Shown here: piece after piece, positions 1-64,000 of the stretch
How positions within the stretch are numbered: position 1 is the first letter of the stretch
How the letters are laid out: each line of letters starts with the position of its first letter
Source of the DNA: Candidatus Magasanikiibacteriota bacterium
GTDB taxonomy: Bacteria > Patescibacteriota > Patescibacteriia > Magasanikbacterales > UBA922
Length of the DNA: 64,000 nucleotides
NCBI GenBank assembly: GCA_049287025.1
Contig: JBAQFA010000005.1
Coordinates: 1,671-65,670, forward strand
Direction: 5' to 3'
Translations under genes and position numbers: made by a program
The notes under the pieces: generated by a model
Database searches by the model: none
The model's input: the letters and a program-made list of their open reading frames with translations, nothing else
Told to the model about the DNA's origin: nothing

Positions 1-1866
1 TTGCTAGAAAAAATTATTACAGAAAAAACTCCTTTGCAACAAAAAATGCACCGGTTAGTAAGTATGGTGGCAGTGGTGGCAATAATTTCTGCAGTTGGTG
101 TTGGAGCTATCATGACACTAAAAGAAGGCTGGACACACGGTTTTTTGGCGGGAATTACCATTGCCATGTCACTTATTCCCGAAGAATTTCCCGTGGTGTT
201 TAGTGTGTTTTTGATTATGGGGGTATGGCGCATGACCAAACAAAAAGCATTGGTACGGGAAATGGCCATGGTAGAAACACTCGGGTCAGCGACAGTAATT
301 TGTACTGACAAAACTGGCACTTTGACCGAAGGAAAAATGGCTTTGAAACAAGTCTACTTTAATGATGAATTAGTTGAAATTAGTGATGGAAATCATAATC
401 AAGAAATAAAAGATTTAATTACCGGCGCGTTATTATCTCTGGAACAAGTGGCGATTGATCCAATTGAAATTGAAGTTCAACGTTATGCTGATAAGCTTGG
501 GATTGATGTTAATAAATATTTTAATGAACACACTCTAGTTCAAGATTTACCTTTTGAATCAAAAACAAAAATGGTACATCATTTGTGGAAGCATAAAAGC
601 GGTCTTTGTGAACAACACACAGCTGGCGCGCCAGAATTTGTAATTGAATCGAGTACGTTGAAAAAAAATGCCAAGGATAAAATTATGTCTGCTTATGAAA
701 CCATGGCTGATCAGGGTTATCGAGTGATTGGAATAGCCAAACGGGCCTGTCATGAGAGTGGAAAGATTGTGATAGAAGATTTGCAGTTTGTAGGGCTCTT
801 GGCCATGAGTGATCCGCCTCGAGCGGGGGTAAAAGAAGCGATTGATACGTGTCAAAAAGCCGGGATTAGAATTATTATGATTACCGGGGACAATAAATTG
901 ACTGCTCACAGTGTAGCGGAACAAATTGGTTTGAAGCACAATGAAGAAATCATGACTGGAGCAGATCTAAAAAATATGTCACCAAGTGCTTTACAAGAAA
1001 CAGTCCGCCGACATGATATTTTTACTAGAGTAGAACCAGAACAAAAATATTTATTAGTAGAGGCTTTACAAAATCAGGGAGAAATTGTTGCTATGACTGG
1101 AGATGGGGTAAATGACGCTCCAGCTCTAAAAAAAGCTAACATTGGAATTGCGATGGGGCAAAAGGGAACAGAAGTAGCCCGAGCCGCGGCCGGTATTATT
1201 CTCATGGATGATAATTTTGCCACAATTGTTAATGCGGTCAAAGAAGGTAGGCGGATTTATGATAATTTGCGTCAAGCTTTTGTATTTTTATTTTCTTTTC
1301 ATTTACCAATTATTGGTCTGGCAGTTTTGCCCTTATTTTTTGGAGAGCCTTTGATATTTTTACCAATCCATATTATTTTTTTGGAATTAATTTGTGATCC
1401 AGCCTCGGTCATTGGTTTTGAAAAAGAAAAAGCGCGCCATGGTTTGATGTTGGAAAAACCAAGGTCAATCAAAGAGCCGTTGGTAAATCCACGTTCTTGG
1501 ATAAGAATATTGTTGCAAGGTGGTATAATTTTGGCTTTGTCTTTTGGATTATATTATTATTATGCACTTTATTTAGGTCAAGATGAATTGGGTAAAAGTT
1601 TAGCTTTTGGTTCACTGGTGGCTGCACAAATATTTTTAATATTTTTTACCCGGGAGTGGGAACAGGTCAAAACTAATAAAGTTTTATTAATTATTAATGC
1701 CATTAGCTTTGTATTTTTAATTCTTTGTTTTGTTTTGACTCCTTTACAAACAGTTTTTCATCTAGCTTCATTATCAAGTGTGCAGTTTGCTTTGATGATA
1801 GGTTTACCAGCGTTTGTAATGATTTTGTTTAAAGTGTTTAGTTCTAAGATTAGTAATCACAAGTAA
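1..1866 (+). CDS. P-type cation-transporting ATPase, C-terminal portion (5' end truncated by the window edge)
   Basis: DKTGTLT phosphorylation motif, TGDN and GDGVNDAPAL hinge motifs, followed by C-terminal transmembrane helices. The ORF runs from base 1, so it is partial. Confidence 0.9.
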   Translation: MLEKIITEKTPLQQKMHRLVSMVAVVAIISAVGVGAIMTLKEGWTHGFLAGITIAMSLIPEEFPVVFSVFLIMGVWRMTKQKALVREMAMVETLGSATVICTDKTGTLTEGKMALKQVYFNDELVEISDGNHNQEIKDLITGALLSLEQVAIDPIEIEVQRYADKLGIDVNKYFNEHTLVQDLPFESKTKMVHHLWKHKSGLCEQHTAGAPEFVIESSTLKKNAKDKIMSAYETMADQGYRVIGIAKRACHESGKIVIEDLQFVGLLAMSDPPRAGVKEAIDTCQKAGIRIIMITGDNKLTAHSVAEQIGLKHNEEIMTGADLKNMSPSALQETVRRHDIFTRVEPEQKYLLVEALQNQGEIVAMTGDGVNDAPALKKANIGIAMGQKGTEVARAAAGIILMDDNFATIVNAVKEGRRIYDNLRQAFVFLFSFHLPIIGLAVLPLFFGEPLIFLPIHIIFLELICDPASVIGFEKEKARHGLMLEKPRSIKEPLVNPRSWIRILLQGGIILALSFGLYYYYALYLGQDELGKSLAFGSLVAAQIFLIFFTREWEQVKTNKVLLIINAISFVFLILCFVLTPLQTVFHLASLSSVQFALMIGLPAFVMILFKVFSSKISNHK

Positions 1867-1940
1867 GCCTGTATTAATTGACTTTTTTTCTTTTTTACCT
1901 TATACTCATATTCACAGCCTTTCAGGCATTTTAAGCCTTT

Positions 1941-4001
1941 TTGGCTTTTTATGCCTTTTTACTTATGAATGTAACAGAATTAGCTAGAAAATTAAGAGTC
2001 AATACCAAAGAAATGCTTGAGCTATTACCCAAGTATGGTTTTGATATTGGTGCCAGAGCAATCAAAATTGATAATAAAGTGGCTGATCAGATCACTCGTA
2101 AGTGGCGTTTTATTAAAAAAGATCTAGATGACCAAAAGAAAAAAGAAGAAGAAGAGAAAAAAATGAAAGAAAAAGAATTGCGTAAAGAAACTGGGGAAAC
2201 AGTGGCTTTGCCAGATTTGATAAGAGTAAGAGATTTTGCTGAGAAGCTTAATATGTCGGTCACTCGGATTATTACCGAACTCATGAAAAATGGTATTTTG
2301 GCCAATCAAAATCAAAATATTGATTATGATACGGCCGCGATTATGGCTGAGGAGCTTGGTTTTACCGCTCAAAAAGAAGAAAACAATAAAGTTGATCATG
2401 CGGTGGAAGAACAAAAAGTAAAAGCCTTGGAAGAAGCTTTGTCATCCACAGAAAATTTACAGCCAAGATCACCAGTCGTGGTAGTGATGGGCCATGTTGA
2501 TCATGGTAAAACCAAATTATTAGATGCCATTCGTAGTACAAATATTATTGATACTGAATCGGGTGGTATTACTCAGCATATTGGTGCTTATCAAACGGTT
2601 TGGCAAGATCCAAAAAATAAACAAGAACGAGCGATAACCTTTATTGATACTCCTGGTCATGAGGCTTTTACAGTTATGAGGAGCCGTGGTGCCAAAGTCG
2701 CTGATATTGCCATTATGGTCGTGGCGGCTGACGATGGTGTCAAACCCCAAACCGAAGAAGTAATAAATATTATTAATGCTGCCAAGTTGCCATTTATTGT
2801 AGCCATTAACAAAATTGATAGAGAAGGGGCTGATCCTCAGCGCGTGCGAACCGAACTTTCGCAAAGAAATGTTTTGTGTGAAGATTGGGGTGGAACAGTG
2901 CCAGTCGTAGAAATTTCGGCCAAACAAAAACTTAATATTGATAAATTATTAGATGTCTTACTTCTCATGGCTGATTTGAATGAAGATAAAATAAAAGCTG
3001 ATCCAACCCTACCGGCTGTGGGAACAATTATTGAATCTCACGTTGACAAGGGGATGGGTCCAGTCGCTACAGTCTTGGTGCAAGCTGGTACTCTTAGAAG
3101 AAATGATCCTTTGGTAGTAAATGGTGAAATTTATGGCAAGGTACGGGCGATGAAAGATTATATCGGCCGTGATTTGGAAAGTGCTGGACCATCAGTGCCA
3201 GTGCAAATAATTGGTTTTAAAGTAGCGCCAGAAGTGGGTGATATTATGAATTTATCAAAAGCGGGTGATGCGAGTAAAATTGATGTAAAACAAAAACGGA
3301 CTCAACAAACTGGAGCGGAGAGAAGTCTAAATGTAGTAAAAAATGAAACTGAAGAAGAAGAGGGAATACGACGCAAACATACTTTAAATTTAATAATAAA
3401 AACTGATGTGCTTGGTTCTTTGGAAGCAATTGTTGGTTCTTTGCAAAAATTAAAACACGAAGAAGTCGGTGTGAAAATAATTGGCAAGGGTTTGGGAAAT
3501 ATTACGGAAGATGATGTCAATAAAGCTGAAGCTGGTGAAGCTGTTATCGTAGGTTTTCATGTCAATCCGACCTCAAGTGCCGAAGAATTGATGCGCGAAA
3601 AAAATGTACAATTCAAACGTTATGAAATTATTTATGATTTGATAAATTGGGTAAAGGAAGAATTGGAAAAAATGTTGAGTGCTGAGGTGACGATTGAAGA
3701 ATTGGGCCGGGCAAAAGTGTTGGCAATTTTTAGAACAGATAAAAATGCTATGACGATTGGCGCTCGGATCACTGATGGTAAAGTCACAAAAAATTCTAAA
3801 ATAAGAATAAAACGAAAAGGTGAATTGATTGGCGAAGGTAAATTGGCTCAGTGTAAGACTGGTCAGCAAGATGTATCTGAAGTACCAAGTGGAACTGAGT
3901 GTGGTTTGCGTTTTGAAGGTAAAGATAAAATAGAAGAAGGCGATATGTTGGAAGCCTACACAGAACATAGTAAGAGTAAGAAAATTGTTTTTGAATTATA
4001 A
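1941..4001 (+). CDS. infB: Translation initiation factor IF-2
   Basis: G-domain motifs [13 protein letters not shown] and NKID, with IF-2 beta-barrel C-terminal domains. The first codons lie inside the AGGCNTTT repeat, so the true start may be the ATG near 1965. Confidence 0.9.
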
Positions 4002-5031
4002 TTTTATTTATATGGGAGATGTTTCAACCTTGGAAGAATATAGAGCATCAAGAGAAGCACAAGAAGGTGCAAAAGTAGAACATAGCGCAGTAGTGAAAAA
4101 AGATCAAAGTCATGAAAAGAAAATAAAAAGATTAAAATCTGACGATAACCGTTTGGATGGAGAACCAAGAATTGATTTAATGACTGAGGAAGGGGATAGA
4201 TGGGCACAAGCAAATTATGAAAGGATAACAGTACCAGACATGGTAAACCAATCAAATATAAGGATTCGTGAAGATGATTTGGCTGGAGCAAAAGAAATTG
4301 TACAACATGTTGGTGAGCCTAAAAAGGCTTTGGCTATGGCTGAGGAAAGACTTCAAGAATCACATCTAGATGCGTTATTGACTGTAGAATTAAAAAATTA
4401 CAGTGAACTTGGGGGAGATGTTTGGGAAGCTAAACCAGGTACTATATATGTTGATGATAATACTCATCCAGTAAAAACTTTTGTTAGTACAGAAAATGCT
4501 ATACAGAGAAATCTTATTATAGCTAAGTCTGGGGCTGAAACAGTGAAAAAAGCTATGACTGGTGATATTAATGTTTCAATTGGTGGGGGTTCATCTCGTT
4601 TTGCTGTCAAAAGGAGTCTAGGGTCAAATATTATAGAAGATAGTGGTCTTGGCTTTACTGTTTGTTGGGTGGCACATACTTCTGAAGGTGAAGTGAGAGT
4701 AGACGTAAATTTTTTATATGGCAGAGAAGAAGAGAGTGCAGAACAAACAACTGTTCAGCAATCTGCTGAAGGACAGGCTGAATTAGAAAAAACATTGTCT
4801 GAAGATGAAAAAATCTTTAAAAGATTTGAAGAAATAAAAGCATCTAGTAAAGATGACGAGACAACAAAGCAAGAAATTTTAGAATATATTTTACATAGTG
4901 GTGTTGAAGTTTCAGAAAGTTTTTATACAGAAGCAATTAAAGATAGTACCTGGATTCCTTCTAGACAAGAGATTGAAGATGCTAAGAGAGAAGCTGTGGA
5001 AGAAGCAGAGAATTTTGCTATGACAGGTTAA
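3985..5031 (+). CDS. Hypothetical acidic protein (348 aa) with no recognisable domain
   Basis: Long ORF with coding-like composition. It overlaps the infB stop, so the likely start is the ATG at ~4012 (MGDVSTLEEY). No motif I can name. Confidence 0.5.
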   Translation: MFLNYNFIYMGDVSTLEEYRASREAQEGAKVEHSAVVKKDQSHEKKIKRLKSDDNRLDGEPRIDLMTEEGDRWAQANYERITVPDMVNQSNIRIREDDLAGAKEIVQHVGEPKKALAMAEERLQESHLDALLTVELKNYSELGGDVWEAKPGTIYVDDNTHPVKTFVSTENAIQRNLIIAKSGAETVKKAMTGDINVSIGGGSSRFAVKRSLGSNIIEDSGLGFTVCWVAHTSEGEVRVDVNFLYGREEESAEQTTVQQSAEGQAELEKTLSEDEKIFKRFEEIKASSKDDETTKQEILEYILHSGVEVSESFYTEAIKDSTWIPSRQEIEDAKREAVEEAENFAMTG

Positions 5032-5130
5032 GTTATCCACCCTTGCTCACTTTTTTTAAAAATGATAAAATAGTTCTTGCTAAAAATATTATTTTTAGTT
5101 TTTTATTCCTTAATCCTTATTCCTTAATTT

Positions 5131-5454
5131 ATGTCAGAATTAAATCTTACAGATGCAAACTTTGAAATAGAAGTATTGCAATCAAACGTGCCAGTATTAG
5201 TAGATTTTTGTGCACCATGGTGTGGTCCTTGCCAAATGATGGGTCCAATTATAGAAGAATTAGCTGGTGAATTAGATATTACCAAAGTAAAAATTGCCAA
5301 GTTGAATGTGGATGAAAATCAATTGGTAGCTGGTCAATTTCAAGTGATGAGTATCCCAACTTTTTTAGTTTTTAAGGGCGGACAAGTTGTAGATAAGATG
5401 GTAGGTGGTGTACCAAAAGAAAAGTTGAAAGGAATGCTGGAAAAGCACATCTAA
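5131..5454 (+). CDS. trxA: Thioredoxin
   Basis: WCGPC active-site motif and the conserved MSIPTFLVFKGG region, 107 aa. Confidence 0.92.
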   Translation: MSELNLTDANFEIEVLQSNVPVLVDFCAPWCGPCQMMGPIIEELAGELDITKVKIAKLNVDENQLVAGQFQVMSIPTFLVFKGGQVVDKMVGGVPKEKLKGMLEKHI

Positions 5455-5479
5455 ACAAATAAAAATATTAAAACATCTA

Positions 5480-5505
5480 AACAGCTTTTAACAGGCTGTT
5501 TTTTG
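5480..5505 (+). terminator. Rho-independent terminator after trxA
   Basis: AACAGC-ttttaacag-GCTGTT hairpin followed by TTTT. Confidence 0.5.
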
Positions 5506-5586
5506 TGCTATACTTTTGGTATGGGGTGTTGGGCTAGGACGCCAGATTGTCTGGCTTCTTAACCTTTAACCTTAACCTATTAACAT

Positions 5587-6522
5587 ATGCAAAAATATTG
5601 GAAAATAATTTTGGGGGGAGCAATTCTTATAATCGTGATTGCTTTAGTTTGGATTTTGAAAATATCTTGGATTGGCACTAGTAGTATGTCATATGATGAG
5701 TCAGTAAAATATAGTTTAACCAAAGGCGAGGTGACTGGTGGAGCTGTGGCTCCAATGATGGCCGAGAGAAATATGATGGTGACAGCAGGAGAAGCAAGTT
5801 ATGATACGACAGAGGATTCTGTGCCAGTTAGTCCTACTCAAGATAGATTAATTATCAAAACTGGTTCAATTTCAATGGTAGTGGAAAATGTACGAGAAAC
5901 AATTGCAAAAATTTCGGAGTACACCAAACAAAAGGGTGGTTTTGTTGTTAGTAGTAATGTGGATAAAGTTGGGGTGGCTCCTTATGGTGAGATTGTAGTT
6001 AGAATTCCTGTAACAGTTTTTGATAGCGGAGTGACAGATGTAAAAGCGATGGGTGAAGTGGAAAGCGAAATGGTTAATGGTCAGGATGTGACTGAAGAAT
6101 TTGTTGACCTTGATTCACAACTAAAAAATTTACGCGCTACTGAAACCCAATTTTTGCAAATTATGCAACGAGCAGTAAAGATAGAAGACGTGTTAGCAGT
6201 GCAACGTGAATTGACTTGGGTAAGACGGGATATAGAAACCATGATGGGTAGAATGAAATATCTAAAAGATAGTGCTAGTTTGTCTACTTTGACAATTTAT
6301 TTATCCACTGATCCAGATGTTTTACCAACTGTGGATGATACTAATAAATGGAAACCTTGGGCCGAAGTAAAATCAGCCGTCAGAAGTTTGATTGGAGTAG
6401 GTAAGGGTTTGGTTAATTTTGCAATTTGGCTAGTGGTTTATATTCCTTTGTGGTTTGTGATTGGATTGGTTGTTTGGCTGATTGTGCGAATTATAAAAAA
6501 GAAAAAGAATTTGAACATGTAA
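5587..6522 (+). CDS. Membrane-anchored hypothetical protein (N-terminal and C-terminal TM helices, DUF4349-like architecture)
   Basis: N-terminal hydrophobic segment, extracytoplasmic middle with a coiled-coil-like region, C-terminal TM plus a basic tail (KKKKN). Confidence 0.6.
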   Translation: MQKYWKIILGGAILIIVIALVWILKISWIGTSSMSYDESVKYSLTKGEVTGGAVAPMMAERNMMVTAGEASYDTTEDSVPVSPTQDRLIIKTGSISMVVENVRETIAKISEYTKQKGGFVVSSNVDKVGVAPYGEIVVRIPVTVFDSGVTDVKAMGEVESEMVNGQDVTEEFVDLDSQLKNLRATETQFLQIMQRAVKIEDVLAVQRELTWVRRDIETMMGRMKYLKDSASLSTLTIYLSTDPDVLPTVDDTNKWKPWAEVKSAVRSLIGVGKGLVNFAIWLVVYIPLWFVIGLVVWLIVRIIKKKKNLNM

Positions 6523-6672
6523 AGTTTTAAAATAAATCCTCTGGTGAAAGCTGGGGGATTTTTTCATGATGCAGATAACAGATAGTATAAATCATTTAAT
6601 ATAAAATAATTTGACTAGATTATGCCAATGTAATTTGCTATCTGCTATCTGTATTCTGTTCCGTTGTCCTGT

Positions 6673-6701
6673 TTGACCGTTTTTGTAAGAAGTGATAAAA
6701 T
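6673..6701 (+). promoter_or_regulatory. Candidate sigma70-like promoter for gdhA (TTGACC-N17-TAAAAT)
   Basis: TTGACC at 6673-6678, a 17-nt spacer, TAAAAT at 6696-6701, about 35 nt upstream of the gdhA ATG. Confidence 0.35.
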
Positions 6702-6737
6702 ATTAATTGTCTGTCTTAATTATTAAATTAACATATT

Positions 6738-8000
6738 ATGTCCAACCCATTCGAAAACGCCATGTCACAGCTAGATAAAGCGGCCAAAATCATGAACCTA
6801 GATAAAGGTATTCATGACATTTTAAAACAACCAGATCGCGTGTTAATCGTGTCAATTCCAGTAAAAATGGATAATGGAGAGGTAAGAGTGTTTACTGGCT
6901 ATAGATCACAGTTTAACAACGCTATGGGCCCATATAAGGGTGGTATTAGATATCACCAAAATGTATCAATTGATGAAGTAAAAGCTTTGTCTTTTTGGAT
7001 GATGGTGAAATGTGCGACAGTAAATATTCCTATGGGTGGAGGTAAAGGCGGAATAATTGTTGATTCTAAGACATTGTCAGCTGGTGAACTAGAGAGATTG
7101 TCTCGTGGCTATATCCAAAAGATTTGGCGTGAGATTGGTTCTGATAAAGATGTACCAGCGCCAGATATGTATACTACACCTACTATTATGGGTTGGATGC
7201 GTGATGAATTTGAAAAATTACTAGGTCAGGCTGATCCAGGTGTGATTACTGGCAAAGCGATAAAAGACGGCGGGTCAGAAGGCCGAGAAACTGCCACGGC
7301 TCAAGGCGGTGTCTATGTAGTAAAAGAATTAGCCAAAAAATTAAATTTGAATCCAGCCGTTCGAGGCTCTGAGGAGCCCTCAGACTCTCGAAGAGGAGAA
7401 ACCAAAGTCGCAATTCAGGGTATGGGTAATGTTGGTGGTTTCATGGCTAAGATTTTGAAAAGTGAAGGCTATAAAGTGGTAGCAATTAGTGATTCCAAAG
7501 GCGGTGTGTATGCCGAGGATTTAGATTTGGATACTGTATTTAAACACAAAGAAACAACCGGTTCACTACAAGGCTTAGACGGAGTGCAAAATATTACTAA
7601 TGAAGAATTATTAGAATTACCAGTGGATATTCTTGTACCATCAGCGATGGAAAATCAAATTACCAAAGATAATGTAAATAATATTAAAGCTAAGGTAATT
7701 GTAGAAATGGCTAACGGACCAACCACACCAGAAGCAGATGAAATTTTGAAAGAACGTGGCATTATTCTTGTACCAGATGTTTTGGCCAATGCTGGTGGTG
7801 TGACAGTGTCTTGTTTTGAATGGGAACAAAATATTAAAAATGAACGTTGGAGCGAAGCAGAAGTGTTTACTAAGTTAGAACCAATGATGGTTCAGGCTTT
7901 TGATGAAGTTTGGGAAACAAAAGAAAAATATAGTATTGATATGAGGACAGCGGCGTTTGTGAAGGCAATTGAGAGAGTGGCGAGTAAGACACGGATTTAG
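6738..8000 (+). CDS. gdhA: NAD(P)-dependent glutamate dehydrogenase (Glu/Leu/Phe/Val dehydrogenase family)
   Basis: GGGKGG catalytic glycine-rich motif, GxGNVG Rossmann motif, 420 aa. Confidence 0.9.
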   Translation: MSNPFENAMSQLDKAAKIMNLDKGIHDILKQPDRVLIVSIPVKMDNGEVRVFTGYRSQFNNAMGPYKGGIRYHQNVSIDEVKALSFWMMVKCATVNIPMGGGKGGIIVDSKTLSAGELERLSRGYIQKIWREIGSDKDVPAPDMYTTPTIMGWMRDEFEKLLGQADPGVITGKAIKDGGSEGRETATAQGGVYVVKELAKKLNLNPAVRGSEEPSDSRRGETKVAIQGMGNVGGFMAKILKSEGYKVVAISDSKGGVYAEDLDLDTVFKHKETTGSLQGLDGVQNITNEELLELPVDILVPSAMENQITKDNVNNIKAKVIVEMANGPTTPEADEILKERGIILVPDVLANAGGVTVSCFEWEQNIKNERWSEAEVFTKLEPMMVQAFDEVWETKEKYSIDMRTAAFVKAIERVASKTRI

Positions 8001-8062
8001 ACGGAAAAAAAAGGGATTATACGGAAATAACACAAAAATTGAACTAAAATTTAACAAAAATA

Positions 8063-8096
8063 AAAACGAGTCTCATATTTGTGAGATTCGTTTTAA
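8063..8096 (+). terminator. Rho-independent terminator after gdhA
   Basis: AACGAGTCTCA-tattt-TGAGATTCGTT hairpin (one G-U pair) followed by TTTT. Confidence 0.55.
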
Positions 8097-8119
8097 TTCC
8101 TCTAAAATCTAATCTAATT

Positions 8120-8390
8120 ACAGAGGAATGGTGCCTGCTTTCATGCCAACAGGCGGGCTTTAGAGCGCTTGGCTCTTACATGTCAGCCTGACGGCGAGAC
8201 AGGGTTTGACTTGCGACCTCTCTTTCCAGGATACGCCTGGAAGTTTCAAGGTCGTCATCGTCACCCCATTCACCACCGAAAGGTGAAAGTGCAGCAACTA
8301 GGGATAGGGTGAGCAGAGTGAGAACACCGAGCGCGTCCAGCAAGATAAAACCCCCTTGTGGTCTCGCTGGTTGGTATCCAGTTTAATCTT
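8120..8390. other. GC-rich (~54% GC) ~270-bp island in AT-rich intergenic DNA; candidate small gene or structured RNA
   Basis: Sharp local GC excess. Local hairpins (AGAGC-GCUUG-GCUCU, CCAGG-AUACG-CCUGG, CCAGC...GCUGG followed by a U-run). No ORF of 60 aa or longer. See findings. Confidence 0.4.
8176..8343 (-). CDS. Candidate small membrane protein (55 aa, TTG start) inside the GC-rich island
   Basis: Minus-strand ORF MLDALGVLTLLTLSLVAALSPFGGEWGDDDDLETSRRILEREVASQTLSRRQADM. A strong SD, AAGGGGG, sits 7 nt upstream of the TTG. One TM helix plus an acidic tail. Below the 60-aa cutoff of the ORF track. Confidence 0.25.
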   Translation of the reverse strand: MLDALGVLTLLTLSLVAALSPFGGEWGDDDDLETSRRILEREVASQTLSRRQADM

Positions 8391-8421
8391 TTTTTAATAA
8401 TTTGTCAACCGTATCTGAACC

Positions 8422-9288
8422 TTGCTTTTTTTATTTATTTTAGCTAAAATATCTATATTATTCTTTAGGCAAGTAAAAGCCTTATTTTTGGTTCAAAATA
8501 TGAAATCTGTCGAAGGAAAAATATGGCATGATGAAAAATATGGTGACTTTTTAATCAAGCGGGAATTGTCTAAAAAGAAAATTGCTGAATTGCGTGACCG
8601 TTTTAATCATCCAGTCAACCGTAGAGATTTAATAAAATTTGATGAACGCAAAAATCCTTTTGTTTTGTCACAAGTACCATTTGCAGATTTATTTCTTAGT
8701 GATATCAAGCCACCGCGTGAAGGTCAAAGGTTCGTAGAAGAATTTGAGGCATATAAAAAAAGAATAGCAGAATTTATAAAAGGCAAAAATTTTTTTGATT
8801 TAGGTTGCGGTGAAAATGATTTACTTATTGAGGATTTGGTAGAAGTATTAGCACAATATGGAGCAAATGAGTATGTAGGAGTCGACATATCTCCAAGGAG
8901 AGAAATTTATGATAAAGTTGAGAGACCTGATGGTAAAACTATGGAAATTTATGTTTTGAAAGAAGAAATGTTGAATTTTGTTCGTTCTATTCCAGATAAT
9001 TATGGAGGAAATGTTTTACTTTGTGGAATACAAGAAGATACACATGATGGCTATAATTCTGATTTAGTAAAGAAATATGTGGAGAATATAATTAGTGAAT
9101 TATATCGCATTATGAATACTGGAGATGTTATTATGATTTCAGGACCCTCATTCGAAACTATTAAAGGTTCATTAATTTTTAGTAAAAATAATACAGTAAT
9201 TGATAAAGATGGAAGAGTTTTGTTTATAAAAGAAGAAATTACTGGCGGCAAGGGGAGTGCCGATAGCGTTTATTATAAAAAAGTATAA
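8422..9288 (+). CDS. Hypothetical protein, possible class I SAM-dependent methyltransferase fold
   Basis: FFDLGCGENDL resembles methyltransferase motif I. The likely start is the internal ATG near 8497-8500 (MKSVEGK). Overlaps the leuS start. Confidence 0.45.
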   Translation: MLFLFILAKISILFFRQVKALFLVQNMKSVEGKIWHDEKYGDFLIKRELSKKKIAELRDRFNHPVNRRDLIKFDERKNPFVLSQVPFADLFLSDIKPPREGQRFVEEFEAYKKRIAEFIKGKNFFDLGCGENDLLIEDLVEVLAQYGANEYVGVDISPRREIYDKVERPDGKTMEIYVLKEEMLNFVRSIPDNYGGNVLLCGIQEDTHDGYNSDLVKKYVENIISELYRIMNTGDVIMISGPSFETIKGSLIFSKNNTVIDKDGRVLFIKEEITGGKGSADSVYYKKV

Positions 9289-12200
9289 TTATATGAAAAC
9301 ATATCAGGAATTTTTAAACAATCAAGGCGAAAAGAAATGGCAAAAATATTGGGAAGACAATAAAATTTTTGAAACCACAGAATCTTCGGACAAGGAGAAA
9401 TTTTATGGTCTGATAGAATTTCCTTATCCATCAGGGGCTGGTCTTCATGTTGGTCATCCGCGGCCTTTTACTGCTATGGATGTGATTTGTCGTAAAAAGA
9501 GGATGCAAGGCAAGAATGTTTTGTTCCCAATTGGTTTTGATGCTTTTGGTTTGCCCACAGAAAATTTTGCTATAAAAACTGGTCGTCCGCCAGCCGAAGT
9601 GACAGCCGAGAATATTGCCAATTTTACGCGCCAGTTAAAGATGTTGGGTTATAGCTTTGCTTGGGATAGAGTAGTAGACACTACTGATCCAAAATACTAC
9701 AAATGGACACAATGGATATTTTTACAATTATTTAAACATGGTTTGGCTTATAAAAAAGCCATGCCAATCAATTGGTGTATTTCTTGTAAAATTGGTTTGG
9801 CCAATGAAGAAGTTGTTGACGGTAAATGCGAACGTTGTGGTGGACCAGTAGAAAAGCGCAACAAAGAACAGTGGATGTTAGCAATTACAAAATATGCTGA
9901 TAAATTATTGCAAGGTTTGGAAACAGTTGATTATATTCCTCAAGCCAAGATTCAACAGCAGAATTGGATTGGAAGGTCTGAAGGTATTAATTTTAAACAC
10001 AAAGTAAAAGGCATGGATTTGGAATTTGAAGTTTATGATTCAATCCCGCAAACTTTCATGGCTCAGACTTTTGTGATTATTGCTCCAGAACATCCTTATG
10101 TTTTTGAAATGGTGAAAGGTACTGAGCGTGAAAAAGAGGTAATGGCCTTTGTGGAAAAAATAAAAAATAAAAAAGTTGGCGGAAAATTTGATATAGATAG
10201 TGATATGGAAGGAATTTTTACTGGTTGCTATTCAGAAAATTATTTGGGGATTGGTCGTGATTTACCAATTTGGGTAGCAAGTTTTGCTTTAATGGATTAT
10301 GGCACAGGCATTGTCGGTTGTAGTGCTCATGATGAGCGAGATTATAAGTTTGCCAAAATGTATGATTTACCATTGCATCCAGTATTGTTCCCCAAAGACA
10401 AAGAGTTGGCAGAAAAAGTTCGTAGTACAGAAATATTTTATCGTGAATCAGATGGCTTGTTAGAAGAGCCAATTGATTTTAAAGGTAGAAAGTGGGATGA
10501 AGTAAGATCTGATATTATTCAATATATTGAAGACAAAGGTTTTGGTAAAAAAGCAGTACATTACAAACTTCGCGATTGGGTATTTTCTAGACAGCGTTAT
10601 TGGGGTGAACCAATTCCACTGGTTTATTGTGAGAATTGTGCTAATAAAAAACCAAAAATATTATATATTCATGGAATTTATGGTGGTCCAGATGAAAATT
10701 GGGTACCGTGGTTTAAAAAAGCAATGGAAAATAAGGGATATGAGGTTTTGACTCCAGAATTACCAGACTCAGACAAATTAGTTGATGAAAAAAAATGGAT
10801 TGAAATATTAAAAAATTTACCAATTGATAAGGATGATAAGTTGTTTGTGATTGGTCATAGCTATGGCGCTAGATTTGCTTGTAAGTTTATCGAAGAGAGT
10901 GGAATGAAAGTGAAAAAGTTAATCATGGTTGGACCAACTGGCCCAAGTCAAACTGAAAATAATTATGCCAAATTGCGTGAAGTTGGTTGTAGTGAAGATT
11001 CAATAAAAAGTGTACAAGAATTAAGCAAAGAAAATTTTGATTGGAAAAAATTAAATTCATTGATTAGTAATACAGTAATTTATTTTTCAGATGATGATCC
11101 ATTCATTCCGTTAACCATGGAAGAAAGTTATAAAGAATTAAAACATACTACGAAAAATTTTGTTGGTAAAGGCCACTTTAATAAAAGAGCTGGTGTTTTG
11201 GAATTGCCAGAATTGTTAGAAGAATTTTCTGATGTTAAAAGACAAAAAGTTTTAATTATTCATGGTTTTACTGGTAGAGCTGACAAAAATTGGATGCCTT
11301 GGATGAAAGAAAAATTAGAATTAGCTGGATTTGAAGTGAGAGTTCCTACTATGACCACTACTGATCATCCCGTAATGGAAAAATGGCTAGAAGAACTTTT
11401 GCCACTAGTAAAAGATTTTGATGAGAATGATGTCATTATTGGACATAGTATTGGTGGTAGTACCGCTTTGCATTTGTTAGAACAAATGGAAAATAAAATA
11501 GGTCATCTGTATTTGGTAGCACCAGCAGTAGGAGAATTGGCCGATGAAGAAATTAAAAAGAAAAAAGCTAAAAAGCCAGAGAAAGATTATGACATGGTTA
11601 GGGCTTTTTGGGAAATGCCTATCATTTGGAATAAGATTTTGAAAAAAGTTAACCAGGCTAATGTATTGTATTCTAATACTGACGAAAGTATAAAATCATA
11701 TGGACATGAATTATGGCCTAATGATTGGCAAATAAAATTTTTAGGTAATCACGGTCATTTTGTGGATAAGGAGTATGACGTGTTGTTTGAAAATTTTGTA
11801 ACGGCCAAAAATACTGGCTGGATTCCACTTCCAGAATCAGAATTACCATTGGAATTACCCAAGGTAGAAAAATATGAACCAACTGACAATGGTGAGTCAC
11901 CTTTGGCTGTGATGACTGATTGGGTTAATACCAAATGTCCAGTGTGTGGTGGAGAAGCGAGACGTGAGACTGATACTATGCCAAATTGGGCTGGGAGTTC
12001 TTGGTATTATCTTGCGTATACAATGATGAAAGAAAAAAATGGTGAATATGTTTGGGATAGAGCCAAAATGGATTATTGGAATCCAGTGGATTGGTATAAT
12101 GGGGGAATGGAACATACGGTTTTACATTTGTTGTATTCTAGATTTTGGAATGAATTTTTGTTTGATATTGGACTCGTGCCAACTAGTGAACCATATAAAA

Positions 12201-13030
12201 AACGTACTTCACACGGGATGATTTTGGCGGCTGATGGTGAGAAAATGAGCAAGAGTCGGGGTAATGTAATTAATCCAGACGAAATGGTAGAGAAATTTGG
12301 GACTGATGCTTTCCGGACTTATATAATGTTTATGGGGCCGTTTGATCAGGCGGTAGCCTGGGACACGAATGGGGTTGTGGGCGTACGAAGATTTTTGGAA
12401 AAGGTGTGGAGCATTTTTGATTTTATAAGTGTAAGAAACAAACATTTTGGGAAAGGTGAATGGTGGCCTAGTGAACAGACAGATAAAAAACTTGCAAAAT
12501 TGTTGGAGAAGACCATAAAGAAAGTTGGGGAAGATGTAGAAAAATTATCTTTCAATACGGCTATTAGTCAGTTAATGATATTTGTAAATGGATATATTGG
12601 AGATGTGACAGATAGTTTTGGTAGTCTTAATGATCAAATTCAAAAAATAAAAGAAGAATCTGTCTCTAATCCGAGTCTTGCGAATAATACCGTTATATCT
12701 AAATTTGATTTTGAAAGGTTTATTAAATTACTTTCGCTTTTTGCTCCGCACATCGCCGATGAGATCTGGGAACGACTTGGTAACAAAGGAAGTGTATCAC
12801 AGCAAACTTGGCCAGAATATGATCCAGCGTTAATTATTGATGACGTGATTACTGTAGTGGCACAAGTAAATGGCAAAGTACGGGATGAATTTCAAGTGCC
12901 AGTAGATATTAGTGAAGAGGAAATTAAAACCATGGCTCTCGCTTCAGACAAAGTTCAGAAGTGGTTAGAAGGAAAAGAACCAAAAAAAGTGATTTATGTG
13001 AAGGGGAGACTAGTCTCAATAGTTGTCTAG
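9257..13030 (+). CDS. leuS: Leucyl-tRNA synthetase with a ~430-aa internal insertion of two tandem YdeN/RBBP9-type alpha/beta serine-hydrolase domains
   Basis: HVGH (HIGH) and KMSKS motifs, a CP1 editing domain (MDYGTGIVGCSAHDERDYKFAKMYDL) and a C-terminal anticodon-binding region. At 1257 aa it is far longer than the typical ~800-880. The extra segment at ~10646-11935 carries GHSYGA and GHSIGG nucleophile elbows. Confidence 0.9.
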   Translation: MPIAFIIKKYNYMKTYQEFLNNQGEKKWQKYWEDNKIFETTESSDKEKFYGLIEFPYPSGAGLHVGHPRPFTAMDVICRKKRMQGKNVLFPIGFDAFGLPTENFAIKTGRPPAEVTAENIANFTRQLKMLGYSFAWDRVVDTTDPKYYKWTQWIFLQLFKHGLAYKKAMPINWCISCKIGLANEEVVDGKCERCGGPVEKRNKEQWMLAITKYADKLLQGLETVDYIPQAKIQQQNWIGRSEGINFKHKVKGMDLEFEVYDSIPQTFMAQTFVIIAPEHPYVFEMVKGTEREKEVMAFVEKIKNKKVGGKFDIDSDMEGIFTGCYSENYLGIGRDLPIWVASFALMDYGTGIVGCSAHDERDYKFAKMYDLPLHPVLFPKDKELAEKVRSTEIFYRESDGLLEEPIDFKGRKWDEVRSDIIQYIEDKGFGKKAVHYKLRDWVFSRQRYWGEPIPLVYCENCANKKPKILYIHGIYGGPDENWVPWFKKAMENKGYEVLTPELPDSDKLVDEKKWIEILKNLPIDKDDKLFVIGHSYGARFACKFIEESGMKVKKLIMVGPTGPSQTENNYAKLREVGCSEDSIKSVQELSKENFDWKKLNSLISNTVIYFSDDDPFIPLTMEESYKELKHTTKNFVGKGHFNKRAGVLELPELLEEFSDVKRQKVLIIHGFTGRADKNWMPWMKEKLELAGFEVRVPTMTTTDHPVMEKWLEELLPLVKDFDENDVIIGHSIGGSTALHLLEQMENKIGHLYLVAPAVGELADEEIKKKKAKKPEKDYDMVRAFWEMPIIWNKILKKVNQANVLYSNTDESIKSYGHELWPNDWQIKFLGNHGHFVDKEYDVLFENFVTAKNTGWIPLPESELPLELPKVEKYEPTDNGESPLAVMTDWVNTKCPVCGGEARRETDTMPNWAGSSWYYLAYTMMKEKNGEYVWDRAKMDYWNPVDWYNGGMEHTVLHLLYSRFWNEFLFDIGLVPTSEPYKKRTSHGMILAADGEKMSKSRGNVINPDEMVEKFGTDAFRTYIMFMGPFDQAVAWDTNGVVGVRRFLEKVWSIFDFISVRNKHFGKGEWWPSEQTDKKLAKLLEKTIKKVGEDVEKLSFNTAISQLMIFVNGYIGDVTDSFGSLNDQIQKIKEESVSNPSLANNTVISKFDFERFIKLLSLFAPHIADEIWERLGNKGSVSQQTWPEYDPALIIDDVITVVAQVNGKVRDEFQVPVDISEEEIKTMALASDKVQKWLEGKEPKKVIYVKGRLVSIVV

Positions 13031-13130
13031 AATAGAACACAAAATTTACAAATTATTTCAAATTAACTCAAATATGATTTGCGAAAATTTGTTAAATTTG
13101 GGTGATTTGAGTTCTATTAATTAGGAGGGT

Positions 13131-14603
13131 ATGTTAGAAAAAATAATCAATTCAAAAAGCAAAACGTTTCTGACGCTTTGCTTTTCTTTTTTGTTAGGGA
13201 TTATTAGCGTATCACTTTTAGAATGGAAAATAGATTTTGTATATTTATATTTGGCATTATTTATTTTGGTGACATTTTTAATAATATTTTGGAAAGAGAA
13301 GGGAAAAAGATTTTTGATTTTTTGTTTTCTTGTTTTTTTGATAGGGGTGGGGAGATATTTAATAGCTTTTCCATTTTCAGAAATAGAGATTGGTAAACAA
13401 GATATTGTCGGTTATGTATCAGCCGAGCCAGATGTAAGAATGGACGGTGTACGTTATATAATCAAGATAAAAAATACACATAACAAAATACAGGATAATT
13501 TAATTGGAAAAAATGTTTATGTAAAGACCTTGCTTTATCCTAGATTCAACTATGGAGATACTTTGGAATTGAAATGTGATTTACAAAAACCAGAAATTAT
13601 TAATGATTTTCGCTATGATATGTATTTGGCTAGATATGGTGTATTTTCTGTTTGTGAAGATGCAAAGATTAAAAAAATCGGAAGCGGTGAAGGTAATAAT
13701 ATTCTTGCAGGAATTTTTAATTTGAAAAACGTCATTGCTGATAGAATAAATAAATTATGGCATGAACCCAATGCGAGTTTTATGGCTGGTTTGCTCTATG
13801 GTTATCGCGGGGGCTTGGGAGAACTAAATGACATGTTTAGCCGAACTGGTGTCACACATATTGTGGCCATTTCCGGGTATAATATTAGTTTGATCGCATC
13901 TATTTTAATTGCGATTTGTATTAATCTTTATATTCCGCGTAAAAAAGCCTTTTGGTTAATTACTGCTGGAATTATTTTGTTTGTGATTTTTACTGGGGCG
14001 AGTGCGTCGGTGGTGCGGGCTGGGATTATGGGTATTATAGTACTCCTCGCCAAACAAGTGGGTAGGACTTCGCAAGTCGGTAATGTTTTGGTTTTGACCG
14101 CAGTGGTTATGTCATTACAAAATCCGTTTATTTTACTTTGGGACGCTGGCTTTCAACTTTCATTTATTTCTACTCTAGGTTTGGTGTATATCACACCAGT
14201 GATTAGAAATTGGTTTGACAGAGTACCAGAATTTTTGGGCATTCGCGAATCATTAATTTCTACTTTGTCAGCCATTACGGCTACTCTGCCCTTAATATTA
14301 TTTCAGTTTGGGCGGTTATCAATTGTGGCGCCAATCGTGAATATCTTGATATTATGGATTATCCCGACTATAATGATGTTAGGCTTTTTTGCGGTTGTAA
14401 TAAGTTTTGTATTTATGCCTTTAGGTGAAATAATCGCTTGGATTGGTTGGGTGGGATTGCAGTATATTATAAAAGTGGTAGAATTTTTTGCGAGTTTGAA
14501 ATGGTCTGCCGTGGATTTGACTGTGCCGTGGTGGGGGATGATTTGTTTGTATTTAGTATTACTCTATTGGATAAGTGTAAAAAGGATTGAGCAAAATAAA
14601 TAA
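13131..14603 (+). CDS. comEC: ComEC/Rec2 N-terminal (DUF4131) plus competence membrane domain, lacking the metallo-beta-lactamase domain
   Basis: N-terminal TM/OB region and the competence-domain signature GVTHIVAISGYNISLIASIL with polytopic TM helices, 490 aa. Confidence 0.8.
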   Translation: MLEKIINSKSKTFLTLCFSFLLGIISVSLLEWKIDFVYLYLALFILVTFLIIFWKEKGKRFLIFCFLVFLIGVGRYLIAFPFSEIEIGKQDIVGYVSAEPDVRMDGVRYIIKIKNTHNKIQDNLIGKNVYVKTLLYPRFNYGDTLELKCDLQKPEIINDFRYDMYLARYGVFSVCEDAKIKKIGSGEGNNILAGIFNLKNVIADRINKLWHEPNASFMAGLLYGYRGGLGELNDMFSRTGVTHIVAISGYNISLIASILIAICINLYIPRKKAFWLITAGIILFVIFTGASASVVRAGIMGIIVLLAKQVGRTSQVGNVLVLTAVVMSLQNPFILLWDAGFQLSFISTLGLVYITPVIRNWFDRVPEFLGIRESLISTLSAITATLPLILFQFGRLSIVAPIVNILILWIIPTIMMLGFFAVVISFVFMPLGEIIAWIGWVGLQYIIKVVEFFASLKWSAVDLTVPWWGMICLYLVLLYWISVKRIEQNK

Positions 14604-14608
14604 TTTTC

Positions 14609-14685
14609 AGCAAAGATTTATAAGATTTATATGATGTGATTGGTTTCACTAAAAGTTGGCATCTTATAAATCATATAAATCTTTG
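14609..14685. promoter_or_regulatory. 77-bp imperfect palindrome between the comEC N-terminal gene and a methyltransferase gene (long hairpin; terminator or regulatory element)
   Basis: GCAAAGATTTATAAGATTTATATGAT ... ATCTTATAAATCATATAAATCTTTGC arms around a GC-containing loop. Confidence 0.4.
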
Positions 14686-14709
14686 CAAAAGATGAACGTA
14701 TAACAATTT

Positions 14710-15327
14710 ATGTCAAAAGTAAAAATATTGTCTTCAAAACAAGGTTACAATTTAGTAGTAGATTATTATGCCAAAAAAGAGAAGTATTGGGATAGTTTTG
14801 AAAAAGACCAGGTTTTGCCTTTGCTTGGTGATATTAAAGATAAAAAAATATTAGATGTCGGGGCAGGGAATGGGCGTCTAGCTTCGCGTTTGGTAAAGGA
14901 AGGAACAGAGGTGACCGCACTGGATGTTTCAGAAGAAATGTTAAAAAAGATTGACCAAAAATTTAACAAAAATTTAACAAAAATTAAAACAGTGATTGGT
15001 GACGCAGAGTGTTTGCCGTTTGAAGATAGTAGTTTTGACATCGTAATTGCGACTTTTTTGATTGTGCATTTGAAAGATTTGAATTTATTTTTTGATGAGG
15101 TTTATCGCGTGTTAAAACCCGGCGGGAAATTTTTAGTGACCAATATAAATCAACGTAAGGCTCCAGAAATAAAAACTGAACAAGGCCTGGTGGAGATTGA
15201 ATCATATTATCACAGGCCAGAACAAGTAGTGGAGGATTTAGAGGTTTTGGCTTTTAAAGTAGAAGAGAATAAATTTATTAAAGAGGGGGAAGTGTGGGTG
15301 AATCAAATAATTTTTGCAATCAAATAA
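14710..15327 (+). CDS. Class I SAM-dependent methyltransferase (UbiE/type-11 like)
   Basis: ILDVGAGNGRLA motif I, acidic post-I residue (LDVSEEM), motif II/III pattern, 205 aa. Confidence 0.8.
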   Translation: MSKVKILSSKQGYNLVVDYYAKKEKYWDSFEKDQVLPLLGDIKDKKILDVGAGNGRLASRLVKEGTEVTALDVSEEMLKKIDQKFNKNLTKIKTVIGDAECLPFEDSSFDIVIATFLIVHLKDLNLFFDEVYRVLKPGGKFLVTNINQRKAPEIKTEQGLVEIESYYHRPEQVVEDLEVLAFKVEENKFIKEGEVWVNQIIFAIK

Positions 15328-15428
15328 GCTTGCAAGGCTTACTAGGCTAACAATGCTTAAAAGGCTAAAAATTATATATTTGTATAAAATGTGAGCTTTG
15401 TAGGCTTTGTAGGCTTTGTGAGCCTTTT
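15328..15428. repeat. AGGCNTTT-type short repeat array (including tandem GCTTTGTAG x3) immediately upstream of and into the 5' end of the next ORF
   Basis: aaggcttactaggctaa...aaggctaaaaa...gagctttgtaggctttgtaggctttgtgagcctttt. Confidence 0.5.
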
Positions 15429-16362
15429 GTTAATTATGAAAAAAACAATATTGTTTATCACAATTTTACTTTTAGTTGTACTTGGTTTGCTTTTTTTTAT
15501 TAAAAAAGACAAAGTTATTTCTAATGAAAATACAAACTTAACCACAGAACAACAAGATAAATTAAAAATAACTTTCCTTGATGTTGGCCAAGGTGATGCG
15601 ACATTTATAGAATTTCCAGACGGACAACAGATGCTCGTGGATTGTGCGATTGATGGGCGAATTTTGGAAGCTTTAGGTAGGGTAATGGATTACTATGATC
15701 ATGATATTGATTATTTATTAATCACTCATCCTGATTCAGATCATTACGGTGGCTGTGCCGAAGTATTAAAAAGATTTGATGTAAAAAATATTATTTATAA
15801 TGGAACAAAAAAAGAGTATGATGATTTTTGGGTAGCATTTTGGCAAGCAGTTCAGGCTGAGCAGGCAAAATATGTTGAAGTTGATCATGAAGATGTTTGG
15901 GAAATTGCCAGTACTAGTTTGCATTGGTTATATCCAGATCAACCCTTAGCCCTAGCCACTAGCACTTGGCAAAAGGAAAGTAACAATGGGTCAATTGTTT
16001 TTGAATTAAATTATAATGGTAAAGAAGCTTTGTTTATGGGCGATGCTGAAATTGATTTGGAAAAATATTTATTAAATACCTATGGTGAACAATTAGAGAC
16101 TGATATATTGAAGGTAGGGCATCATGGTAGTTCTGGAGCATCACATCAAGAATTTGTGGATGTAGTCAGCCCAGAATATGCCATATTTTCCGCTGGCAAA
16201 AATAATCAATTTGGTCATCCATCGCCGAGAGTGGAAAAAAGATTAGAGCGAGCTTCTAGCACGATTTGGCGGACCGATTTGGGTGGTGATATTGTTTGTG
16301 AAATAGGAGATTTGATTAATTGTAATTATAAAAATATTTATGTGGACCAAAAAACAAATTAA
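15391..16362 (+). CDS. Metallo-beta-lactamase fold protein, ComEC C-terminal domain-like (ComEA-independent stand-alone)
   Basis: ITFLDVGQGDATFIEFPDG, LITHPDSDHYGG (HxHxDH metal motif) and a later GHHGS. The probable true start is MKKTILF near 15439. Confidence 0.8.
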   Translation: MSFVGFVGFVSLLLIMKKTILFITILLLVVLGLLFFIKKDKVISNENTNLTTEQQDKLKITFLDVGQGDATFIEFPDGQQMLVDCAIDGRILEALGRVMDYYDHDIDYLLITHPDSDHYGGCAEVLKRFDVKNIIYNGTKKEYDDFWVAFWQAVQAEQAKYVEVDHEDVWEIASTSLHWLYPDQPLALATSTWQKESNNGSIVFELNYNGKEALFMGDAEIDLEKYLLNTYGEQLETDILKVGHHGSSGASHQEFVDVVSPEYAIFSAGKNNQFGHPSPRVEKRLERASSTIWRTDLGGDIVCEIGDLINCNYKNIYVDQKTN

Positions 16363-17077
16363 ACAACATTTTGAAGCGGGAGAGAAATTAGGCCTTATAA
16401 AAAATGAAGTGGCTGATTTTATTCGTAATAACAAAAATATAAATGAATTATTGGTACAAAAATTTGTTTTGAAAAGAATGAAAGAGTGTGGAATGAAAAT
16501 GGATAAAATGAAACCAATTGTCGCTTTTGGGAAAAATACGTCCAATGTTCATTATTTTGTTTCTAGAAAAAGTAATCGTAAATTAAAGCCAGATACTTTA
16601 ATATTATTGGATATTTGGGCAAGGTTAAATCAACCCAAAGCGCCTTATGCTGATATGACGTGGATGTTTTATTATGGAAAAAAGACACCAGCCAAACTAG
16701 AACAATTATTTAAAAAAGTTTTAATCGCGCGTGATTTGGCCTTGAGAAAAATGAAACATAATTTAAAATCTAAATTGCCTGTAGTTGGTAAAGAAATGAA
16801 TGAATTAGTGAGAAAATATTTTGGTAAATTAGAAAAGAATCTTAAACACAGTCTTGGTCATTCTTTAGGAACTCTTAGTCCACACGGTATTTATGTTGGT
16901 TTCCATCGCCGAGATAAAAAACCAATTGTTAATGAACTAGCTTATACGATTGAACCAGGTTTATATTTTGCCAATCGATATGGATTTAGAAGTGAAATTG
17001 ATGTTTTTGTAGAAAAAAATGGAGGAATAGTAATTACTACACCGGTGCAGAGGAAAATTGAGCGCATTTACAAATAG
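16340..17077 (+). CDS. M24-family metallopeptidase-like protein (Xaa-Pro aminopeptidase catalytic domain only, possibly degenerate)
   Basis: HSLGHSLG ... TIEPGLY ... GFRSEIDVFV resembles the M24 pita-bread core HGxGHxxG/ExEP. There is no N-terminal creatinase domain. Confidence 0.55.
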   Translation: MWTKKQIKQHFEAGEKLGLIKNEVADFIRNNKNINELLVQKFVLKRMKECGMKMDKMKPIVAFGKNTSNVHYFVSRKSNRKLKPDTLILLDIWARLNQPKAPYADMTWMFYYGKKTPAKLEQLFKKVLIARDLALRKMKHNLKSKLPVVGKEMNELVRKYFGKLEKNLKHSLGHSLGTLSPHGIYVGFHRRDKKPIVNELAYTIEPGLYFANRYGFRSEIDVFVEKNGGIVITTPVQRKIERIYK

Positions 17078-17135
17078 GCTATTTTTTGCTAGACTATATT
17101 TATTCCTTATTCTTTAATCCTTATTCCTTTTTAAT

Positions 17136-17474
17136 ATGAAACTATTACTTCGTTGGGTTATAAATGCTGGCGTTTTATTGCTCCTAGCTAATTATTTACC
17201 AGGCATTGCGGTCACAGGTTGGTATTCAGCTCTAATCGCGGCCTTGGTATTAGGTTTGGTCAATGCTCTCATTCGTCCCTTGTTTATTTTATTAACTTTA
17301 CCAGTAAATATTTTAACACTAGGTTTATTTACTTTAGTGATTAATGCTTTGTTATTTTGGTTTGTTGGGACTGTCGTGCAAGGATTTTTGGTTGTGGGTT
17401 TCTGGCCGGCATTTTGGGGTGCATTGGTGATGTCGATTGTGAGTTGGATTTTGAGTAGTTTATTGAAAAAATAA
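17136..17474 (+). CDS. Phage holin family protein (DUF360, YvlD-like 4-TM membrane protein)
   Basis: Near-colinear to the YvlD pattern: NAGVLLLLANYLPGIAVTGWYSALIAALVLGLVNALIRPL...TLGLFTLVINALLFW, 112 aa. Confidence 0.75.
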   Translation: MKLLLRWVINAGVLLLLANYLPGIAVTGWYSALIAALVLGLVNALIRPLFILLTLPVNILTLGLFTLVINALLFWFVGTVVQGFLVVGFWPAFWGALVMSIVSWILSSLLKK

Positions 17475-17477
17475 TTT

Positions 17478-18014
17478 ATGAAAATTAAAAATTTTAAAAG
17501 TGTATTATATTGGATTTTATTGAGCTTCTTCTTGCTTATTGCACTTGCGATAGTTTTTTCTTTTTTAGGAGAGCCAGATGAAATAAATAATAGGTGGAAT
17601 GATTTATTTGTGCTTTTGTTTTTAGGTGGAAATATTTTTATATTGTTTTACCTAGTAAGAAAAACATCTATTAGTAATATTAAAAGTTTACTACTTTTCT
17701 TTACTTCTATTTTTATTGCCATGTTGTCATATGGTTTTATATATCTATTTATTAAATTAATTTTACCAAAAGTTACAACAGTGCAGTTAACGTTTATTCC
17801 GCTTATTATAATAACAATCTATGTATACTTTGTAGCTCGTTTTTTTAATATAGAAAAATTTAATTCTCATCTTGCAAAGCATCCGGCTGTTTTAGGTTCG
17901 TTGTCTATATTTTTTAATGCGTTTGTTTTTATAGCACTTCTGTGGTTACAGTTACGCATACATTATAAATTAGTAGATCTTAAAAAAGGTAAAACTGAAA
18001 TATTGTATACTTAA
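17478..18014 (+). CDS. Hypothetical polytopic membrane protein
   Basis: Four or five predicted TM helices, no motif, 178 aa. Translationally coupled to the previous gene. Confidence 0.5.
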   Translation: MKIKNFKSVLYWILLSFFLLIALAIVFSFLGEPDEINNRWNDLFVLLFLGGNIFILFYLVRKTSISNIKSLLLFFTSIFIAMLSYGFIYLFIKLILPKVTTVQLTFIPLIIITIYVYFVARFFNIEKFNSHLAKHPAVLGSLSIFFNAFVFIALLWLQLRIHYKLVDLKKGKTEILYT

Positions 18015-18032
18015 ATATTTTATAAAAAAAGT

Positions 18033-18719
18033 ATGAATAATTATAAAATCATTTCTGTCGGTGGTTCAATTATAATTCCTAAAACTGGATTTGATATTAA
18101 ATTTTTGAAAAAGTTTAGAGAATTAATTTTGGCTCGCGTCAAAGCTGGTGAAAAATTTATTTTAGTTATTGGTGGGGGAGCGACATGTAGACTTTATCAA
18201 GAGGCTCTGGCAAAGACGGTCAAAACTAGCAATGAAGATTTGGATTGGTTAGGGATTTACACCACTTGGTTCAATGCCGAGTTTGTAAAATTAATGTTTA
18301 TCAATTATGCTTTTAACGAAGTCATTAAGGACCCAACTAAAAAAATCAAAACTAATAAGCCAATTATTATTGCTGGTGGTTGGAAGCCGGGTTGTTCTAC
18401 TGACAAAGATGCTGTTTTATTAGCTAAAAATTTTGGGGCTAAAGAATTAATCAATTTGTCCAATATTGAATATGTTTTTGATAAAGATCCAAATAAATAT
18501 AAAGATGCAAAAAAGATTGAGAAAATAAACTGGTCAGATTTTAGAAAAAATATTGTTGGGTATAAGTGGGTACCAGGTAAAAATGTGCCATTTGACCCTA
18601 TGGCGAGTGAGTTGGCGGAAAAAATGTGGTTAAAAGTTAGTATTTTGTGTGGAACTGATTTAGTTGAAGTTAAAAAGGCTTTAAGTGGAAAAAAGTTTAA
18701 AGGGACAATAATTGTGTAA
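18033..18719 (+). CDS. pyrH: Amino-acid-kinase family protein, archaeal-type UMP kinase-like
   Basis: IISVGGSII...FILVIGGG...AGGWKPGCSTD...NIEYVFDKDP pattern typical of archaeal/short UMP kinases. At 228 aa it lacks the bacterial GGGNIFRG loop. Confidence 0.65.
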   Translation: MNNYKIISVGGSIIIPKTGFDIKFLKKFRELILARVKAGEKFILVIGGGATCRLYQEALAKTVKTSNEDLDWLGIYTTWFNAEFVKLMFINYAFNEVIKDPTKKIKTNKPIIIAGGWKPGCSTDKDAVLLAKNFGAKELINLSNIEYVFDKDPNKYKDAKKIEKINWSDFRKNIVGYKWVPGKNVPFDPMASELAEKMWLKVSILCGTDLVEVKKALSGKKFKGTIIV

Positions 18720-18721
18720 TT

Positions 18722-18843
18722 CCGAGTGAGTGAAACGAAAGAGGAATCCTTTTTAGTATCTTTAAACATTGCAATTCAATAATGCGAATTTAGAAGTATA
18801 GGAAAGGGATCCCTCGTCGTTCCTCCTCGGGATTGTGAACGAC
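18722..18843. repeat. Palindromic miniature element (GAGGAATCC...GGGATCC family), intergenic copy
   Basis: GAGGAATCCTTTTT-(AT-rich core AAACATTG...)-GGAAAGGGATCCCTC, then GTCGTTCCTCCTCGGGATTGTGAACGAC hairpin. Same family as the copies at 35021, 39752, 48333, 49728 and 50626. Confidence 0.65.
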
Positions 18844-18844
18844 T

Positions 18845-18870
18845 CCGCTTGCCAAAAGCGGTTTTTTTTA
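18845..18870 (+). terminator. Rho-independent terminator
   Basis: CCGCTT-gccaa-AAGCGG hairpin followed by TTTTTTTT. Confidence 0.6.
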
Positions 18871-18971
18871 TTATAGTACACCCAGCACCATAAACGATTT
18901 CCATTATCAATTTATAACTAAATATAGTTAATTCGTTATCTTATTCTTATAAAGGCAGCCTAACTAGCCTT

Positions 18972-20087
18972 ATGGTGCTGGGTAAATATATGAACGGTAA
19001 GTCAAACTACCAAATTTATTCTACCTCAAAAGAAGCCTGGGATGCAATGTATCAGGCCATTTTTGATGCGCAAAAGTCAATTTATTGGGAAGTTTATATC
19101 TTAGTAGATGATAGTGTAGGAAATCGGTTTTTTGATTTATTATGCGAAAAAGTTAAACAGGGTGTGGATGTAAAAATTGTGGTTGATTATTGGGGCAGTT
19201 TTTGGTTATCAAACAAAGCGATTGAAAAATTAAAAAACGCTGGGGTTGATATTAGATTATTCAAATTTGATGGCAATATATTTCATGGTCTAAAAAATTG
19301 GCTAGCCAGACGTAATCATCGTAAGATCATGGTGATTGATGAAACCGTTGGTTTTATTGGCGGGGTCAATGTGCAAAAAGAGATGGAAAATTGGTTAGAT
19401 ATTCATGTGAGTGTAGAAGGTAATGCGGTGAACTCATTATCCCGAGCTTTTGCTAAATCTTATATTATTTCTGGCGGAGATAAAGAAAAAGTAAAAAAAT
19501 TATTGCAATATAAATTTAGAATTAAAAAAGATGAGGCAGAATTTATTTATGATGAACCAAATCAAAAAATTTCTAATGCTAGAAAAAAATATACTGAAGC
19601 ATTGTTAAAAGCCAGAGAAAGGGTAATTTTATTTTCCCCTTATTATTTTCCCGATCGTAAATTTTTACAAGCTCTGTGGGCAGCTCGGAAACGGGGGGTA
19701 AGAGTGGATCTACTTATTCCATTTCGTGTCGATATAAAAATTGCCAAGTATGCCGCTTTTGCTTGGTTTTCTATTATGAGAAAGCATGGCGTAAATATTC
19801 ATTTGATTGATAAAATGATGCATGGTAAGGGGGTGATAGTAGATGATGATTGGGCTATGGTGGGAAGTACAAATATTGAACAAAGTGCTTTTTATAATAA
19901 TTATGAAGCTAACGTAAAAATTCAAGACAAGTTGACTGTAAAAAAATTAAAAGATAAAGTTTTGCAATGGTTGGAACAGACAGTTTTGTTTGATGATATT
20001 AAATGGGCCAAACGCAGTCGTTGGTATAAATTTAAAGAAAAGTTTGCTTTGCGGGTATATAAATATTGGTATAGAAGAAAAAAGTAA
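18972..20087 (+). CDS. cls: Phospholipase D family protein / cardiolipin synthase-like (two HKD motifs)
   Basis: HRKIMVIDETVGFIGGVN and HGKGVIVDDDWAMVGSTN form the HxKx4D...GSxN pair, 371 aa. Confidence 0.85.
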   Translation: MVLGKYMNGKSNYQIYSTSKEAWDAMYQAIFDAQKSIYWEVYILVDDSVGNRFFDLLCEKVKQGVDVKIVVDYWGSFWLSNKAIEKLKNAGVDIRLFKFDGNIFHGLKNWLARRNHRKIMVIDETVGFIGGVNVQKEMENWLDIHVSVEGNAVNSLSRAFAKSYIISGGDKEKVKKLLQYKFRIKKDEAEFIYDEPNQKISNARKKYTEALLKARERVILFSPYYFPDRKFLQALWAARKRGVRVDLLIPFRVDIKIAKYAAFAWFSIMRKHGVNIHLIDKMMHGKGVIVDDDWAMVGSTNIEQSAFYNNYEANVKIQDKLTVKKLKDKVLQWLEQTVLFDDIKWAKRSRWYKFKEKFALRVYKYWYRRKK

Positions 20088-20088
20088 T

Positions 20089-20121
20089 ATTAGGTGTTAG
20101 GTTATAGCTATTAGGTTTTAG
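20089..20121. repeat. TTAGGTT-type short tandem repeat (intergenic copy)
   Basis: attaggtgttaggttatagctattaggttttag. The same motif family appears at 30401, 40048 and 42901. Confidence 0.5.
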
Positions 20122-20126
20122 AATTA

Positions 20127-20214
20127 TCTGCTCAAATTTGTTATAATCCGTTTAATCTGCTGTTTTGTCCAATTTAACAGCAGATTTGAACAAATTAAAG
20201 CAGATTAAAACAGA
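20127..20214. repeat. Nested palindromic intergenic repeat (AATCTGCTGTT / AACAGCAGATT family) carrying an extended -10 TGTTATAAT
   Basis: Outer arms TCTGCTCAAATTTGTT / AACAAATTAAAGCAGA and inner arms AATCTGCTGTT / AACAGCAGATT. About 90% identical to the copy at 24782-24870. TGTTATAAT at 20138-20146, upstream of rarA. Confidence 0.6.
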
Positions 20215-20228
20215 AAAATATAATTTTT

Positions 20229-21584
20229 GTGTATAATAAGATTTTACAATCACCGTTGGCAGATAGAATGAGGCCTCGCTTTTTTAGCGAGTTTTTTGGT
20301 CAGGAAGAAATTGTGGGTGAAGGAAAATTATTACGTAAATTAGTAGAGAATGATGAATTATCTTCAATTATGTTTTGGGGTCCGCCAGGAGTGGGTAAGA
20401 CTACTTTAGCGCAGATTATTGCTAATCAAACTAAGTCGCACTTTGTAGTTTTATCAGCCGTGGATTCTGGCAAGGATGACCTAAGAAAAATTGTCAAAGA
20501 AGCTAAGGATAGACTTTATGGTTTGGAAAGTCAGAAAACTATTTTATTTATAGATGAAATTCATCGTTGGAACAAAGCGCAACAAGATGCATTATTACCA
20601 CTAGTAGAGAGAGGCGATTTAGTTTTAATTGGCGCGACTACAGAAAATCCATCATTTGAAATTATTGGACCATTGTTGTCTCGGTCTCGGGTGTTTATTC
20701 TAAAAAAATTGGAAGAAAAAGATATTATAAAAATAATTGATCAAGCATTGGAAGACAAAGATAGGGGATTTGGTGAATATAAAGTGGAAATTAAAGACGA
20801 AGTTAAAGAATTACTTGCCCAACTTTCTGGTGGAGATGCTAGGACAGCGTTGAATGGGTTGGAATTATCATTTAAGTCAAAAGTCCAGACCCCCTCAGCA
20901 CTCGCTTCGCTCGTGTCTACTCCCCCTAATAGGGGGAGAAAATCAGGTGTGGTAAAGATAGATATTAATGATATCAAAGAAGCCTTACAACGTACGCATT
21001 TAGTATTTGATAAAAATGGTGAAGAGTTTTATAATTTAATTTCAGCCTTGCACAAATCAATGCGCGGAAGTGATGCCAACGCGAGTTTGTATTGGCTCGC
21101 GCGAATGATTGAAGGTGGGGCAGATCCATTGTATGTCGCGCGTCGAGTTTTGCGATTTGCTGCCGAAGATATTGGTATGGCTGATTCGCACGCTTTACTT
21201 GTGGTTAACACTGCCTATGATGCTTGTCATAAATTAGGTTTTCCTGAATGCAATGTTCATTTGGCTGAAGCGGTGGTGTATTGTGCTATGGCAAAAAAAT
21301 CCAATTTAATTTATCGCGCTTATGAAGAAGCGGCGATGGATGCACGTGAGACTTCACACCTGGGTGTACCAATTCATCTCCGTAATGCCCCGACTAAATT
21401 TATGAAGGAAATTGGTTATGGTAAAGATTATAAATACACCCCGGATTTTAAAGGTGAGGAAGCAAAACAGGATTATTTGCCAAAAGAATTAAAACATAAA
21501 GATTATTTATCTAAAGCGCCAACTAGGTATACAGAATACGTGAAGTCGCGAAAAGATAAAAAACATAAAAGTTCTGAGGTATAA
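20229..21584 (+). CDS. rarA: Replication-associated recombination protein A (AAA+ ATPase, MgsA/RarA)
   Basis: Walker A GPPGVGKTTLA, Walker B LFIDEIHR, sensor and MgsA C-terminal helical domains. Contains a ~50-bp GC-rich in-frame insertion at 20888-20940. Confidence 0.9.
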   Translation: MYNKILQSPLADRMRPRFFSEFFGQEEIVGEGKLLRKLVENDELSSIMFWGPPGVGKTTLAQIIANQTKSHFVVLSAVDSGKDDLRKIVKEAKDRLYGLESQKTILFIDEIHRWNKAQQDALLPLVERGDLVLIGATTENPSFEIIGPLLSRSRVFILKKLEEKDIIKIIDQALEDKDRGFGEYKVEIKDEVKELLAQLSGGDARTALNGLELSFKSKVQTPSALASLVSTPPNRGRKSGVVKIDINDIKEALQRTHLVFDKNGEEFYNLISALHKSMRGSDANASLYWLARMIEGGADPLYVARRVLRFAAEDIGMADSHALLVVNTAYDACHKLGFPECNVHLAEAVVYCAMAKKSNLIYRAYEEAAMDARETSHLGVPIHLRNAPTKFMKEIGYGKDYKYTPDFKGEEAKQDYLPKELKHKDYLSKAPTRYTEYVKSRKDKKHKSSEV

Positions 21585-21591
21585 AATATTT

Positions 21592-22620
21592 ATGCAAATA
21601 TCTGAAAAACAATTAGAATTATTGAACACCCTGGTTTCATCTTTTCAGACTGATTATGATCTTTCTAATTTGCATTTATTTAAAAAGAGAGCTGGTTTAG
21701 CTACATTATTTTTTGATACCAAAGATTTTTTGCAAGATAAAAATTTTGTAATTTCAGAATTAGTAAGTATGTTTAACTTACCAATCAAGATTTATGGCGG
21801 TGTTAGTAATACTCTAATTACCCTTGAAGGTTTTGATGGAATTTTTATTATTGATAGAAAAGTTGGAACTGATAATATTAAGATACATGAAAAAGAAAGT
21901 GAAATTGTCTGTGATGGCGCTGTTTTATTATCAACCTTAGTAAGAGTGGTCTGTGAAGCTGGGTTTGATTTGGGCTGTTTGGCTAGCATACCAGGAACAG
22001 TGGGTGGTGGAGTAATTGGTAATTGTGGGGCAGGGAATACGGGTAAATATATTAGTGATTTTATAACTAAAATAGAAGCTTATAATATTTTAGAAAGAAA
22101 AATAGAAATTTTTTATCCAGATGAAAAGTTTTTTTCTGGTAGAAAAAGTTTATTACAAGATTTTAATATTCCTTGTACAAAATATATTATTGATAAGGTA
22201 ACATTAAAACCGAATTTTGTTGGCAGTGAGAAAGCGGTAGAATATTTAAAAGAGAGAATAGAATATAGAAAAAAAGTAAATGAAGAAGGTCATAATTTTG
22301 GGACAGCTGGTTCTTTTTGGGCTAATAGAGTTTTACCAGATAGTTTTAAAATAAACAATCCAGATGTAAAGGTGCGTGATTTAATCGTCAGGACTGGTTT
22401 GGATAAATTGAATATTAATGGTGCACGATATACACCCAATTATTCCTTTTTATCTACTGAAGATAACACTTCTGATGAAGATGTCGCACAATTATTAAAA
22501 ATTACTGTTAATGCTTTGCAAAGAGACTACAATATAACTCCATATAAAGAAGTAGAAATATTATCCAAAAATGGTGTTATTACTCTGGATGAATATTTTG
22601 CTTTGTATCAAAATGATTAA
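21592..22620 (+). CDS. MurB-like paralog (UDP-N-acetylenolpyruvoylglucosamine reductase-related, divergent)
   Basis: IYGGVSNTLI (versus GGGSNLL) and GLASIPGTVGGGVIGNCGAGN (versus GIPGTIGGAVRGNAGA in the canonical murB at 53256), colinear with MurB. The FAD motif is degenerate. Confidence 0.5.
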   Translation: MQISEKQLELLNTLVSSFQTDYDLSNLHLFKKRAGLATLFFDTKDFLQDKNFVISELVSMFNLPIKIYGGVSNTLITLEGFDGIFIIDRKVGTDNIKIHEKESEIVCDGAVLLSTLVRVVCEAGFDLGCLASIPGTVGGGVIGNCGAGNTGKYISDFITKIEAYNILERKIEIFYPDEKFFSGRKSLLQDFNIPCTKYIIDKVTLKPNFVGSEKAVEYLKERIEYRKKVNEEGHNFGTAGSFWANRVLPDSFKINNPDVKVRDLIVRTGLDKLNINGARYTPNYSFLSTEDNTSDEDVAQLLKITVNALQRDYNITPYKEVEILSKNGVITLDEYFALYQND

Positions 22621-22622
22621 TT

Positions 22623-23117
22623 ATGAATCTAACAATTGAAAAATACACAATAAAAAACAGGATTAGTTTGATGAAGTTGATTGATGAATTTCAAGATTAT
22701 TTAATTAGCATTGATGATTTTAAAAGATTAGTTAAGAAATCAGGTTTTTGTACTAAATATTTTGCAAACATAATAAAAATATCAAAATTAAACAACGGTG
22801 TAATTTATTTGGCAAAAGATAATAATGGTTTAGCTATTGGTTATGTCGTTGGCATTATTAAGAAAGAAAACGTTGTAGAATCGTTATTGCATAAGAATCA
22901 AGAAAAAATAGGTAGAGTTATAGATTTATTTGTTAGTGAGAATTATAGAGGTCAAAAGGTGGGTTATAAACTTTTAAATTACATAGAAAAATATTTTAAG
23001 ACAAAAAAATGTGATTTAATTAGGATTGAAGTTTACGCACCGAATAAAAAAGCCCATGAATTCTATAAAAAATGTGGTTATTTGAATGAATCAATTGATG
23101 TTGTTAAATTTATTTGA
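22623..23117 (+). CDS. GNAT family N-acetyltransferase
   Basis: Motif A region RGQKVGYKLLNYIE with an acetyl-CoA binding beta-alpha-beta pattern, 164 aa. Confidence 0.75.
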   Translation: MNLTIEKYTIKNRISLMKLIDEFQDYLISIDDFKRLVKKSGFCTKYFANIIKISKLNNGVIYLAKDNNGLAIGYVVGIIKKENVVESLLHKNQEKIGRVIDLFVSENYRGQKVGYKLLNYIEKYFKTKKCDLIRIEVYAPNKKAHEFYKKCGYLNESIDVVKFI

Positions 23118-23796
23118 TATGCAGAAAATTTTTGTCATTCTAGGCTATGGTGTACCAAAAAACATTATGACTGATGATAATTATGGTTGTTATTTAGGCT
23201 TTACTTTTAATAAGATTTATGATGAAGTAAATGGGGAACAGGCAAAAATTTTATTTTGTGGTGGCAAGACTGATTGTCATTCGCCATACAAAAGAACTGA
23301 GGCCGAAGAAATGTTTAAATTGTTTGTGAGTTTTGCCAAAAGAAAATTTATTAAAGCAAAAACTAAGGATTGGCAATATATAAAAGAGAAAAAATCAGTC
23401 TGTCGTTTGGAAAATTTTTTGTACACTTATGACTATCTTGTAAAACATAAAATAAAATCAGCTGAAGTAGTAGTTTTTTGTGAATATACTAGACGAAAGA
23501 GGGCAGGGGAATTGATAAAAAGGATTTTTAAAGGCTATAAAGTAAAATTAGAACCAGTGGATTTTGATTTAAGTCCTAATCGTTATTTAGATAAAGATTT
23601 TATATCAAAAAAAGAGAATAGACAGCAGGCTTGGGCATTGCGTGCCTTGGCAGACAAAAATGAATTAAAAAAGTTTATTCAAAATCATAAAGATAAGTTA
23701 AAATTTCTTCGAGAAAATAATTATATTAATAATCCAGAAGTGGTAGAGGAGTGGTGGAAGATAAATAACAAATTACAAAAACCAAATAACAAATAA
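23086..23796 (+). CDS. Hypothetical protein (possible DUF218/YdcF-like fold)
   Basis: ILGYGVP...GG.TD...RTEAEEM pattern is loosely YdcF-like. The likely start is MQKIFVILGYG near 23110. Low-confidence functional call. Confidence 0.4.
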   Translation: MNQLMLLNLFDMQKIFVILGYGVPKNIMTDDNYGCYLGFTFNKIYDEVNGEQAKILFCGGKTDCHSPYKRTEAEEMFKLFVSFAKRKFIKAKTKDWQYIKEKKSVCRLENFLYTYDYLVKHKIKSAEVVVFCEYTRRKRAGELIKRIFKGYKVKLEPVDFDLSPNRYLDKDFISKKENRQQAWALRALADKNELKKFIQNHKDKLKFLRENNYINNPEVVEEWWKINNKLQKPNNK

Positions 23797-23821
23797 ATTA
23801 CAAATTTTGAAATTATAAAAT

Positions 23822-24769
23822 ATGCTTAGATATATTGCCGACTATATTACAAAACTTATACAGATAACCCCAGACACTCGTCTTTATGAAGTCGTGAGTT
23901 ATTTTATTTATGATGTGATCAAAATTTTATTATTGCTCGCGATAATGATTTTTGTGGTTTCGATTTTGCGGACATTTTTACCCAAAGAAAAAATCAAAGC
24001 GATTTTGGCTAAGCGTCATCCATTTTGGGGCCATTTGTTGGCTGGGTTATTTGGTATTATTACGCCGTTTTGTTCTTGTAGTGCTGTGCCATTATTTCTA
24101 GGCTTTGTAGAAGCGGGTATACCACTAGGAGCGACTTTTACATTCCTCATTGCTTCACCTATGATAAATGAAGTGGCGATCGCTTTGCTTTGGAGTATGT
24201 TTGGTATAAAGATTGCTTTATTATATATAATTAGTGGATTAATAATTGCTATGTTAGCTGGGTATATAATTGGTAAGTTTAAGGCTGAAACTTTACTAGA
24301 AAGTTTAGAAAATAATAAACAGTGCGGTTGTGCAAATAAGAAAATACCAACTTGGTCTGAGCGTATAAATTATGCTTTAAAATATACCAAGAGAATTATC
24401 AAAAAAGTCTGGCTGTATATTATAATCGGTGTGGGTTTGGGTGCTTGGATTCATGGCTATGTACCAACCGATTGGTTAGCGCAGTATGCTGGTGGTGATG
24501 TCTGGTATGCTGTGCCACTGGCTACTTTGATTGGTATTCCACTTTACTCCAATGCCGCTGGTGTGGTACCATTAATCTCCGCTCTAGTAGAAAAAGGTGT
24601 GGGTTTGGGTACAGCTTTGGCTCTGATGATGTCTGTCACGGCCTTGTCTTTGCCTGAGTTTATGATATTGAAAAAAGTCATGAAACCAAAACTTTTGGCA
24701 ATTTTTGCTGGAGTAATGTTTGTGGGTATTACAGTGGTAGGTTATTTATTTAATTTTTTACTTAAATAA
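23822..24769 (+). CDS. DUF318/ArsP-type permease (predicted two-domain permease with Cys motif)
   Basis: TPFCSCSAVPLFLG motif plus eight or more TM helices in a duplicated arrangement, 315 aa. Confidence 0.8.
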   Translation: MLRYIADYITKLIQITPDTRLYEVVSYFIYDVIKILLLLAIMIFVVSILRTFLPKEKIKAILAKRHPFWGHLLAGLFGIITPFCSCSAVPLFLGFVEAGIPLGATFTFLIASPMINEVAIALLWSMFGIKIALLYIISGLIIAMLAGYIIGKFKAETLLESLENNKQCGCANKKIPTWSERINYALKYTKRIIKKVWLYIIIGVGLGAWIHGYVPTDWLAQYAGGDVWYAVPLATLIGIPLYSNAAGVVPLISALVEKGVGLGTALALMMSVTALSLPEFMILKKVMKPKLLAIFAGVMFVGITVVGYLFNFLLK

Positions 24770-24781
24770 ATTGTAAGATTT

Positions 24782-24870
24782 CTGTTTAAATCCGTTATAA
24801 TTAGTTTAATCTGCTGTCTTATATAATTTAACAGCAGATTTGAACAGATTAAAGCAAATTAAAACAGAAA
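24782..24870. repeat. Second copy of the AATCTGCTGTT / AACAGCAGATT nested palindromic intergenic repeat
   Basis: tttaatctgctgtcttatataatttaacagcagatttgaacagattaaagcaaattaaaacagaa; about 90% identical to 20127-20214. Confidence 0.6.
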
Positions 24871-24962
24871 ATAATATATTATCTATCTTTTTGTTAGATA
24901 TTAAAATGTAAATACCGTTGTAAGTTTTAACAAATAAATATTTACAACTAATTTATCAAGCT

Positions 24963-26159
24963 ATGAATAAAGAAAATAAAATAATATATTTGCTTTCCAC
25001 CTTAGGATTTTTTGGAATTTTTTCTACTACTATGGCCAAAAATCCTGTCTTGCCTTTGTATGTCAATGCTCTGGGTCAGGGAGAATCAGTTGTGGGTTTG
25101 ATCTCAGCCATTTCTCCTTTGGCTGGAATTATTTTTAGTTTTCCCGTGGGTTTATTAATAGATAATTGGGGAAAGAAAAAATTATTAATTATTTCCGCCT
25201 TAGTGTTTGTGTTGGCGCCATTGTTGTATATGTTAGTTTCCAATGCCTGGTGGTTAGTGCCAATTAGATTTTTTCATGGTTTAGCGACTGCTATTCTTGG
25301 TCCATTGTCAGCTACGATTATTTTTCATGCTTATGAAAAAAATAAAGGCGAAAAATTAGGTACTTATTCTTCGGCCACTTTAATCGGTCGCACTCTAGCG
25401 CCTCTTTTTGGCGGAATGATTATTTCTTATTTTACTTTTTTTAGTGGTTTGTGGAATTATCGTTTAGTTTATTTAGCTGTGTTTATTTTGGCTTTACCAG
25501 TTTTACCTTTGGCTTTGATGTATAGAGATGAGGGGGAGAATAAATCTAGTGGTAAAAATTTGAATTTTAGTATTTTCTGGCAGGCAGTAAAGAATATTTT
25601 TAGTCAGGCCAAACTAGTATCTACGGCTTTGGTAGAAATGTCTATTTATTTTATTTTTGGGGTTTTGGAAACTTTTTTACCGCTTTATTTATATAACTTA
25701 GGTTTTAGTGGCACTAAGATTGGTTTAATTTTTTCTATACAAATTTTGGCTATTGCCCTTACGAAACCTTTGTTTGGACGCTTGGCTGATCGCATTAATA
25801 AACGTTCCCAAATAGTTTTTGGAATGTTAATTTTGAGTTTATCTTTTGTGTTAATTCCGTTTTTACATAATTATTGGTTAATATTAATTTTAAGTATAGT
25901 TTTTGGTTTAGGAATGTCTATTTCTACAGTAGCCACCAATTCTTATGTGCCAGAAATAATCAGAAAAGAAGATTTGGGCGGTTCTATGGGGGCTCTGAGT
26001 TCACTTATGGATGTGGGGCATTCTAGTGGACCATTTGTAGTTGGTTTGATTATTACTTATTTTAGTTTTGGTCTTGGTTTTATTTTTGGCTTATTTATTG
26101 CTTTACTTGCTACTATTTATTTTATGATTTGTAATTTTCGAAAAATTGTCAGTTATTGA
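24963..26159 (+). CDS. MFS transporter
   Basis: Twelve TM helices with the G-x-L-x-D-x-x-G-[KR]-[KR] motif (GLLIDNWGKKK) in loop 2-3, 398 aa. Confidence 0.85.
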   Translation: MNKENKIIYLLSTLGFFGIFSTTMAKNPVLPLYVNALGQGESVVGLISAISPLAGIIFSFPVGLLIDNWGKKKLLIISALVFVLAPLLYMLVSNAWWLVPIRFFHGLATAILGPLSATIIFHAYEKNKGEKLGTYSSATLIGRTLAPLFGGMIISYFTFFSGLWNYRLVYLAVFILALPVLPLALMYRDEGENKSSGKNLNFSIFWQAVKNIFSQAKLVSTALVEMSIYFIFGVLETFLPLYLYNLGFSGTKIGLIFSIQILAIALTKPLFGRLADRINKRSQIVFGMLILSLSFVLIPFLHNYWLILILSIVFGLGMSISTVATNSYVPEIIRKEDLGGSMGALSSLMDVGHSSGPFVVGLIITYFSFGLGFIFGLFIALLATIYFMICNFRKIVSY

Positions 26160-26184
26160 CAAAAGGACAAAAATGTGGTACTAT
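26156..26184 (+). promoter_or_regulatory. Candidate sigma70-like promoter (TTGACA-N17-TACTAT)
   Basis: TTGACA at 26156-26161, a 17-nt spacer, TACTAT at 26179-26184, about 30 nt upstream of the 26215 ORF. Confidence 0.3.
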
Positions 26185-26214
26185 ATATTTGTATTAAATT
26201 ATTAATTATATAAT

Positions 26215-26478
26215 ATGAGTGAATTTCCTTTGATTATAAAAGGTGGTAGATTAGTAAAATTGGCTGGTTATCATTCTCCTGTGGAAGGCGCAGCACAGGA
26301 ACAATTAGTAATGCCTTTGGATGAAGGTGAAAAAACAACAATATTAGCTAAATTAGCTGAACAAAACGAAGGTCAAACTTTTACTTTTAGTCAAAAAAAT
26401 GAATTGTGTGATGGTGATGGTAATCCTTTGGATGAACAGGCTGTTAATCGGTTGTTGACTACAATTCACTTGGAATAG
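26215..26478 (+). CDS. Hypothetical small protein (87 aa)
   Basis: Compact ORF with a promoter-like site upstream. No recognisable motif. Confidence 0.5.
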   Translation: MSEFPLIIKGGRLVKLAGYHSPVEGAAQEQLVMPLDEGEKTTILAKLAEQNEGQTFTFSQKNELCDGDGNPLDEQAVNRLLTTIHLE

Positions 26479-26512
26479 TAAAAAATCCCAATCCAATTGG
26501 GATTTTAAATTT

Positions 26513-27052
26513 ATGCAAAAATTTCTTCTCCACACCTGTTGTGCGCCGTGTAGTATCGCGGTGATTGATGAATTAAAGAGTCAGTATGATCTCACTGTGT
26601 TTTTTTATAATCCCAATATTTATCCAGAAGAAGAATATTTAAAAAGAAAAAAGGAAGTGGTGAAAGTTTGTGAAGAGTGGGGAGTGAAAATTATAGATTT
26701 TGATTATGATCAATCTAGCTGGGACGAAGCAATTAAAGGTTTAGAAAATGAACCAGAAGGTGGAGCGAGATGTCCAAAATGTTTTGCCATGCGACTAGAA
26801 AAAACTGCCCAGTGTGCCAAAGAAAATAATTATGATATTTTTTGTACGACTCTAACTAGTGGACGCAATAAATTAGCGGAAATAATAAATCCGATTGGCA
26901 GAATGCTCGGTGAAAAATATGGAGTAGAATTTTTGGAAGCTGATTGGAAAAAAGAGGGGAGACAAGAAAAGGGGAAGTGTATGGTTCAAGAACGTAATAT
27001 TTATCGACAAGACTACTGTGGTTGTAAATATTCTTTGCAAACAAAGTCCTAA
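26513..27052 (+). CDS. queH: Epoxyqueuosine reductase QueH (DUF208)
   Basis: LLHTCCAPCS N-terminal Cys motif and the later CxxC...C, characteristic of QueH, 179 aa. Confidence 0.85.
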   Translation: MQKFLLHTCCAPCSIAVIDELKSQYDLTVFFYNPNIYPEEEYLKRKKEVVKVCEEWGVKIIDFDYDQSSWDEAIKGLENEPEGGARCPKCFAMRLEKTAQCAKENNYDIFCTTLTSGRNKLAEIINPIGRMLGEKYGVEFLEADWKKEGRQEKGKCMVQERNIYRQDYCGCKYSLQTKS

Positions 27053-27100
27053 AATTTCTAATTCACCTAATTTCTGACAAAATAATAAAATGATACAAAT

Positions 27101-27421
27101 ATGAAAACAAAATTGAAAAGAGACAAATTTAGAACTGTACGCGGTGGTTGTTCACGTTTGTTAGAATTAAATTGTCGTCTTTGTAATTCACTGGTAATAA
27201 AATACCAAAAAGATGGTCCGGGGTCTATTTATCGTTTGTATTTTGATAGAATTGTTTATCCAGAAAAATTGGTCGGTTTGGAAAAATTTAATTTAAAAGA
27301 TGTTCAGAGTTTAAAATGTCCAAAATGTAAAGAAATTTTGGGCACGCCATATATTTATAAAGCGGAAAAGAGAAAATGTTTTCGATTATATAATGGCGCT
27401 CTTGTAAAAAATAAAATATGA
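27101..27421 (+). CDS. Hypothetical zinc-ribbon protein
   Basis: CRLCN ... CPKCKE pair of CxxC knuckles, 106 aa. Confidence 0.5.
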   Translation: MKTKLKRDKFRTVRGGCSRLLELNCRLCNSLVIKYQKDGPGSIYRLYFDRIVYPEKLVGLEKFNLKDVQSLKCPKCKEILGTPYIYKAEKRKCFRLYNGALVKNKI

Positions 27422-27996
27422 GACAGATTATTTTAGCCTCTACCTCGCCACGAAGAAAAGAATTGTTAAGTAAGACGGGTTTGAAGTTTAAAGCAGTAGA
27501 AAGTGGTTATGAAGAAGACATGACATTGAAATTAACACCAAGAAAATTGGTGGAATTTTTGTCTGAAAAAAAAGCCCTGGCTGTAATGAAAAAATATCCA
27601 AGAGCCATTATTATTAGTGGAGATACTATTATTGCTTTTAAAAATAAAGTCTTAGGTAAACCAAAAAGTAAAATTGAAGCGAAAAAATTTTTACAAATGC
27701 TCTCGGGAAAAACTCACGAAGTGATTACGGCGTTTACTATTCTTGATTGTCAGACTAAAAAAATAATTACCAAATCAATCCCAACAAAGATTACCATGAA
27801 GAAATTAACTGACAAAGAAATTACTTGGTATATAAAGACTGGCGAACCATTGGATAAGGCGGGAGCTTATGCGATTCAGGGTTTGGGATCAATGTTTATT
27901 ACAAAAATCTCTGGTGATTATTTTGCCACGGTTGGTTTGCCGGTTTATCATTTAGTGCAAGAGTTGAAGAAGTTTGGAATAGAAGTCATCACATAA
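27418..27996 (+). CDS. maf: Maf-like nucleoside triphosphate pyrophosphatase
   Basis: ILASTSPRRKELL N-terminal motif and the conserved Maf fold length, 192 aa. Confidence 0.9.
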   Translation: MRQIILASTSPRRKELLSKTGLKFKAVESGYEEDMTLKLTPRKLVEFLSEKKALAVMKKYPRAIIISGDTIIAFKNKVLGKPKSKIEAKKFLQMLSGKTHEVITAFTILDCQTKKIITKSIPTKITMKKLTDKEITWYIKTGEPLDKAGAYAIQGLGSMFITKISGDYFATVGLPVYHLVQELKKFGIEVIT

Positions 27997-28033
27997 CATA
28001 TATCATGTAACACATAACAAATAACAAAAAACA

Positions 28034-28060
28034 AAACCGGCCCAAGTTGGTCGGTTTTTT
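28034..28060. terminator. Bidirectional rho-independent terminator
   Basis: A-run, then AACCGGCC-caag-TTGGTCGGTT hairpin, then a T-run. Confidence 0.55.
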
Positions 28061-28070
28061 GCAAAAATAC

Positions 28071-28325
28071 TTTTAGGGAAGCGGGGGGAGCCTCCCGGGT
28101 CATTTCTGACCCTCTGGTGGTTCTTTGTCGCGGTCGATAAGATCGATCCCGCCGTGAAAGCTGTCTGTGACTGCGCCAAAGACGCGGTCTAGGCATGTTT
28201 GGAGCAACTCCATTCTTTTATTTCGGGCACGAGCTCGATCTTCAAGGCTGAGCGTAGCCCAAGCCTCCAAGCACTCGCTCATCTTTCTTCCTCGCAAAGA
28301 GACCTCCTTCCCCCCTAAAAATATT
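28071..28325. mobile_element. GC-rich ~255-bp island bounded by imperfect inverted repeats, almost filled by a 60-65-aa ORF
   Basis: Left TTTTAGGGAAGCGGGGGGAGCCTCC and right GGAGACCTCCTTCCCCCCTAAAAA (RC: TTTTTAGGGGGGAAGGAGGTCTCC). GC is ~55% against a ~34% background. Confidence 0.35.
28100..28282 (-). CDS. Hypothetical small protein (60 aa from the ATG; 65 aa if the upstream TTG is used) encoded within the GC-rich island
   Basis: MSECLEAWATLSLEDRARARNKRMELLQTCLDRVFGAVTDSFHGGIDLIDRDKEPPEGQK. SD GAGGAAG is 4 nt upstream of the ATG. The ORF spans the island between its inverted repeats. Confidence 0.3.
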   Translation of the reverse strand: MSECLEAWATLSLEDRARARNKRMELLQTCLDRVFGAVTDSFHGGIDLIDRDKEPPEGQK

Positions 28326-28331
28326 TTTAGG

Positions 28332-28775
28332 TTATTTTATCAATATTTTTCTTCCTTTGTCAAGATGTTCAATTTTAATCCTAATCACTTTTTTGCTACT
28401 CAATAACTTGGAAATTTTCTCCGGCCACTCAATCAAACAAATTGTATCTGGGTTCCCTAGATAATCTTCAATCCCGATTTCAATTAAATCTTTTTCATCC
28501 TCAAGTCGATAGGTATCAACGTGCACTAATCTTTGAATCTTTGAATCTTTGAATCTTTGAATTTCGTGAACGTTCATCAGTGAAAAAGTCGGACTAGTAA
28601 TATTTTTTTTAATGCCAAAATATTCAGCAATACCTTTGGTTAGAGTCGTTTTGCCAGCACCCAGATTACCTTCAAGTAAAATAATATCACCAGGTTTAAA
28701 TTTTGAAGCGATGCTTTTACCGAGATTTATAGTTTCTTGTTGTGATTTTGTTTTGTATAGCATAGTACACGTCAT
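28332..28775 (-). CDS. tsaE: tRNA threonylcarbamoyladenosine biosynthesis protein TsaE (YjeE ATPase)
   Basis: P-loop GNLGAGKTTLTKGI and the conserved TSPTF motif, 147 aa. Contains an 8-bp tandem repeat (aatctttg x4 at 28528-28563), read in frame as FKDSKIQR. Confidence 0.85.
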   Translation of the reverse strand: MTCTMLYKTKSQQETINLGKSIASKFKPGDIILLEGNLGAGKTTLTKGIAEYFGIKKNITSPTFSLMNVHEIQRFKDSKIQRLVHVDTYRLEDEKDLIEIGIEDYLGNPDTICLIEWPEKISKLLSSKKVIRIKIEHLDKGRKILIK

Positions 28776-29127
28776 CCCCGCGAAGGCGGGGATCTTTTAT
28801 CGTAAATTCCACAAATCTTTCCATTCAGGATTATTTTTTTCAATTAATTTTATTTTCCATTCCCTATTCCATTTTTTCAAACATTTTTCTCTATGAATAG
28901 CATCGTTAATGCTTCGATATTCTTCAAAATAGACCAACTTATGAACCCAATATTTTTTTGTAAAGCCATCAATTATTCCTGTTTTATGTTCATTTGTTCT
29001 TCGATCTATGTTGTTTGTTACACCAATGTATAATACGCCATATTTTTTACTTGCTAAAATATAAACATAAAATGTTTTTTCCATACAGGCGAGTTTGTAT
29101 AAGATTCCCGCCTTCGCGGGAATGACG
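28761..29127. mobile_element. Compact mobile-looking cassette: a GIY-YIG nuclease gene flanked by 27-bp terminal inverted repeats
   Basis: Left end CGTCATCCCCGCGAAGGCGGGGATCTT (28761-28787). RC of the right end: CGTCATTCCCGCGAAGGCGGGAATCTT (29101-29127). Each terminus is itself palindromic. Inserted between glyA and the tsaE start. Confidence 0.5.
28797..29084 (-). CDS. GIY-YIG nuclease family protein (stand-alone URI domain, ~95 aa)
   Basis: FYVYILASKKYGVLYIGVTNNIDRRTNEH ... KKW: GIY...YIG core with conserved Arg and Glu. Confidence 0.85.
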   Translation of the reverse strand: MEKTFYVYILASKKYGVLYIGVTNNIDRRTNEHKTGIIDGFTKKYWVHKLVYFEEYRSINDAIHREKCLKKWNREWKIKLIEKNNPEWKDLWNLR

Positions 29128-29144
29128 TAATTGATGGTGTTCCA

Positions 29145-30395
29145 TCAAACAAGTTCAGGATATAAAGGAAATTTTTTGGTTAATTCAATTACATCAGCCT
29201 TAATACTTTTAAGTTTGGTTTCGTCTTGCCAATTCATAATTCCCTCGTTCATCCAATTGGCAATAATTTCCATTTCCGCTTCTTTCATACCACGGGTAGT
29301 AAGAGCCGGAGTACCAAAACGAATACCGGAAGGATCCATGGGACTGCGTGGATCATCAGGAATCATATTTTTATTTAGGGTAATACCAGCAATATCCAAA
29401 GCGATTTGGGCTTGTTTACCAGTAATACCTTTGGAAGAAAATAAATCTACTAATAAAAGATGATTGTCTGTACCACCAAAACATAATTTATAACCCCACT
29501 CAGAAAACTTTTTTTCCAATACTTTAGCATTAACTTTAATTTGTCTGGAATATTCTTGAAATTCTGGTTCCAGTGCTTCTTTAAATGATACGGCTTTGGC
29601 AGCAATATTATTTTCATGTGGTCCACCTTGAAGCCCTGGAAAAACTGCTTTATCAATCTGTTTGGCAAATTTTTCTTTGCACATAATCATACCTCCACGT
29701 GGTCCACGCAGAGTTTTGTGTGTAGTCGTAGTCACCACATCAAAAATTGGGACGGGGTTATTCATTTGTTTGCCAGCAATCAGTCCACCAATATGGGCGA
29801 CATCGGCCATAGTGATCGCCCCAACCTCATCAGCAATCGCTTTTATTTTTTCATATTCAATTTCGCGTGAATAAGCGCTGTAGCCCACGAGAATCATTTT
29901 TGGTTTATGTTCCAGAGCCATCTGACGCAAATTATCCAAATCAATCTTTCCCTCAGCATTAGTTTTGTAACGAATGAAATTAAACACTTTTGCCATGTAA
30001 GTCACAGGATGACCATGGGTTAGATGTCCACCGTGAGACAAATCCAAACCAAGAATTGTATCACCTGGCTCCATTAGACCAAAATATACCGCAATATTCA
30101 TAGGAGCACCAGACAGGGGTTGAACATTGACATGTTCGGCACTGAATATCTGCTTGGCACGATCAATCGCTATGCCTTCAATCGTATCAATAAATTCACA
30201 ACCACCATAATATCTTTTGCCAATATAACCTTCGGAATATTTGTTGGTTAAGACTGAACCTAAAGCTTCTAAAACAGCGAGAGAAACAAAGTTTTCTGAT
30301 GGGATCATTTCTAGACCTTGCTCTTGGCGGGCAAGTTCATTGGTTATGGCTTGTTGAATTGTTGGATCGTAGTTTTTTAATAAAATTTTGTTCAT
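29145..30395 (-). CDS. glyA: Serine hydroxymethyltransferase
   Basis: PLP-lysine region TTTHKTLRGPRGG and SHMT signature GLDLSHGGHLTHG, 416 aa. Confidence 0.95.
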   Translation of the reverse strand: MNKILLKNYDPTIQQAITNELARQEQGLEMIPSENFVSLAVLEALGSVLTNKYSEGYIGKRYYGGCEFIDTIEGIAIDRAKQIFSAEHVNVQPLSGAPMNIAVYFGLMEPGDTILGLDLSHGGHLTHGHPVTYMAKVFNFIRYKTNAEGKIDLDNLRQMALEHKPKMILVGYSAYSREIEYEKIKAIADEVGAITMADVAHIGGLIAGKQMNNPVPIFDVVTTTTHKTLRGPRGGMIMCKEKFAKQIDKAVFPGLQGGPHENNIAAKAVSFKEALEPEFQEYSRQIKVNAKVLEKKFSEWGYKLCFGGTDNHLLLVDLFSSKGITGKQAQIALDIAGITLNKNMIPDDPRSPMDPSGIRFGTPALTTRGMKEAEMEIIANWMNEGIMNWQDETKLKSIKADVIELTKKFPLYPELV

Positions 30396-30400
30396 AAAAA

Positions 30401-30440
30401 ATAGGTTATAGGTTTTAGTAAATAGGTTATAGGTTTTTTA
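30401..30440. repeat. Tandem 20-bp repeat (ataggttataggttttagta x2) between glyA and the NUDIX gene
   Basis: Two direct copies. The same TTAGGTT/ATAGGTT word family occurs at 20089, 40048 and 42901. Confidence 0.5.
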
Positions 30441-30441
30441 A

Positions 30442-30930
30442 TTACAACATATTTTTATAATCAGAAATTATTTCATAAATATTTTTATTACAATCGGTTG
30501 GTAAATCATTTATATCTATCCAGGCCCATTCTACAATATCTGCACCTGGTTTTATTTCTCCAATTCTTTTTGCTAGATAATGATATAAAATATATTTTTT
30601 ATCTAATCCGCGCCAACTGGGTGCTTCTGTAGTAATTAATTGTTTAATAATTTCTAAATCAATGCCAACTTCTTCTTTGGCCTCTCTTTTACAAATCTCT
30701 ATTGGGTCAGTCTCATTTGGTTCAGCCTTACCACCAGGAAAAAGCCAGGGAGTAACTCCGTAGCTTTTCTGTTCTTTAACTAATAAGACTTTATTATTCT
30801 CAATAATTACTGGACCTGAACAAATGATTGTTTCCATAAATTGCTTGATAAAATATGGATTTATGGTATCATAATCTTGTATTTTAGACAAATTTTTATG
30901 GTTTGGGTATTTTTGGCAATTGGGGCTCAT
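30442..30930 (-). CDS. NUDIX hydrolase
   Basis: Nudix box GGKAEPNETDPIEICKREAKEEVGI (GX5EX7REUXEEXGU), 162 aa. The N-terminal extent is uncertain and overlaps the divergent neighbour. Confidence 0.8.
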   Translation of the reverse strand: MSPNCQKYPNHKNLSKIQDYDTINPYFIKQFMETIICSGPVIIENNKVLLVKEQKSYGVTPWLFPGGKAEPNETDPIEICKREAKEEVGIDLEIIKQLITTEAPSWRGLDKKYILYHYLAKRIGEIKPGADIVEWAWIDINDLPTDCNKNIYEIISDYKNML

Positions 30931-31797
30931 TTTTCTTGGGCAATAGAAAATATTTTAACAAAATATGCTGTAGAGAAAAGGTTTGCCAATCCTTATGTTT
31001 TTTTAACCCTATTTTCTATAGTTGATATCTTATTAATATTTGCTTTGCCATTTGTTGGGTATCAGATACCACCATTAAATATTTTGATATTATTATTTTT
31101 GTCTGGTTTCATTTATTTTTATGGTGGATTACCTTATATCAAAGCCATGCAATTGGAAGAGGTGAGTAGAATTAATATTTTGTGGAGTTTAATTCCAATT
31201 TTTTCTTTAGGTTTAGGTTATTTTATTGGTGATCGTTTAGCTTGGTTTGAATTTATTGGAATGTTTATTTTGATTTTTGGTTCGGTTTTAACCTCATTAC
31301 ATTTTAATCAAACAGCAAACACCTGGAAATTTTCAAAAGCTTTTTGGTTAATGTTAATTGTGTGTATTTGTTATGCTTTTTATGGTGTTTTAATGCGCCA
31401 GGCTTTGCAACAAATTCCTTTGATAGTTGCTTTTGTTTGGTTTTATATTTTTGAAGCCATGGCTGCTAGTACTATTTTGTTGTCCAAGAAAATTAGAATT
31501 GAAGTTGTAAAAACTATTAAGGTAATTAGTCGTCGAGATATATTTTTGGTTTGTCTCGTAGTTTTGACTGCTTGGGGAGGAGTAATATTAAATCAATGGG
31601 CTTTATCTTTGAAACAGACATCATTAGTATTTGCCATGGAAGGTTTTCAAGCCATTTTTGTATTTTTAATAGTCGGTTTAATTTCCTGGCTGGCACCAAA
31701 GTATATAAAAGAAGAATGGGATAAGAAAAATTTGTTATTGAAATTGATCGCTTTAATTTTTATGGTGGCGGGGATTGTGGTGTTGAACCTTGCGTAG
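30841..31797 (+). CDS. EamA/DMT-family transporter
   Basis: Ten TM helices in two five-TM repeats. The likely true start is the ATG near 30898 (MVWVFLAIG). Confidence 0.7.
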   Translation: MLDKIWIYGIIILYFRQIFMVWVFLAIGAHFSWAIENILTKYAVEKRFANPYVFLTLFSIVDILLIFALPFVGYQIPPLNILILLFLSGFIYFYGGLPYIKAMQLEEVSRINILWSLIPIFSLGLGYFIGDRLAWFEFIGMFILIFGSVLTSLHFNQTANTWKFSKAFWLMLIVCICYAFYGVLMRQALQQIPLIVAFVWFYIFEAMAASTILLSKKIRIEVVKTIKVISRRDIFLVCLVVLTAWGGVILNQWALSLKQTSLVFAMEGFQAIFVFLIVGLISWLAPKYIKEEWDKKNLLLKLIALIFMVAGIVVLNLA

Positions 31798-31849
31798 TTT
31801 TTGTATTTTTAATATAATGGTATTGTGTTAATAGTATAAAGAAATAAAT

Positions 31850-33991
31850 ATGTCAGAAGGTGAAATAAATAAATCAATAGCAGAAGAGATTAGAAAAGAA
31901 AATACTCGCAAAACCATTGAAGCCGTGGATTTTTTTGTGAAACGCGATCTTTTGGGTGTTTCCGGACCGCTTACACCAGGCATTGAAGATTTTGTCCAAG
32001 CTGACAAAGACGGTACATTTTTAGTTGATATTACTAATTATAGAGGCTATTTAGAAAAAATTGGTTTTTTACCAGATCCTAATATTAGTGAAGAAAAACT
32101 AGAAGCTCCACTAATGGCAACCGGAACTGACGGCTTACACCCAGATATTAGGTTAGATGACCCCTTGTTAGAAACCAAAGGAACAGATTTAAGATTTGAA
32201 GAAGGCGCAGGAGAACATTCGGATTTTGGTAAAGAAAATATTAGAAGGACGCGTGTTTTTGTTGATGAATATAACGCTACGGCTAAAGATTTAGGGCCTT
32301 TAATTTTCAGATTTGAAGGTACACCACGTCCTGACCAAGTGCGCAGTTTGGATTATAAATGTTTTTTATTACCTCAAACTAAACAAATAGTATTAATGTG
32401 TGATCTACGTGGTGAGGCAACATTTATTTTGCATCTTACCGATGAATTAGTAGCTTCTGTTGATGAAGCGGATATAACCGAATCTTTGTCTCTGATAATT
32501 AAAAAGCTTGCTGGATTAGACGGCGACGAGAGTCAGAAACAAAGAGAAAATACAAAGCGAATTTTGCAATTTGATCGTCGTGGTTATAGTATTAAACGTT
32601 TAATGTTGTCGCCAGACGTTAGATTAGCTATCACGGATAAAGTGGCTCAGCATGCTAAAGATGCAATCCAAATTTTAAGAGATAGAACTGCGTCTAAACA
32701 TGGAGAAGCGAGGGCTTTGGATGATGATGCAGGCATAAAACAACTAGAGGGAACTGTCCCGGACGGAGTTTTAACTCGAGCTGAGATTAGGGATTTGCTT
32801 AGAGATGGTGGTTACAAAGCTAGATCTGAACAAAATATACAAACAGATCTATCACGTGTCGTAGAAGAATTAGAAGATAGTGACGGAGTTCCACATACTT
32901 TTAGAGATGGTAAATATTTTGATCTTGAAGTGGTATCTCGTCTAAAGGAAATTTATAAGTTGAGAGAAGAGCCGCCAGAAGGATGGGTAGGTTTACCAGA
33001 ATTAGCTAGAGATGCCTCTAAAATTATTGACAAAGAGGTTAATGATCACACGTTGTCTACTTATTTAGAAGGGGTAGCGGGGTTAAGTTATAACAAATTA
33101 AATGAGCAAGCACAACGTGAAGAACAAGTACTCGCTGCAGACGAATTAAAAAATTTAAGAGAGGATAGAGGTTATGGTTTTTTTGATATACCTAAAGGGC
33201 AACACAAGGGGCTTTATCTCCAACCAGATTTAGCTAATAAGATGAAAGAATTAGTAATAAAAAATGGGGGGGAGTCATTTGAGTTTGGTTATTGGGAAGT
33301 TGATTTGGCAAAAAAATTGCGAGAAGAGTATGGTTATGACTTTGCTGATGTGGTTAAAAAAGAAATGGATTGGGCCAAAAGTTTGGCACCTGGTCAGCGA
33401 GAGTATTATTTAGTTTTGGCTGGAAGAGGTAAAAAAGAAAAACTTACTCCTTTTTTTGTAGAGAAAATTTACAGAGCAATTCAAGAGAGTGTAAAAGAAG
33501 ATCAAGAATTTTTACAAACTGAGTTTGAAGGGACTAAACCAAGGAGTAACATGTCAATCCTAGATGAATTTGGTATTAGTAGAAGTAATTTAGAGACTCT
33601 TACTGAAAAAGTAATAAAACGTTATAGTACCAAACCAGAAGGGAAAAAATATTTTTCACGTTTAGTATTTGTTACCCATGGTAAAGGCAAAAGACCAACA
33701 ATAGAAAAATATTTTAGTGCCGAGTTAACGGTGGCTTTAATAGCAGAGATTGGTGAGTTTCTAAAATTGCACAAAGAAATGATAAATTTCTTTCAACTTT
33801 CTAAGATGCTTGGATTAGATCGTAATATTGTGAAAGAAACTATTTTGGCTTATGTTTCATTACATAAGGAAGATGCGGAAGTTGTTGGTGGATTTAGAAG
33901 TCAAGAAAGTAGTGAAAAAGGAGGTAGACCGAGGTATTTTTGTAATAATGAGTTAGCTATCAAAATTTTAAAAGAAGCAGGTAAAATTTAA
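31850..33991 (+). CDS. Large hypothetical protein (713 aa), no recognisable domain
   Basis: Uninterrupted 2.1-kb ORF. It is hydrophilic and charged, and I could not find any family motif in it. Confidence 0.6.
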   Translation: MSEGEINKSIAEEIRKENTRKTIEAVDFFVKRDLLGVSGPLTPGIEDFVQADKDGTFLVDITNYRGYLEKIGFLPDPNISEEKLEAPLMATGTDGLHPDIRLDDPLLETKGTDLRFEEGAGEHSDFGKENIRRTRVFVDEYNATAKDLGPLIFRFEGTPRPDQVRSLDYKCFLLPQTKQIVLMCDLRGEATFILHLTDELVASVDEADITESLSLIIKKLAGLDGDESQKQRENTKRILQFDRRGYSIKRLMLSPDVRLAITDKVAQHAKDAIQILRDRTASKHGEARALDDDAGIKQLEGTVPDGVLTRAEIRDLLRDGGYKARSEQNIQTDLSRVVEELEDSDGVPHTFRDGKYFDLEVVSRLKEIYKLREEPPEGWVGLPELARDASKIIDKEVNDHTLSTYLEGVAGLSYNKLNEQAQREEQVLAADELKNLREDRGYGFFDIPKGQHKGLYLQPDLANKMKELVIKNGGESFEFGYWEVDLAKKLREEYGYDFADVVKKEMDWAKSLAPGQREYYLVLAGRGKKEKLTPFFVEKIYRAIQESVKEDQEFLQTEFEGTKPRSNMSILDEFGISRSNLETLTEKVIKRYSTKPEGKKYFSRLVFVTHGKGKRPTIEKYFSAELTVALIAEIGEFLKLHKEMINFFQLSKMLGLDRNIVKETILAYVSLHKEDAEVVGGFRSQESSEKGGRPRYFCNNELAIKILKEAGKI

Positions 33992-34002
33992 AAAAACTGG
34001 CG

Positions 34003-35637
34003 TTAAGCCAGTTTTTTAATCATGTAAGTTTGTTGTAATTTGTATCCTAATTTTCGATAATAACCTCGCACTCCCACTCCGGAAATCACAGCAATTTTTT
34101 TATATTTATTTTTTTTACTAATTTTTTCAGCTTCTTCAACTAATTTTTTACCTAAACCTTTGTGTTGACTGGCAGATTTATTTTTTGTACCCAGTTCAAG
34201 TAGTTGTCCATAAGTGTGGAGTTCTCGTATATATGCTAACGAATTATCATCAAGAAGACGTAAACGTAAAAAACCATAAACAACCTGTCTTTTTTTATCT
34301 TCGTAACTCAAAAAATATTCTGTCCCACCTGTTGTTTCATATTTATCAATAAAAAGTCTTAAGTCTTCAGTTTTAAGTCTTAAGTCTGGCTGGTGTCCAA
34401 CCTCACGACAGCGTAAGCATTGGCATTCCAAACCCCTTTTGGCCATTTCTTTTTTAAGGTTTTGTCGGAGATTGGTAATCATGTTTCCACCCATAATTTC
34501 ATTGTCAGGAATATCACGAATTAAACGAGATATTCGGCAATAGCGTGGCGTACTGGTTTTCATTTCAATTAACGCTTCAAATAATTTTTTTTCTGAATAT
34601 GGTTTGTATTTTTTTTCTTTGTACCATTGATATAGGGCAGCAGTTTTTATCACTGTGCAGGGATAAATTTTTACCATATCAGGTTTAAAGCCTGGATCAG
34701 TAAATAATGACTTATACATTTCCACATCATGCTTGGCCGTAGTACCAGGGAGATCGGGCATAAAATGTAAATCAACTTTAAAACCAGCTTGACGTAACAA
34801 AGTCATAGCATCTTTAAATTGCTGTACAGTGTGTCCACGTCTGACTAATTTTAAAATTTTATCATCTGGTGCTTGCAGACCTAGTTCAATTCTAGTACAA
34901 CCCATTTGGCGCATGTGATTGATTGTCTCTGGGGTTATACAGTCGGGGCGGGTTTCTAAAGTTAGACCGATTATCTTGTGGCGGGCGTGACGGTCATTAT
35001 AACTTTGTTCTTTTTTTAAATTCCGAAGGAGCGAAGCGACTGAGGAATCGCTTTTTAATGCATTTGAAGAGACTTTGAAAAGGGATCTCTCACTTCGTTC
35101 GAGATTATTTGCCGCCCGGAAAGATTCTAAAATAAACCAATATTGATATTTTAGAGGATAAACATTCCACGATCCGCCTTTAATAATATATTCAATTTTG
35201 TCAGTCGGGTGGCCAGAAAGTTTTAGCATTTCTATACGTCTCACCATTTGCTCATAAGGATCAAAACATAGAGCCAAGGCTCTGGCAGCCGCTGGTTCGC
35301 TGGCCAAATAGCTTTTTGGCATTCTAGCCTCAGTCGGGCAATAAACGCATTTTCCAGGGCAATTATAGGGCTTACAGAGGGAGGTGACAACGGCTACACC
35401 AGAGAGAGTGCGTATATCAGCTTTACGCATGAATCGTTCTAAGGTTTTGTCCTGCTTGACTCTTTTCATTTTTAATAAATTTTGGTAAGCTTGTAGCAGG
35501 CTACGATTAGAAATTTGGTTGATGGAGAGTTTATTACAGACTTTTCTTCTGATATCATCAAACTCAGCCCTGGTAGTGGGTTGAAAGGAAATAATTTTTA
35601 ATATTATATTTTCTAGATTTTCCATAGATAGATACAC
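34003..35637 (-). CDS. elp3: Elp3-family radical SAM / GNAT protein (tRNA uridine-34 modification-type elongator protein 3 homolog)
   Basis: Radical SAM cluster CPGKCVYCP, a central SPL-like region and a C-terminal GNAT (KGLGKKLVEEAEK...GYYRKLGY). The likely start is the ATG at 35625. Carries an in-frame palindromic element at 35021-35105. Confidence 0.85.
   Translation of the reverse strand: MYLSMENLENIILKIISFQPTTRAEFDDIRRKVCNKLSINQISNRSLLQAYQNLLKMKRVKQDKTLERFMRKADIRTLSGVAVVTSLCKPYNCPGKCVYCPTEARMPKSYLASEPAAARALALCFDPYEQMVRRIEMLKLSGHPTDKIEYIIKGGSWNVYPLKYQYWFILESFRAANNLERSERSLFKVSSNALKSDSSVASLLRNLKKEQSYNDRHARHKIIGLTLETRPDCITPETINHMRQMGCTRIELGLQAPDDKILKLVRRGHTVQQFKDAMTLLRQAGFKVDLHFMPDLPGTTAKHDVEMYKSLFTDPGFKPDMVKIYPCTVIKTAALYQWYKEKKYKPYSEKKLFEALIEMKTSTPRYCRISRLIRDIPDNEIMGGNMITNLRQNLKKEMAKRGLECQCLRCREVGHQPDLRLKTEDLRLFIDKYETTGGTEYFLSYEDKKRQVVYGFLRLRLLDDNSLAYIRELHTYGQLLELGTKNKSASQHKGLGKKLVEEAEKISKKNKYKKIAVISGVGVRGYYRKLGYKLQQTYMIKKLA
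35021..35105. repeat. Palindromic miniature element copy (GAGGAATCG...GGGATCT variant) inserted in-frame in elp3
   Basis: TTCCGAAGGAGCGAAGCGACTGAGGAATCGCTTTTT ... AAAAGGGATCTCTCACTTCGTTCGAG. Encodes ERSERSLFKVSSNALKSDSSVASLLRN in the protein. Confidence 0.55.
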
Positions 35638-35732
35638 GGATTAAACAGATCAAACGGACCTGTCTGCCGGCAGGCAGGTAAAAACGAATCCGTTCAAATT
35701 TGTTAAATCAGTTTAATCCGTGTTTCTATCTA
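35625..35732. repeat. ~108-bp composite palindrome filling the divergent intergenic region between elp3 and a methyltransferase gene
   Basis: TAGATAGATACACGGATTAAAC ... CCTGTCTGCCGGCAGGCAGG ... GTTTAATCCGTGTTTCTATCTA. The inner GC palindrome shares CCTGCCTGC/GCAGGCAGG with a palindrome at 50388-50440. Confidence 0.5.
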
Positions 35733-36482
35733 ATTAATGTTATTATGAAAGATAATGACCTAATAAAACTTAACAAAGAAACTTATAATAAAATCGCTCA
35801 TCTGTTTGCAGAGACCCGTAAATATCTTTGGGATGATTTAAAACCTTTACAAAAATATACTAAGGATGGTTTTAGAGTCCTTGACCTTGGTTGTGGTTCA
35901 GGCAGATTATACCATCTTTTTCAAGATTTTCAACCCCTCGACAAAGCTCGGGGCAAGGGCGTAGAATATATTGGTTTGGATCAAAGTGAAGAACAAATAA
36001 AAATTGCTAAACAAAAATTTCCTAATATAGATTTTAGAGTGGGGGAAATGACAACTCTGCCTTTTGTCGATAATGAGTTTGATGTTTTGTATTGTATTGC
36101 CACTTTCCATCATTTGCCAGATGAAGAGTCACGCATAAAATCTTTACAAGAAATGAAGCGAGTATTAAAGTCAGGTTCATATATTTTAATGACCAATTGG
36201 AACATGTATTCCAAAACAGCACAAAAATTAGTAGAAAATGGAAAGTTTAATGAATTTAAACCAGGAGACTTTCTAATTCCATGGATGAATTCAGAAAGAG
36301 AAGTCTTGGGAGAAAGATATTATCATGGATTTATTTTGGAAGAATTGGAAAATTTATTTAAAAAAACTGGCCTTCATGTTGAAGACCAATATTATACTAC
36401 TAAAGGTGTTGCTGGAAGTAAGACTAATCCAGGGAATATTGTGAGTATTATAAAAAAGGCTGGAGAGGCCGGAAAGGCTTGA
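35700..36482 (+). CDS. Class I SAM-dependent methyltransferase
   Basis: VLDLGCGSGRL motif I, acidic post-I residue (LDQSEEQ) and the IATFHHL motif. The likely start is MKDNDLI near 35745. Confidence 0.8.
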   Translation: MLNQFNPCFYLINVIMKDNDLIKLNKETYNKIAHLFAETRKYLWDDLKPLQKYTKDGFRVLDLGCGSGRLYHLFQDFQPLDKARGKGVEYIGLDQSEEQIKIAKQKFPNIDFRVGEMTTLPFVDNEFDVLYCIATFHHLPDEESRIKSLQEMKRVLKSGSYILMTNWNMYSKTAQKLVENGKFNEFKPGDFLIPWMNSEREVLGERYYHGFILEELENLFKKTGLHVEDQYYTTKGVAGSKTNPGNIVSIIKKAGEAGKA

Positions 36483-36552
36483 AATGCCAGAAAAGGTAAT
36501 TAAATTTTAAAAGTACCGTATCTTCTTATTTTGATGTTAAGTTAAAAAATTA

Positions 36553-37461
36553 TTACATTCCTGTAATCAAACAAACAACATTACCAGTAAATTTATAGCC
36601 GTTTTCAACGGCTTTTTTTAATCCGGCAATTGATAAAGCTGAATTGGGTGAAATTGCTAGATGACAACCATCTTTACTCAATTCTATAGCTTCTTTTATA
36701 TCTTCGTTATCAACTATCCAACCAGAGCCCTGACTAGTTTCAACGGCTTTTATAACTTTTTCTTTACGAAAAGCAATGTTATCCACAATCGCGCCAGCTA
36801 GAGATTTTTCTGCTTTGGCATAAGGATGATTTTTTAGATAATCTGGTTGAAAATATTCGGCCATAGGGTGACAGGAATTGGTTTGGACAATATGAATTTG
36901 TGGTTTTTGGGTTAAAAATTCAGTTTGGAAGGCTTCGCCAAGAGCCTGAGCAGTGGTACCAGAAGAAGTGGGGACAAATATAGCTTGTAGATTGGGGATC
37001 TTATCTAGTTCTTGAGCTAGTTCAAAATAGCCGGTCAAAGCATTGTCATCAGTTGACTGTCTAAGCAACTTAGCTTTGTTGTCTTTGTTAACTTGAAAAG
37101 CAGTTTGTTTTGGTCGTTCTACTTGTTCTAGTTTTATATTAGCATCATCAATCACTGCCAAAAGAACTTTTAGTTTTTTGGGATCAATTTTTTTGCCAAT
37201 AAAAACTGTAAGTTTTAATTTACTAGGATTATTGCGGTTGTGAACTTGGATGGCGTTGATAGCAGCGAGAGCAGCATTTCCAGAAGAAGAAATGACAAAA
37301 TTTGTTATACCCTCTTCTTTGAAATATTTTTTTATCATTATTGGAATGGATCGGCCTTTGTGTGAACCATACTTGTGTTGATCTTCGCGTTTGAGAAAGA
37401 CATCACAGCTTAGCCCGAGTTTTTGGGCAATAGCTGAACAGGGGACTTGAATACTTTTCAT
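36553..37461 (-). CDS. PLP-dependent fold-type II enzyme (threonine synthase / cysteine synthase-like family)
   Basis: KREDQHKYGSHKGRS matches the PLP-lysine region K.E..NPTGSFKDR. Glycine-rich SSGNAA loop, 302 aa. Confidence 0.6.
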   Translation of the reverse strand: MKSIQVPCSAIAQKLGLSCDVFLKREDQHKYGSHKGRSIPIMIKKYFKEEGITNFVISSSGNAALAAINAIQVHNRNNPSKLKLTVFIGKKIDPKKLKVLLAVIDDANIKLEQVERPKQTAFQVNKDNKAKLLRQSTDDNALTGYFELAQELDKIPNLQAIFVPTSSGTTAQALGEAFQTEFLTQKPQIHIVQTNSCHPMAEYFQPDYLKNHPYAKAEKSLAGAIVDNIAFRKEKVIKAVETSQGSGWIVDNEDIKEAIELSKDGCHLAISPNSALSIAGLKKAVENGYKFTGNVVCLITGM

Positions 37462-37607
37462 AGTTTAAGAAAAATATACAAGATACACGTAATAAAATAC
37501 AAAATTGTATATTGTTGTGTGTATTTTGTATCTTGTTAATTATACTTGATTTAATTATCTAATTATGTTAGAATAATGAGCGCTTAATTAATAATAATAT
37601 TAACACT

Positions 37608-37772
37608 ATGAAACTAATTTGTCCAGAATGTAAAAATGAAGTTGATTTGTCCTCTTACCCAAATTTAGACGTCGAACAAGTAATAGAATGCAATGTGTGT
37701 GGAATTTCTCTACTTGTCAATAAAATCGATGGTGAAAATGTAGAAGCGGAAATTGTGGATGAAGGTAAGTAG
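37608..37772 (+). CDS. Small zinc-ribbon protein, LysW-like (54 aa), not in the ORF track
   Basis: MKLICPECKNEV...ECNVCGISLLV...EAEIVDEGK: CPxC...CxxC and an acidic tail, similar to the LysW/ArgW carrier layout. The final residue is K rather than E. Confidence 0.45.
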   Translation: MKLICPECKNEVDLSSYPNLDVEQVIECNVCGISLLVNKIDGENVEAEIVDEGK

Positions 37773-37835
37773 AAAGACACGGATGACGCGGATTTTATGC
37801 AGATGTCGCGGATAATGCAGATTGTGTTTGAAAAT

Positions 37836-37866
37836 AAATCCCCTTAGTAGGGGATTTTATTTTTTA
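37836..37866. terminator. Bidirectional rho-independent terminator
   Basis: AAATCCCCT-tagt-AGGGGATTT followed by a T-run, with an A-run upstream. Confidence 0.55.
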
Positions 37867-38417
37867 AATAATTTATTTTTAAATTTATCAAGTTTTTTGT
37901 CGATTACCATTTGGGCTACCTCTAGAGCAAAGCCTTTGTTGGTGAGAGATTTTTTGTCTAGAATAATTTTTATAAATTTTTCAAAACTAACAGCAATAGT
38001 TTTTATTTTTTCTCCGCGATCAAGATTTGGCTTTTGTGTTTTCTGACAATTTCTAGCTACATAGAGATATACAGTAAAATCCATTTTTTCTGGATACAGT
38101 TCTGAGGTATTTATTAATTCCCAATCTTTTGATTCAAGTCCTGATTCTTCTAATAATTCTCTTTTGGCGCACTGTAAAGGCGTTTCTCCTGGTTTATCCA
38201 TTCTACCACCAAAAGTTCCCAACGTCCTTTTGATGCCTGGTTGCTTTTCATTATTAAGAATAATTTTATTACCTTGCACAGCAATAATTCTGACTGCTCC
38301 TGGTCTTTTGATCATTTCAAAAGTAGTCAGTGATCCATCATACATTTTTTGTTGCCAATGATAGACGTCAAAGATTACTCCGGAAAAAACTTTTTTTGCT
38401 TGTTTGGGGATTTTCAT
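37857..38417 (-). CDS. NUDIX hydrolase (ADP-ribose pyrophosphatase-like)
   Basis: Nudix box GGRMDKPGETPLQCAKRELLEESGL, 186 aa. Confidence 0.8.
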   Translation of the reverse strand: MKIPKQAKKVFSGVIFDVYHWQQKMYDGSLTTFEMIKRPGAVRIIAVQGNKIILNNEKQPGIKRTLGTFGGRMDKPGETPLQCAKRELLEESGLESKDWELINTSELYPEKMDFTVYLYVARNCQKTQKPNLDRGEKIKTIAVSFEKFIKIILDKKSLTNKGFALEVAQMVIDKKLDKFKNKLFKK

Positions 38418-38421
38418 AGAT

Positions 38422-39348
38422 TTAATTTGGACAAGTAATTTTTGTTAATGACCAAGGATCTCTGACCAAACCTTTTAAATCAAATCCATTTACGTAATAA
38501 TTATCCGGAACAAAATAATAACAATTTTCTCGAGTCCATTCCCGACCATCGGTAGTATAATAGCGTAATAAATTTCCTTCGCCACTCCCAGCCCCGCGAT
38601 CGTCAGCCAAGTCAACAAAAAGTTTTTTGTCTTTTACAAACATGCCGACTGGGTTAAATTTTATCGTTGTGGTGTCAACCACTGTAGAAGCTTCCAAGAT
38701 TTGTTGCCAACGACCACGGCCAATTCTCGCCCAGATTCCACTTTGGGTGGAATTAGGAATGTTGTAATTCATATTACCTCTAAAGACTGGTAAAAAAGCC
38801 AAATTACTTAAATTTTCTTTTTCATCAAAAATATAAATACTCGGTTGATTATTTTGATTTTTGAAAATTATTTGATTATTATGAGTTCCAGGGGGCATTT
38901 TGTTTATTTGAGCATTAGCTAATATAGTTAACTCATAATTATTTTCTAACTCGCTCTTAATATAATTTTCTATTTGAGTTTGATAAGTATCTCTGTCTGG
39001 GGCAGATGGAAAATCATTTATTTCTCCATAAACTAAGCGACTATACAAACGCCATCTGACTACAGTTTTTACATCACAAATTGTGGCGACTTCGGCATAG
39101 GGAATACCAAAAATAGTGTAAGCGCGAGAAATTATTGTATCAGGGTAATAATCCGATCGGCCAATAGCTACAGTTTTTAAAATTAACATTCTTTCGATTG
39201 GATTATTTAGTGTGAAGTTGTTTTCTAGATTAGCACAGTTTATTTCTTTTTCAGTAAAAGCTTTACTATTTCTAACAAATAAAAATGGCACAATAATTCC
39301 AATGACTAAAATAATTAAAATGGCTAATAAAATTTTTTTGATTATCAT
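38422..39348 (-). CDS. Hypothetical secreted/membrane-anchored protein
   Basis: N-terminal signal-anchor ILLAILIILVIGIIVPFLF. No motif. 308 aa. Confidence 0.55.
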   Translation of the reverse strand: MIIKKILLAILIILVIGIIVPFLFVRNSKAFTEKEINCANLENNFTLNNPIERMLILKTVAIGRSDYYPDTIISRAYTIFGIPYAEVATICDVKTVVRWRLYSRLVYGEINDFPSAPDRDTYQTQIENYIKSELENNYELTILANAQINKMPPGTHNNQIIFKNQNNQPSIYIFDEKENLSNLAFLPVFRGNMNYNIPNSTQSGIWARIGRGRWQQILEASTVVDTTTIKFNPVGMFVKDKKLFVDLADDRGAGSGEGNLLRYYTTDGREWTRENCYYFVPDNYYVNGFDLKGLVRDPWSLTKITCPN

Positions 39349-39358
39349 ATATTTTAAA

Positions 39359-39445
39359 AATGCTTAAAATGTTTGGAAATGCCAAAAATGCCGATGAGGC
39401 TTTTCAGGCCTTTCTAGCCTTTTCGGCTTTTCAGGCCTTTTATTA
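39359..39445. repeat. AGGCNTTT-type repeat array at the gene boundary
   Basis: aaatgccaaaaatgccgatgaggcttttcaggcctttctagccttttcggcttttcaggcctttt. Confidence 0.5.
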
Positions 39446-40943
39446 AAGAATCAATCATTCCTCTAAAACCATGACTCCCACAGAAAACAATTACATCGCC
39501 AGATTTAGTGTTATTGATTAAATAATTTATTAATTCAGTATCATCATCAATATATTTGGCATTATTGTGGGTCTTACTAATTACCTCGGCTAGTTTTTGT
39601 CCGTCCATGACTTCTGGTTTATTGGGATCTTGTTTAATCGCTGTTAGACGAGGAATAATGACTTCGTCAGCACTGACAAAAGCATTGTCATAGCCAGGAA
39701 TAGATTCTATTTGGCGATTACCGCCGTTTGGTTCGAAGACTGCTATGAGTTTTGAGGAAGGGGATCCTTCGACTTCATTCGTTTGACTGGCGTCAAACTC
39801 ACTTCGCTCAGGATGACGTGTATAGATATTTTTTAAGCTAGCTAAAACCGCTTCAGCTTTTTTTGGTGAGTGAGCGATATCATCAAATACAATAACATCA
39901 TTATCACATCGTTTTTCCAATCTTCTTTTTATATTTTTAAAACTGATAATGGCTTTTATAATATTGGCTGGTTCAATACCAAGCTCATGAGCAAAAGCAA
40001 AACATCCAGTCATATTGTCGGCCATGTAGTCGCCTAGATTTGAAGTAATTAGGTTATAGGTTTTAGGTTTTAGGTTATCATTTTTTGGTTTGACAACTAT
40101 ATCAAATGATAGTCCGTTTTTTGAAGTTTTTACATTGGTGTACTGATAATCATTGTCTGGTGATTTTCCGTATTTAATGATATGTGATATGTGGTATGTG
40201 ATGTGTGATACTTTTTCACTAGTCACAATCATTCCATTAGCAGGAATGTTGTTTACAAGTGTTTGAAACGCATCAACATAAGATTGTTCAGTCGGATACA
40301 CATCAGCATGATCCCAAACCACAGATGTCAAAAGTAAATGAGTGGGGGAATAGTGGGCAAATTTTGGGCCATTGTCCCAGCGCGCGCTTTTGTATTCGTC
40401 GCCTTCAATTACGGAGTAATTGCCACGTGAACCCGAAGGGTTTTTACGTGGCGGATTGTCTCCCAAACTCGCAGACGGTATCCCATTTAGACTAATACCA
40501 CCAAACATATAAGTCGGATCAAAATTATTTTGTTTCAAAATCCAAGTAAGTAGTGATGAACTGGTAGTCTTACCATAAGTCCCAGCGCAAACAATTGAAT
40601 TCTCTTTGACAAAAAATTCTTTGATCACTTCAGGATAAGATTTATAATTTAATTTATTTTCTTGTACATAGAGCCATTCAGGATTATTGGAACTGGCGAC
40701 ATTGCCAACTACGACTAGGTTTCCATCTTTTCCTCCTTCGCTAAAGCTACGGAGGACACGGTCGGGATGCCAACCAGTATAATAATCAACGCCACTTTCT
40801 TTGAGATAAGTAGAAATGGGTGGATATATTCCCACATCACTACCAGTCACTTCATAACCCGCTTTTTTCAATGCTAAAGCCAGAGCCGACATGGCGACTC
40901 CACAGATACCGATGAAGTGGATTTTTATTTTGTCATGTAACAT
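39414..40943 (-). CDS. Mur ligase family protein, Mpl/MurC-like
   Basis: IHFIGICGVAMSALA and GSDVGIYPPISTYL (Mpl-like), with P-loop GTYGKTTSSSLL. Carries in-frame repeat insertions at 39752-39818, 40048-40079 and 40190-40230. Confidence 0.8.
   Translation of the reverse strand: MLHDKIKIHFIGICGVAMSALALALKKAGYEVTGSDVGIYPPISTYLKESGVDYYTGWHPDRVLRSFSEGGKDGNLVVVGNVASSNNPEWLYVQENKLNYKSYPEVIKEFFVKENSIVCAGTYGKTTSSSLLTWILKQNNFDPTYMFGGISLNGIPSASLGDNPPRKNPSGSRGNYSVIEGDEYKSARWDNGPKFAHYSPTHLLLTSVVWDHADVYPTEQSYVDAFQTLVNNIPANGMIVTSEKVSHITYHISHIIKYGKSPDNDYQYTNVKTSKNGLSFDIVVKPKNDNLKPKTYNLITSNLGDYMADNMTGCFAFAHELGIEPANIIKAIISFKNIKRRLEKRCDNDVIVFDDIAHSPKKAEAVLASLKNIYTRHPERSEFDASQTNEVEGSPSSKLIAVFEPNGGNRQIESIPGYDNAFVSADEVIIPRLTAIKQDPNKPEVMDGQKLAEVISKTHNNAKYIDDDTELINYLINNTKSGDVIVFCGSHGFRGMIDSLIKGLKSRKG
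39752..39818. repeat. Half-copy of the palindromic miniature element inserted in-frame in the Mur ligase gene
   Basis: GAGGAAGGGGATCCTTCGACTTCATTCGTTTGACTGGCGTCAAACTCACTTCGCTCAGGATGACG. Encodes ERSEFDASQTNEVEGSPSS. Confidence 0.5.
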
Positions 40944-40966
40944 ATATCATGAAGCATGTAGCAATT

Positions 40967-41575
40967 TTATTTTTTTACAGCTAATTCTGTTTTAACATAA
41001 AAATATATTTCACCATTATTTATAGTTTCATCAGTTAAAATTTTTTTCATTTCTTCAAGATCATGTGTGCTTTTTATTTTATCATTTTTTTCTAATGTTA
41101 ATGATAGATATTTCCATCCAAAGATTTTATCTCCATTATTAATTGCCCATCTGGCCATTTTTATATTTTCAGTCCATATACTATAAGTGCATGGTAAATC
41201 AGATTTAGTCTGATGATGTGTCATTATTTCTTTGGCTGCCTTATAAAGTATTGTTGTTTCATCGGGCATCTTTTGAGGTGAACCCAAGTTTGAAATTACG
41301 TGTGTTTTAAATTCTCCTGGACGTTCTGGCAAGGTTGCAAGCGTTAAGAATAATATTTTATTACCATAGGTAATTTTCCACGCAAGATTATTTTCATCGG
41401 TTATGTCCGGAGTATTTTCCCAACCCCCAAAGACATCCTCTCCTTTTATCTGTTTATAAGCGTCGTGGAGTGCTTTATTCATTTGTCTGTGAGATACGGT
41501 TTCTGCTCGCGAAACAATCTCCCTAATGATTTCATCTTCAGTCATTTGTTCTGATTTTGGTCCTGTATCACTCAT
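40967..41575 (-). CDS. Hypothetical protein, paralog A of a two-member family (202 aa)
   Basis: Shares MxDTGPKxEQ..E[ED]EII, KILFL[TS], IYKAAKE[IL]M, PC.Y and A.W....G..IF blocks with 42106-42717. Confidence 0.6.
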   Translation of the reverse strand: MSDTGPKSEQMTEDEIIREIVSRAETVSHRQMNKALHDAYKQIKGEDVFGGWENTPDITDENNLAWKITYGNKILFLTLATLPERPGEFKTHVISNLGSPQKMPDETTILYKAAKEIMTHHQTKSDLPCTYSIWTENIKMARWAINNGDKIFGWKYLSLTLEKNDKIKSTHDLEEMKKILTDETINNGEIYFYVKTELAVKK

Positions 41576-41587
41576 ATTTTTTTAAAA

Positions 41588-42094
41588 TTATAACTCTTTA
41601 AAAATTCTTTTACCATTTTTTCCTTTACCATAGCAGAGTAATATTTTTTCTTTTTCATTATAATGGGCGGATAAAACTTTGCCAATAAAAATAGTATGAT
41701 CACCAGCTTTTATTTTTTTGATTACTTCACATTCATAATTCAGAGTCGCTTCAGCTAGCAGAGGAGTCTTTAGAAATTTAGCTTTGGTAGTTTTTATTTT
41801 TGATAATTTAAATTTATCAATTTTATCACCATGATTTTCGCCAAAGATTGAGATTGCTTTTAACTGTTTTTTGTTTGGTACAGCCAAGACAAATTCTTTA
41901 CTTTGTTCAATTAGTTTTTTGGTGTTTTGGGTATTGTAAATAGATACAGCCATTAGTGGCGGTTCGTGCGAAACTTTCGTGTGCCAAGCGACAATCATAC
42001 CGCTTGGTTTGTTATTTTTGTCACACGATAAAACAAAAGCAAAATTGTATGGGATGTATTTTGTAAAAGCAGTGGAAATGTCTATTTGTTTCAT
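41588..42094 (-). CDS. Flavin reductase-like domain protein (FMN-binding split barrel)
   Basis: PSGMIVAWHTKVSHEPPLMAVSI ... GDHTIFIGKV pattern typical of the PF01613 flavin reductase domain, 168 aa. Confidence 0.7.
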   Translation of the reverse strand: MKQIDISTAFTKYIPYNFAFVLSCDKNNKPSGMIVAWHTKVSHEPPLMAVSIYNTQNTKKLIEQSKEFVLAVPNKKQLKAISIFGENHGDKIDKFKLSKIKTTKAKFLKTPLLAEATLNYECEVIKKIKAGDHTIFIGKVLSAHYNEKEKILLCYGKGKNGKRIFKEL

Positions 42095-42105
42095 ATTTAA
42101 AAATT

Positions 42106-42717
42106 TTAAATATCTGTACTTAGGGCTACAGCCAGATTGGAGTTTTCAATTTCTTCAGGATTGTTTATCAGTAAATCCAGCAGTTCAGCTTCAGAGATAT
42201 CAGATTCAGGTTTATTAGTGCGACCAATTTTTGTAACAATTTTGCAATTAGGAAAGATTTCTTTGCCTTTTGTTAATAACCAAATTGCCATTCTTGGGTC
42301 AGCCGTGATTTCTGCATATTTACAGGGTTTTTTGAAGGTTTCTTCTTTATATCTAATCATTAATTCTTTTGCCGCCTTATATATTGGTGTTGTTTCTGGT
42401 ATTCTTTCCTCAGCAGAATTAAAATCCGAATTATTTACAATGTGAGTAAAAAAACTTCCAGTTCCTTTTTCGATTTCATGAAATGATAAAAAAAGTATCT
42501 TACCCCGGTAAGACAGTCTCCAATTAGGCGCTACTTCTTTATCGTCTGAGTCAACAAATGTTGTTGCTTCTTCATATTCTTCGCCATAAATTTCCATATA
42601 TAATTTATTCAGTTCTTCAATTTTTTGTTTTTTAGAAATTCTAACAGCCCCAGCAATAATCTCTGCAATAATTTCCTCTTCTGATCTTTGTTCTGGTTTT
42701 GGTCCTGTGTCGTTCAT
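42106..42717 (-). CDS. Hypothetical protein, paralog B of a two-member family (203 aa)
   Basis: Colinear conserved blocks with 40967-41575 (see paralog A). Confidence 0.6.
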   Translation of the reverse strand: MNDTGPKPEQRSEEEIIAEIIAGAVRISKKQKIEELNKLYMEIYGEEYEEATTFVDSDDKEVAPNWRLSYRGKILFLSFHEIEKGTGSFFTHIVNNSDFNSAEERIPETTPIYKAAKELMIRYKEETFKKPCKYAEITADPRMAIWLLTKGKEIFPNCKIVTKIGRTNKPESDISEAELLDLLINNPEEIENSNLAVALSTDI

Positions 42718-42718
42718 A

Positions 42719-43393
42719 TTATTTTAAAATATTTTTTAATTCATCCAAATCGTCATTCCATTTTTCACCATCAAACCACTCTAGTCCGGCAAATTGTAAT
42801 TTGTATTTTGCTTTAGTATCTTTGGCAGAGCCGAGATAGACGAAACGTTTGTGGTTTGCTTGAGCGTGTAATATTGTTTTCAACATCATTCCCATTCCCA
42901 AATTAGGTGTTAGGTTTTGGGTGTTAGGTGTTAGGTCGTAGAAAGGGTAGGAGTAGTGTAATATATTTTTGTCTTCATAACAAATTGCATAACCGATTTT
43001 TAAATTTTCGATTTTCAATTTACAATTTTCAAACGTGTAAATGAATAATTTATTAAAATTGTGACTGGTAGTTAAAATTTCTTTTACTTTGTTAGCACTA
43101 AAAGTACCTTCACCAAACTTTGTTTGATAAAAATCTTTGGCAAGTTTTCCAATTGTCCAATCGTAATCTGCCATTGGTAAGGAGTAAGGAGTAAGGAGTA
43201 AGGAGTCTGTTTTTTTTAAAATACGTTTATTTTCGCTTGTCAGTTTAAATCTGTCTAAATCAATGCGAATACTACGCGTCTGATATATGTCACCTTTGCC
43301 GGTGCGAGTAAACAAAAAGCCCTCGTTGTAAAGAGAGTTGATATTTTCGTCAGAGAAATCAGAAATTGTTTTTTCAGACCATTTTAGGTACAT
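42719..43393 (-). CDS. Arginyl/leucyl-tRNA-protein transferase family protein (ATE/Bpt C-terminal domain-like)
   Basis: KIGYAICYEDKNILHYSYPFYDL and KRFVYLGSAKDTKAKYKLQFAGLEWFDGEKW match the Bpt/ATE_C pattern (LxGY...YxFYDP; YLGYwI..C.KM.YK..F.P.E.L...W). The N-terminal Cys motif is absent. Contains in-frame tandem repeats (LTPN, LLLTPYSLP). Confidence 0.5.
   Translation of the reverse strand: MYLKWSEKTISDFSDENINSLYNEGFLFTRTGKGDIYQTRSIRIDLDRFKLTSENKRILKKTDSLLLTPYSLPMADYDWTIGKLAKDFYQTKFGEGTFSANKVKEILTTSHNFNKLFIYTFENCKLKIENLKIGYAICYEDKNILHYSYPFYDLTPNTQNLTPNLGMGMMLKTILHAQANHKRFVYLGSAKDTKAKYKLQFAGLEWFDGEKWNDDLDELKNILK
42901..42938. repeat. In-frame GGTGTTAG-type tandem repeat inside the ATE-like gene
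   Basis: aattaggtgttaggttttgggtgttaggtgttaggtcg encodes DLTPNTQNLTPNLG. Confidence 0.5.
43177..43206. repeat. In-frame 7-bp tandem repeat (taaggag x4) inside the ATE-like gene
   Basis: ggtaaggagtaaggagtaaggagtaaggag, read as LLLTPYSLP on the minus strand. Confidence 0.5.
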
Positions 43394-43399
43394 ATATAG

Positions 43400-43669
43400 T
43401 TATATCTGTTCATTGTATTCTTCTGAATGATAAAGTTTACGACTCCAAAGTGATGCAATTATAAAATGTACAATACAAAATAATAAAACAATTGGTAATT
43501 TTCCAAACATGGCTCCAGCACCGCTAATGAAGAAAAGTCCGGTTATAAAAGTAATTACAAAAGAAACCAACGGAATATATTTGCAGTATTTTTTATCTTT
43601 TTTTCTTAGTAGTATTCCAGTTGATATATAAATTATGAGTGGAAGTACTATAGTGATTATTTCTCCCAT
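43400..43669 (-). CDS. Hypothetical small membrane protein (89 aa, 3 TM)
   Basis: Three hydrophobic helices, compact ORF. Confidence 0.45.
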   Translation of the reverse strand: MGEIITIVLPLIIYISTGILLRKKDKKYCKYIPLVSFVITFITGLFFISGAGAMFGKLPIVLLFCIVHFIIASLWSRKLYHSEEYNEQI

Positions 43670-43739
43670 ATCATTTTGTTAATAAATTAATATTTTTTAT
43701 TTTACACTATCATTTTGCATTTTGATTTTTTAATTTATT

Positions 43740-44861
43740 TTAGTAAAGCGCTATCCACAACCCCAAAAGCACTACAGCTGAATGTATAATCCAAAAACGC
43801 ATCACAGTTTTTTCTTCGCTCCAGCCGATTAATTCAAAATGGTGATGGAGTGGTGCCATTTTAAAAATTCTTCTACCTAAGACATGTCGACCAATGACTT
43901 GAATAATAACGGTAGCTAATTCCAAATAAAATATAAAAGCGATAAAGGGGAGTAAGATCATTTTATTTATTACAATGGCATTGATAGCTAATAAAGCCCC
44001 TAGACCCAAAGAACCAACATCACCCATTTGAAAACGAGCGGGCTTAACATTAAAGTATGTATAAGTAATCAAAGCTCCGACAGTCGTAGCATTTAACAAA
44101 GTAATTTCTGGATAATTATTGACCCAGCTCAAAATCGTTAAAGTAGAAAAAGTAATAATCAGTGATCCGCCAGCTAAACCATCCATACCATCGGCAATAT
44201 TAACAGCATTGGCGGTAAACATAACAAATAAAATAATTAAAGGAATGATCCACCAGCCAATATTAACTAGACCATCAAACGGAATATTAATTTGTTGCCA
44301 TTGTTCGCCCAATTTAAAATAAATCCAATAAGCAGTAATGGCACCGGCTGCGAATTGCAATAATAATTTTTCGTGGACATGTACGCCTTTGCCTGGGTGA
44401 GAACCAAGCCAGAGTGAAGCGCGTTTGAAAATTGACCAAGGTAGGGTAATAATTAGCCACATGCGTTGTTTCCAATCAGCATGAACTTTGATTAAAGTGA
44501 AAATTTGTTTTAGTTTGCGGTGACGTCTTTCGTGGCCATAAATATGCATAACATCGTCAATACCACCAAGGAGAGCAGACAACAACATCACACCAATTGG
44601 TACCCAAGTAAATTTTCTCTCCCAATTAAAAAGCATCGTAATAACAGCCACGGTAATGATTACCAAAAGACCACCCATAATTGGGGTGCCAGCTTTTTTA
44701 TCAATATTTAGAGTAGAATCATATTCTGCTCTACGGGTAAGCTTGAAATGGTAAAGAATTTTGGTCAAAATTGGCGACCAGAGAAATGCTACAACACAAG
44801 AACCCAAACCATAAAAAATGGCTGTTTTTAGCAGATTTAATGATTCAATTGGTATATTCAT
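43740..44861 (-). CDS. mraY: Phospho-N-acetylmuramoyl-pentapeptide transferase
   Basis: NAVNIADGMDGLAGG and MAPLHHHFELIGWSEEKTVMRFWII signature motifs, 373 aa, ten TM helices. Confidence 0.9.
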   Translation of the reverse strand: MNIPIESLNLLKTAIFYGLGSCVVAFLWSPILTKILYHFKLTRRAEYDSTLNIDKKAGTPIMGGLLVIITVAVITMLFNWERKFTWVPIGVMLLSALLGGIDDVMHIYGHERRHRKLKQIFTLIKVHADWKQRMWLIITLPWSIFKRASLWLGSHPGKGVHVHEKLLLQFAAGAITAYWIYFKLGEQWQQINIPFDGLVNIGWWIIPLIILFVMFTANAVNIADGMDGLAGGSLIITFSTLTILSWVNNYPEITLLNATTVGALITYTYFNVKPARFQMGDVGSLGLGALLAINAIVINKMILLPFIAFIFYLELATVIIQVIGRHVLGRRIFKMAPLHHHFELIGWSEEKTVMRFWIIHSAVVLLGLWIALY

Positions 44862-44954
44862 AATCTTTAGAAATTGTATCAGAAATTTGTATAAAATTCA
44901 AGTATACTATTATTTTTTCAGTTATGTTATAATACGACAATATAAAATATTTAT

Positions 44955-45950
44955 ATGAACAAGAGTAAAAACAAAATTTATATTTTTGATTATTCACCAG
45001 AAGCTTTGGTAGAAAAAGAAGTCAAGACCATAGAAGAGTGTATTACTTACAAAGAATCACCTTCGGTCACTTGGGTAAATATTGATAAAGTGCCACCAGT
45101 TGATGATTTGGAACGTTTGAAAAAAGTTTTTAGTATTCACCCAGTAGTAGTAGATGATATTTTAAATATTAATCAAAGACCAAAGATTGAAATTTTGGAT
45201 GATTATATCTATGTAGTTTTAAAAATGCTGACTCTGAATAATAGTAGTAAAAAAGTAGAAAGTGAACAGGTGAGTATAGTAATTGCCAAAGATTTTGTTT
45301 TGACTTTTCAACAGGATATTGAAGGTGATACGTTTGCGAGTGTGAGAGACAGAATAAGAAATAAAACAAATAAAATAAGAGGCATGGGTACAGATTATTT
45401 GGCTTATAAGTTAATTGATTCAGTCGTGGACAATTATTTTAATGTATTGGAAGATTTTTCTGATCGTTTAGAAAAAATTGAACACCAGTTGATTAATAAT
45501 CCTAATAATAGCACTTTACAGGAAATGTATAATTTGAAAAGAGAAGTAATAAATTTACGTCGTTCAGTCTGGCCTTTGCGTGAAGTGATTTCGGCTTTGG
45601 AGCGTGATGATACTGCTTTGGTAAAAGATAATACTAGGATTTATTTGCGCGATGTGTATGACCATGTAATACAAATTATTGATACCATAGAAACTTATCG
45701 GGAAATGTTGTCAGGTATGGTGGATATTTATTTGTCTAGTGTGAGTAATAAAATGAACGCGGTCATGAAAGTTCTCACAATTATTGCTACGATTTTTATG
45801 CCTCTTACTTTTTTGGCGGGTGTATATGGGATGAATTTTAAACATATGCCAGAATTGAATTGGGTGTGGGGTTATCCTATGACTTGGTTGGTCATGATCA
45901 TAATAACAATTATAATGTTAGTTTTTTTTAAGAGAAAGAAATGGCTGTAA
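44955..45950 (+). CDS. corA: Magnesium/cobalt transporter CorA
   Basis: GVYGMNF signature before the two C-terminal TM helices, 331 aa. Confidence 0.9.
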   Translation: MNKSKNKIYIFDYSPEALVEKEVKTIEECITYKESPSVTWVNIDKVPPVDDLERLKKVFSIHPVVVDDILNINQRPKIEILDDYIYVVLKMLTLNNSSKKVESEQVSIVIAKDFVLTFQQDIEGDTFASVRDRIRNKTNKIRGMGTDYLAYKLIDSVVDNYFNVLEDFSDRLEKIEHQLINNPNNSTLQEMYNLKREVINLRRSVWPLREVISALERDDTALVKDNTRIYLRDVYDHVIQIIDTIETYREMLSGMVDIYLSSVSNKMNAVMKVLTIIATIFMPLTFLAGVYGMNFKHMPELNWVWGYPMTWLVMIIITIIMLVFFKRKKWL

Positions 45951-46015
45951 ATTAAGCTCAAAATAAAAAATCCAAATGACAATTCAAATACAAAATTAAT
46001 TGAAAATTGTAAACT

Positions 46016-46885
46016 ATGGTTAAGGTTGCTTGGTTTGGTATACACACTGGTGAAGAACCGCCTTTAATCCCTGCTGGGGGGATTTTTTTTACTGGGTGTA
46101 ATTTGCGGTGTGTGTTTTGTCAGAATTATCAAATTTCTCAAGAAAATTTGGGAAAATTTTACAGTATAGAAGAATTAGCCAACATAATGCTTGATTTGCA
46201 AACCCAGGGTGCGGTGAATATTGATTTAGTGACGCCGACGATTTGGTGGAAGCAAATTAAACCGGCCATAATTTTGGCGCGTGAAAGGGGACTAACTCTA
46301 TCAATCGTTTGGAATTCAAATGGCTTTGATAGCTTAGAAATTTTACAGGAGATGAAAGGTTTGGTAGATATTTATTTACCAGATTTTAAATACAGTGATG
46401 ATGAAATTGCTTTTAAATATTCTGGTATAAAAAATTATGTTGAGACTACTAAATTAGCAATCAAAGAAATGTTGGATCAAGTTAATTATTTACAAATTGA
46501 AAATGGTATTGCGACTAGGCCCGCCCGCCACGCAAGCCAGCCCCGCCTATCACAGCCTGGCACTGGCGAGCAGGTTGCTGGCGTTGCGGGCAGGGGATTA
46601 ATTGTTCGTCATATGGTTTTGCCCAATAATTTGGCTAATAGTTTTGGTGTATTGCAAATGTTATCGGAGATCGATAATAAAATTCATGTTAGTCTCATGA
46701 ACCAATATTTTCCTATGCATCATGCGAATGAATATCCAGAAATAAATAGAATTGTGAGCGATGTTGAATTTAATCAAGTTTATGATTATTTGCAAGAACT
46801 TGGATTTACAAATGGCTGGGTACAGGGTGAAAAGAGTCAACAATTTTTAATTCCAGATTTTAGAAAAGAAGAGCCATTTAATTGA
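46016..46885 (+). CDS. Radical SAM protein (PflA-like / AmmeMemoRadiSam-type activating enzyme)
   Basis: GCNLRCVFCQNYQIS CxxxCxxC cluster in the PflA-like context. Carries a GC-rich in-frame insertion at 46516-46600. Confidence 0.7.
   Translation: MVKVAWFGIHTGEEPPLIPAGGIFFTGCNLRCVFCQNYQISQENLGKFYSIEELANIMLDLQTQGAVNIDLVTPTIWWKQIKPAIILARERGLTLSIVWNSNGFDSLEILQEMKGLVDIYLPDFKYSDDEIAFKYSGIKNYVETTKLAIKEMLDQVNYLQIENGIATRPARHASQPRLSQPGTGEQVAGVAGRGLIVRHMVLPNNLANSFGVLQMLSEIDNKIHVSLMNQYFPMHHANEYPEINRIVSDVEFNQVYDYLQELGFTNGWVQGEKSQQFLIPDFRKEEPFN
46516..46600. repeat. GC-rich inverted-repeat insertion, in-frame in the radical SAM gene
   Basis: GGCCCGCCCGCCACGCAAGCC ... GGCGTTGCGGGCAGGGG arms (GCCCGCCACGC / GCGTTGCGGGC). 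Encodes RPARHASQPRLSQPGTGEQVAGVAGRG. ~70% GC. Confidence 0.5.
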
Positions 46886-46892
46886 ATTTTTT

Positions 46893-48155
46893 ATGGAACA
46901 ATACGATGTCATAATTATTGGCGCGGGATTTTCTGGTCTTACTTTAGCTCATCATCTACCGCATGATTTGCGGGTTTTGGTTTTGGATAGAAAACAAGCC
47001 TTGAATAGTGTGATGGAAACTACTGGCTTAATCACCCAAGCGACAAAGGATCTAATTAGCGAATTTGTAGATATAGAAAATTATTTGCCCAATCATATTG
47101 ATACGATTGGTGTGGTGTCGCCAGATTATGATAAATATTTTTTTTCTCACACCACAGATCCTTGGATTTATTCGACTGACACACCAGAATTGGTAAAACA
47201 TTTAGCCGATGCAGTACCAAATAATGTAGACATAAAAATTGGTCAGACTCTAGTTGATTATAAGATTGATAATAGTTCTGAATATCCAGTTCTGGTAGAG
47301 TATGCAAATAATGGAACAAAAAGTTTATCCCAGACAAAATTTTTAGTGGGGGCAGATGGGGGTAATTCCACAGTGGCAAAATTAAATGATAAATTATCAA
47401 AAAATACTAAATTTTTAATTGGTTTTGAAAAAGTGTTTTTTGGCGATATAACTTTTGGTCCGAAGCCTAATAGTACAGTTTATCATTTTTGGTTTGGGGA
47501 ATTTTCACTTGGTTATGGCGGGTGGTTGTCGCCAACTGTGATTGATAATAAATCAGCTTTTCGGCTTGGTCTAGCTAAATTGGAAAAAGACAAGGCTAAT
47601 TTAAAAAAGCTGGATGATTTTATAAATATTTTACAGGAAAAAAAGATTATAAAAATTGATTCAGAAAATATTCAGCCAGTAATTTCTTTTGGTAATAAAA
47701 TTCCGATTGGCGGAGTTTTGCCAAATTTAACAGCTGACAGAGTAATGTTAATAGGGGATGCGGGTGGTTTTTGTGGAGCGTTTGCGGCCGATGGTATCAA
47801 GGGGGCAGTCTTGTCAGGAAAAACTAGCGCCAAATTAATCACAAAATATTTGCAAGGGGATAAAGATTGTTTAAAATCTTATATTTCAGAAATGCAAAAA
47901 AATAATAAAATTATTTATTATTACAGAAAACAATTACTTTATAGATGGTTATGGAATCTAATGAAAACTAATAATAGTTTTATGAATTTGTATCGATTGA
48001 TTGAAAGACAAAAAGATGATTTTCTTAATCAATTTTGTGATAGCAAGGACAAAAGAAAAAGTTTGTTTCGCGTGCTTTTAAAATTTAAAAACATACCTTT
48101 GTTATTTAGGTATGCTTTTTCATTGTTGTTTGATTTGTTTAGACCAAGGCCTTAA
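46893..48155 (+). CDS. FAD-dependent oxidoreductase (geranylgeranyl reductase-like family)
   Basis: YDVIIIGAGFSGLTLA dinucleotide-binding motif, GADG and GDAGG motifs, 420 aa. Confidence 0.8.
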   Translation: MEQYDVIIIGAGFSGLTLAHHLPHDLRVLVLDRKQALNSVMETTGLITQATKDLISEFVDIENYLPNHIDTIGVVSPDYDKYFFSHTTDPWIYSTDTPELVKHLADAVPNNVDIKIGQTLVDYKIDNSSEYPVLVEYANNGTKSLSQTKFLVGADGGNSTVAKLNDKLSKNTKFLIGFEKVFFGDITFGPKPNSTVYHFWFGEFSLGYGGWLSPTVIDNKSAFRLGLAKLEKDKANLKKLDDFINILQEKKIIKIDSENIQPVISFGNKIPIGGVLPNLTADRVMLIGDAGGFCGAFAADGIKGAVLSGKTSAKLITKYLQGDKDCLKSYISEMQKNNKIIYYYRKQLLYRWLWNLMKTNNSFMNLYRLIERQKDDFLNQFCDSKDKRKSLFRVLLKFKNIPLLFRYAFSLLFDLFRPRP

Positions 48156-49005
48156 GTCTTCTTATAAAAATTTCTTTAGCTTTCTTCGCATATTCCTGCA
48201 TTTGTGGTTCTGACCAGTTTTGTTCTAATAGATTTTTATTTGGATCAGTAATAGTGATTGTTTCTTGTCTCACGCCGTGGTTATAAAGACCATCAGTAGG
48301 ATATTGAAATGAATGGGTGTATTCAATCACAATTCCGAACCCCGAGGGTGAGGAATCCCTTTTTTGTGTATTAAAAGTTGTATTACTATTTACATTGTTT
48401 GAAGAGTTGGAAAGGGATCCACCCTTACGGGTATCTTCGACCTCGTTGCGACTCGGGATTACCGAAGAAACCAATAATACATGATTATAATCTTGTTTTG
48501 GACCAGCACCCATCATAACAATTAGATCTCCAGGCTGGATATCTTTTAGATTTATTTCTTTAGAATTTATATTATTATTAAAAGTGGAGACACCAGTATT
48601 TTCGGCTGATCTAAATTGAGAAATTAATTTGCGAATGGGATTTTTTATCCATGGCCGGTGAATATATTTTTTTAGTCCGCCTAAATTTCTGGCTTTCAAT
48701 TCTGTATCTAATACATGATAAATTAGACCAGAACAATCAATCCCTAGATTGTGTTCAATTAAAAATTTTTTTATTTGTTCGGCATTTAATTCGGCTAGTT
48801 TTATTTTTTCGCGTAAAGAAAAGATCGTGGCTTCTTCCGCAATATCTTCTGGGCTACCTTTGCCAATCAAGACGCGCAAAGCTCCACGAATATTTTTTCT
48901 CCGATTATTAAAATAGGGAGTAGTTATGTTTTTTTCTCCTATTTTGAGATTAAGGTATTGATCAATAACTTTTTGTGCTTGTGAGGATAATTGTTCCATT
49001 GTCAT
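48139..49005 (-). CDS. NlpC/P60-like (papain-fold C40 peptidase/amidase-like) cytoplasmic protein
   Basis: LGIDCSGLIYHVL resembles the catalytic Cys motif DCSGLV of C40 peptidases, with downstream His. No signal peptide. Carries the palindromic element at 48333-48468 in-frame. Confidence 0.5.
   Translation of the reverse strand: MTMEQLSSQAQKVIDQYLNLKIGEKNITTPYFNNRRKNIRGALRVLIGKGSPEDIAEEATIFSLREKIKLAELNAEQIKKFLIEHNLGIDCSGLIYHVLDTELKARNLGGLKKYIHRPWIKNPIRKLISQFRSAENTGVSTFNNNINSKEINLKDIQPGDLIVMMGAGPKQDYNHVLLVSSVIPSRNEVEDTRKGGSLSNSSNNVNSNTTFNTQKRDSSPSGFGIVIEYTHSFQYPTDGLYNHGVRQETITITDPNKNLLEQNWSEPQMQEYAKKAKEIFIRRLKALV
48333..48468. repeat. Palindromic miniature element copy inserted in-frame in the NlpC/P60-like gene
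   Basis: TTCCGAACCCCGAGGGTGAGGAATCCCTTTTTT-(AT-rich core)-GGAAAGGGATCCACCCTTACGGGTATCTTCGACCTCGTTGCGACTCGGGATTACCGAAG. Encodes GGSLSNSSNNVNSNTTFNTQKRDSSPSGFG. Confidence 0.65.
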
Positions 49006-49009
49006 ATTG

Positions 49010-50962
49010 TTATTTGTTTGATGTTTTATTCAAAATTTTTTCTGTCAGACCTTTTGGTAATAATGTTATGTTTGGCAATTCTTTTAGATCTACCCAGACT
49101 AGCTTGTAAGAATTATTAGTAGTGCTTCTCTCTCTTTCTTCGTCACCTAGCTTTGGTTCACCAGAAATATTCTCCGCAAAATAATAATATTCGTCACGGC
49201 CATTAATATTAAAACAAAGTGGTATTTGTTCAGGAATAGTAAAATCAAGATCAGTTTCTTCTTTGCCTTCACGTTTGGCTGTGGCTAATATATTTTCATC
49301 AAAATCTTCTTTGGTTCCACCAGGTGGAGTGAAAAAATGCTGGGAAAATTTTTGTCTTTCTATTAATAAAATTTTGCCGTCTTTAATAGGTAAAATAGCA
49401 CCTCGGGGCAAGTCCCAACCCACACCTTTTTGGGTGACAGTAATAAAGTCAATTATTTTTAAACCATTGAGACTTAATTTATTATGCGCTTCCATAATAG
49501 GATAAAGAGTTTGCGTGCGCATCAGGTCAGCATTTGGTTTGGTATTATTGTATTTTATAATATTGAAATCAGGTCGTTTGTTGTATTTTGGTTCGTGAAG
49601 TGAAGGAATTTCTTTGGTAACTCGTTGAATAATTTGCGCGCCATCTTGGATTTTGATTAATGTTTGATTTTCCAAATTTATATCTAATAACGCCATGAGG
49701 TGGGATTCGAATGTGGTTATTTGGTTTGTCATCCCGAATCCCCCGACGAAGGGGGTGAGGGATCCCTTGTCTTTGGATTTAAACATTGTATTATTACTAA
49801 TTCCATTGTTTAATGTTTGGGAAAGGGATCCCCTCCTCGGAGGATCTTCGACCTCGCCCTGTGTCGGGCTCGGGATGACAAGTGATTGAAGTTGTGATTC
49901 GTAAGTCGTTGATGCTGGTTGTCTGGCATTAATTTCAATTAAATATAGTTTGCCATTTTTTCCCGCCTTCGCTGAAGCTTCGGCGGACAAGTCATCAACC
50001 ACAACATCAACTCCAAACAAACCTTTCCAACCTTGTGATCTTAATTTTTCGCCAATATCATTTACAATTTTGTTGTATTGTTTTATTTGATCTTCATTTA
50101 AATATTTATTAGCAAATGACCAATCATTGCCAATGGTAGTAAATTTATTATCAGTAAAAGGTTTGAGTCCAGTAATTTGATAGCTAATATTACCAACTAA
50201 AATTTTATTTTTTGTGACGACATTGTTGCTAGTAAACATTGGTCCAGAAATATATTCCGTGATTCTAACTGGGCGATCGGGAAATTTTTCTTTAATCTCA
50301 TCCAGCTGACTCTCTGATTCAATCAAAATAGTGCCAAGGCCAGTATGAGCGCGGTTGAATTGGATAATAAAAGGCTTACAAAGCTCACGAGGCTTGCTAC
50401 CTGCCTGCGCAGGCAGGGGCTCACAAGGCCAAACGATATTTTTACATAAATCAACTCTGTGTTTAGGTAAATATTTTTGTAATTCCCCAAGCCATTCTAG
50501 TCCAGAGATTTTTTCTTCTATTTTGTTTGACAGTTCGGCTGGTGGGTTGAGTAGTTTCCAATTATTTTCCTGACAGATTTTTTCTATTTGAGTGGTGGGT
50601 TTGAAGACTACCACGGTAAGTTCATTCCGATCCGCCGATGAGGTGGAGAGGAATCTTTCGGAGTTATTTGTTGTTGTGGTATGATTGTCTTTTGTAATTT
50701 GTTTGTAAAAGGCTTCGAAAGATCCCTCGTCAGTCAGTCGTCTGACTTCCTCGGGATGAACCAACAATTCTAACAATTCCCAAGTATCCAGCTGTTCATT
50801 ACTTTCAATCAAAAGGACATTATCATATCCTTCAGCTACAGACTTGGCAAAAGGCGTAGAATTTGAGATAATATGATAACCTGGGGTATTTAAATTCAGC
50901 CCTAAAGCCCGCTCAATATCGCGGGTGACGTAAATGATTGGGTTTTGGGTTAGATCTATCAT
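49010..50962 (-). CDS. ATP-grasp (RimK-like) ligase fused to a C-terminal NUDIX hydrolase domain
   Basis: ATP-grasp blocks PFIIQFNRAHTGLGTILI and GLFGVDVVVDD...GKLYLIEINARQPAS. C-terminal Nudix box GGTKEDFDENILATAKREGKEETDL. The likely start is MIDLTQNP at 50962, since the track ORF to 51049 overlaps the divergent gene. Carries three in-frame palindromic insertions. Confidence 0.7.
   Translation of the reverse strand: MIDLTQNPIIYVTRDIERALGLNLNTPGYHIISNSTPFAKSVAEGYDNVLLIESNEQLDTWELLELLVHPEEVRRLTDEGSFEAFYKQITKDNHTTTTNNSERFLSTSSADRNELTVVVFKPTTQIEKICQENNWKLLNPPAELSNKIEEKISGLEWLGELQKYLPKHRVDLCKNIVWPCEPLPAQAGSKPRELCKPFIIQFNRAHTGLGTILIESESQLDEIKEKFPDRPVRITEYISGPMFTSNNVVTKNKILVGNISYQITGLKPFTDNKFTTIGNDWSFANKYLNEDQIKQYNKIVNDIGEKLRSQGWKGLFGVDVVVDDLSAEASAKAGKNGKLYLIEINARQPASTTYESQLQSLVIPSPTQGEVEDPPRRGSLSQTLNNGISNNTMFKSKDKGSLTPFVGGFGMTNQITTFESHLMALLDINLENQTLIKIQDGAQIIQRVTKEIPSLHEPKYNKRPDFNIIKYNNTKPNADLMRTQTLYPIMEAHNKLSLNGLKIIDFITVTQKGVGWDLPRGAILPIKDGKILLIERQKFSQHFFTPPGGTKEDFDENILATAKREGKEETDLDFTIPEQIPLCFNINGRDEYYYFAENISGEPKLGDEERERSTTNNSYKLVWVDLKELPNITLLPKGLTEKILNKTSNK
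49728..49879. repeat. Palindromic miniature element, best-preserved copy with perfect 10-bp outer inverted repeats, in-frame in the ATP-grasp-NUDIX gene
   Basis: GTCATCCCGAATCCCCCGACGAAGGGGGTGAGGGATCCC-(AT-rich core)-GGGAAAGGGATCCCCTCCTCGGAGGATCTTCGACCTCGCCCTGTGTCGGGCTCGGGATGAC. Encodes EVEDPPRRGSLSQTLNNGISNNTMFKSKDKGSLTPFVGGFG. Confidence 0.7.
50388..50440. repeat. Short GC palindrome (CCTGCCTGC|GCAGGCAGG) inserted in-frame in the ATP-grasp-NUDIX gene
   Basis: GCTCACGAGGCTTGCTACCTGCCTGCGCAGGCAGGGGCTCACAAGGCC. Encodes LPAQAGSKPREL. The core is shared with the 35658-35680 palindrome. Confidence 0.5.
50626..50758. repeat. Palindromic miniature element copy inserted in-frame near the 5' end of the ATP-grasp-NUDIX gene
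   Basis: TCCGATCCGCCGATGAGGTGGAGAGGAATCTTTCGG-(AT-rich core)-CGAAAGATCCCTCGTCAGTCAGTCGTCTGACTTCCTCGGGATGAA. Confidence 0.6.
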
Positions 50963-50994
50963 AGTGAGGGTAATTATACTTAAAAAAATAGTTT

Positions 50995-53250
50995 TTGACA
51001 AGCAATATGGACAGTATGGATTTGAAAAAACACGATAGAGTTGATTCATATCAAATTGAGTTAGAATTAGCTTTTTCTGTTTGGTATCAGGGAGTAAAAA
51101 CTGGACGTAAAGATTTTGGAGTAGGCTGGCTAAAGAAAAATGGATTTAATAATCTTGCTGTCTGGTGTGAAGAAAATAGTGAACAGTTTGTTGAATGGAA
51201 AGTCTTAAGAGAGCTAAAAGAGGCTTTTTTGGTTTGGCATTCTTTGCCAGAAGCAGGCCGTGGTAATTTTAATGCGACTTGGTTGCAACAAAATGGATTT
51301 TCTCGTGTAGATAAAGGGCTGCGCAAGTTAGATGGTGTTGAAGTTGTCCAAAAAAGTGATTCAGCGGAATTAAGAAAAGCTTACACTGTCGACAAGGTTG
51401 ACTGGACAGAGGAATCAGCCGTAAAAAAAATGGATGAAATGTATGAAGTTTTTTTGAAGGAAAAAGATAATAAATTTGATAAAAAAGGAAAACCAATACG
51501 CTTCAATAGATATTGGCTTAAATCAAAAGGTTTACCATCATTGGTAAGGTGGGCAAATACGCAGCCGGGTGGTTTGGAAGTATTGAACACCAAGTGTAGA
51601 AACAAAGAAGTTGCTAATTTATTTGAAAGAAGTAGGACGGAGTGGAATGAGACTTTGGCAGTTGCTGATTTAGAAGTTGCTTATAAAGAATGGCTGGACG
51701 AGCCGGCGGATACGCGAGGCAATTTTAATCAAAAAAGGATACAAAGAAAACATTCAGGACTGACAAGTTGGGTCTGGGATAATGGCGGAATTGATAAGTA
51801 TGTTGCTTTATCAAAAAATGATTCTTTAAGGGCTGCATTTTCAAAAGATAGAATATTTTGGGATGATAAAAGAGTTTTAGCTGAATTAGATAAAGCCTTT
51901 GAAAAATGGAAGTCGGTTGTAGAGGTGGATGGTAGAACTGGTAAACAAAGGAAATTTAGTGCTTTTTGGATTCGAGATAATTATAATCAAGGTTTAAGCA
52001 GATGGATTAGTATGCACAGTGGATTGAATCATTGTGTTGCTTTAAGTACTAATCAAGAATTAAGAAAATATTTAAATTTAGATAACCAAGTTGTCACAAC
52101 TGTGACTGTTGAAGGCTTGGTAGATAAACCAGAAGAGGTTGAAGAAAAAACCAATGAACCAGGAGAAATTCATGTTGGAGTTTTTCCTAGTGAAATGATT
52201 GATCTTTCGGGTATTGGTTCCAATTTACTTCCTCAAATAAGGGTTGCGAGTCTTCAGGAAAGGGAAGATAGAGGATCAACAGATGTTGATTTGTCACAAA
52301 TGACAGCTGATCCAAATCCGTTACAGAAATTACGTTTTGATATGGCTACAGCCAGACAAAGTGGTGTCTGGGATGATGAATTAATAAAAAGATATATAGA
52401 ATTGCATTCTTATTTGCCAGATTTTATTTTTCACGGTCTTAGCGTAGAACATATTGTGGAATTAGCCACAGCTGGCAAGATAAAAACCCCAAAGGCTGTT
52501 TTGTCCGTCGGTGGAGGGGCTTATGGGGAATTAATAGCTTGGCAAAGAAAATTAAAAGCAGAGGCGCCAATGGTTTTTAATTTGGACAGTTCTGCATTAA
52601 TGTTGGAAATGGCTAAGCCTGTTTTATCCGAGAAATATAGTATTCAGCAAAACGATTTTAATGGCGTGGTAGGTGATATGAGAAATTTTAAGGGTGATTA
52701 TTTGAGTAATTTTAAACAGGGTGATTTTGATTTAATAGAATGTTCAGCGTTAGACAATTTAACTGAAGCACAATTGCCAAAATTTGTTGAAGAAATAGTT
52801 GATGTTTTACAAAATGGACAAATGGTACAGTTGATTGCCAGAAAGCCAATACCAAATGCTGTTTGGCACATTTTGGAAACTATGGGTTGTGTGATACTAA
52901 CTCCACCAAATGCCAAATTAGATGCAGATCTTAGCGGTGTAGTAGGTGGGGATGTAAAAAAGAGAATTAAACAAAAGTTGCGAGATGGGGGCGGGTTTTA
53001 TTTATTGGCGCAAAAATTTGAAAAAACAATTAATCCAGATGATAATAAGAAAAGGTTTTTAGATCAATTATCGCAAGCACAAGATATGGAGACCGGAGAT
53101 CTTGGTTTGTTATTATTAGATTTAGCAAAATTGTATCCAAATTATGGCGATATTCCAGAGGAAGAATTGGCAAGAGTTGGATTTCGGCGAGAAATTATTA
53201 AAGTGAATAAAAAAGGTGCAAGTAACATAGTACGAATTGTCAAAGTTTAA
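50995..53250 (+). CDS. Large hypothetical protein with five or more ~50-aa N-terminal tandem repeats and a C-terminal class I methyltransferase-like region
   Basis: Repeats of the form hxxAhxxW...G[RK]xxF...xWL..NGF...L..W. The C-terminal region has VLSVGGGAYG (motif I-like), NLDSS and DLIECSALDNL. 751 aa. Confidence 0.55.
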   Translation: MTSNMDSMDLKKHDRVDSYQIELELAFSVWYQGVKTGRKDFGVGWLKKNGFNNLAVWCEENSEQFVEWKVLRELKEAFLVWHSLPEAGRGNFNATWLQQNGFSRVDKGLRKLDGVEVVQKSDSAELRKAYTVDKVDWTEESAVKKMDEMYEVFLKEKDNKFDKKGKPIRFNRYWLKSKGLPSLVRWANTQPGGLEVLNTKCRNKEVANLFERSRTEWNETLAVADLEVAYKEWLDEPADTRGNFNQKRIQRKHSGLTSWVWDNGGIDKYVALSKNDSLRAAFSKDRIFWDDKRVLAELDKAFEKWKSVVEVDGRTGKQRKFSAFWIRDNYNQGLSRWISMHSGLNHCVALSTNQELRKYLNLDNQVVTTVTVEGLVDKPEEVEEKTNEPGEIHVGVFPSEMIDLSGIGSNLLPQIRVASLQEREDRGSTDVDLSQMTADPNPLQKLRFDMATARQSGVWDDELIKRYIELHSYLPDFIFHGLSVEHIVELATAGKIKTPKAVLSVGGGAYGELIAWQRKLKAEAPMVFNLDSSALMLEMAKPVLSEKYSIQQNDFNGVVGDMRNFKGDYLSNFKQGDFDLIECSALDNLTEAQLPKFVEEIVDVLQNGQMVQLIARKPIPNAVWHILETMGCVILTPPNAKLDADLSGVVGGDVKKRIKQKLRDGGGFYLLAQKFEKTINPDDNKKRFLDQLSQAQDMETGDLGLLLLDLAKLYPNYGDIPEEELARVGFRREIIKVNKKGASNIVRIVKV

Positions 53251-53255
53251 TATTT

Positions 53256-54200
53256 ATGAGTGAATTATATCAACAACTAAAAGAATTTGGCCATGTCAAA
53301 CTAAATGAACCAATGTCCAAGCACACAACCTTCAAAATTGGTGGTAAGGCTAATTTTTTTATTACAATTGAAAATACAGATAATTTGGGTAAACTTTTAA
53401 CCTTTGTGAATGAGCAGGGTTTATCTTATTTTATTTTAGGTGGAGGATCAAATCTGCTGTGGAATGATGACCAATTTGAAGGAGTGGTAATAAAAGTGGG
53501 TAATAAAAAATTAACTGTGACTGGAAATATGATTGAAGCCGACGCTGGTGTTCTCTTGTCCCAAGTAGTCAATTTGGCAGCGCAAAATAGTTTAACTGGT
53601 TTTGAATGGGCCGTGGGGATCCCTGGAACAATTGGTGGAGCAGTGCGAGGCAATGCTGGAGCGATGGGCGTGGATATTTCGGCTGATAAATGTCTAGCAA
53701 AAGTTCAAGTGTGGCAAAATGGTGAAGTAGTGGAATATAATAGAAGTGAATGCAATTTTGTTTATCGAGGGAGCATGTTTAAAGATGATCCTAATATATT
53801 GGTTTTGCGGGCATATTTTAGGCTTGATGTGGGAGATCAAGCAGAGATAATGAAATCAATGCAAGGTTATTTGGCTCAACGCACTGGACGGTATCCAAAA
53901 TTTCCTTCAGCTGGTAGTTTTTTTCAAAATGTTCCAATTGATAAATGGAAAAAAGATTTAAAAGATTTACCAGCCATTTTTGTGGAGCGCAAAAAAATTC
54001 CCGTTGGTTGGCTCGTGGAACAATTAGAATTAAAAGGTTTGACTGTAGGTGGCGCCAAAGTGTCTGATGAACATGGTAATTTTATTATTAATTTTGATAA
54101 TGCATTACAGTCTGATGTCTTGACTTTAGTTGAATTAGTAAAAGAAAAAGTGTATAATAAATTTGGAATAGAATTGGAGAGTGAAGTGGAAATAGTGTAA
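53256..54200 (+). CDS. murB: UDP-N-acetylenolpyruvoylglucosamine reductase
   Basis: FKIGG.A, ILGGGSNLLW FAD-binding motif, GIPGTIGGAVRGNAGAMG and a C-terminal MurB domain, 314 aa. Confidence 0.9.
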   Translation: MSELYQQLKEFGHVKLNEPMSKHTTFKIGGKANFFITIENTDNLGKLLTFVNEQGLSYFILGGGSNLLWNDDQFEGVVIKVGNKKLTVTGNMIEADAGVLLSQVVNLAAQNSLTGFEWAVGIPGTIGGAVRGNAGAMGVDISADKCLAKVQVWQNGEVVEYNRSECNFVYRGSMFKDDPNILVLRAYFRLDVGDQAEIMKSMQGYLAQRTGRYPKFPSAGSFFQNVPIDKWKKDLKDLPAIFVERKKIPVGWLVEQLELKGLTVGGAKVSDEHGNFIINFDNALQSDVLTLVELVKEKVYNKFGIELESEVEIV

Positions 54201-54298
54201 AGGCTTGAAAAGCTAGAAAAGCTTCAAAGGCTTGAAAGGCATTGATTTGCATTTTAAGCCTTTTAGGCATTTTAAGCCTTTTAGGCATTTTAAAAATT
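54201..54298. repeat. AGGCNTTT-type repeat array upstream of hpf
   Basis: aaggcttgaaaagctagaaaagcttcaaaggcttgaaaggcattgatttgcattttaagccttttaggcattttaagccttttaggcatttt. Confidence 0.55.
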
Positions 54299-54643
54299 AT
54301 GACAATCAATACCAAAGCTAAAGGCATGGACATGACTCCAGCCATCAAGCAATATGTTGAAGAAAAAGTTAATTGTTTAACAAAATATTTTGAGAATATT
54401 GATGATGTGGATGTAATTGTGGGAATGGAAACACATCATCACAACAAAGGTAAAATTTATTATGCTGAGTTCAATTTGCAGGTGCCAGGAAAAAATTTGT
54501 CAGTCAGAAAAGACGCCGTTGATTTGTACAAAGCGATTGATAAAGTCAAAGATCATTTGAAAGTAGAACTGGAAAAAATTAAAGAAAAAATGCGCGCCAA
54601 AGATAAAAAGGTTTTACGTGAACAAAAAGGTTACCAGGAATAG
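54299..54643 (+). CDS. hpf: Ribosome hibernation promoting factor / ribosome-associated inhibitor (HPF/RaiA family)
   Basis: MTINTKAKGMDMTPAIKQYVEEKV ... typical S30AE/HPF N-terminal domain. The track ORF starts at 54242 inside the repeat, so the likely start is the ATG at 54299. Confidence 0.8.
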   Translation: MTINTKAKGMDMTPAIKQYVEEKVNCLTKYFENIDDVDVIVGMETHHHNKGKIYYAEFNLQVPGKNLSVRKDAVDLYKAIDKVKDHLKVELEKIKEKMRAKDKKVLREQKGYQE

Positions 54644-54683
54644 AAATATATTAATCTATAAAAAATTTTAATTTATAAAAATT

Positions 54684-56984
54684 ATGCTTGCAAAAAAAAT
54701 CTCGTTTTCTAAATTAACGGATATTTTGTCTTATGTTTTGATGGGAGCCAATTTATTGGCTGTACCCTTGGTACTAGGAAATAATCTGTCCAATATTTTT
54801 ATACTTTCAAAAATGTATATTTTTATTGGTCTAATATTGTTAAATTTGCTCTTGGTAGCCATAAAAGTGGCCATTACTAAGAAATTTATTTTTCGTCAAT
54901 CCTTTTTGGATTTACCAATTTTAATATTTTTGGGAACAGGTTTGTTGTCAGCCATTTTTTCTGTCAATCGTTTTGACAGCTTCTTGGGACGCAATGAATA
55001 TTTTGTATTAAGTTTTGCATTTTTGTTTTTTCTAGCCTTATTTTATTTTATTTTGGTTAATTTTTTGAACATTGTAAAAAATTGGAAATTGCTTTTGGAT
55101 GGTTTGGTAATTTTGGGTGGTGTTAGTACTTTGCCATTTATTGTCAAAGCTTTATTTCATTTTGATATTTTTAATTTACTTTTGAAGCAACCACTTTGGA
55201 ACACGATTGACAATGTTAATAGTTTATTTGGTTTGTGGTTAATAGTAGTATTTATTTTATCAGCTGGACAATTGATGAAGAAAAATTTATCCAGAGCACG
55301 TTTAATTATTTGTAGTGTAGTTTCTTTGTTGTCATTATTGGTCCTTTTACTTTTAGGTTTTACTAATTTGTGGTGGCTGTTGCTTTGTGCTTTAATTTTG
55401 TTATTAATTTTGGGGGTAAGTTTTGCTGGGCAGGCTAGACTGAGCGCTTTATCAGCTATGTTTGCGGTTTTTATTATAACGATTATTTTTATTGTTTTTG
55501 GTTCACCAACCAGTTGGCAAGTGTCTGTGCCAGCCGAATTTTCTCTAGGTTTAAAACCCTCAATGCAAATTACTTATCAAACACTAAAATCAGGAATTAC
55601 AGATTTTATTTTTGGTAAAGGATTGGGTAGCTTTGGAGTAAGTTTTTCTCAATTTAGAACCGCGGAATTTAATATGGATGATTTGGTTTGGTCTCTGCGT
55701 TTTCGTCAGCCATACAATTCTCTTTTTGGAATTTTAAGTGAAGGGGGAATATTAATGTTTTTATCTTTTATATTCTTGATATTATTTTATTTGGGTCATG
55801 CTGTTCATTTGTGGTTCAAGAATCGGATTAAAGTTAAAGCTACAACAAAGAATGTTGAAAAAGTTTTGGCTGATGATGATCCAGAAAATATTAAACTAGA
55901 AGTATTTTTGGTAGCCGCCGCTTGGGTAGTATTAACTTTGGGATTAGGAATGGTATTTTTTGGTGTGACAATTTGGTGGTTGTGGTGGTTGCTTTTAGGT
56001 TTAGGCGCTTCTGGTTTGGGCTTTATTAATAAACAAGCTATTAAAACAAAAGAGTGGTTGATTGCTAGTTTGCCCCAATATAATTTGGCTTTTTCTTTTG
56101 TAATGATTATTATTATTACGGTGGTAATAATGTTTGGCATTTGGGGTATTCGTCTATATTGCGCTGAGACTGCTTATACTAGGGCTTTGCGTAGTCCAAA
56201 TTTTCAAGAAGCCGAAGTTAATTTGAATAAAGCTTTGGAATTTAGAGGAAATTATGATTTGTATCATGCGGCTTTGGCCCAAGTATATTTGAGTAAGGCG
56301 GTGGATCTGAGTAAGAAAAATGATGCGAATAATGTCTCAACCTTGAGTGGTTTGTTGGCTCAAGCAGTAAATGAAGCGCAAAAAGCCACAGAAATTTCTC
56401 CAGCTTCAGTCGCTATTTGGGAAAATTTGGCTACCATGTATGAAAATACAGTTTTATTAGTACCAGAAGCAAGAGATTGGGCCATAAAATCATTGGTCAA
56501 GGCTTCTGAATTAGAACCAACTAATCCAGTTTTACTATGGCGTTTGGGTAATAATTATGTTTTGGCCAATAAAAATCCAGAAGCCATAAAGCAATATGAA
56601 AAAGCTTTGGAAATGAAAGCCAATTATGCTGATGCTTATACTGGTTTATCTAATCTTTATGAAGGAGAAAAAAATATTGACAAGGCGATTGGAGTGTATG
56701 AAAAGGCAGTCAGTCTTGGACTGAATAATCCTGAAATCTTTTTCAACTATGGTCGTTTGTTGTACAATCGTAGCCAAGACAATGATCGAAAACTAGCCGA
56801 ACAATTGTGGTTGGCCTCAGTACAAATACAACCTAATTATTCTAATGCTTTGTATAGCCTTGGTTTGTTGTATGAAGGTACTGGAGAATATAGCAAGGCT
56901 TTGGAATATTACAAAAAAGTTGACAGCTTAAATCCTGGTAATGAAGATGTCCAAAATAAAATTTCAAGTTTGAATGGATATTAG
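54684..56984 (+). CDS. O-antigen ligase (Wzy_C)-like polytopic membrane protein with a C-terminal TPR repeat domain
   Basis: Twelve or more TM helices with a large periplasmic loop, then TPR units (ALEFRGNYDLYHAALAQVYL, AIKQYEKALEMKANYADAYTGLSNLY, YSNALYSLGLLYEGTGEYSKALEYYKKV). 766 aa. Confidence 0.7.
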   Translation: MLAKKISFSKLTDILSYVLMGANLLAVPLVLGNNLSNIFILSKMYIFIGLILLNLLLVAIKVAITKKFIFRQSFLDLPILIFLGTGLLSAIFSVNRFDSFLGRNEYFVLSFAFLFFLALFYFILVNFLNIVKNWKLLLDGLVILGGVSTLPFIVKALFHFDIFNLLLKQPLWNTIDNVNSLFGLWLIVVFILSAGQLMKKNLSRARLIICSVVSLLSLLVLLLLGFTNLWWLLLCALILLLILGVSFAGQARLSALSAMFAVFIITIIFIVFGSPTSWQVSVPAEFSLGLKPSMQITYQTLKSGITDFIFGKGLGSFGVSFSQFRTAEFNMDDLVWSLRFRQPYNSLFGILSEGGILMFLSFIFLILFYLGHAVHLWFKNRIKVKATTKNVEKVLADDDPENIKLEVFLVAAAWVVLTLGLGMVFFGVTIWWLWWLLLGLGASGLGFINKQAIKTKEWLIASLPQYNLAFSFVMIIIITVVIMFGIWGIRLYCAETAYTRALRSPNFQEAEVNLNKALEFRGNYDLYHAALAQVYLSKAVDLSKKNDANNVSTLSGLLAQAVNEAQKATEISPASVAIWENLATMYENTVLLVPEARDWAIKSLVKASELEPTNPVLLWRLGNNYVLANKNPEAIKQYEKALEMKANYADAYTGLSNLYEGEKNIDKAIGVYEKAVSLGLNNPEIFFNYGRLLYNRSQDNDRKLAEQLWLASVQIQPNYSNALYSLGLLYEGTGEYSKALEYYKKVDSLNPGNEDVQNKISSLNGY

Positions 56985-57098
56985 ACTGGTATTGAATCCA
57001 CCCAAGGCGGATGATACTATTGTTCCTTGTGGCTTGTTGTGAAAAATTTTCTTTGGATGTGCACGCAGTCAGTTTGTTGAAAGGTTATTCATTTTTTT

Positions 57099-57740
57099 AT
57101 GCGTACAAAGCTAATATTATTTTTGGTAGTTATTATAATTTTTTATCCACTACCTTCTTCTTCAATAATGTCTTCAACCCATTATACTATTTTGAATGAT
57201 CAGGTTGGTATGGGGGCAGGTATTAGCGAGGGTGGTAATTATAGTTTACGTGATAGTAGTGGCGCTTTGATAAGCGCGGGTGTAGTAGATGGTAATACCT
57301 ATGAAATTAGGTCTGGTTTTTATTTTGGTGATAATGGAACACTGAGTGTGACAGTTAATCCTAGTGCAATTGATTTGGGTACTTTGAGTACTAGCACGGT
57401 TGAAACAACTGAAACGACAATAACAGTTAGTACTGATTCTGAGACCGGCTATACTTTGGCAATTGGTAGTGTGAGTGCTGGTGGTTTGGCAGATGTAAGT
57501 GATGGACAAGTGACGGCTGGCTCAGAAGAATTTGGTTTTGTTGGCACTGGTAGCGATTGTCTACTTTCTTCAAGTACGCCCACAGCCATAGTAGCTAGTC
57601 TGCCAATTGCTAGCCATGGTTCAGCCACTAATTCTAGTGAAATAAATTTGGTTTTTCAGGCCGCTATTAGTAGTAGTACACTACCAACTGCATCGGGTGA
57701 GAAAAATATCAGCTTTACTGCCTCAGCAAATTTTTATTAA
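57099..57740 (+). CDS. Hypothetical secreted Ser/Thr-rich protein
   Basis: N-terminal signal peptide LILFLVVIIIFYPLPSSS and S/T/G-rich beta-like repeats, 213 aa. Confidence 0.5.
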   Translation: MRTKLILFLVVIIIFYPLPSSSIMSSTHYTILNDQVGMGAGISEGGNYSLRDSSGALISAGVVDGNTYEIRSGFYFGDNGTLSVTVNPSAIDLGTLSTSTVETTETTITVSTDSETGYTLAIGSVSAGGLADVSDGQVTAGSEEFGFVGTGSDCLLSSSTPTAIVASLPIASHGSATNSSEINLVFQAAISSSTLPTASGEKNISFTASANFY

Positions 57741-57817
57741 GTTTGTTTTTTAGTTGATAGAAATTGTAAAATAATGTTTAGAATTTTTGTATATAATATT
57801 TTAGTTTTACTGTCTTT

Positions 57818-58690
57818 ATGAGATTCAGATTTTTTTTAATATTTGCATTGTTAGTAATATTTTTGTTTCCTGAAAATGTTTTTGCTCTAAGTCTAAGTCC
57901 TACTAGACAAGAATTTACTCTTGATCCGGGCGCTAATCAAATAGTGAATTTGCGAATCAAAAATAATGAGCAAAAAGATTTGAATATTAATTTTAAAATA
58001 TTGGGTGTAAGCCAAGACGAAAGTGGTCGCCCCATTTTTGATACAAAAATTAACTCAGAAGATAATTGGTTTCAAGTGCCACAAAATATTTTTTTGCAAG
58101 CCGGTGAAGAAAAAATTGTTGAATTTAAATTATCTTTACCCGTAGATATTTACCCTACACTTTATAATTTTGCTTTAGTCGCGAGTGTGGGTGCAGAAGG
58201 GCAGGGAATTGGGTTAAGTACAGATTTGGTTTCTTTGTTGTCAGTCCAGGTAGCTGGTGTAGCCCAAGAAAAATTAACAATCAATAATTGGTCGTCTGAA
58301 TCAAGAATTTCTTATAATAAAAATTGGCAATTTAATTTGAATTTAAAAAATTTGAGTAATGTGCGTTTGCCTTTGGCTGGTGATCTGATTTTATCCAATC
58401 TAAAAGGTCAGCCTGTGTGGCAAGAAAATTTATTATTAGGCAATAGTTTGTTGCCGGGGACGGATAGAATTTTACAGACAAAAGCTGATTTGGAAATATT
58501 GCCATTGCCAATGGGTATATATAGTGCTGAAGTAAAAATTGTTTATGGACAGACGCGACAGTTAATTGTCTCAAAAATTTATCTGATTTATTTATCTCAA
58601 TGGGTAGTTTATATAGTTGTAGGATTATTAATTTTATTTTCGGTTTTTATTGGATTTGTTATTTATAGAAGAAAAAATAAAAAAAGATAG
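57818..58690 (+). CDS. Hypothetical cell-surface protein with signal peptide and C-terminal TM anchor (DUF916/DUF3324-like layout)
   Basis: Signal peptide, beta-rich ectodomain and a C-terminal helix WVVYIVVGLLILFSVFIGFVIY followed by RRKNKKR. 290 aa. Confidence 0.5.
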   Translation: MRFRFFLIFALLVIFLFPENVFALSLSPTRQEFTLDPGANQIVNLRIKNNEQKDLNINFKILGVSQDESGRPIFDTKINSEDNWFQVPQNIFLQAGEEKIVEFKLSLPVDIYPTLYNFALVASVGAEGQGIGLSTDLVSLLSVQVAGVAQEKLTINNWSSESRISYNKNWQFNLNLKNLSNVRLPLAGDLILSNLKGQPVWQENLLLGNSLLPGTDRILQTKADLEILPLPMGIYSAEVKIVYGQTRQLIVSKIYLIYLSQWVVYIVVGLLILFSVFIGFVIYRRKNKKR

Positions 58691-58725
58691 TTGAAAATTA
58701 TATAATTGATTTCATTTTTTCTCAC

Positions 58726-61700
58726 ATGTTTTCTGATTATAAAAAGATATTATTTTTCTCTCTAGTGCTTTTTTTAAGTTCATTTTTTTGTTTGTCAGTT
58801 TTGGCAGAGGAACAAAGTGGTAATTTGGATGTGAATTATTCTATTCCTGGACAATGTGGTAATGGAATTCAAGAATGGAATGAGTCGTGTGACAATGGAA
58901 TTGATAATGGTGTTTGTCCAAAATCATGTAGTAATTCCTGTACAGATAATGGTAATTGTGGTGGCGATGGTTGTACGGGTGATTGTGAGTCACCTGTAGT
59001 AAAAGATGTTACCTCAATTCCTAGCCAGACAAGTGTGACTGTTAGTTGGCTCACAACTGATGATGTTGGTGTCTCTAGTGTTGGATTTAAATATGGTACT
59101 ATTTATGGTACTTATGATTTGTCACCAGCATCAGAAAATAATTCTTCCGCATCTTTGTCGGGACTAACACCTGATACGATTTATTATTTTCAGATTACTG
59201 CTAGTGATGCTAGTGGTAAAAAAGGTTATGGTTATGGCAGTTTTCGTACCCTAGTCCAACCAGTAGATACTACAGCACCTAATGTTTATAATATCACTGT
59301 TTCTGCTGGTATTACCACATCGTCTATATCTTTTTCAACTGATGAATCAGCCACAAGTGAAATATTGTATGGCACGACAATTGCTCGTGATTTGTCTGCC
59401 GTAGTGAGTAATGGTTTTGTTGCAAATCATAGTATTGATTTACAAAATTTATTACCCAATACTACTTATCATTATATAATTAGAGCGGCTGATAGTCTTG
59501 GTAATACCACGACTACTTTGGATGCGACATTTACTACTCGACCAGATAGAATCGCTCCAAGCAATGTGAGTAATTTTAGATTGAGTACCTCTACCCAAGC
59601 AATAAATTTGAGTTGGACCAATCCAAATTTACAGACAATGCCAGATTTTGTGGGGGTGAAAATTTTACGCAAAATTGGTTCTTATCCTACAAGTTTTGAT
59701 GATAGTAGTGCTGTGCTTGTTTATAACAATTCTGGGTCTTCACATCTTGACAATTCAGTCAGTTATAACACGCATTATTATTATACAGCTTATACTTATG
59801 ACAGTTCGGGAAATTATAGCAGTGGCGCGCAGGCAAATATTATTTCTGCTTCACAAATTTTTACTCCGCAAGAAGTGACTAATTATTATATTACCACTTC
59901 TACTGGAGCCATTATTTTGAATTGGGATAATCCCACTGCCCAAGTCATGCCTTATTTTCAAAGTGTAAAAATTTTACGTAAAGCTGGTAGTGCACCAACT
60001 AATTACAATGATTCTAGCGCAGTGGAAGTTCACAATAGTCCCACTAGCTATTTGGAAGATAGAAATAACTTAGTATTAAGTCAGCGTTATTATTATAAAA
60101 TTTTTACTTTTGATGGTACAAATTATAGTTCAGGTGTGGTTCTTAATATTATTTATAACCAACCAAGAAATGTAGAAATTTGTGCAAATAATATTGATGA
60201 TGATAATAATGGTTTGGTAGATTGTGCTGATTCTGCTTGTGCGAATTTATCAATTTGTTCGGAAAATAATTGTTCTAATGGGGTTGATGACGATACTGAT
60301 GGTTTGGTAGATTGTTCAGATACTCTAGATTGTTCCAATGATTCAGCTTGTAGAACTACACCACCAGAAAATTGTAGTAATCAGGTAGATGATGATGGTG
60401 ATGGAGCAATTGATTGTACTGATAGTGATTGTACAAAATTTTGTGAACAATGTATTGGTGATAATTGTGGTGGTGATGAGACAGCTCAGTGTAGTGATGG
60501 TAATGATAATGATGTTGACGGACTCATAGATTTTCCCCTTGACTCAGGTTGTCTTAGTTTGGACGATGATGATGAATATAATCCGCCCTTGGTAACTACC
60601 TCGACAATTAATCTGGTTGACGTTATTTTTTCAACTGGTAATGATAAAATAATTTTGGCACCACAAAATAATATTGTGGTTGGTTTATCAGACTTTCCTC
60701 TTACAATTAGTTTTCCAACTACTAAAATAATTTTGCCAATAAAAAGTTTTGTCTTAAAAATTGATGGTGGCGATCAACATAATTTAATAAAAAATTCTGC
60801 GGGAAATTTATTTTATACTGATATTTCATTTCCAGCTGTTGGTCAAAAAGAGGCTTTTTTGGAAATTAGTTATGAAAATGGTTCTTTTGATTATGTTAGA
60901 TTTGTTATAGAAAGTGTAAATTGGGGGAGGGTAGTGGATGATAAAAATAGTAATATCACAGATGTTTCTCTTACTTTGCAAAATAATGCTGGTGATGTTA
61001 TTAACTTGCAAACTTATGGACAATCTAACCCTATAAATTCTAATGATAGTGGTCTCTATGGTTGGATGGTGCCAAATGGACAGTATAAAATTTTGGCTAG
61101 CAGTGAAGGTTATTACGAAAGAGAAACTGGTGTTTTTGCTGTTAGCAATAACATTATTAATAAAAAAATTGATTTAGTATCAGTACCGCCCACTTTGGAG
61201 GAAGTGATTGATCCAAATGCTTCTCTCAGTGAAAATATTTTGAATGTAGCAGAAAATTTGGCGCAAAAGACCAAAACTTTGGCACAAATGACTGCTTTGG
61301 GAGTAAGAGATTTTTCTGATAATCCAAATGTAGAGCAATCAGCGCAAAATATAGTAGCGCCAACGGCAATCGGTGTAGTAGTGGCATCAGCTTTACCATT
61401 TTTGAATTTTGGTAATTTATTAGCTTTATTACGTTTGTTATTTTTACAACCTTTATTGCTTTTGGGAAAACGTAAACGAGTAAAGTGGGGTCAAATCTAT
61501 AATTCACTTAATAATTTACCAGTGGATTTGGCCATTGTGCGTCTAATGAACGCTGATACAAATAAAATAGTAAAAACCCAAGTGACTGACACCAAAGGGC
61601 GTTATGCTTTTATCATATCAGAAGCGGGAAAATATAAGATTGATGTGCAAAAAAATGATTTTGTGTTTCCTTCAGTTTTGCTAAAAGAATACCAGACTGA

Positions 61701-62403
61701 TGGACAAAAGATGGATCTTTATCATGGAGAAATCATTGAAGTTACTGAAGCTGGGGCAGTAGTAGCAGCCAATATCCCTATGGATATGGTTGGAGAAGTT
61801 GCCGTGATACCGTGGCGTTTGAAATGGGAAAAAACTGGCAGATTGATCCAAAAAATATTATCACCACTAGGTTTTTTGTTTGCCTTAGTTTCTTATTATA
61901 TCACCCCAAAGTGGTATATTGGCGTTTTATTAATTCTTCACGTAGTACTTTGGTTCTTATTTAAACGTTTGGCTAAGCCAATTAGGCTAAAAGGTTGGGG
62001 AATTGTTTATGATGCTCTTGATAAAAAACCAGTCACTAGAGCGATTGCGCGCTTGTTCAATTTACAATTAAACAAATTAGTTTCAACGCAAATTACAGAT
62101 AAACAGGGGAGATACTATTTTTTGGCTGGTAGTGGCAAATATTTTATTACGGTTGAACACGAAGGTTATGAAACTGCCCATACTGAGACTATAAATTTGC
62201 AAGGCGATGGGGCAGATGTAATTGAAGAAAAAGTTAGTTTGAATCACAAGATTGATGATCAACTACCATCTGCCGTTGCGCCAGTTATTTTAGATGATGG
62301 TGTTGAGTCAAAAAGTGATGTTTTGGAACAGTCAAAACCAGTAGATAAAACAGACCAAGAAATTAAACCGCCACCACCAGAAAATGACAATATTTTTGGT
62401 TAA
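58726..62403 (+). CDS. Giant surface protein: signal peptide, fibronectin-III-like repeats, four MopE-like Cys/Asp putative metal-binding repeats, carboxypeptidase-regulatory-like (prealbumin fold) domains and TM segments
   Basis: CxNxIDDDxNGLVDCxDSxC repeats at ~60180-60560 (NIDDDNNGLVDCADSAC, GVDDDTDGLVDCSDTLDC, QVDDDGDGAIDCTDSDC, GNDNDVDGLIDF). CarbopepD_reg-like VRLMNADTNKIVKTQVTDTKGRYAF and ARLFNLQLNKLVSTQITDKQGRYYF. 1225 aa. Confidence 0.8.
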   Translation: MFSDYKKILFFSLVLFLSSFFCLSVLAEEQSGNLDVNYSIPGQCGNGIQEWNESCDNGIDNGVCPKSCSNSCTDNGNCGGDGCTGDCESPVVKDVTSIPSQTSVTVSWLTTDDVGVSSVGFKYGTIYGTYDLSPASENNSSASLSGLTPDTIYYFQITASDASGKKGYGYGSFRTLVQPVDTTAPNVYNITVSAGITTSSISFSTDESATSEILYGTTIARDLSAVVSNGFVANHSIDLQNLLPNTTYHYIIRAADSLGNTTTTLDATFTTRPDRIAPSNVSNFRLSTSTQAINLSWTNPNLQTMPDFVGVKILRKIGSYPTSFDDSSAVLVYNNSGSSHLDNSVSYNTHYYYTAYTYDSSGNYSSGAQANIISASQIFTPQEVTNYYITTSTGAIILNWDNPTAQVMPYFQSVKILRKAGSAPTNYNDSSAVEVHNSPTSYLEDRNNLVLSQRYYYKIFTFDGTNYSSGVVLNIIYNQPRNVEICANNIDDDNNGLVDCADSACANLSICSENNCSNGVDDDTDGLVDCSDTLDCSNDSACRTTPPENCSNQVDDDGDGAIDCTDSDCTKFCEQCIGDNCGGDETAQCSDGNDNDVDGLIDFPLDSGCLSLDDDDEYNPPLVTTSTINLVDVIFSTGNDKIILAPQNNIVVGLSDFPLTISFPTTKIILPIKSFVLKIDGGDQHNLIKNSAGNLFYTDISFPAVGQKEAFLEISYENGSFDYVRFVIESVNWGRVVDDKNSNITDVSLTLQNNAGDVINLQTYGQSNPINSNDSGLYGWMVPNGQYKILASSEGYYERETGVFAVSNNIINKKIDLVSVPPTLEEVIDPNASLSENILNVAENLAQKTKTLAQMTALGVRDFSDNPNVEQSAQNIVAPTAIGVVVASALPFLNFGNLLALLRLLFLQPLLLLGKRKRVKWGQIYNSLNNLPVDLAIVRLMNADTNKIVKTQVTDTKGRYAFIISEAGKYKIDVQKNDFVFPSVLLKEYQTDGQKMDLYHGEIIEVTEAGAVVAANIPMDMVGEVAVIPWRLKWEKTGRLIQKILSPLGFLFALVSYYITPKWYIGVLLILHVVLWFLFKRLAKPIRLKGWGIVYDALDKKPVTRAIARLFNLQLNKLVSTQITDKQGRYYFLAGSGKYFITVEHEGYETAHTETINLQGDGADVIEEKVSLNHKIDDQLPSAVAPVILDDGVESKSDVLEQSKPVDKTDQEIKPPPPENDNIFG

Positions 62404-62415
62404 AAATTAATCTAA

Positions 62416-62446
62416 AAATACCCTGTTTTAAATAGGGTATTTTTTT
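62416..62446 (+). terminator. Rho-independent terminator after the giant surface protein gene
   Basis: AAATACCCT-gttttaaat-AGGGTATTT followed by a T-run. Confidence 0.6.
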
Positions 62447-62515
62447 ATTGAGTTATCCCCAGTTTTTGATGAAATTTTAGCTAAAAGATGATATAATTAT
62501 TAAGAATAATTTTCT

Positions 62516-64000
62516 ATGCTTGTTGTGGAAAATAAATTGGTGTCAAGAAAGCTAAAATCTAGACAAATTTTTGTTATAGGTTTATCTTTGTTTTTTGCAA
62601 TTTTTATTTTGTCAAAAACCATGGCAGCGACAGCGCCAACGATTTTGAATTATCAGGGTAAAATAACTGAGAATGGCGTGACTGTGACTACTAGCTTGCC
62701 AATGGCATTTATTTTGTATAGTAGTAGTACTGATGGTAATATCTTGTATACATCTGCTGGGACAATTTCAAATACTAGTACAATAAATGTTACTTCTACT
62801 TATGGGGTGTTTAGTGTGAATATTGGTGGAGCGGGAACTAATAGTTTGGATCCGAGTATTTTTCAAAATTATAGCAATGTTTATTTGGAAGTGTGGGTAA
62901 ATGGCGAACGGATGGTGCCAAGGAGACAATTGATGGCTACTCCATATTCATTCAATTCCAAATATTTAGATGGAGTTGCTCCAAGTACCAATACCAACAC
63001 TACTTATATCCCAGTATCTGATGCTAATGGTAATTTTAATTTTAATCATGTCACTTCTACCAAGCTTAATGTAGCTGGCACTTCTACTCTTGCTACCACT
63101 ACAATTACCAATTTATTATCTGCTACTGGCCTCGTCTCCATGTGGACTAATGATGCTGGATATATTAACACTTCCACTGGTTTAACAGTAAACAATTTTG
63201 CTTCACCAAATATTTCCCAATGGACTAATAATTCTGGATATATCACCGCTTCTGGTGCTCGTTCAGTTTTGTCTTCTAGTGCAACAGGATTGACTTATGG
63301 TAGTATCACTGGAGATTTTTCTCTTACTCCTGGGTACACTATTCCTACCACTGTCTCTGCTTCAAACTGGAACACGGCCTTTGGTTGGGGTGATCATGCT
63401 ACCGAGGGTTATCTCACCGCTGACAGTGCTGATACCCTAACCAACAAAGGTGGTAATATCTCCATGTGGACTAATGATAGAGGATATATTACATCAGCCG
63501 AAGTCTTAGGTGATTATCTAAGTCTAAACAATTGGTACTCTACCACCACCTTACCAGCCAATATTATCAACTCTAGTCTAACTTCACTTGGTACAGTTAA
63601 CACTGGTGTCTGGCATGGTACAACTATTGGTACAGCCTATGGTGGCACTGGTATTACCGGTACACCAGACAATGGTCAATTGTTAATTGGTGATGGTAGT
63701 GGTTATGTTTTGGCCAATCTAGCTGGGGTTGGTGGTATTGATATTAATAATGGCTTAGGTTCAATTGATTTAGGTTTTAATTTTGATCGTCTAACAGAAA
63801 TTCCTAGTGCAGCAGGTGATGATTACTTTTTAATCTATGATGAAACTGATGGTACTAACAGAAAAATTTCTAAAGATAGTTTGTTTAATGGTGTTTTAGG
63901 TTCACTAAGTTATCAAGGAGCTTGGGATGCTGACGCTAATGATCCAGCTATTGTTAGTAGTGTTGGTACAGTTGGATATTATTACGTGGTTAGTGTTTCT
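62516..64000 (+). CDS. Secreted repeat protein, phage tail-fibre-like (3' end truncated by the window edge)
   Basis: ATG at 62516, with a signal/TM segment IFVIGLSLFFAIFILS. Open in frame to the window end (checked codon by codon). Repeats SMWTNDAGYI / SQWTNNSGYI / SMWTNDRGYI, a Gly-rich segment, and GDDYFLIYDETDGTNRKISKDSL. Not listed in the ORF track because there is no stop in the window. Confidence 0.6.
   Translation, partial: MLVVENKLVSRKLKSRQIFVIGLSLFFAIFILSKTMAATAPTILNYQGKITENGVTVTTSLPMAFILYSSSTDGNILYTSAGTISNTSTINVTSTYGVFSVNIGGAGTNSLDPSIFQNYSNVYLEVWVNGERMVPRRQLMATPYSFNSKYLDGVAPSTNTNTTYIPVSDANGNFNFNHVTSTKLNVAGTSTLATTTITNLLSATGLVSMWTNDAGYINTSTGLTVNNFASPNISQWTNNSGYITASGARSVLSSSATGLTYGSITGDFSLTPGYTIPTTVSASNWNTAFGWGDHATEGYLTADSADTLTNKGGNISMWTNDRGYITSAEVLGDYLSLNNWYSTTTLPANIINSSLTSLGTVNTGVWHGTTIGTAYGGTGITGTPDNGQLLIGDGSGYVLANLAGVGGIDINNGLGSIDLGFNFDRLTEIPSAAGDDYFLIYDETDGTNRKISKDSLFNGVLGSLSYQGAWDADANDPAIVSSVGTVGYYYVVSVS

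What the first reader, a model, noticed from the sequence alone, without database searches (positions are those of the whole stretch)
8120..8390. GC-rich ~270-bp island downstream of gdhA: cryptic small gene (55-aa membrane peptide) or unclassified structured RNA
This block is ~54% GC inside ~30% GC intergenic DNA and has no ORF of 60 aa or longer. There are multiple local hairpins (AGAGC/GCUCU, CCAGG-AUACG-CCUGG, CCAGC...GCUGG followed by UUUUUUU). The minus strand carries a well-formed small gene. It has SD AAGGGGG, a 7-nt spacer and a TTG start at 8343. It encodes MLDALGVLTLLTLSLVAALSPFGGEWGDDDDLETSRRILEREVASQTLSRRQADM, one TM helix plus an acidic tail, and stops at 8176. I tested RNase P RNA, SRP RNA, tmRNA and a T-box leader for leuS. 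The hallmark motifs of all four are absent (see the rejected list). The element is therefore either a horizontally acquired small-protein gene, possibly a type I toxin-like peptide with an antisense RNA, or an RNA family I cannot name.
Basis: seen in the sequence. Interest (0 to 1): 0.55.

Follow-up and report, generated by a model that had tools for sequence, protein, structure and literature searches.

The report
Strain-specific foreign mini-gene for membrane peptide
The GC-rich block after gdhA is not a conserved RNA but a strain-specific piece of foreign-looking DNA that most likely carries its own promoter, ribosome-binding site and a 55-residue membrane peptide gene, sitting in a slot where related bacteria hold other, unrelated GC-rich mini-genes.

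Summary
Window 8132-8385 is 54% GC in a 34% GC Candidatus Magasanikiibacteriota genome, it has no ORF above 55 aa, and the hairpins, SD and TTG ORF are as described.

It matches no Rfam family, tRNA or tmRNA. It is also not conserved. In the closest relative the flanks are 85-90% identical, but homology stops at 8033 and resumes at 8438. That relative holds about 800 bp of unrelated GC-rich DNA in between.

Four further gdhA-syntenic lineages (five in all, besides the window) carry yet other unrelated GC-rich blocks in this slot. Several of these encode promoter-driven, SD-led small membrane peptides.

ORF length alone means nothing here, because 51-53% of shuffles give 55 aa or more. The strong SD (-11.2 kcal/mol; 0 of 40 host genes reach -8), the N-terminal TM helix and a 10/12 sigma-70 promoter on the same strand are jointly rare (0 of 1500 shuffles).

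The peptide has no homologue in any database searched.

Best reading: a horizontally acquired orphan small-membrane-protein cassette at an insertion hot spot. It resembles a type I toxin in architecture only. A new structured RNA is unlikely. Interest is modest.

The parts
8034..8437 (.). Strain-specific cassette. This is the whole stretch with no homology to the closest relative. It runs from the gdhA terminator region to just before the conserved promoter/5' region of the 262-aa gene.
   Evidence: blastn of L003 against the window aligns up to window 8033 and again from 8438 (63 nt, 100% identical). Nothing in between aligns; the relative's allele is identical in four independent assemblies.
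8132..8385 (.). GC-rich core (53.9% GC).
8380..8408 (-). Sigma-70-type promoter: TTGACA (8408..8403), 17-nt spacer, TAAACT (8385..8380). The predicted transcription start is near 8373.
   Evidence: 10 of 12 matches, the best site in 7900-8600. Analogous sites of 10-11/12 precede the minus-strand GC blocks in L003 and at window 28363..28334.
8337..8370 (-). 5' leader hairpin CCAGCGAG...CUUGCUGG. It encloses the SD and pairs the UUG start codon.
   Evidence: -17.5 kcal/mol for 8325-8373, z = -2.3.
8351..8357 (-). Shine-Dalgarno AAGGGGG, 7 nt upstream of the TTG start.
   Evidence: duplex with the anti-SD is -11.2 kcal/mol. Host genes have a median of +0.6 and none of 40 reaches -8.
8176..8343 (-). 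55-aa ORF (TTG start, TAA stop): MLDALGVLTLLTLSLVAALSPFGGEWGDDDDLETSRRILEREVASQTLSRRQADM.
   Evidence: GC at codon positions 1/2/3 is 0.71/0.455/0.49. Codon-phase chi-square against shuffles gives p=0.066. No homologue found.
8278..8334 (-). Codons for the predicted N-terminal transmembrane helix (residues about 4-22).
   Evidence: maximum Kyte-Doolittle 19-residue mean is 2.11. AlphaFold2 single-sequence model has a helix at 4-19 and a second helix at 29-54 (mean pLDDT 78).
8215..8253 (-). Internal hairpin (GACCUU...UUCCAGG-CGUAU-CCUGGAA...AGGUC) inside the coding region.
   Evidence: -16.6 kcal/mol, z = -3.6.
8132..8176 (-). 3' UTR with two GC hairpins: AGAGC-CAAGC-GCUCU (overlaps the stop codon) and GCCUG...CAGGC.
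8096..8129 (.). AT-rich hairpin ATTCCTCT...AGAGGAAT between the GC core and the terminator.
   Evidence: (I7).
8063..8094 (.). Bidirectional intrinsic terminator shared by gdhA (+) and the small gene (-). Its sequence differs from the terminator in every relative.
   Evidence: (I1), 58: the 8055-8135 minus strand folds at -23.7 kcal/mol, z = -5.4. Relatives' terminators were read.
8079..8108 (+). Weak promoter-like site (TTGTGA-18-TAAAAT). It could give an RNA antisense to the 3' part of the small gene. Speculative.
   Evidence: 9 of 12 matches. Such sites are common in AT-rich DNA.
8366..8396 (+). Weak terminator-like hairpin plus T-run on the + strand.
   Evidence: 5 pairs, 3 of them G-C.

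Best explanation
The island is the body of a small, strain-specific, horizontally acquired gene cassette (about 400 bp, 8034-8437). It sits in an insertion hot spot immediately downstream of gdhA.

Proposed layout on the minus strand:
- A sigma-70 promoter (8408..8380) starts a roughly 310-nt mRNA.
- A 5' hairpin holds a strong Shine-Dalgarno sequence and the TTG start codon.
- The ORF encodes a 55-residue bitopic peptide: an N-terminal transmembrane helix, then Trp, an Asp4 cluster, and a charged C-terminal helix.
- Several 3' hairpins and the bidirectional gdhA terminator end the transcript.

What is shown: the anatomy, the foreign composition, the strain specificity, and the recurrence of analogous but unrelated cassettes in the same slot in relatives.

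What is inferred: that the cassette is transcribed and translated, and that the peptide inserts into the membrane.

The most likely role is an accessory small membrane protein of the type I toxin, exclusion or immunity kind. Translation would be held down by the start-codon-burying 5' hairpin and possibly by antisense transcription. I put the toxin sub-claim alone at about 0.2.
For: 1. Strain specificity and hot spot.
- Flanks are 85-90% identical to relative A, but 8034-8437 has no counterpart. About 800 bp of unrelated GC-rich DNA sits there instead.
- L018, L019/L020, L011-13 and L015/L021 each carry other unrelated GC-rich blocks directly after the gdhA terminator.
- More distant genomes have gdhA followed directly by fpg or other genes.

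2. Foreign signature.
- 54% against 34% GC. GC3 is 0.49 against 0.27. Codon preference is -0.30 against +0.07 to +0.29.
- SD duplex is -11.2 kcal/mol, whereas 0 of 40 host genes reach -8.
- All cassette ORFs in relatives are also SD-led, at -5.6 to -12.1 kcal/mol.

3. Gene-like features beyond chance.
- In 1500 dinucleotide shuffles, an ORF of 55 aa or more with SD at or below -8 occurs in 1.8%, with a KD19 of 2.0 or more in 0.27%, and with both in none.
- Among all 21 real ORFs of 40 aa or more in every frame of all the GC blocks, only three combine a strong SD and a TM-grade segment: win55, L003_62 and L019_56. All three lie on the strand convergent with gdhA.

4. Promoter and terminator.
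- The 10/12 promoter is correctly placed. Promoters of 10-11/12 precede the L003 blocks and the window's second island.
- The terminator lies downstream.

5. Sister cassettes are real genes.
- Codon-phase p is 0.0013 for L003_62 and below 0.0003 for the L011 gene.
- L011 and L021 differ only by hydrophobic-to-hydrophobic changes in TM1.
- JGI and NCBI annotators called the 62-aa gene.
Against: - No homologue of the peptide or of the DNA was found anywhere, so no dN/dS or covariation test is possible (47/48).
- ORF length itself is not significant, and codon-phase periodicity is only marginal (p=0.066).
- Gene callers did not call the ORF in the source assemblies, and the peptide is absent from the 15-billion-protein collection.
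- The start codon is TTG and is buried in a hairpin.
- The host hardly uses SD sequences, so it is uncertain that an SD-led gene is translated there.
- Some GC blocks in the same slot (L003 block 1, the L015 insert) have no credible ORF. GC-rich DNA can therefore lodge here without encoding anything.
- No expression data are available.
Confidence: 0.55

Rival explanations
1. Inert foreign or filler DNA. A fragment of GC-richer DNA, taken up by transformation or left by a decayed mobile element, lodged in a permissive convergent-terminator slot. The ORF may be a relic of a donor gene, or partly chance, and it does nothing in this host.
For: - Unique sequence with no relatives.
- ORF-less GC blocks occupy the same slot in relatives: L003 block 1 with a tRNA 3'-half-like piece, and the L015/L021 215-bp insert.
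- GC-rich palindromic inserts occur even inside gdhA and a radical-SAM gene. This shows a general influx of GC-rich DNA.
- The organism encodes ComEC nearby. Patescibacteria are reported to carry much horizontally acquired DNA (PMC12455944).
Against: - A promoter, a strong SD at correct spacing, a start codon, a TM helix and a terminator all lie in register on one strand. This was found in none of 1500 shuffles.
- The same combination recurs in unrelated cassettes of two other lineages.
- Streamlined genomes tend to delete useless DNA (established knowledge, not tested here).
Confidence: 0.25
2. A strain-specific structured non-coding RNA on either strand. Examples would be an sRNA or antisense regulator, or a dual-function RNA whose ORF is incidental.
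For: - GC-rich intergenic blocks in AT-rich genomes are a classic ncRNA signal (PMC11109978 uses this principle).
- Several stable local hairpins are present.
- The predicted minus transcript folds with z = -5.0.
- L003 block 1 in the same slot has a promoter but no ORF.
Against: - No Rfam hit in the island even at E<=10, none in the whole window at gathering threshold, and no tRNA or tmRNA.
- Not conserved even in a relative with 85-90% identical flanks.
- The GC core folds at z = -2.1/-2.5, close to host coding controls of -2.0 to +1.5.
- The -5.0 value comes from the two AT-rich 3' hairpins, one of them the terminator.
- The SD and TM statistics favour coding.
Confidence: 0.12
3. A cis-regulatory leader (T-box, riboswitch or attenuator) on the + strand for the downstream 262-aa gene and leuS.
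For: - It lies upstream of the 262-aa gene and leuS on the same strand as those genes.
- A weak + strand terminator-like hairpin with a T-run is at 8366-8396.
Against: - No T-box or riboswitch match at E<=10.
- Relative A keeps the 63 nt immediately upstream of the 262-aa gene 100% identical but has completely different DNA where the island is.
- L011 and L008 have other genes there.
Confidence: 0.02

Closest known systems
Type I toxin-antitoxin toxins of the Fst/Ldr kind and the B. subtilis TxpA/BsrG kind (criteria in Fozo et al. 2010, PMC2887945)
   Same: - Peptide under 70 aa with an N-terminal TM helix and a charged/polar C-terminal part.
- A tryptophan just after the TM helix followed by a cluster of charged residues (W26, D28-D31). 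PMC2887945 describes this as the Ldr/Fst signature.
- Own promoter and a structured mRNA whose 5' hairpin buries the start codon.
- Convergent arrangement across a bidirectional terminator.
- Missed by gene callers.
   Different: - No HMM match to any toxin family in Pfam, NCBIfam or PADLOC.
- The C-terminal tail (about 30 aa, acidic) is longer than in Fst or Ldr.
- No credible antitoxin sRNA gene, only a 9/12 promoter-like site.
- Single copy, with no tandem repeats or paralogues.
- Toxicity untested.
Strain-specific intergenic islets carrying small toxic-peptide loci, for example the E. coli O157:H7 yehI-yehL Z3289/Z3290 region (0.3 kb in MG1655 against 1.2 kb in EDL933; PMC2887945)
   Same: An intergenic region whose length and content differ between close relatives because a small hydrophobic-peptide locus is present in some and absent in others.
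   Different: - Here each lineage has a different, unrelated cassette rather than presence or absence of one family.
- The cassettes are strongly GC-shifted and SD-led in a host that is AT-rich and nearly SD-less.
GC-rich intergenic structured ncRNAs found by GC/length screens of AT-rich genomes (PMC11109978)
   Same: A GC-rich island in an AT-rich intergenic region, with hairpins, a promoter and a terminator.
   Different: No conservation, no covariation data possible, no Rfam family, and coding-type features are present.

Membership tests
Type I toxin-antitoxin system (toxin component) | Peptide under 70 aa with a predicted transmembrane segment | tested here: met
   55 aa. Maximum KD19 is 2.11. 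AlphaFold2 models a helix at 4-19. Criterion taken from PMC2887945.
Type I toxin-antitoxin system (toxin component) | Polar/charged or aromatic C-terminal region after the TM helix | tested here: met
   The sequence after residue 24 is EWGDDDDLETSRRILEREVASQTLSRRQADM.
Type I toxin-antitoxin system (toxin component) | An antisense or trans-encoded sRNA antitoxin that pairs with the toxin mRNA | tested here: inconclusive
   Only a 9/12 promoter-like site on the + strand (8079-8108) and a weak terminator-like site (8366-8396) were found. No expression data.
Type I toxin-antitoxin system (toxin component) | Growth arrest or killing on overexpression | not testable with these tools
   Needs an experiment.
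Fst/Ldr, Hok, TxpA, BsrG, TisB, Ibs and other known toxin families | Sequence or profile similarity to the family | tested here: not met
   Pfam returned 0 families at E<=0.1. NCBIfam returned 0 at E<=1, PADLOC 0 and PHROGs 0.
Fst/Ldr superfamily | Conserved Trp after the TM helix followed by a cluster of charged residues (PMC2887945) | tested here: inconclusive
   W26 followed by DDDD is present by inspection. This is a short motif without profile support.
Known structured RNA families (RNase P, SRP, tmRNA, 6S, T-box, riboswitches, introns; Rfam 15) | Covariance-model match | tested here: not met
   No match at gathering threshold in the 64 kb. No match overlapping 8132-8385 at E<=10. ARAGORN found nothing.
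Conserved structured ncRNA (any, including unnamed) | Conservation with compensatory changes in related genomes | tested here: not met
   The island is absent from the closest relative and from all other loci fetched. No copy was found in JGI metagenomes, GTDB genomes or IMG/VR through peptide-pattern scans.
MITE / insertion sequence | Terminal inverted repeats, target-site duplication and multiple copies | tested here: not met
   Only low-complexity AT-rich inverted repeats flank the cassette. There is no second copy in the window or the loci. The second island at 28079-28316 does have 15-16-nt flanking repeats.
Double-glycine-leader bacteriocin | Hydrophilic 15-24-aa leader ending in GG, followed by a cationic or hydrophobic mature peptide | tested here: not met
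   A GG is present at residues 23-24. However, the preceding segment is a hydrophobic TM-like helix and the following part is strongly acidic (sequence; the criterion is from general knowledge).

The most novel reading that the evidence does not exclude
The site just after the gdhA terminator may be a dedicated capture or exchange site in this Magasanikbacteria clade. There, unrelated GC-rich cassettes are repeatedly gained and swapped. Each cassette has its own sigma-70 promoter and an SD-led small membrane peptide. The host is AT-rich and almost SD-less. This would be a mini-locus of interchangeable membrane toxins, exclusion factors or immunity factors, possibly the first type I toxin-like modules described in the Candidate Phyla Radiation. 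The 55-aa peptide would be one allele.
Probability: 0.15. Interest if true: 0.6.

Novelty: new member of a known kind. Interest (0 to 1): 0.33.

Why it matters
If the cassette is expressed, it adds an orphan small membrane peptide to the accessory genome of an uncultured, ultra-small bacterium. Little is known about how such organisms compete, defend themselves or interact with hosts.

The wider pattern is the more useful lead. One intergenic slot is filled with different GC-rich, Shine-Dalgarno-led mini-genes in each lineage. That gives a concrete, testable place to study gene influx in Patescibacteria.

The case also carries a caution for ncRNA screens. A GC-rich island in AT-rich intergenic DNA need not be a structured RNA.

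Tried and rejected
Known RNAs
- Rfam at gathering threshold over the whole window, at E<=10 over 7950-8550 and on relatives, plus ARAGORN, found nothing in the island. The only weak hits fall on the AT-rich terminator.
- RNase P-like resemblances seen by eye on the + strand (AGAGGAAUGG; the CCAGGAUACGCCUGG hairpin resembling P8) were dropped for lack of any covariance-model support.

Homologues of the peptide
- 5.8-billion-cluster word search: none.
- phmmer against 1.84 billion representatives: 8 hits, all to internally repeated proteins sharing a GGEWS-x-DD-type motif. These are not homologues.
- JGI metagenome, GTDB genome and IMG/VR pattern scans: none.

Homologues of the DNA
- blastn against phages and plasmids: none.

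Anchoring on the neighbouring 262-aa gene
- Only two clusters exist, and none is in GTDB representatives.

Similarity among the GC blocks of different lineages
- None by blastn or tblastx. One tblastx hit at E=0.04 is in the wrong frame.
- A short TM-segment resemblance between win55 (LTLSLVAALSPFG) and the L019 56-aa peptide (LTLSVAALCLFG) is not supported by BLASTP.

Other checks
- Repeats or terminal inverted repeats around the island: only AT-rich low-complexity matches.
- Phage or plasmid origin of sister cassettes: no matches.
- A planned scan for the second island's context in relatives was lost to a tool error that consumed the last metagenome scan.

Full report
**Organism and observation.** The window comes from a Candidatus Magasanikiibacteriota (CPR/Patescibacteria) metagenome-assembled genome. 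Overall GC is 34.3%. The block 8132-8385 is 53.9% GC. In 150-nt windows it peaks at 0.56, above the 99.9th percentile for the window. It lies between gdhA (6738..8000, +) and a 262-aa gene of unknown function (8500..9288, +) that precedes leuS. The longest ORF in it is the 55-aa minus-strand ORF 8176..8343. The SD (AAGGGGG, 8357..8351), the 7-nt spacer, the TTG start, the TAA stop and the listed hairpins are all there.

**Known RNAs.** Rfam 15 gives no hit at gathering thresholds anywhere in the 64 kb. It gives no hit overlapping the GC core even at E<=10. The few weak hits fall on the AT-rich gdhA terminator. ARAGORN finds no tRNA or tmRNA.

**Comparative evidence, the decisive result.** The neighbouring 262-aa protein has only one other cluster in 5.8 billion, at 84% identity. 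Its contigs (L003-L007, four independent assemblies, identical to each other here) are 85-90% identical to the window in all flanking genes. Homology stops at window 8033 and resumes at 8438, where 63 nt are 100% identical. In between, the window has 404 bp and the relative has 798 bp of unrelated sequence. That sequence consists of two other GC-rich blocks.

Using GDH relatives I fetched further lineages:
- L018 (GDH 85% identical) has a different GC-rich block after the gdhA terminator.
- L019/L020 (83%) have two blocks of 60-69% GC.
- L011-13 (81%) have a 62% GC block that is plainly an 85-aa two-TM protein gene.
- L015/L021 carry that gene plus an extra GC-rich insert of about 215 bp.

None of these blocks resembles another lineage's block at the DNA or six-frame level. 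More distant genomes have gdhA followed directly by fpg or other genes.

The island is therefore not a conserved element. It is one allele of a hypervariable slot that repeatedly receives GC-rich DNA. This rules out a housekeeping RNA and a cis-regulatory leader for the downstream genes.

**Is the ORF real?** ORF length is uninformative. A complete ORF of 55 aa or more appears in 51-53% of dinucleotide shuffles of the block. Other features are not expected by chance:
- The SD/anti-SD duplex is -11.2 kcal/mol. Only 1.8% of shuffles have an ORF of 55 aa or more with -8 or better.
- The 19-residue hydrophobicity maximum is 2.11. Only 0.27% of shuffles have such an ORF with 2.0 or more, and none of 1500 has both features.
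- As an empirical control I listed every real ORF of 40 aa or more in all frames of all the GC blocks (21 ORFs). Only three combine a strong SD and a TM-grade segment. These are this ORF, the 62-aa ORF of relative A and a 56-aa ORF of L019. All three lie on the strand convergent with gdhA.
- Codon-phase periodicity is marginal for this ORF (p=0.066). It is clear for the 62-aa ORF (p=0.0013) and for the L011 gene (p<0.0003), and absent from ORF-less blocks.
- The L011 gene differs from its L021 copy only by hydrophobic-for-hydrophobic changes in TM1. Cassettes in this slot can therefore be genuine membrane-protein genes.

**Expression signals.** A 10/12 sigma-70-type promoter (TTGACA-17-TAAACT, 8408..8380) points into the island on the minus strand. 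Equivalent 10-11/12 promoters precede both minus-strand blocks of relative A and the window's second island. The predicted mRNA (8373 to about 8055) has these parts:
- a 5' hairpin that encloses the SD and pairs the UUG start;
- an internal hairpin;
- two GC hairpins in the 3' UTR;
- an AT-rich hairpin;
- the bidirectional terminator shared with gdhA.

**Foreign signature.** Codon preference relative to host genes is -0.30, against +0.07 to +0.29 for 14 host genes. GC3 is 0.49 against 0.27. This genome barely uses Shine-Dalgarno sequences. Of 40 host genes none reaches -8 kcal/mol, and the median is +0.6. By contrast, every cassette ORF examined in this slot is SD-led, at -5.6 to -12.1 kcal/mol. 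Composition, codon usage and translation signal all point to a donor unlike the host. Horizontal acquisition is common in Patescibacteria (PMC12455944), and a ComEC gene lies 5 kb away.

**Orphan status.** The peptide has no relative in any search:
- the 5.8-billion-cluster search;
- JGI metagenome contigs;
- GTDB species representatives;
- IMG/VR;
- Pfam, PHROGs, NCBIfam and PADLOC.

A full phmmer pass over 1.84 billion representatives returned only repeat proteins that share a GGEWS-x-DD-like motif. The DNA has no match in phage or plasmid collections. The exact peptide was never called as a gene.

**RNA alternative.** The GC core folds with z = -2.1 on the + strand and -2.5 on the - strand. 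Six host coding segments of the same length give -2.0 to +1.5. The z = -5.0 of the whole predicted transcript comes from the two AT-rich 3' hairpins. With no homologues, covariation cannot be tested. A strain-specific sRNA or a dual-function RNA cannot be excluded, because relative A's first block has a promoter and no ORF. It is the less economical reading for this block.

**Mechanism.** The anatomy fits the published profile of type I toxins: under 70 aa, one TM helix, a polar or charged C-terminus, distant from flanking genes, and missed by annotation. PMC2887945 also describes a Trp after the TM helix followed by a charged cluster in Ldr/Fst. The start-codon-burying 5' hairpin and the convergent arrangement across a bidirectional terminator also fit. 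Against this, there is no family membership, no paralogue or tandem copy and no convincing antitoxin gene.

My assessment:
- Real, horizontally acquired small-membrane-protein cassette: about 0.55.
- Type I toxin-like role: the preferred guess for its function, about 0.2.
- Inert foreign DNA: about 0.25.
- Non-coding RNA: about 0.12.

**Verdict.** The "new RNA family" reading is not supported. The element is an orphan member of a familiar kind, namely strain-specific islets carrying small hydrophobic-peptide genes. The recurring, unrelated, GC-rich, SD-led cassettes in one slot of an SD-poor CPR genome are the most interesting aspect.

Noticed in passing
window 28063-28331 (GC block 28079-28316): A second intergenic GC-rich island (55% GC) lies between convergent maf and tsaE. 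On the minus strand it has an 11/12 promoter (28363..28334, with TG) and a soluble 60/65-aa ORF with a very strong SD (-12.4 kcal/mol for the TTG start at 28297). It is flanked by a 15-nt direct repeat (AAAAATACTTTTAGGG / AAAAATATTTTTAGG) and a 16-nt, 94% complementary inverted repeat. This looks like an insertion footprint.
   Followed up: partly
window 7355-7393 (inside gdhA): A 39-nt GC-rich palindrome (arms 7360-7374 and 7378-7392) is inserted in frame in gdhA, adding 13 residues. It is absent from L003 and L011. Nearly all of about 120 GDH relatives are 407-410 aa, against 420 aa here.
   Followed up: partly
window 46510-46600 (inside the radical-SAM ORF 46016..46885): A GC-rich in-frame insert with 18-nt inverted arms (46520-46537 and 46577-46594) sits in an otherwise AT-rich gene. 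Together with the gdhA insert, it suggests a genome-wide influx of short GC-rich palindromic DNA.
   Followed up: partly
window 9257-13030 (leuS); L003, L005, L006, L008, L011: LeuRS is 1257 aa here, with two alpha/beta-hydrolase (Ser_hydrolase) domains inserted after the editing domain. Close relatives have one such domain (1003-1015 aa), none (809-829 aa) or a NUDIX domain (957 aa). L005 and L006 share identical gdhA and intergenic DNA but differ in the LeuRS insert.
   Followed up: no
whole window (40 genes sampled): Host genes have essentially no Shine-Dalgarno sequences. The median anti-SD duplex energy is +0.6 kcal/mol and none of 40 reaches -8. Their upstream regions are poorer in SD-like motifs than random genomic 17-mers.
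   Followed up: partly
L003 5300-5340 and about 5660-5675 (minus strand): Relative A's first GC block contains a near-perfect tRNA 3' half (GAGGTC-GGCAG-TTCAAGT-CTGCC-TAGGCCC-A). The 3' UTR of its 62-aa gene has a D-arm-like GCTCAGTTGGTTTAGC. ARAGORN and Rfam call no tRNA. This may be a remnant attachment site or a captured fragment.
   Followed up: partly
L015 5290-5505 and L021 (homologous position): A GC-rich insert of about 215 bp with no credible ORF lies between the gdhA terminator and the promoter of the 85-aa gene. It is absent from the otherwise near-identical L011.
   Followed up: partly
L011 6392-6649 compared with L021 4600-4857: The 85-aa two-TM gene differs between two lineages only in codons 8-23 (11 codons; 8 hydrophobic-to-hydrophobic replacements). 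The rest of the gene and its 3' UTR are identical. This is a hypervariable or recombined patch in TM1.
   Followed up: partly
L019 2357-2790 (minus strand): A GC-rich block (60-69% GC) carries two tandem small membrane-protein ORFs (56 aa and 68 aa) with very strong SDs (GGGAGGGAGG and AAGGGGGG). The annotation instead calls an 86-aa ORF on the opposite strand, which is probably a miscall.
   Followed up: partly
window 4017-5029 compared with L003 1334-2196: The gene after infB (348 aa here, 289 aa in the relative, no Pfam family in either) is not homologous between the two otherwise syntenic genomes. This is a second variable slot.
   Followed up: no
window 1-64000: No tRNA gene and no Rfam family at gathering threshold were found in 64 kb.
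   Followed up: no

Follow-up and report, generated by a model that had tools for sequence, protein, structure and literature searches.

The gene described here lies in a 64-kb stretch of DNA, hereafter the window, at positions 9257..13030 of the + strand. An earlier, sequence-only reading of this DNA had placed a leuS ORF of 1257 aa there, and we found it as described. The ORF opens with a GTG at 9257. An upstream ORF runs to 9288, which makes the ATG at 9293 (M13) the probable start; the product is then a leucyl-tRNA synthetase (LeuRS) of 1245 aa. The NCBIfam model TIGR00396 (leuS_bact) matched the product with 890 bits against a cut-off of 548.4, and Pfam recognised tRNA-synt_1, the LeuRS editing domain PF13603, Anticodon_1 and Ser_hydrolase (PF06821). 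The gene order IF-2 ... leuS-comEC is common to the window and to L001 (GCA_043821725.1). A search of the 64-kb window revealed no tRNA genes, and no T-box or other leader RNA was recognised upstream of leuS, Rfam giving no match anywhere in the window. We take 9257..13030 to be the true housekeeping leuS gene of an ultrasmall CPR bacterium of the Magasanikbacteria type.

The motifs and domains of the product are those of a complete bacterial-type LeuRS, all on the + strand. The first half of the catalytic core (9293..9961) carries HVGH at aa 64-67 and the ZN1 cysteines C174, C177, C191 and C194. The CP1 editing domain follows at 9962..10546, and RQRYWG is found at aa 445. The second zinc knuckle is split: its first half, C458-E-N-C461 (10628..10639), aligned with C439/C442 of Thermus thermophilus LeuRS, and its second half, C894-P-V-C897 (11936..11947), with C484/C487. 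The second half of the catalytic core, the anticodon-binding domain and the C-terminal domain occupy 11948..13030 and include KMSKS (aa 996-1000, 12242-12256). All canonical elements had been claimed to be intact. This was borne out for HVGH, KMSKS and both CxxC pairs but not for CP1, where the T-rich peptide reads DSIPQT and not TTRPDT.

An insert separates the two halves of the second knuckle. The TIGR00396 match falls into two parts, broken at model position 436, after aa 463. Mapping the insertion against a reference LeuRS, as had been proposed, placed the gap at C442|G443 of the T. thermophilus enzyme (1h3n), directly after the first CxxC (C458xxC461). By these two alignments the insert covers approximately aa 464-853 (nt 10646 to ~11815), starts with KKPKIL and finishes with ...TAKNT|G. 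Its length is ~389 aa, not the ~430 aa first estimated, since the last 41 aa of the claimed span are canonical LeuRS: residues 854-893 (GWIPLPESELPLELP..., nt 11816-11935) aligned with T. thermophilus LeuRS G443-T483, and the canonical segment GWIPLPESELPLELPKVEKYEPTDNGESPLAVMTDWVNTK (11816..11935) corresponds to positions 429-473 of TIGR00396 and 443-483 of T. thermophilus LeuRS. The Pfam, TIGR00396 and PDB sequence matches, the alignment and Foldseek all supported the proposed in-frame fusion, nested inside the CxxC...CxxC knuckle. We also agree that the insert is not an intein: no Hint, intein or homing-endonuclease family was among the Pfam matches of the leuS product and the junction residues are absent as well, ruling out an intein or mobile insertion.

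PF06821 matched the leuS product in two stretches with 104.6-108.6 bits, the Pfam gathering threshold being 22. Domain 1 belongs to a clade termed type 1 and lies at 10649..11233 (+ strand; HMM envelope 465-660); domain 2, of the type 2 clade, lies at 11234..11812 (+ strand; HMM envelope 662-850). Because MAFFT put each single-domain homologue on one domain only, the two domains were modelled separately. Each modelled alone, they reached AF2 pLDDT values of 93.6 (domain 1) and 90.1 (domain 2). Foldseek comparison of these models with the PDB returned 7oex, 9fcr, 2qs9 and 1uxo as top matches of both domains (TM 0.72-0.86), with RBBP9 and YdeN leading for domain 1 and YdeN for domain 2 (TM 0.82/0.85, rmsd 2.1). 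A PDB sequence search paired domain 1 with RBBP9 (1e-7) and domain 2 with YdeN (1uxo, 4e-12). The domain assignments have E-values of at most 1e-30 and both folds are of high confidence, which excludes chance. Thus, the two YdeN/RBBP9-type alpha/beta hydrolase units read from the letters were recovered by profile, model and structural match.

Both domains carry the residues of a Ser-Asp-His triad, as the earlier reading had stated. In domain 1 these are Ser535 (10859-10861, in GHSYG), Asp614 (11096-11098, DDDPF) and His640 (11174-11176, GHF); in domain 2 they are Ser731 (11447-11449, GHSIG), Asp809 (11681-11683, NTDES) and His834 (11756-11758, GHF). In sequence alignment the two sets coincide with S75/D138/H165 of RBBP9, with the triad of YdeN and with the corresponding columns of 153 embedded and free homologues, which keep Ser in 151, Asp in 149 and His in 151. 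By alignment and modelling, the insert consists of two RBBP9/YdeN-class serine hydrolase domains, each with a complete triad. The description of the units as tandem is right in that two complete units stand side by side. It does not extend to a recent tandem duplication, which is ruled out as their origin by an identity of 29% and by their membership in separate clades of LeuRS-embedded hydrolases. The hydrolase modules would be catalytically active, and we are highly confident that this is a real fusion carrying active hydrolases.

The CP1 domain (PF13603, 142 bits) belongs to a variant subfamily. DSIPQT, at 10037-10054, takes the place of TTRPDT in the alignment to T. thermophilus LeuRS, which amounts to T247D, T248S, R249I and D251Q with T252 kept; HDERD, from 10328, is retained. 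The domain is 59-77% identical to members of the DS[IV]PQT subfamily and 37-38% identical to the CP1 of L083, the closest relative of the window LeuRS. Because the variant is conserved in 13 clusters, the window CP1 is probably functional, if altered. A non-canonical T-rich peptide was seen in 3 of ~20 insert-bearing LeuRS with CP1 visible versus 0 of 81 ordinary LeuRS matches. The idea that CP1 has simply decayed and that a hydrolase compensates for it is weakened by this conservation, by the presence of DS[IV]PQT in L087, a LeuRS without hydrolase insert from a code-25 organism, and by the canonical TTRPDT that most insert-bearing LeuRS keep.

L083 shares domain 1 with the window protein and is without domain 2. 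At the amino acid level it is 92-97% identical in the N-terminal core (dN/dS 0.034) and 89% identical in domain 1 (dN/dS 0.089 at dS 0.61), and domain 1 is under strong purifying selection. DNA homology between the two genes breaks at 9973/10514 and at 11233, and none was detected over 9974-10513 (CP1). The dS of CP1 is 1.45 versus ~0.7 in the flanks, pointing to replacement and not to relaxed selection. Among the sequences found outside the window gene, the best identity is 77% for the CP1 segment and 59% for domain 2. The comparison shows a gene built modularly, as a mosaic. The knuckle loop already contained a type-1 hydrolase in the ancestor shared with L083. Behind it came a type-2 hydrolase, of the kind that occupies this loop singly in other LeuRS of CPR bacteria, and CP1 was exchanged for the DS[IV]PQT variant.

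A mosaic could also arise by chimeric metagenome assembly of leuS fragments from different populations, or the gene could be a decaying pseudogene. Compared with its known relatives, the gene is a mosaic of three parts, the exact 1245-aa product has no record in public assemblies, and the junctions at 10646 and 11233/11234 lie outside the stretch matched by an independent contig. That contig (NCBI JBAQOB010000151.1, L091) is, however, 100% identical over window positions 11358-13534, from inside domain 2 through the C-terminal part of LeuRS into comEC. Moreover, a single reading frame of 3.77 kb runs uninterrupted across every junction, composition is uniform, the motifs and triads are all intact, and the N-junction type recurs in P0002, L001, L003 and L083. 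Neither CP1 nor domain 2 has an identical sequence elsewhere, so that a donor population is not evident. We consider an artefact or a pseudogene extremely improbable.

The earlier reading had known of no such architecture. Its single-domain form does have parallels: an embedded Ser_hydrolase domain, at four sites in all, is present in the CPR LeuRS of 40 or more sequence clusters, and JGI already names one such protein 'leucyl-tRNA synthetase/predicted alpha/beta hydrolase family esterase'. The proposed search of CPR genomes for insert-bearing LeuRS thus showed that the insertions recur. Counted by cluster, site A holds 31 (plus 3 probable), site B 8, and sites C and C' 1 each; B, C and C' fall in or beside CP1, and ~31 clusters carry the hydrolase in the same loop as the window LeuRS. 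Examples with a single hydrolase are L001, L003, L083, L085, P0006-P0027 and P0155-P0164. Among the LeuRS found, type 1 and type 2 stand in tandem in the window protein only. P0012 also has two hydrolase domains, at the start of CP1; they are 57% identical and are recent duplicates. We found no description of a nested-hydrolase LeuRS in the literature on aminoacyl-tRNA synthetases, CPR or Saccharibacteria, and the insertions in CPR LeuRS and IleRS are apparently undescribed. Gene callers mislabel such leuS genes as partial 'alpha/beta fold hydrolase' proteins.

Neither the host nor the guest is exclusive. The 1371-aa IleRS of Nanosynbacter (L057) carries a GNAT domain and a PF06821 hydrolase just before the CP1 peptide WTTTPWT. 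Some of the LeuRS proteins with a hydrolase carry NUDIX and Ham1 inserts as well, and the same loops also host an NTase-like domain and inserts of ~130 aa of no assigned family, for which Pfam gave no match in P0165 and P0014. A Magasanikbacteria LeuRS of 810 aa (P0167) is without insert. LeuRS accounted for ~26 of the 34 multidomain matches to a query that included short LeuRS flanks; fusions of the PF06821 hydrolase with adenylate kinase and with an IMPase-like protein were seen too, and in P0004 a free-type homologue is fused to an S9/S33-type domain. A class Ia synthetase gene lay near a free-standing homologue in 1 of 76 loci. The 76 free-standing homologues had no conserved neighbours except Peptidase_S51 (3 of 59 loci), and hints of a peptidase function are weak because these neighbourhoods are not conserved.

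We think it somewhat more probable than its opposite that a working LeuRS serves as scaffold for active alpha-aminoacyl ester/amide hydrolases acting on small diffusible substrates, and this is our best explanation. LeuRS would still charge tRNALeu and, as a permissive protein of constitutive expression, would scaffold them in an organism auxotrophic for amino acids. By analogy with RBBP9, the modules would hydrolyse alpha-aminoacyl esters or amides whose alpha-amine is free; N-terminal peptide residues or aminoacyl esters, small and diffusible, are the most likely substrates. We favour such substrates because the hydrolase occupies four LeuRS sites and because NUDIX, Ham1 and other small-molecule enzymes are inserted too. 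To our knowledge, no bacterial PF06821 member has a measured activity, and the proposed substrate class therefore extends that of human RBBP9, which is 20-24% identical. That the product is specifically a small-molecule aminoacyl or peptide hydrolase tethered to LeuRS we hold to be an even call. The strong preference for LeuRS, together with IleRS, as host may reflect a specific link with aminoacyl-tRNA, to which the scaffold idea gives too little weight.

Such a link is at the heart of the view that the modules form an extra, CP1-independent proofreading or rescue site, and thus a new kind of synthetase editing domain. Acting in cis or in trans, they would strip the amino acid from mischarged or N-blocked aminoacyl-tRNALeu or else break down misactivated aminoacyl-adenylate by hydrolysis. 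The earlier reading had likewise named mischarged or aminoacyl-ester substrates as a possibility. RBBP9 chemistry suits an aminoacyl ester with a free alpha-amine, and the hydrolase was captured recurrently and independently by the two class Ia editing enzymes LeuRS and IleRS. Several insertions lie in or beside CP1 (B, C, C' and the IleRS site), and the window protein pairs its extra hydrolases with a CP1 lacking T247, T248, R249 and D251, the odd T-rich peptide being confined to insert-bearing LeuRS in the comparison above. However, most insert-bearing LeuRS have a canonical CP1, and the DS[IV]PQT variant is a conserved one that also occurs in the hydrolase-free L087. Four sites are hard to square with a site that must take the CCA end; the variable positions speak, if anything, against a geometry-dependent role in tRNA editing, and the same loops are used by NUDIX, Ham1, NTase-like and unassigned domains. 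We know of no alpha/beta hydrolase that edits aminoacyl-tRNA. We regard an editing role as unlikely, and still more doubtful is its extension, that the PF06821 domains captured by CPR LeuRS and IleRS are an unrecognised class of (N-blocked) aminoacyl-tRNA or aminoacyl-adenylate hydrolase providing a second editing or rescue activity on an alpha/beta-hydrolase fold. The hydrolases could also be passengers of permissive surface loops, performing a function that has nothing to do with amino acids or translation (a general esterase, for example), in a fusion that is near-neutral or serves co-expression only. The variety of other inserts in the same loops fits this account, as do close relatives that live without an insert (P0167), the fusions to adenylate kinase and the IMPase-like protein, and the free homologues, almost all of them unlinked to synthetase genes. 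Against it, at least 3-5 hydrolase clades were captured independently at four sites of the same host, which exceeds what neutral drift would lead one to expect; selection on domain 1 is strongly purifying; and the sole family member of known substrate class acts on alpha-aminoacyl compounds. We judge passengers to be quite improbable.

Aminoacyl-tRNA synthetases gain domains, such as the CP1 editing domain and the domains appended in eukaryotes, and these are frequently a sign of new functions. In the present case a serine hydrolase, catalytically intact by its sequence, has entered the LeuRS, and also the IleRS, of minimal-genome CPR bacteria repeatedly and in independent events. Were they coupled to the chemistry of LeuRS, the hydrolases would give amino-acid auxotrophs a new means of quality control in translation or of obtaining amino acids, and they would provide a first functional handle on bacterial YdeN-type proteins. 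If the aminoacyl-tRNA hydrolase reading were true, the extra type-2 module of the window protein would go together with a remodelled CP1, and a substrate class would be assigned to the widespread free-standing PF06821 proteins of bacteria and archaea. Even as passengers, they show that an essential gene has recombined at the level of domains, with CP1 swapped and two hydrolase types stacked, and identify permissive LeuRS loops usable for protein engineering.

Among known systems, RBBP9 and YdeN (PF06821; 2qs9, 7oex, 1uxo) share with the window domains a minimal alpha/beta hydrolase fold of ~190 aa, a GHSxG nucleophile elbow, the triad at homologous positions and an N-terminal IHG...NW.PW motif. 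The known members are free-standing, whereas the window pair is nested inside another enzyme and is no more than 18-24% identical to RBBP9 and YdeN. RBBP9 acts as an aminopeptidase and requires a free alpha-amine (PMC8866121); activation of valacyclovir, an L-valyl ester, has also been assigned to it (Shenoy et al. 2020, as referred to in PMC7730578). Its alpha-amine ligand, Glu108, aligns with the acidic D581 of domain 1 in a lid alignment of low confidence. With bacterial LeuRS (T. thermophilus 1h3n/2byt, E. coli 4aq7, N. gonorrhoeae 6q89) the window protein shares the LeuRS domain set and the zinc-knuckle cysteines, and a precedent is seen in the CP1 of these enzymes, a hydrolytic domain set into a class Ia Rossmann fold. 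It differs from them by the ~389 extra residues at C442|G443 and by DS[IV]PQT in place of TTRPDT. Saccharibacterial IleRS with a GNAT domain (NCBIfam NF040702, ileS_w_GNAT) is likewise a CPR class Ia synthetase with an extra catalytic domain. The window protein scored 60.4 bits against the NF040702 cut-off of 1999 and is not a member; that family is an analogue, not the same family. Nanosynbacter IleRS L057 differs in synthetase, in site and in having one hydrolase domain. In the single-hydrolase CPR LeuRS, the same host enzyme carries a hydrolase of the same two clades, one domain in each versus two in the window protein.

The leuS gene is an uninterrupted ORF of 1257 aa (9257..13030, + strand) with an even GC content along its length. 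Its likely start is ATG 9293 (M13), because the ORF upstream ends at 9288. That 288-aa ORF (8422-9288, + strand) lies directly 5' of leuS and overlaps the reading of leuS from GTG-9257; it has no Pfam match and contains a DLGCGEN-like methyltransferase-type motif, and different genes take its place in the related loci L083 and L001. The LeuRS product matched the Pfam families tRNA-synt_1, PF13603 (LeuRS editing domain), Anticodon_1 and Ser_hydrolase PF06821, the last in two stretches (104.6 bits versus a cut-off of 22). With the NCBIfam model TIGR00396 (leuS_bact) the score was 890 bits (cut-off 548.4); the match comes in two pieces, with the break after residue 463 of the protein (model position 436). 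Each motif quoted in an earlier, sequence-only reading was found in its place. HVGH lies at residue 64, RQRYWG at 445 and KMSKS at 996, and the zinc-knuckle cysteines are C458xxC461 and C894xxC897.

We aligned the protein with Thermus thermophilus LeuRS (1h3n). C458/C461 fell on C439/C442 and C894/C897 on C484/C487, placing the insertion point exactly between C442 and G443. In T. thermophilus LeuRS these four cysteines bind the second zinc, so the earlier placement of the insert inside the zinc knuckle is correct. It also agrees with the zinc-binding insertion ('Zn2') drawn in the aminoacylation domain of N. gonorrhoeae LeuRS (PMC9424281). The size of the insert had been put at ~430 aa. However, GWIPLPESELPLELP...NTK (aa 854-893, nt 11816-11935) belongs to LeuRS proper, aligning with TIGR00396 429-473 and T. 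thermophilus LeuRS 443-483, so the insert is ~389 aa long (nt 10646 to ~11815).

Local HMM analysis delimited two hydrolase envelopes, residues 465-660 (domain 1, ~10649..11233) and 662-850 (domain 2, ~11234..11812), which share only 29% identity. In a sequence search of solved structures, domain 1 matched human RBBP9 (2qs9/9fcr, E 1e-7) and domain 2 matched B. subtilis YdeN (1uxo, E 4e-12). AlphaFold2 models built from homologue alignments had pLDDT 93.6 and pTM 0.90 for domain 1, and pLDDT 90.1 and pTM 0.90 for domain 2. The top Foldseek neighbours in the PDB were RBBP9 (7oex, 9fcr, 2qs9) and YdeN for domain 1 (E ~1e-13, TM 0.72-0.86), and YdeN (TM 0.82/0.85, rmsd 2.1 Å) and RBBP9 for domain 2. 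The triad of domain 1, GHSYG (Ser535), DDDPF (Asp614) and GHF (His640), aligns with Ser75, Asp138 and His165 of RBBP9; that of domain 2 is GHSIG (Ser731), NTDES (Asp809) and GHF (His834). Across 153 aligned embedded and free-standing homologues, the Ser is conserved in 151, the Asp in 149 and the His in 151. Neither intein nor Hint families appeared among the Pfam matches of the protein, and the residues at the junctions do not resemble those of inteins, which bears out the earlier view that the insert is no intein; HMM, model and structure comparison likewise all agree with the alpha/beta hydrolase fold proposed there. The insert consists of two nested RBBP9/YdeN-type serine hydrolases, and the protein as a whole combines a complete LeuRS with two complete, triad-bearing hydrolase folds.

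An independent contig labelled as the same phylum, Candidatus Magasanikiibacteriota within Patescibacteria/CPR (JBAQOB010000151.1, GCA_049304355.1, an NCBI MAG contig of 2177 bp), is 100% identical to 11358-13534. It confirms the assembly from domain 2 onwards, across the C-terminal part of LeuRS and into comEC, its coverage ending short of the domain 1/domain 2 junction (11233) and of the N-terminal junction (10646). The gene order IF-2 ... leuS-comEC is common to the window and L001, which fits an orthologous housekeeping leuS locus. No tRNA gene or Rfam match was found within the 64-kb window. Elsewhere in it, ORFs of 713, 679 and 751 aa (31850-33991, +; 49010-51049, -; 50995-53250, +) match no Pfam family at E<=1e-8, and a 1225-aa ORF (58726-62403) with CarboxypepD_reg/SdrD_B-type repeats only is probably a surface protein.

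Searching the insert against 1.84 billion cluster representatives (full HMMER scan) gave 2007 relatives at E<=1e-3. Among the best 150, about 30 were long proteins, mostly LeuRS, and a profile search of a 5.8-billion-protein collection yielded further hydrolase-bearing proteins. These sequences are public, under automatic and often fragmentary names: JGI calls one 'leucyl-tRNA synthetase/predicted alpha/beta hydrolase family esterase', and NCBI calls others, from Patescibacteria, Wirthbacteria and Magasanikbacteria, 'alpha/beta fold hydrolase, partial'. In L001 (4579-7707; GCA_043821725.1, JBDRCM010000012.1), an intact 1042-aa LeuRS ORF contains one hydrolase domain; the NCBI annotation calls only its C-terminal 568 aa, as 'alpha/beta fold hydrolase' from MVHCEKCASKK, and has no gene call over the 1.4 kb that encode the N-terminal part. 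Several other entries of this architecture are likewise 'partial'.

Insertion sites were assigned from the position of the hydrolase envelope relative to LeuRS anchor motifs. The zinc-knuckle loop used by the window protein (site A) accounts for 31 sequences and 3 probable ones, and the segment between the CP1 HDxRD motif and RQRYWG (site B) for 8. Single sequences use the segment between NWIG and the threonine-rich peptide (site C; P0012, with two domains) and the one before NWIG (site C'; P0005). Among the sequences retrieved, the only other LeuRS with two hydrolases is P0012 (1169 aa), which has them in tandem between NWIGKSEG and TTRPDT and carries a NUDIX domain behind CP1; its two hydrolase domains are 57% identical and thus a recent duplication. 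In a GTDB-wide DNA scan, the remaining relatives were nearly all free-standing proteins of ~190 aa from CPR bacteria and DPANN archaea, the exceptions being two Saccharibacteria contigs with an IleRS hosting PF06821 (L057:2753-6865 and L056:1-2910). In the 1371-aa IleRS of Candidatus Nanosynbacter, the GNAT and PF06821 insertions immediately precede the WTTTPWT peptide of CP1. Capture of the hydrolase by synthetases has been recurrent and independent. The lineage-wide occurrence raised in the sequence-only reading gives way to a patchy one, because a Magasanikbacteria LeuRS of 810 aa (P0167) lacks the insert.

Domain 1 groups in the type 1 clade with P0002, L001, L003, L083 and P0158, and also with P0013, a free protein; domain 2 groups in the type 2 clade with P0006-P0011, P0155-P0157, L084 and L085. 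The closest relative of the window protein in a metagenome scan is L083 (Ga0172379_10026763; gene L083:3609-5768). Amino acid identity to L083 is 92-97% in the N-terminal catalytic core, 82% in the post-CP1 strand, 89% in domain 1 and 85% in the C-terminal flank, versus 37-38% in CP1 (9962-10546); domain 2 is absent from L083, where NLNSGWIPLSESELP directly follows domain 1. DNA homology covers 9335-9973 (88%) and 10514-11233 (87%) and stops precisely where domain 1 ends. Nei-Gojobori estimates against L083 gave dN/dS 0.034 (dS 0.78) for the catalytic core and 0.089 (dS 0.61) for domain 1; thus, purifying selection acts on domain 1. No close relative of domain 2 is available for such an estimate. 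In the simplest history, an L083-like LeuRS carrying a type-1 hydrolase would have gained a type-2 module behind it, and CP1 would have been swapped in a separate step. The leader VKRQK of domain 2 is similar to KKKQK, which is found ahead of type-2 domains elsewhere. No other protein retrieved combines type 1 with type 2 in tandem, and the window protein is the most elaborate hydrolase-LeuRS seen.

At the position of T247-T-R-P-D-T252 in T. thermophilus LeuRS, the window CP1 has DSIPQT, and its GTG motif carries a one-residue deletion in the alignment to that LeuRS. TTRxDT was present in 81/81 ordinary LeuRS matches with a readable motif (profile search of the 5.8-billion-protein collection). 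Decay of CP1 was rejected: DS[IV]PQT, together with the GTG deletion, marks a conserved subfamily of 13 clusters, 59-78% identical to the window CP1, that also occurs without the hydrolase insert, as in the 814-aa LeuRS of L087 (L087:3-2444, DSVPQT). The latter is readable only with UGA as sense (9 in-frame UGA, code 25); the genes around it break up when read with code 11, suggesting an organism of the Gracilibacteria/Absconditabacteria type. For CP1 against L083, dN/dS is 0.47 and dS 1.45, a near-saturated value (flanks ~0.7) that fits the putative replacement of the original CP1 by a foreign one rather than relaxed selection. P0005, P0274 and P0279 carry a second CP1 variant, SAHFE[SA]F. 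In L086 (4399-6800; 1.47-Mb contig, ERZ25039465 contig_22498), LeuRS appears as three called genes (91, 337 and 238 aa), the 337-aa one being CP1 with the SAHFES variant. Reading UGA as sense does not join these pieces, and this LeuRS, which adjoins toxin-like genes (Cytotoxic, NTase/HEPN-type), may be split or decaying.

CPR LeuRS is a hotspot of nested domains besides the serine hydrolase. NUDIX domains follow CP1 in P0006, P0012 and P0018; Ham1/ITPase-like domains (Ham1p_like; P0023, P0103) and a weak nucleotidyltransferase-like one (L084:2600-5269) sit at the CP1 start; P0165 and P0014 carry ~130-aa inserts in the site A zinc-knuckle loop that have no Pfam match. Hydrolases of the PF06821 family also occur as fusions with adenylate kinase, with an inositol-monophosphatase-family domain and with an S9/S33-type peptidase-like alpha/beta hydrolase (P0101, P0058, P0004).

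What might the embedded hydrolases do? [quoted passage not shown] 2020, as cited in PMC7730578). By analogy, the embedded domains may hydrolyse alpha-aminoacyl esters or amides. These could be small diffusible substrates such as the N-termini of peptides or aminoacyl esters, in which case LeuRS would be a permissive scaffold that is always expressed; alternatively, the domains could be a new editing deacylase for aa-tRNA or aa-AMP. Editing would suit the striking host bias to LeuRS and IleRS, the several insertion sites that abut CP1 and the pairing, in the window protein, of an extra module with a remodelled CP1. However, we consider it unlikely and favour small substrates, because the domain occurs at four structurally different sites, because NUDIX, Ham1 and other enzymes of small molecules are found in the same loops, and because most insert-bearing LeuRS retain a canonical CP1. 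The peptidase-like fusion in the free homologue P0004 and a Peptidase_S51 gene adjoining free-standing hydrolases in 3/59 loci (L005, L017, L024) lend weak side support to small substrates. The neighbourhoods of free-standing homologues (76 loci, a class Ia synthetase being near in only 1) do not discriminate between the two.

Our literature searches turned up no description of a hydrolase-bearing LeuRS or IleRS. RBBP9/YdeN is the closest known relative of the hydrolase domain, and bacterial LeuRS with CP1 is both the host enzyme and a precedent for a nested hydrolytic domain. A curated parallel of a synthetase with an extra domain is the GNAT-bearing IleRS of Saccharibacteria (NCBIfam NF040702, a model whose name omits the hydrolase). 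The hydrolase-LeuRS is a case of domain accretion in aminoacyl-tRNA synthetases.

Follow-up and report, generated by a model that had tools for sequence, protein, structure and literature searches.

Between glyA and tsaE of a Magasanikiibacteriota genome lies a small stand-alone gene for a GIY-YIG nuclease, bracketed by inverted hairpin repeats, and the same DNA carries GC-rich miniature elements embedded in open reading frames (ORFs). The locus raises two questions: to what kind of genetic unit the nuclease gene and its repeats belong, and whether this unit is the partner of the miniature elements. We analyzed a window of 64 kb (the whole stretch of DNA, at its full length), which is AT-rich (about 34% GC), together with homologous loci from other genomes.

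The association of a GIY-YIG protein with a dispersed hairpin family, of which an earlier note on this DNA did not know, has already been published as the Ssn/NTS system (PMC11893778). Chenal et al. (2025, Nat Commun 16:2388, PMC11893778) defined the NTS as CGTCATTCCCGCGMAVGCGGGAATCYRG, with a degenerate SRM pattern, and described ssnA as encoding a 94-aa, single-domain GIY-YIG protein (cd10448), with SRMs present on both sides of the gene in 42% of homologues. SsnA requires the hairpin to be single-stranded DNA (ssDNA) for binding and makes its cut a few nucleotides to the 5′ side; neither double-stranded DNA (dsDNA), RNA, nor the reverse strand is cut, and site-specific, ssDNA-only cleavage has been demonstrated for four homologues. 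Cutting depends on the GTC just 5′ of the stem, and binding on the C just 3′ of it. The hairpin loop may be replaced or extended, and activity is lost when the stem sequence is changed with its structure kept. The substitutions Y6A, Y17A, and E64A each abolish cleavage by the Neisseria meningitidis SsnA, and the authors likened the NTS-ssnA-NTS arrangement to an insertion sequence and to RAYT/REP (PMC11893778).

Organization of the glyA–tsaE locus

The unit occupies about 360 bp of the glyA–tsaE intergenic space and has the same orientation as both neighboring genes, which lie outside the element. The features of the locus are as follows:

28332–28763, minus strand: tsaE (Pfam TsaE, E 8.5e-40), the downstream neighbor
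28769–29128, minus strand: the SRM-ssn-SRM unit (inverted repeat I1)
28770–28797, plus strand: downstream arm CGTCATCCCCGCGAAGGCGGGGATCTTT, a forward NTS/SRM hairpin on the strand opposite the gene, matching the NTS consensus at 24 of 28 positions
28797–29084, minus strand: ssn, encoding a 95-aa protein of the KKWNRxWK subfamily (Pfam GIY-YIG, PF01541, E 6e-14, residues 5–78)
29101–29128, minus strand: upstream arm CGTCATTCCCGCGAAGGCGGGAATCTTA, a forward NTS/SRM hairpin on the coding strand, matching the NTS consensus at 26 of 28 positions
29145–30395, minus strand: glyA, serine hydroxymethyltransferase (Pfam SHMT, E 2e-155), the upstream neighbor

The inverted repeat (28769–28799 and 29098–29128) is 31 nt long, 90% complementary, and the second longest in the 64-kb window, and the sequence CGTCATCCCCGCGAAGGCGGGGATCTT at 28770–28796 directly abuts the ssn stop codon. 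The Pfam match confirms the 95-aa GIY-YIG ORF of the earlier note, which had also located the right arm correctly at 29101–29127; its left arm, given as 28761–28787, was 9 nt away from the true position, 28770–28796. The placement between glyA and tsaE likewise stands, but the start codon of tsaE probably has to be moved: the ATG at 28775 falls within the left arm, and the true start is most likely 28763 (MLYKTK; 143 aa, as in the annotation of L001), 7 nt past the arm.

A search for direct repeats that could represent a target-site duplication, conducted at the cassette, at gene-less hairpin doublets, and at miniature element d (see below), found none. The TT/AA flanks that had been pointed to as a possible duplication were rejected: these bases belong to ATCTT, with which the motif is conserved at its 3′ side. 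Across the whole window, no Rfam family matched at gathering thresholds and no tRNA was found. Relaxing the Rfam thresholds yielded nothing but sub-threshold matches to FtrB (Francisella sRNA B, RF02748) on both arms, at 28742–28852 on the plus strand and 29028–29148 on the minus strand (26–31 bits vs the gathering threshold of 66), which suggests that this sRNA model contains an SRM-like hairpin.

Two further features were observed in the vicinity of the cassette. The tsaE–maf intergenic region contains a 217-nt GC-rich island (28069–28285; ~58% GC vs 34% for the genome) that has neither Pfam nor Rfam matches, and a 65-aa ORF without assigned function (28100–28297, minus strand) lies in it. 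The tsaE–maf spacing is 312 nt in the window vs 35 nt in the close relative L083, indicating a second lineage-specific insertion beside the cassette. The tsaE coding sequence itself includes a perfect 8-nt tandem repeat, AATCTTTG, in 4.4 copies (28528–28562); the unit is not a multiple of 3, so that slippage would shift the reading frame. The copy number is equal in L001 and L002, two assemblies of the same population, and the repeat is lacking in L083 and L085.

A single-domain GIY-YIG protein of wide distribution

The GIY-YIG domain was the only domain that Pfam detected in the 95-aa protein, which has no DNA-binding domain and none of the DDE, HUH/Y1, or serine/tyrosine recombinase domains; an NCBIfam search returned no match. 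Residues Y8, Y19, and E66 do not vary among 29 homologues (alignment A1), and their spacing of 11 and 47 residues is that of the catalytic Y6, Y17, and E64 of the N. meningitidis SsnA. Judging from this spacing, we infer that Y8, Y19, and E66 are the counterparts of the three catalytic residues. A scan of the window for ssn genes found this one copy in 64 kb.

More than 7,800 homologues were recovered at E ≤ 1e-5. The best 120, which are 65%–79% identical to the query, belong to Caldiserica, Saccharimonadales, Margulisbacteria, Latescibacterota, Ignavibacteria, Campylobacterota, and other taxa, and such identity across phyla points to horizontal spread. In some homologues, the gene calls are over-extended at the N or C terminus and translate the hairpin itself, e.g., as SFPRRRESI.

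The arms as probable cognate hairpins of the Ssn type

The two arms differ from each other twice, by C/T at arm position 7 and by G/A at position 22, and these positions pair inside each arm's own hairpin (C–G vs T–A), so that both arms keep an 8-bp stem without mismatches and a GAAG loop. When folded as DNA, the downstream arm has a predicted energy of −9.7 kcal/mol (z −3.9) and the upstream arm −8.9 kcal/mol (z −4.2). The published SRM regular expression has a sole match in the window, the downstream arm (mean of 0.07 in shuffled sequences), and the upstream arm misses it at the last degenerate base alone. The expression is narrow, matching 35 of the 79 homologous loci described below and missing both the CCTGC-stem and the GA-type variants, and a covariance model (R1) was built for this reason and trained solely on hairpins from other organisms. 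R1 recovered the upstream arm with 33.8 bits (E 2e-6; 29099–29129, minus strand) and the downstream arm with 32.7 bits (E 3.8e-6). Neither the SRM expression nor R1 found canonical SRM copies beyond the two arms in the 64-kb window; genome-wide dispersal of the motif, in hundreds of copies, is typical of high-copy Ssn hosts.

To place the arms in a wider context, 80 loci were fetched from species-representative genomes, with counts made on 79 of them. When the 120-nt flanks on the two sides of each homologous gene were compared for their best inverted repeat, most loci yielded one and the same motif, TGTCATTCC-stem-loop-stem-GGAATCCAG. Of the 79 loci, 66 have a GTCA-plus-hairpin motif within 200 nt of the gene on at least 1 side and 36 have it on both, and the loci with a flanking hairpin span Verrucomicrobiota, Ignavibacteriota, Omnitrophota, Proteobacteria, Patescibacteria, Planctomycetota, and other phyla. 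The orientation is that of the window cassette in the both-sided loci, the forward motif lying upstream on the coding strand and downstream on the opposite strand. In the alignment of 79 hairpins, no variation is seen at G4, T5, C6, A7, or the C that directly follows the stem on its 3′ side, and double compensatory changes are found at 7 of the 8 stem pairs. The paired fraction of 94% in this alignment is circular, because the hairpins were pre-selected for pairing, a bias of which the flank inverted-repeat result is free.

The nearest homologue, in L091 (79% identity), is located in an unrelated genomic context and has the same arms. The 3′ tail of the motif reads ATCTT(A/T) in the window cassette, a variant common to L085 and to L091, whose arms have ATCTTA, unlike the ATCYRG of the NTS. 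Gene-less inverted NTS-type doublets were observed in intergenic regions of these two related Patescibacteria (L085, 2867–2938; L091, 2544–2611), with the hairpins 6–10 nt apart; these doublets are REPIN-like minimal derivatives of the cassette.

The locus resembles the described Ssn/NTS system in its single-domain GIY-YIG protein of ~94 aa with the same catalytic residue spacing and in the position of the gene between inverted 28-nt hairpin motifs with conserved GTCA on the 5′ side and ATC on the 3′ side, and it differs in its host, a bacterium of the candidate phyla (Magasanikiibacteriota). By its architecture, motif match, and residue spacing, the locus very probably belongs to the Ssn family as a typical SRM-Ssn-SRM unit.

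The cassette is polymorphic within the glyA–tsaE operon

We compared the glyA–tsaE junction of the window with those of related genomes. In L083 (GlyA 98% identical; ~88% nucleotide identity), the two genes are separated by 99 nt containing neither ssn nor an SRM; in L085, an 89% relative, glyA and tsaE overlap and the cassette is absent; and L086 and L088 show other arrangements, again without the cassette. At this junction, the relatives without ssn have no such hairpins either. Intergenic DNA of L083 and L085 is too diverged to align with that of the window, and the exact insertion point against these two genomes is not mappable. The absence of the cassette at the relatives' junction, combined with the location of the nearest homologue elsewhere, identifies it as an insertion rather than a fixed gene. 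Fixation at this locus had been set beforehand by the earlier note as the finding that would count against its reading; the cassette is missing in all 4 of these relatives.

In-frame miniature elements and their GA-type ends

The window also contains GC-rich miniature elements of 110–150 bp, whose ends are GA-type hairpins and whose core is AT-rich. These elements lie in frame within ORFs and are translated, e.g., as VIPS...GSLS...N-rich...GFGMT peptides. The elements and the two terminal modules of element d are as follows:

18716–18836: miniature element a
near 35017–35110: miniature element g
39764–39817: right end of miniature element b
48329–48462: miniature element c
49728–49879: miniature element d
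49728–49764, plus strand: left module of element d, GTC-ATCCC-GA-(inner hairpin)-GA-GGGAT-C (R1 17.3 bits, E 0.039)
49827–49879, minus strand: right module of element d, inverted, with the outer skeleton GTCATCCCGA...GGGATC (R1 14.4 bits, E 0.22)
50621–50760: miniature element e

A GA-type end consists of a 5-bp outer stem followed by tandem G·A/A·G mismatches and a variable inner hairpin. The terminal module (N5)(C/T)CCGA...GAGG(G/A)ATC occurs 7 times in the window vs 0.02 expected. Element d, the start of which had been quoted correctly at 49728 in the earlier note, is absent from all 7 homologues compared, including an orthologue of 83% identity, and the protein encoded by its host ORF (49010–51049) is ~100 aa longer than its homologues. 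The repeated module, the in-frame position, and the absence from homologues mark the elements as insertions. The ATP-grasp/NUDIX gene was also observed to contain short, GC-rich, palindromic in-frame inserts at 49961–50002 and 50373–50440, which encode DLSAEASAKAGKN and WPCEPLPAQAGSKPRELC, respectively, and are both missing from most homologues; the former contains GCGAAGGCGGGAA, half of an NTS-like hairpin, with GTCATC nearby.

The earlier note had suggested that the cassette is a possible autonomous partner of the in-frame miniature elements, which would be non-autonomous derivatives mobilized alongside it, and had based this on shared ends. The sharing is beyond chance as far as the outer skeleton is concerned. 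When hits are ranked by R1, the two ends of element d come directly after the cassette arms and have the same outward orientation, and the skeleton GTCAT(CCC..GGG or TCC..GGA)ATC has 4 copies in the window vs 0.01 expected, one in each arm and one at each end of d; this pattern was defined post hoc, and it agrees with the independently built R1. Element d further retains the critical GTC and C of the motif, whose loop is replaceable and extendable (PMC11893778), and the gene-less doublets of L085 and L091 indicate that MITE-like derivatives of the system do form. The subtype of the stem, however, differs. No GA-type end of the elements is matched by the published SRM expression, and a change in stem sequence abolishes SsnA activity even when the structure is kept (PMC11893778). 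The GTCA has been lost from elements a, c, e, and g, and the ends of element d fold no more stably than shuffled sequence, with the outer stem of the right module unclosed in the prediction.

The distribution of GA-type modules also argues against a partnership. A metagenome scan for GTCATYCCGA N{5,35} GAGGRATC matched at least 120 loci, mostly from high-GC bacteria and with many plus/minus doublets; some loci (e.g., L153, L167, and L173) have inner sequences near-identical to those of the window. These matches indicate that GA-type modules are a pan-bacterial repeat class that falls outside the published SRM expression. The scan set contained only 2 ssn-like genes in 606 kb (tblastn and HMM), so that adjacency statistics drawn from it are weak; both loci, moreover, were motif-ascertained. 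Around the 79 genes of the KKWNRxWK subfamily, to which the cassette protein belongs, no GA-type module was found within 250 nt, and 12 were found elsewhere in the same loci. By contrast, the 4 genes inspected from a sister subfamily, KGW(S/R/L)RxKK (KGWxRxKK), which is 48% identical to the window protein, all have GA-type modules at their flanks and lack NTS-type modules. Two of these genes (L134 and L142) were found via the motif; the other two, on plasmids of Spirosoma (L214) and Planktothrix (L215), were found via the protein and are hence unbiased with regard to the flanking motif. The gene in L215 is embedded among GA-type doublets of ~100 bp that have the architecture of the window's elements. 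This locus, on the Planktothrix agardhii plasmid NZ_LR882964.1 (18256–19716), places a KGW-type Ssn-like gene amid arrays of such doublets and between an MmeI-type restriction-modification gene and the DISARM gene drmA, that is, in a defense island. Finally, the cassette is missing at this site in L090, and the orthologous gene of this relative still has a GA-type element (10201–10232) whose GTCAT end is intact.

The absence of GA-type modules near KKWNRxWK genes and their presence around KGWxRxKK genes indicate that the cassette is probably not the autonomous partner of the elements. The model in which they are its non-autonomous derivatives, mobilized by its nuclease, is accordingly doubtful, and we consider it clearly unlikely; most likely, the miniature elements are cognate to a different Ssn subfamily.

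Relationship to known mobile and regulatory systems

With RAYT/REP-REPIN and IS200/IS605, the SRM-ssn-SRM unit shares a small gene between inverted, ssDNA-recognized hairpins, dispersed gene-less doublets, and the lack of a target-site duplication. It differs in its catalytic domain, which is GIY-YIG here and HUH/Y1 in those systems. To our knowledge, GIY-YIG enzymes form no covalent DNA intermediates and perform no strand transfer, so that a peel-and-paste mechanism cannot be assumed for the cassette. The UPF0213/YhbQ proteins are similar to the ssn product in size and fold, with PDB entries 1zg2 and 1ywl being its only solved relatives (E 5.5e-4 and 4e-3), but their sequence similarity to it is very low. 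We know of no hairpin repeats associated with UPF0213/YhbQ.

The GIY-YIG fold and the presence/absence polymorphism at one locus would also be expected of a free-standing homing endonuclease gene that enters cassette-free glyA–tsaE alleles through repair, once its product has cut their dsDNA; the inverted repeats would then be incidental. Homing endonucleases of the I-TevI type share with ssn both the catalytic fold and a sporadic, horizontally spread distribution; they recognize long dsDNA targets, whereas the Ssn target is an ssDNA hairpin, and sites of its own flank the ssn gene. Characterized GIY-YIG homing enzymes require a DNA-binding domain, which the 95-aa protein lacks, and the tested members of its family have no dsDNA activity (PMC11893778). 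In addition, homologues from many phyla, inserted at unrelated sites, are flanked by the same hairpin, and we regard homing as highly improbable. Alternatively, the operon might simply have REP-like or terminator stem-loops here, unconnected to the nuclease gene. This idea can draw on the abundance of GC-rich hairpins in this AT-rich genome and on the terminator-like appearance of one arm, but that arm is terminator-like on the antisense (plus) strand, and on the mRNA strand neither arm scored in a consensus scan, which found 0 terminators on the minus strand. Moreover, the unpaired GTCA and ATC flanks do not vary from phylum to phylum, inverted pairs of the motif are specific to the surroundings of ssn homologues, and relatives without ssn are devoid of the hairpins at the junction, which leaves this idea with almost no probability.

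Rickettsia palindromic elements are short, GC-rich sequences that lie in frame in protein-coding genes and are translated as extra loops. The miniature elements of the window resemble them by description and bear, in addition, GA-type Ssn-like terminal modules. Literature searches turned up no work connecting Ssn with Rickettsia palindromic elements and none on in-frame elements in candidate phyla.

Proposed model and implications

We propose that the locus consists of a gene for a stand-alone GIY-YIG endonuclease of 95 aa with an outward-facing cognate hairpin (NTS/SRM) on either side. On either strand, the forward motif is located at the 5′ end of the unit, which puts the predicted cuts just beyond its limits: near 28760–28768 on the plus strand and near 29131–29138 on the minus strand. 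In this model, the unit would be a gained or lost insertion in the glyA–tsaE operon of a Magasanikiibacteriota genome. Most likely, it would act as a hairpin-plus-nuclease module, either selfish or domesticated, with horizontal spread and an influence on ssDNA processing, be it in replication, repair, or the handling of incoming DNA.

A broader reading, which we advance tentatively and hold to be unlikely, is that Ssn nucleases mobilize a two-tier system, in which hairpin-flanked genes are autonomous and the doublets and 110–150-bp composites are not, or that the NTS-type Ssn of the window cross-reacts with element d through the GA-type ends of the latter. Under this two-tier reading, the GA-type composites of candidate phyla may insert in frame and be tolerated as extra surface loops; the cross-reaction may be regarded as its weaker form. 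If true, either form would amount to GIY-YIG-based ssDNA transposition, a mechanism not known for any Ssn.

As an SRM-Ssn-SRM unit, the cassette extends a family characterized in 2025 to a Magasanikiibacteriota genome and, as a clean case of presence/absence within an operon, supports the suggestion of Chenal et al. that NTS-ssnA-NTS is mobile-like. The MITE-like GA-type composites found in frame in genes of candidate phyla tie Ssn-type repeats to in-frame palindromic elements. The hairpin subtype (perfect-stem NTS-type vs tandem-G·A GA-type) seems to co-vary with the Ssn subfamily (KKWNRxWK vs KGWxRxKK), and this co-variation provides a testable specificity code for programmable ssDNA nucleases.
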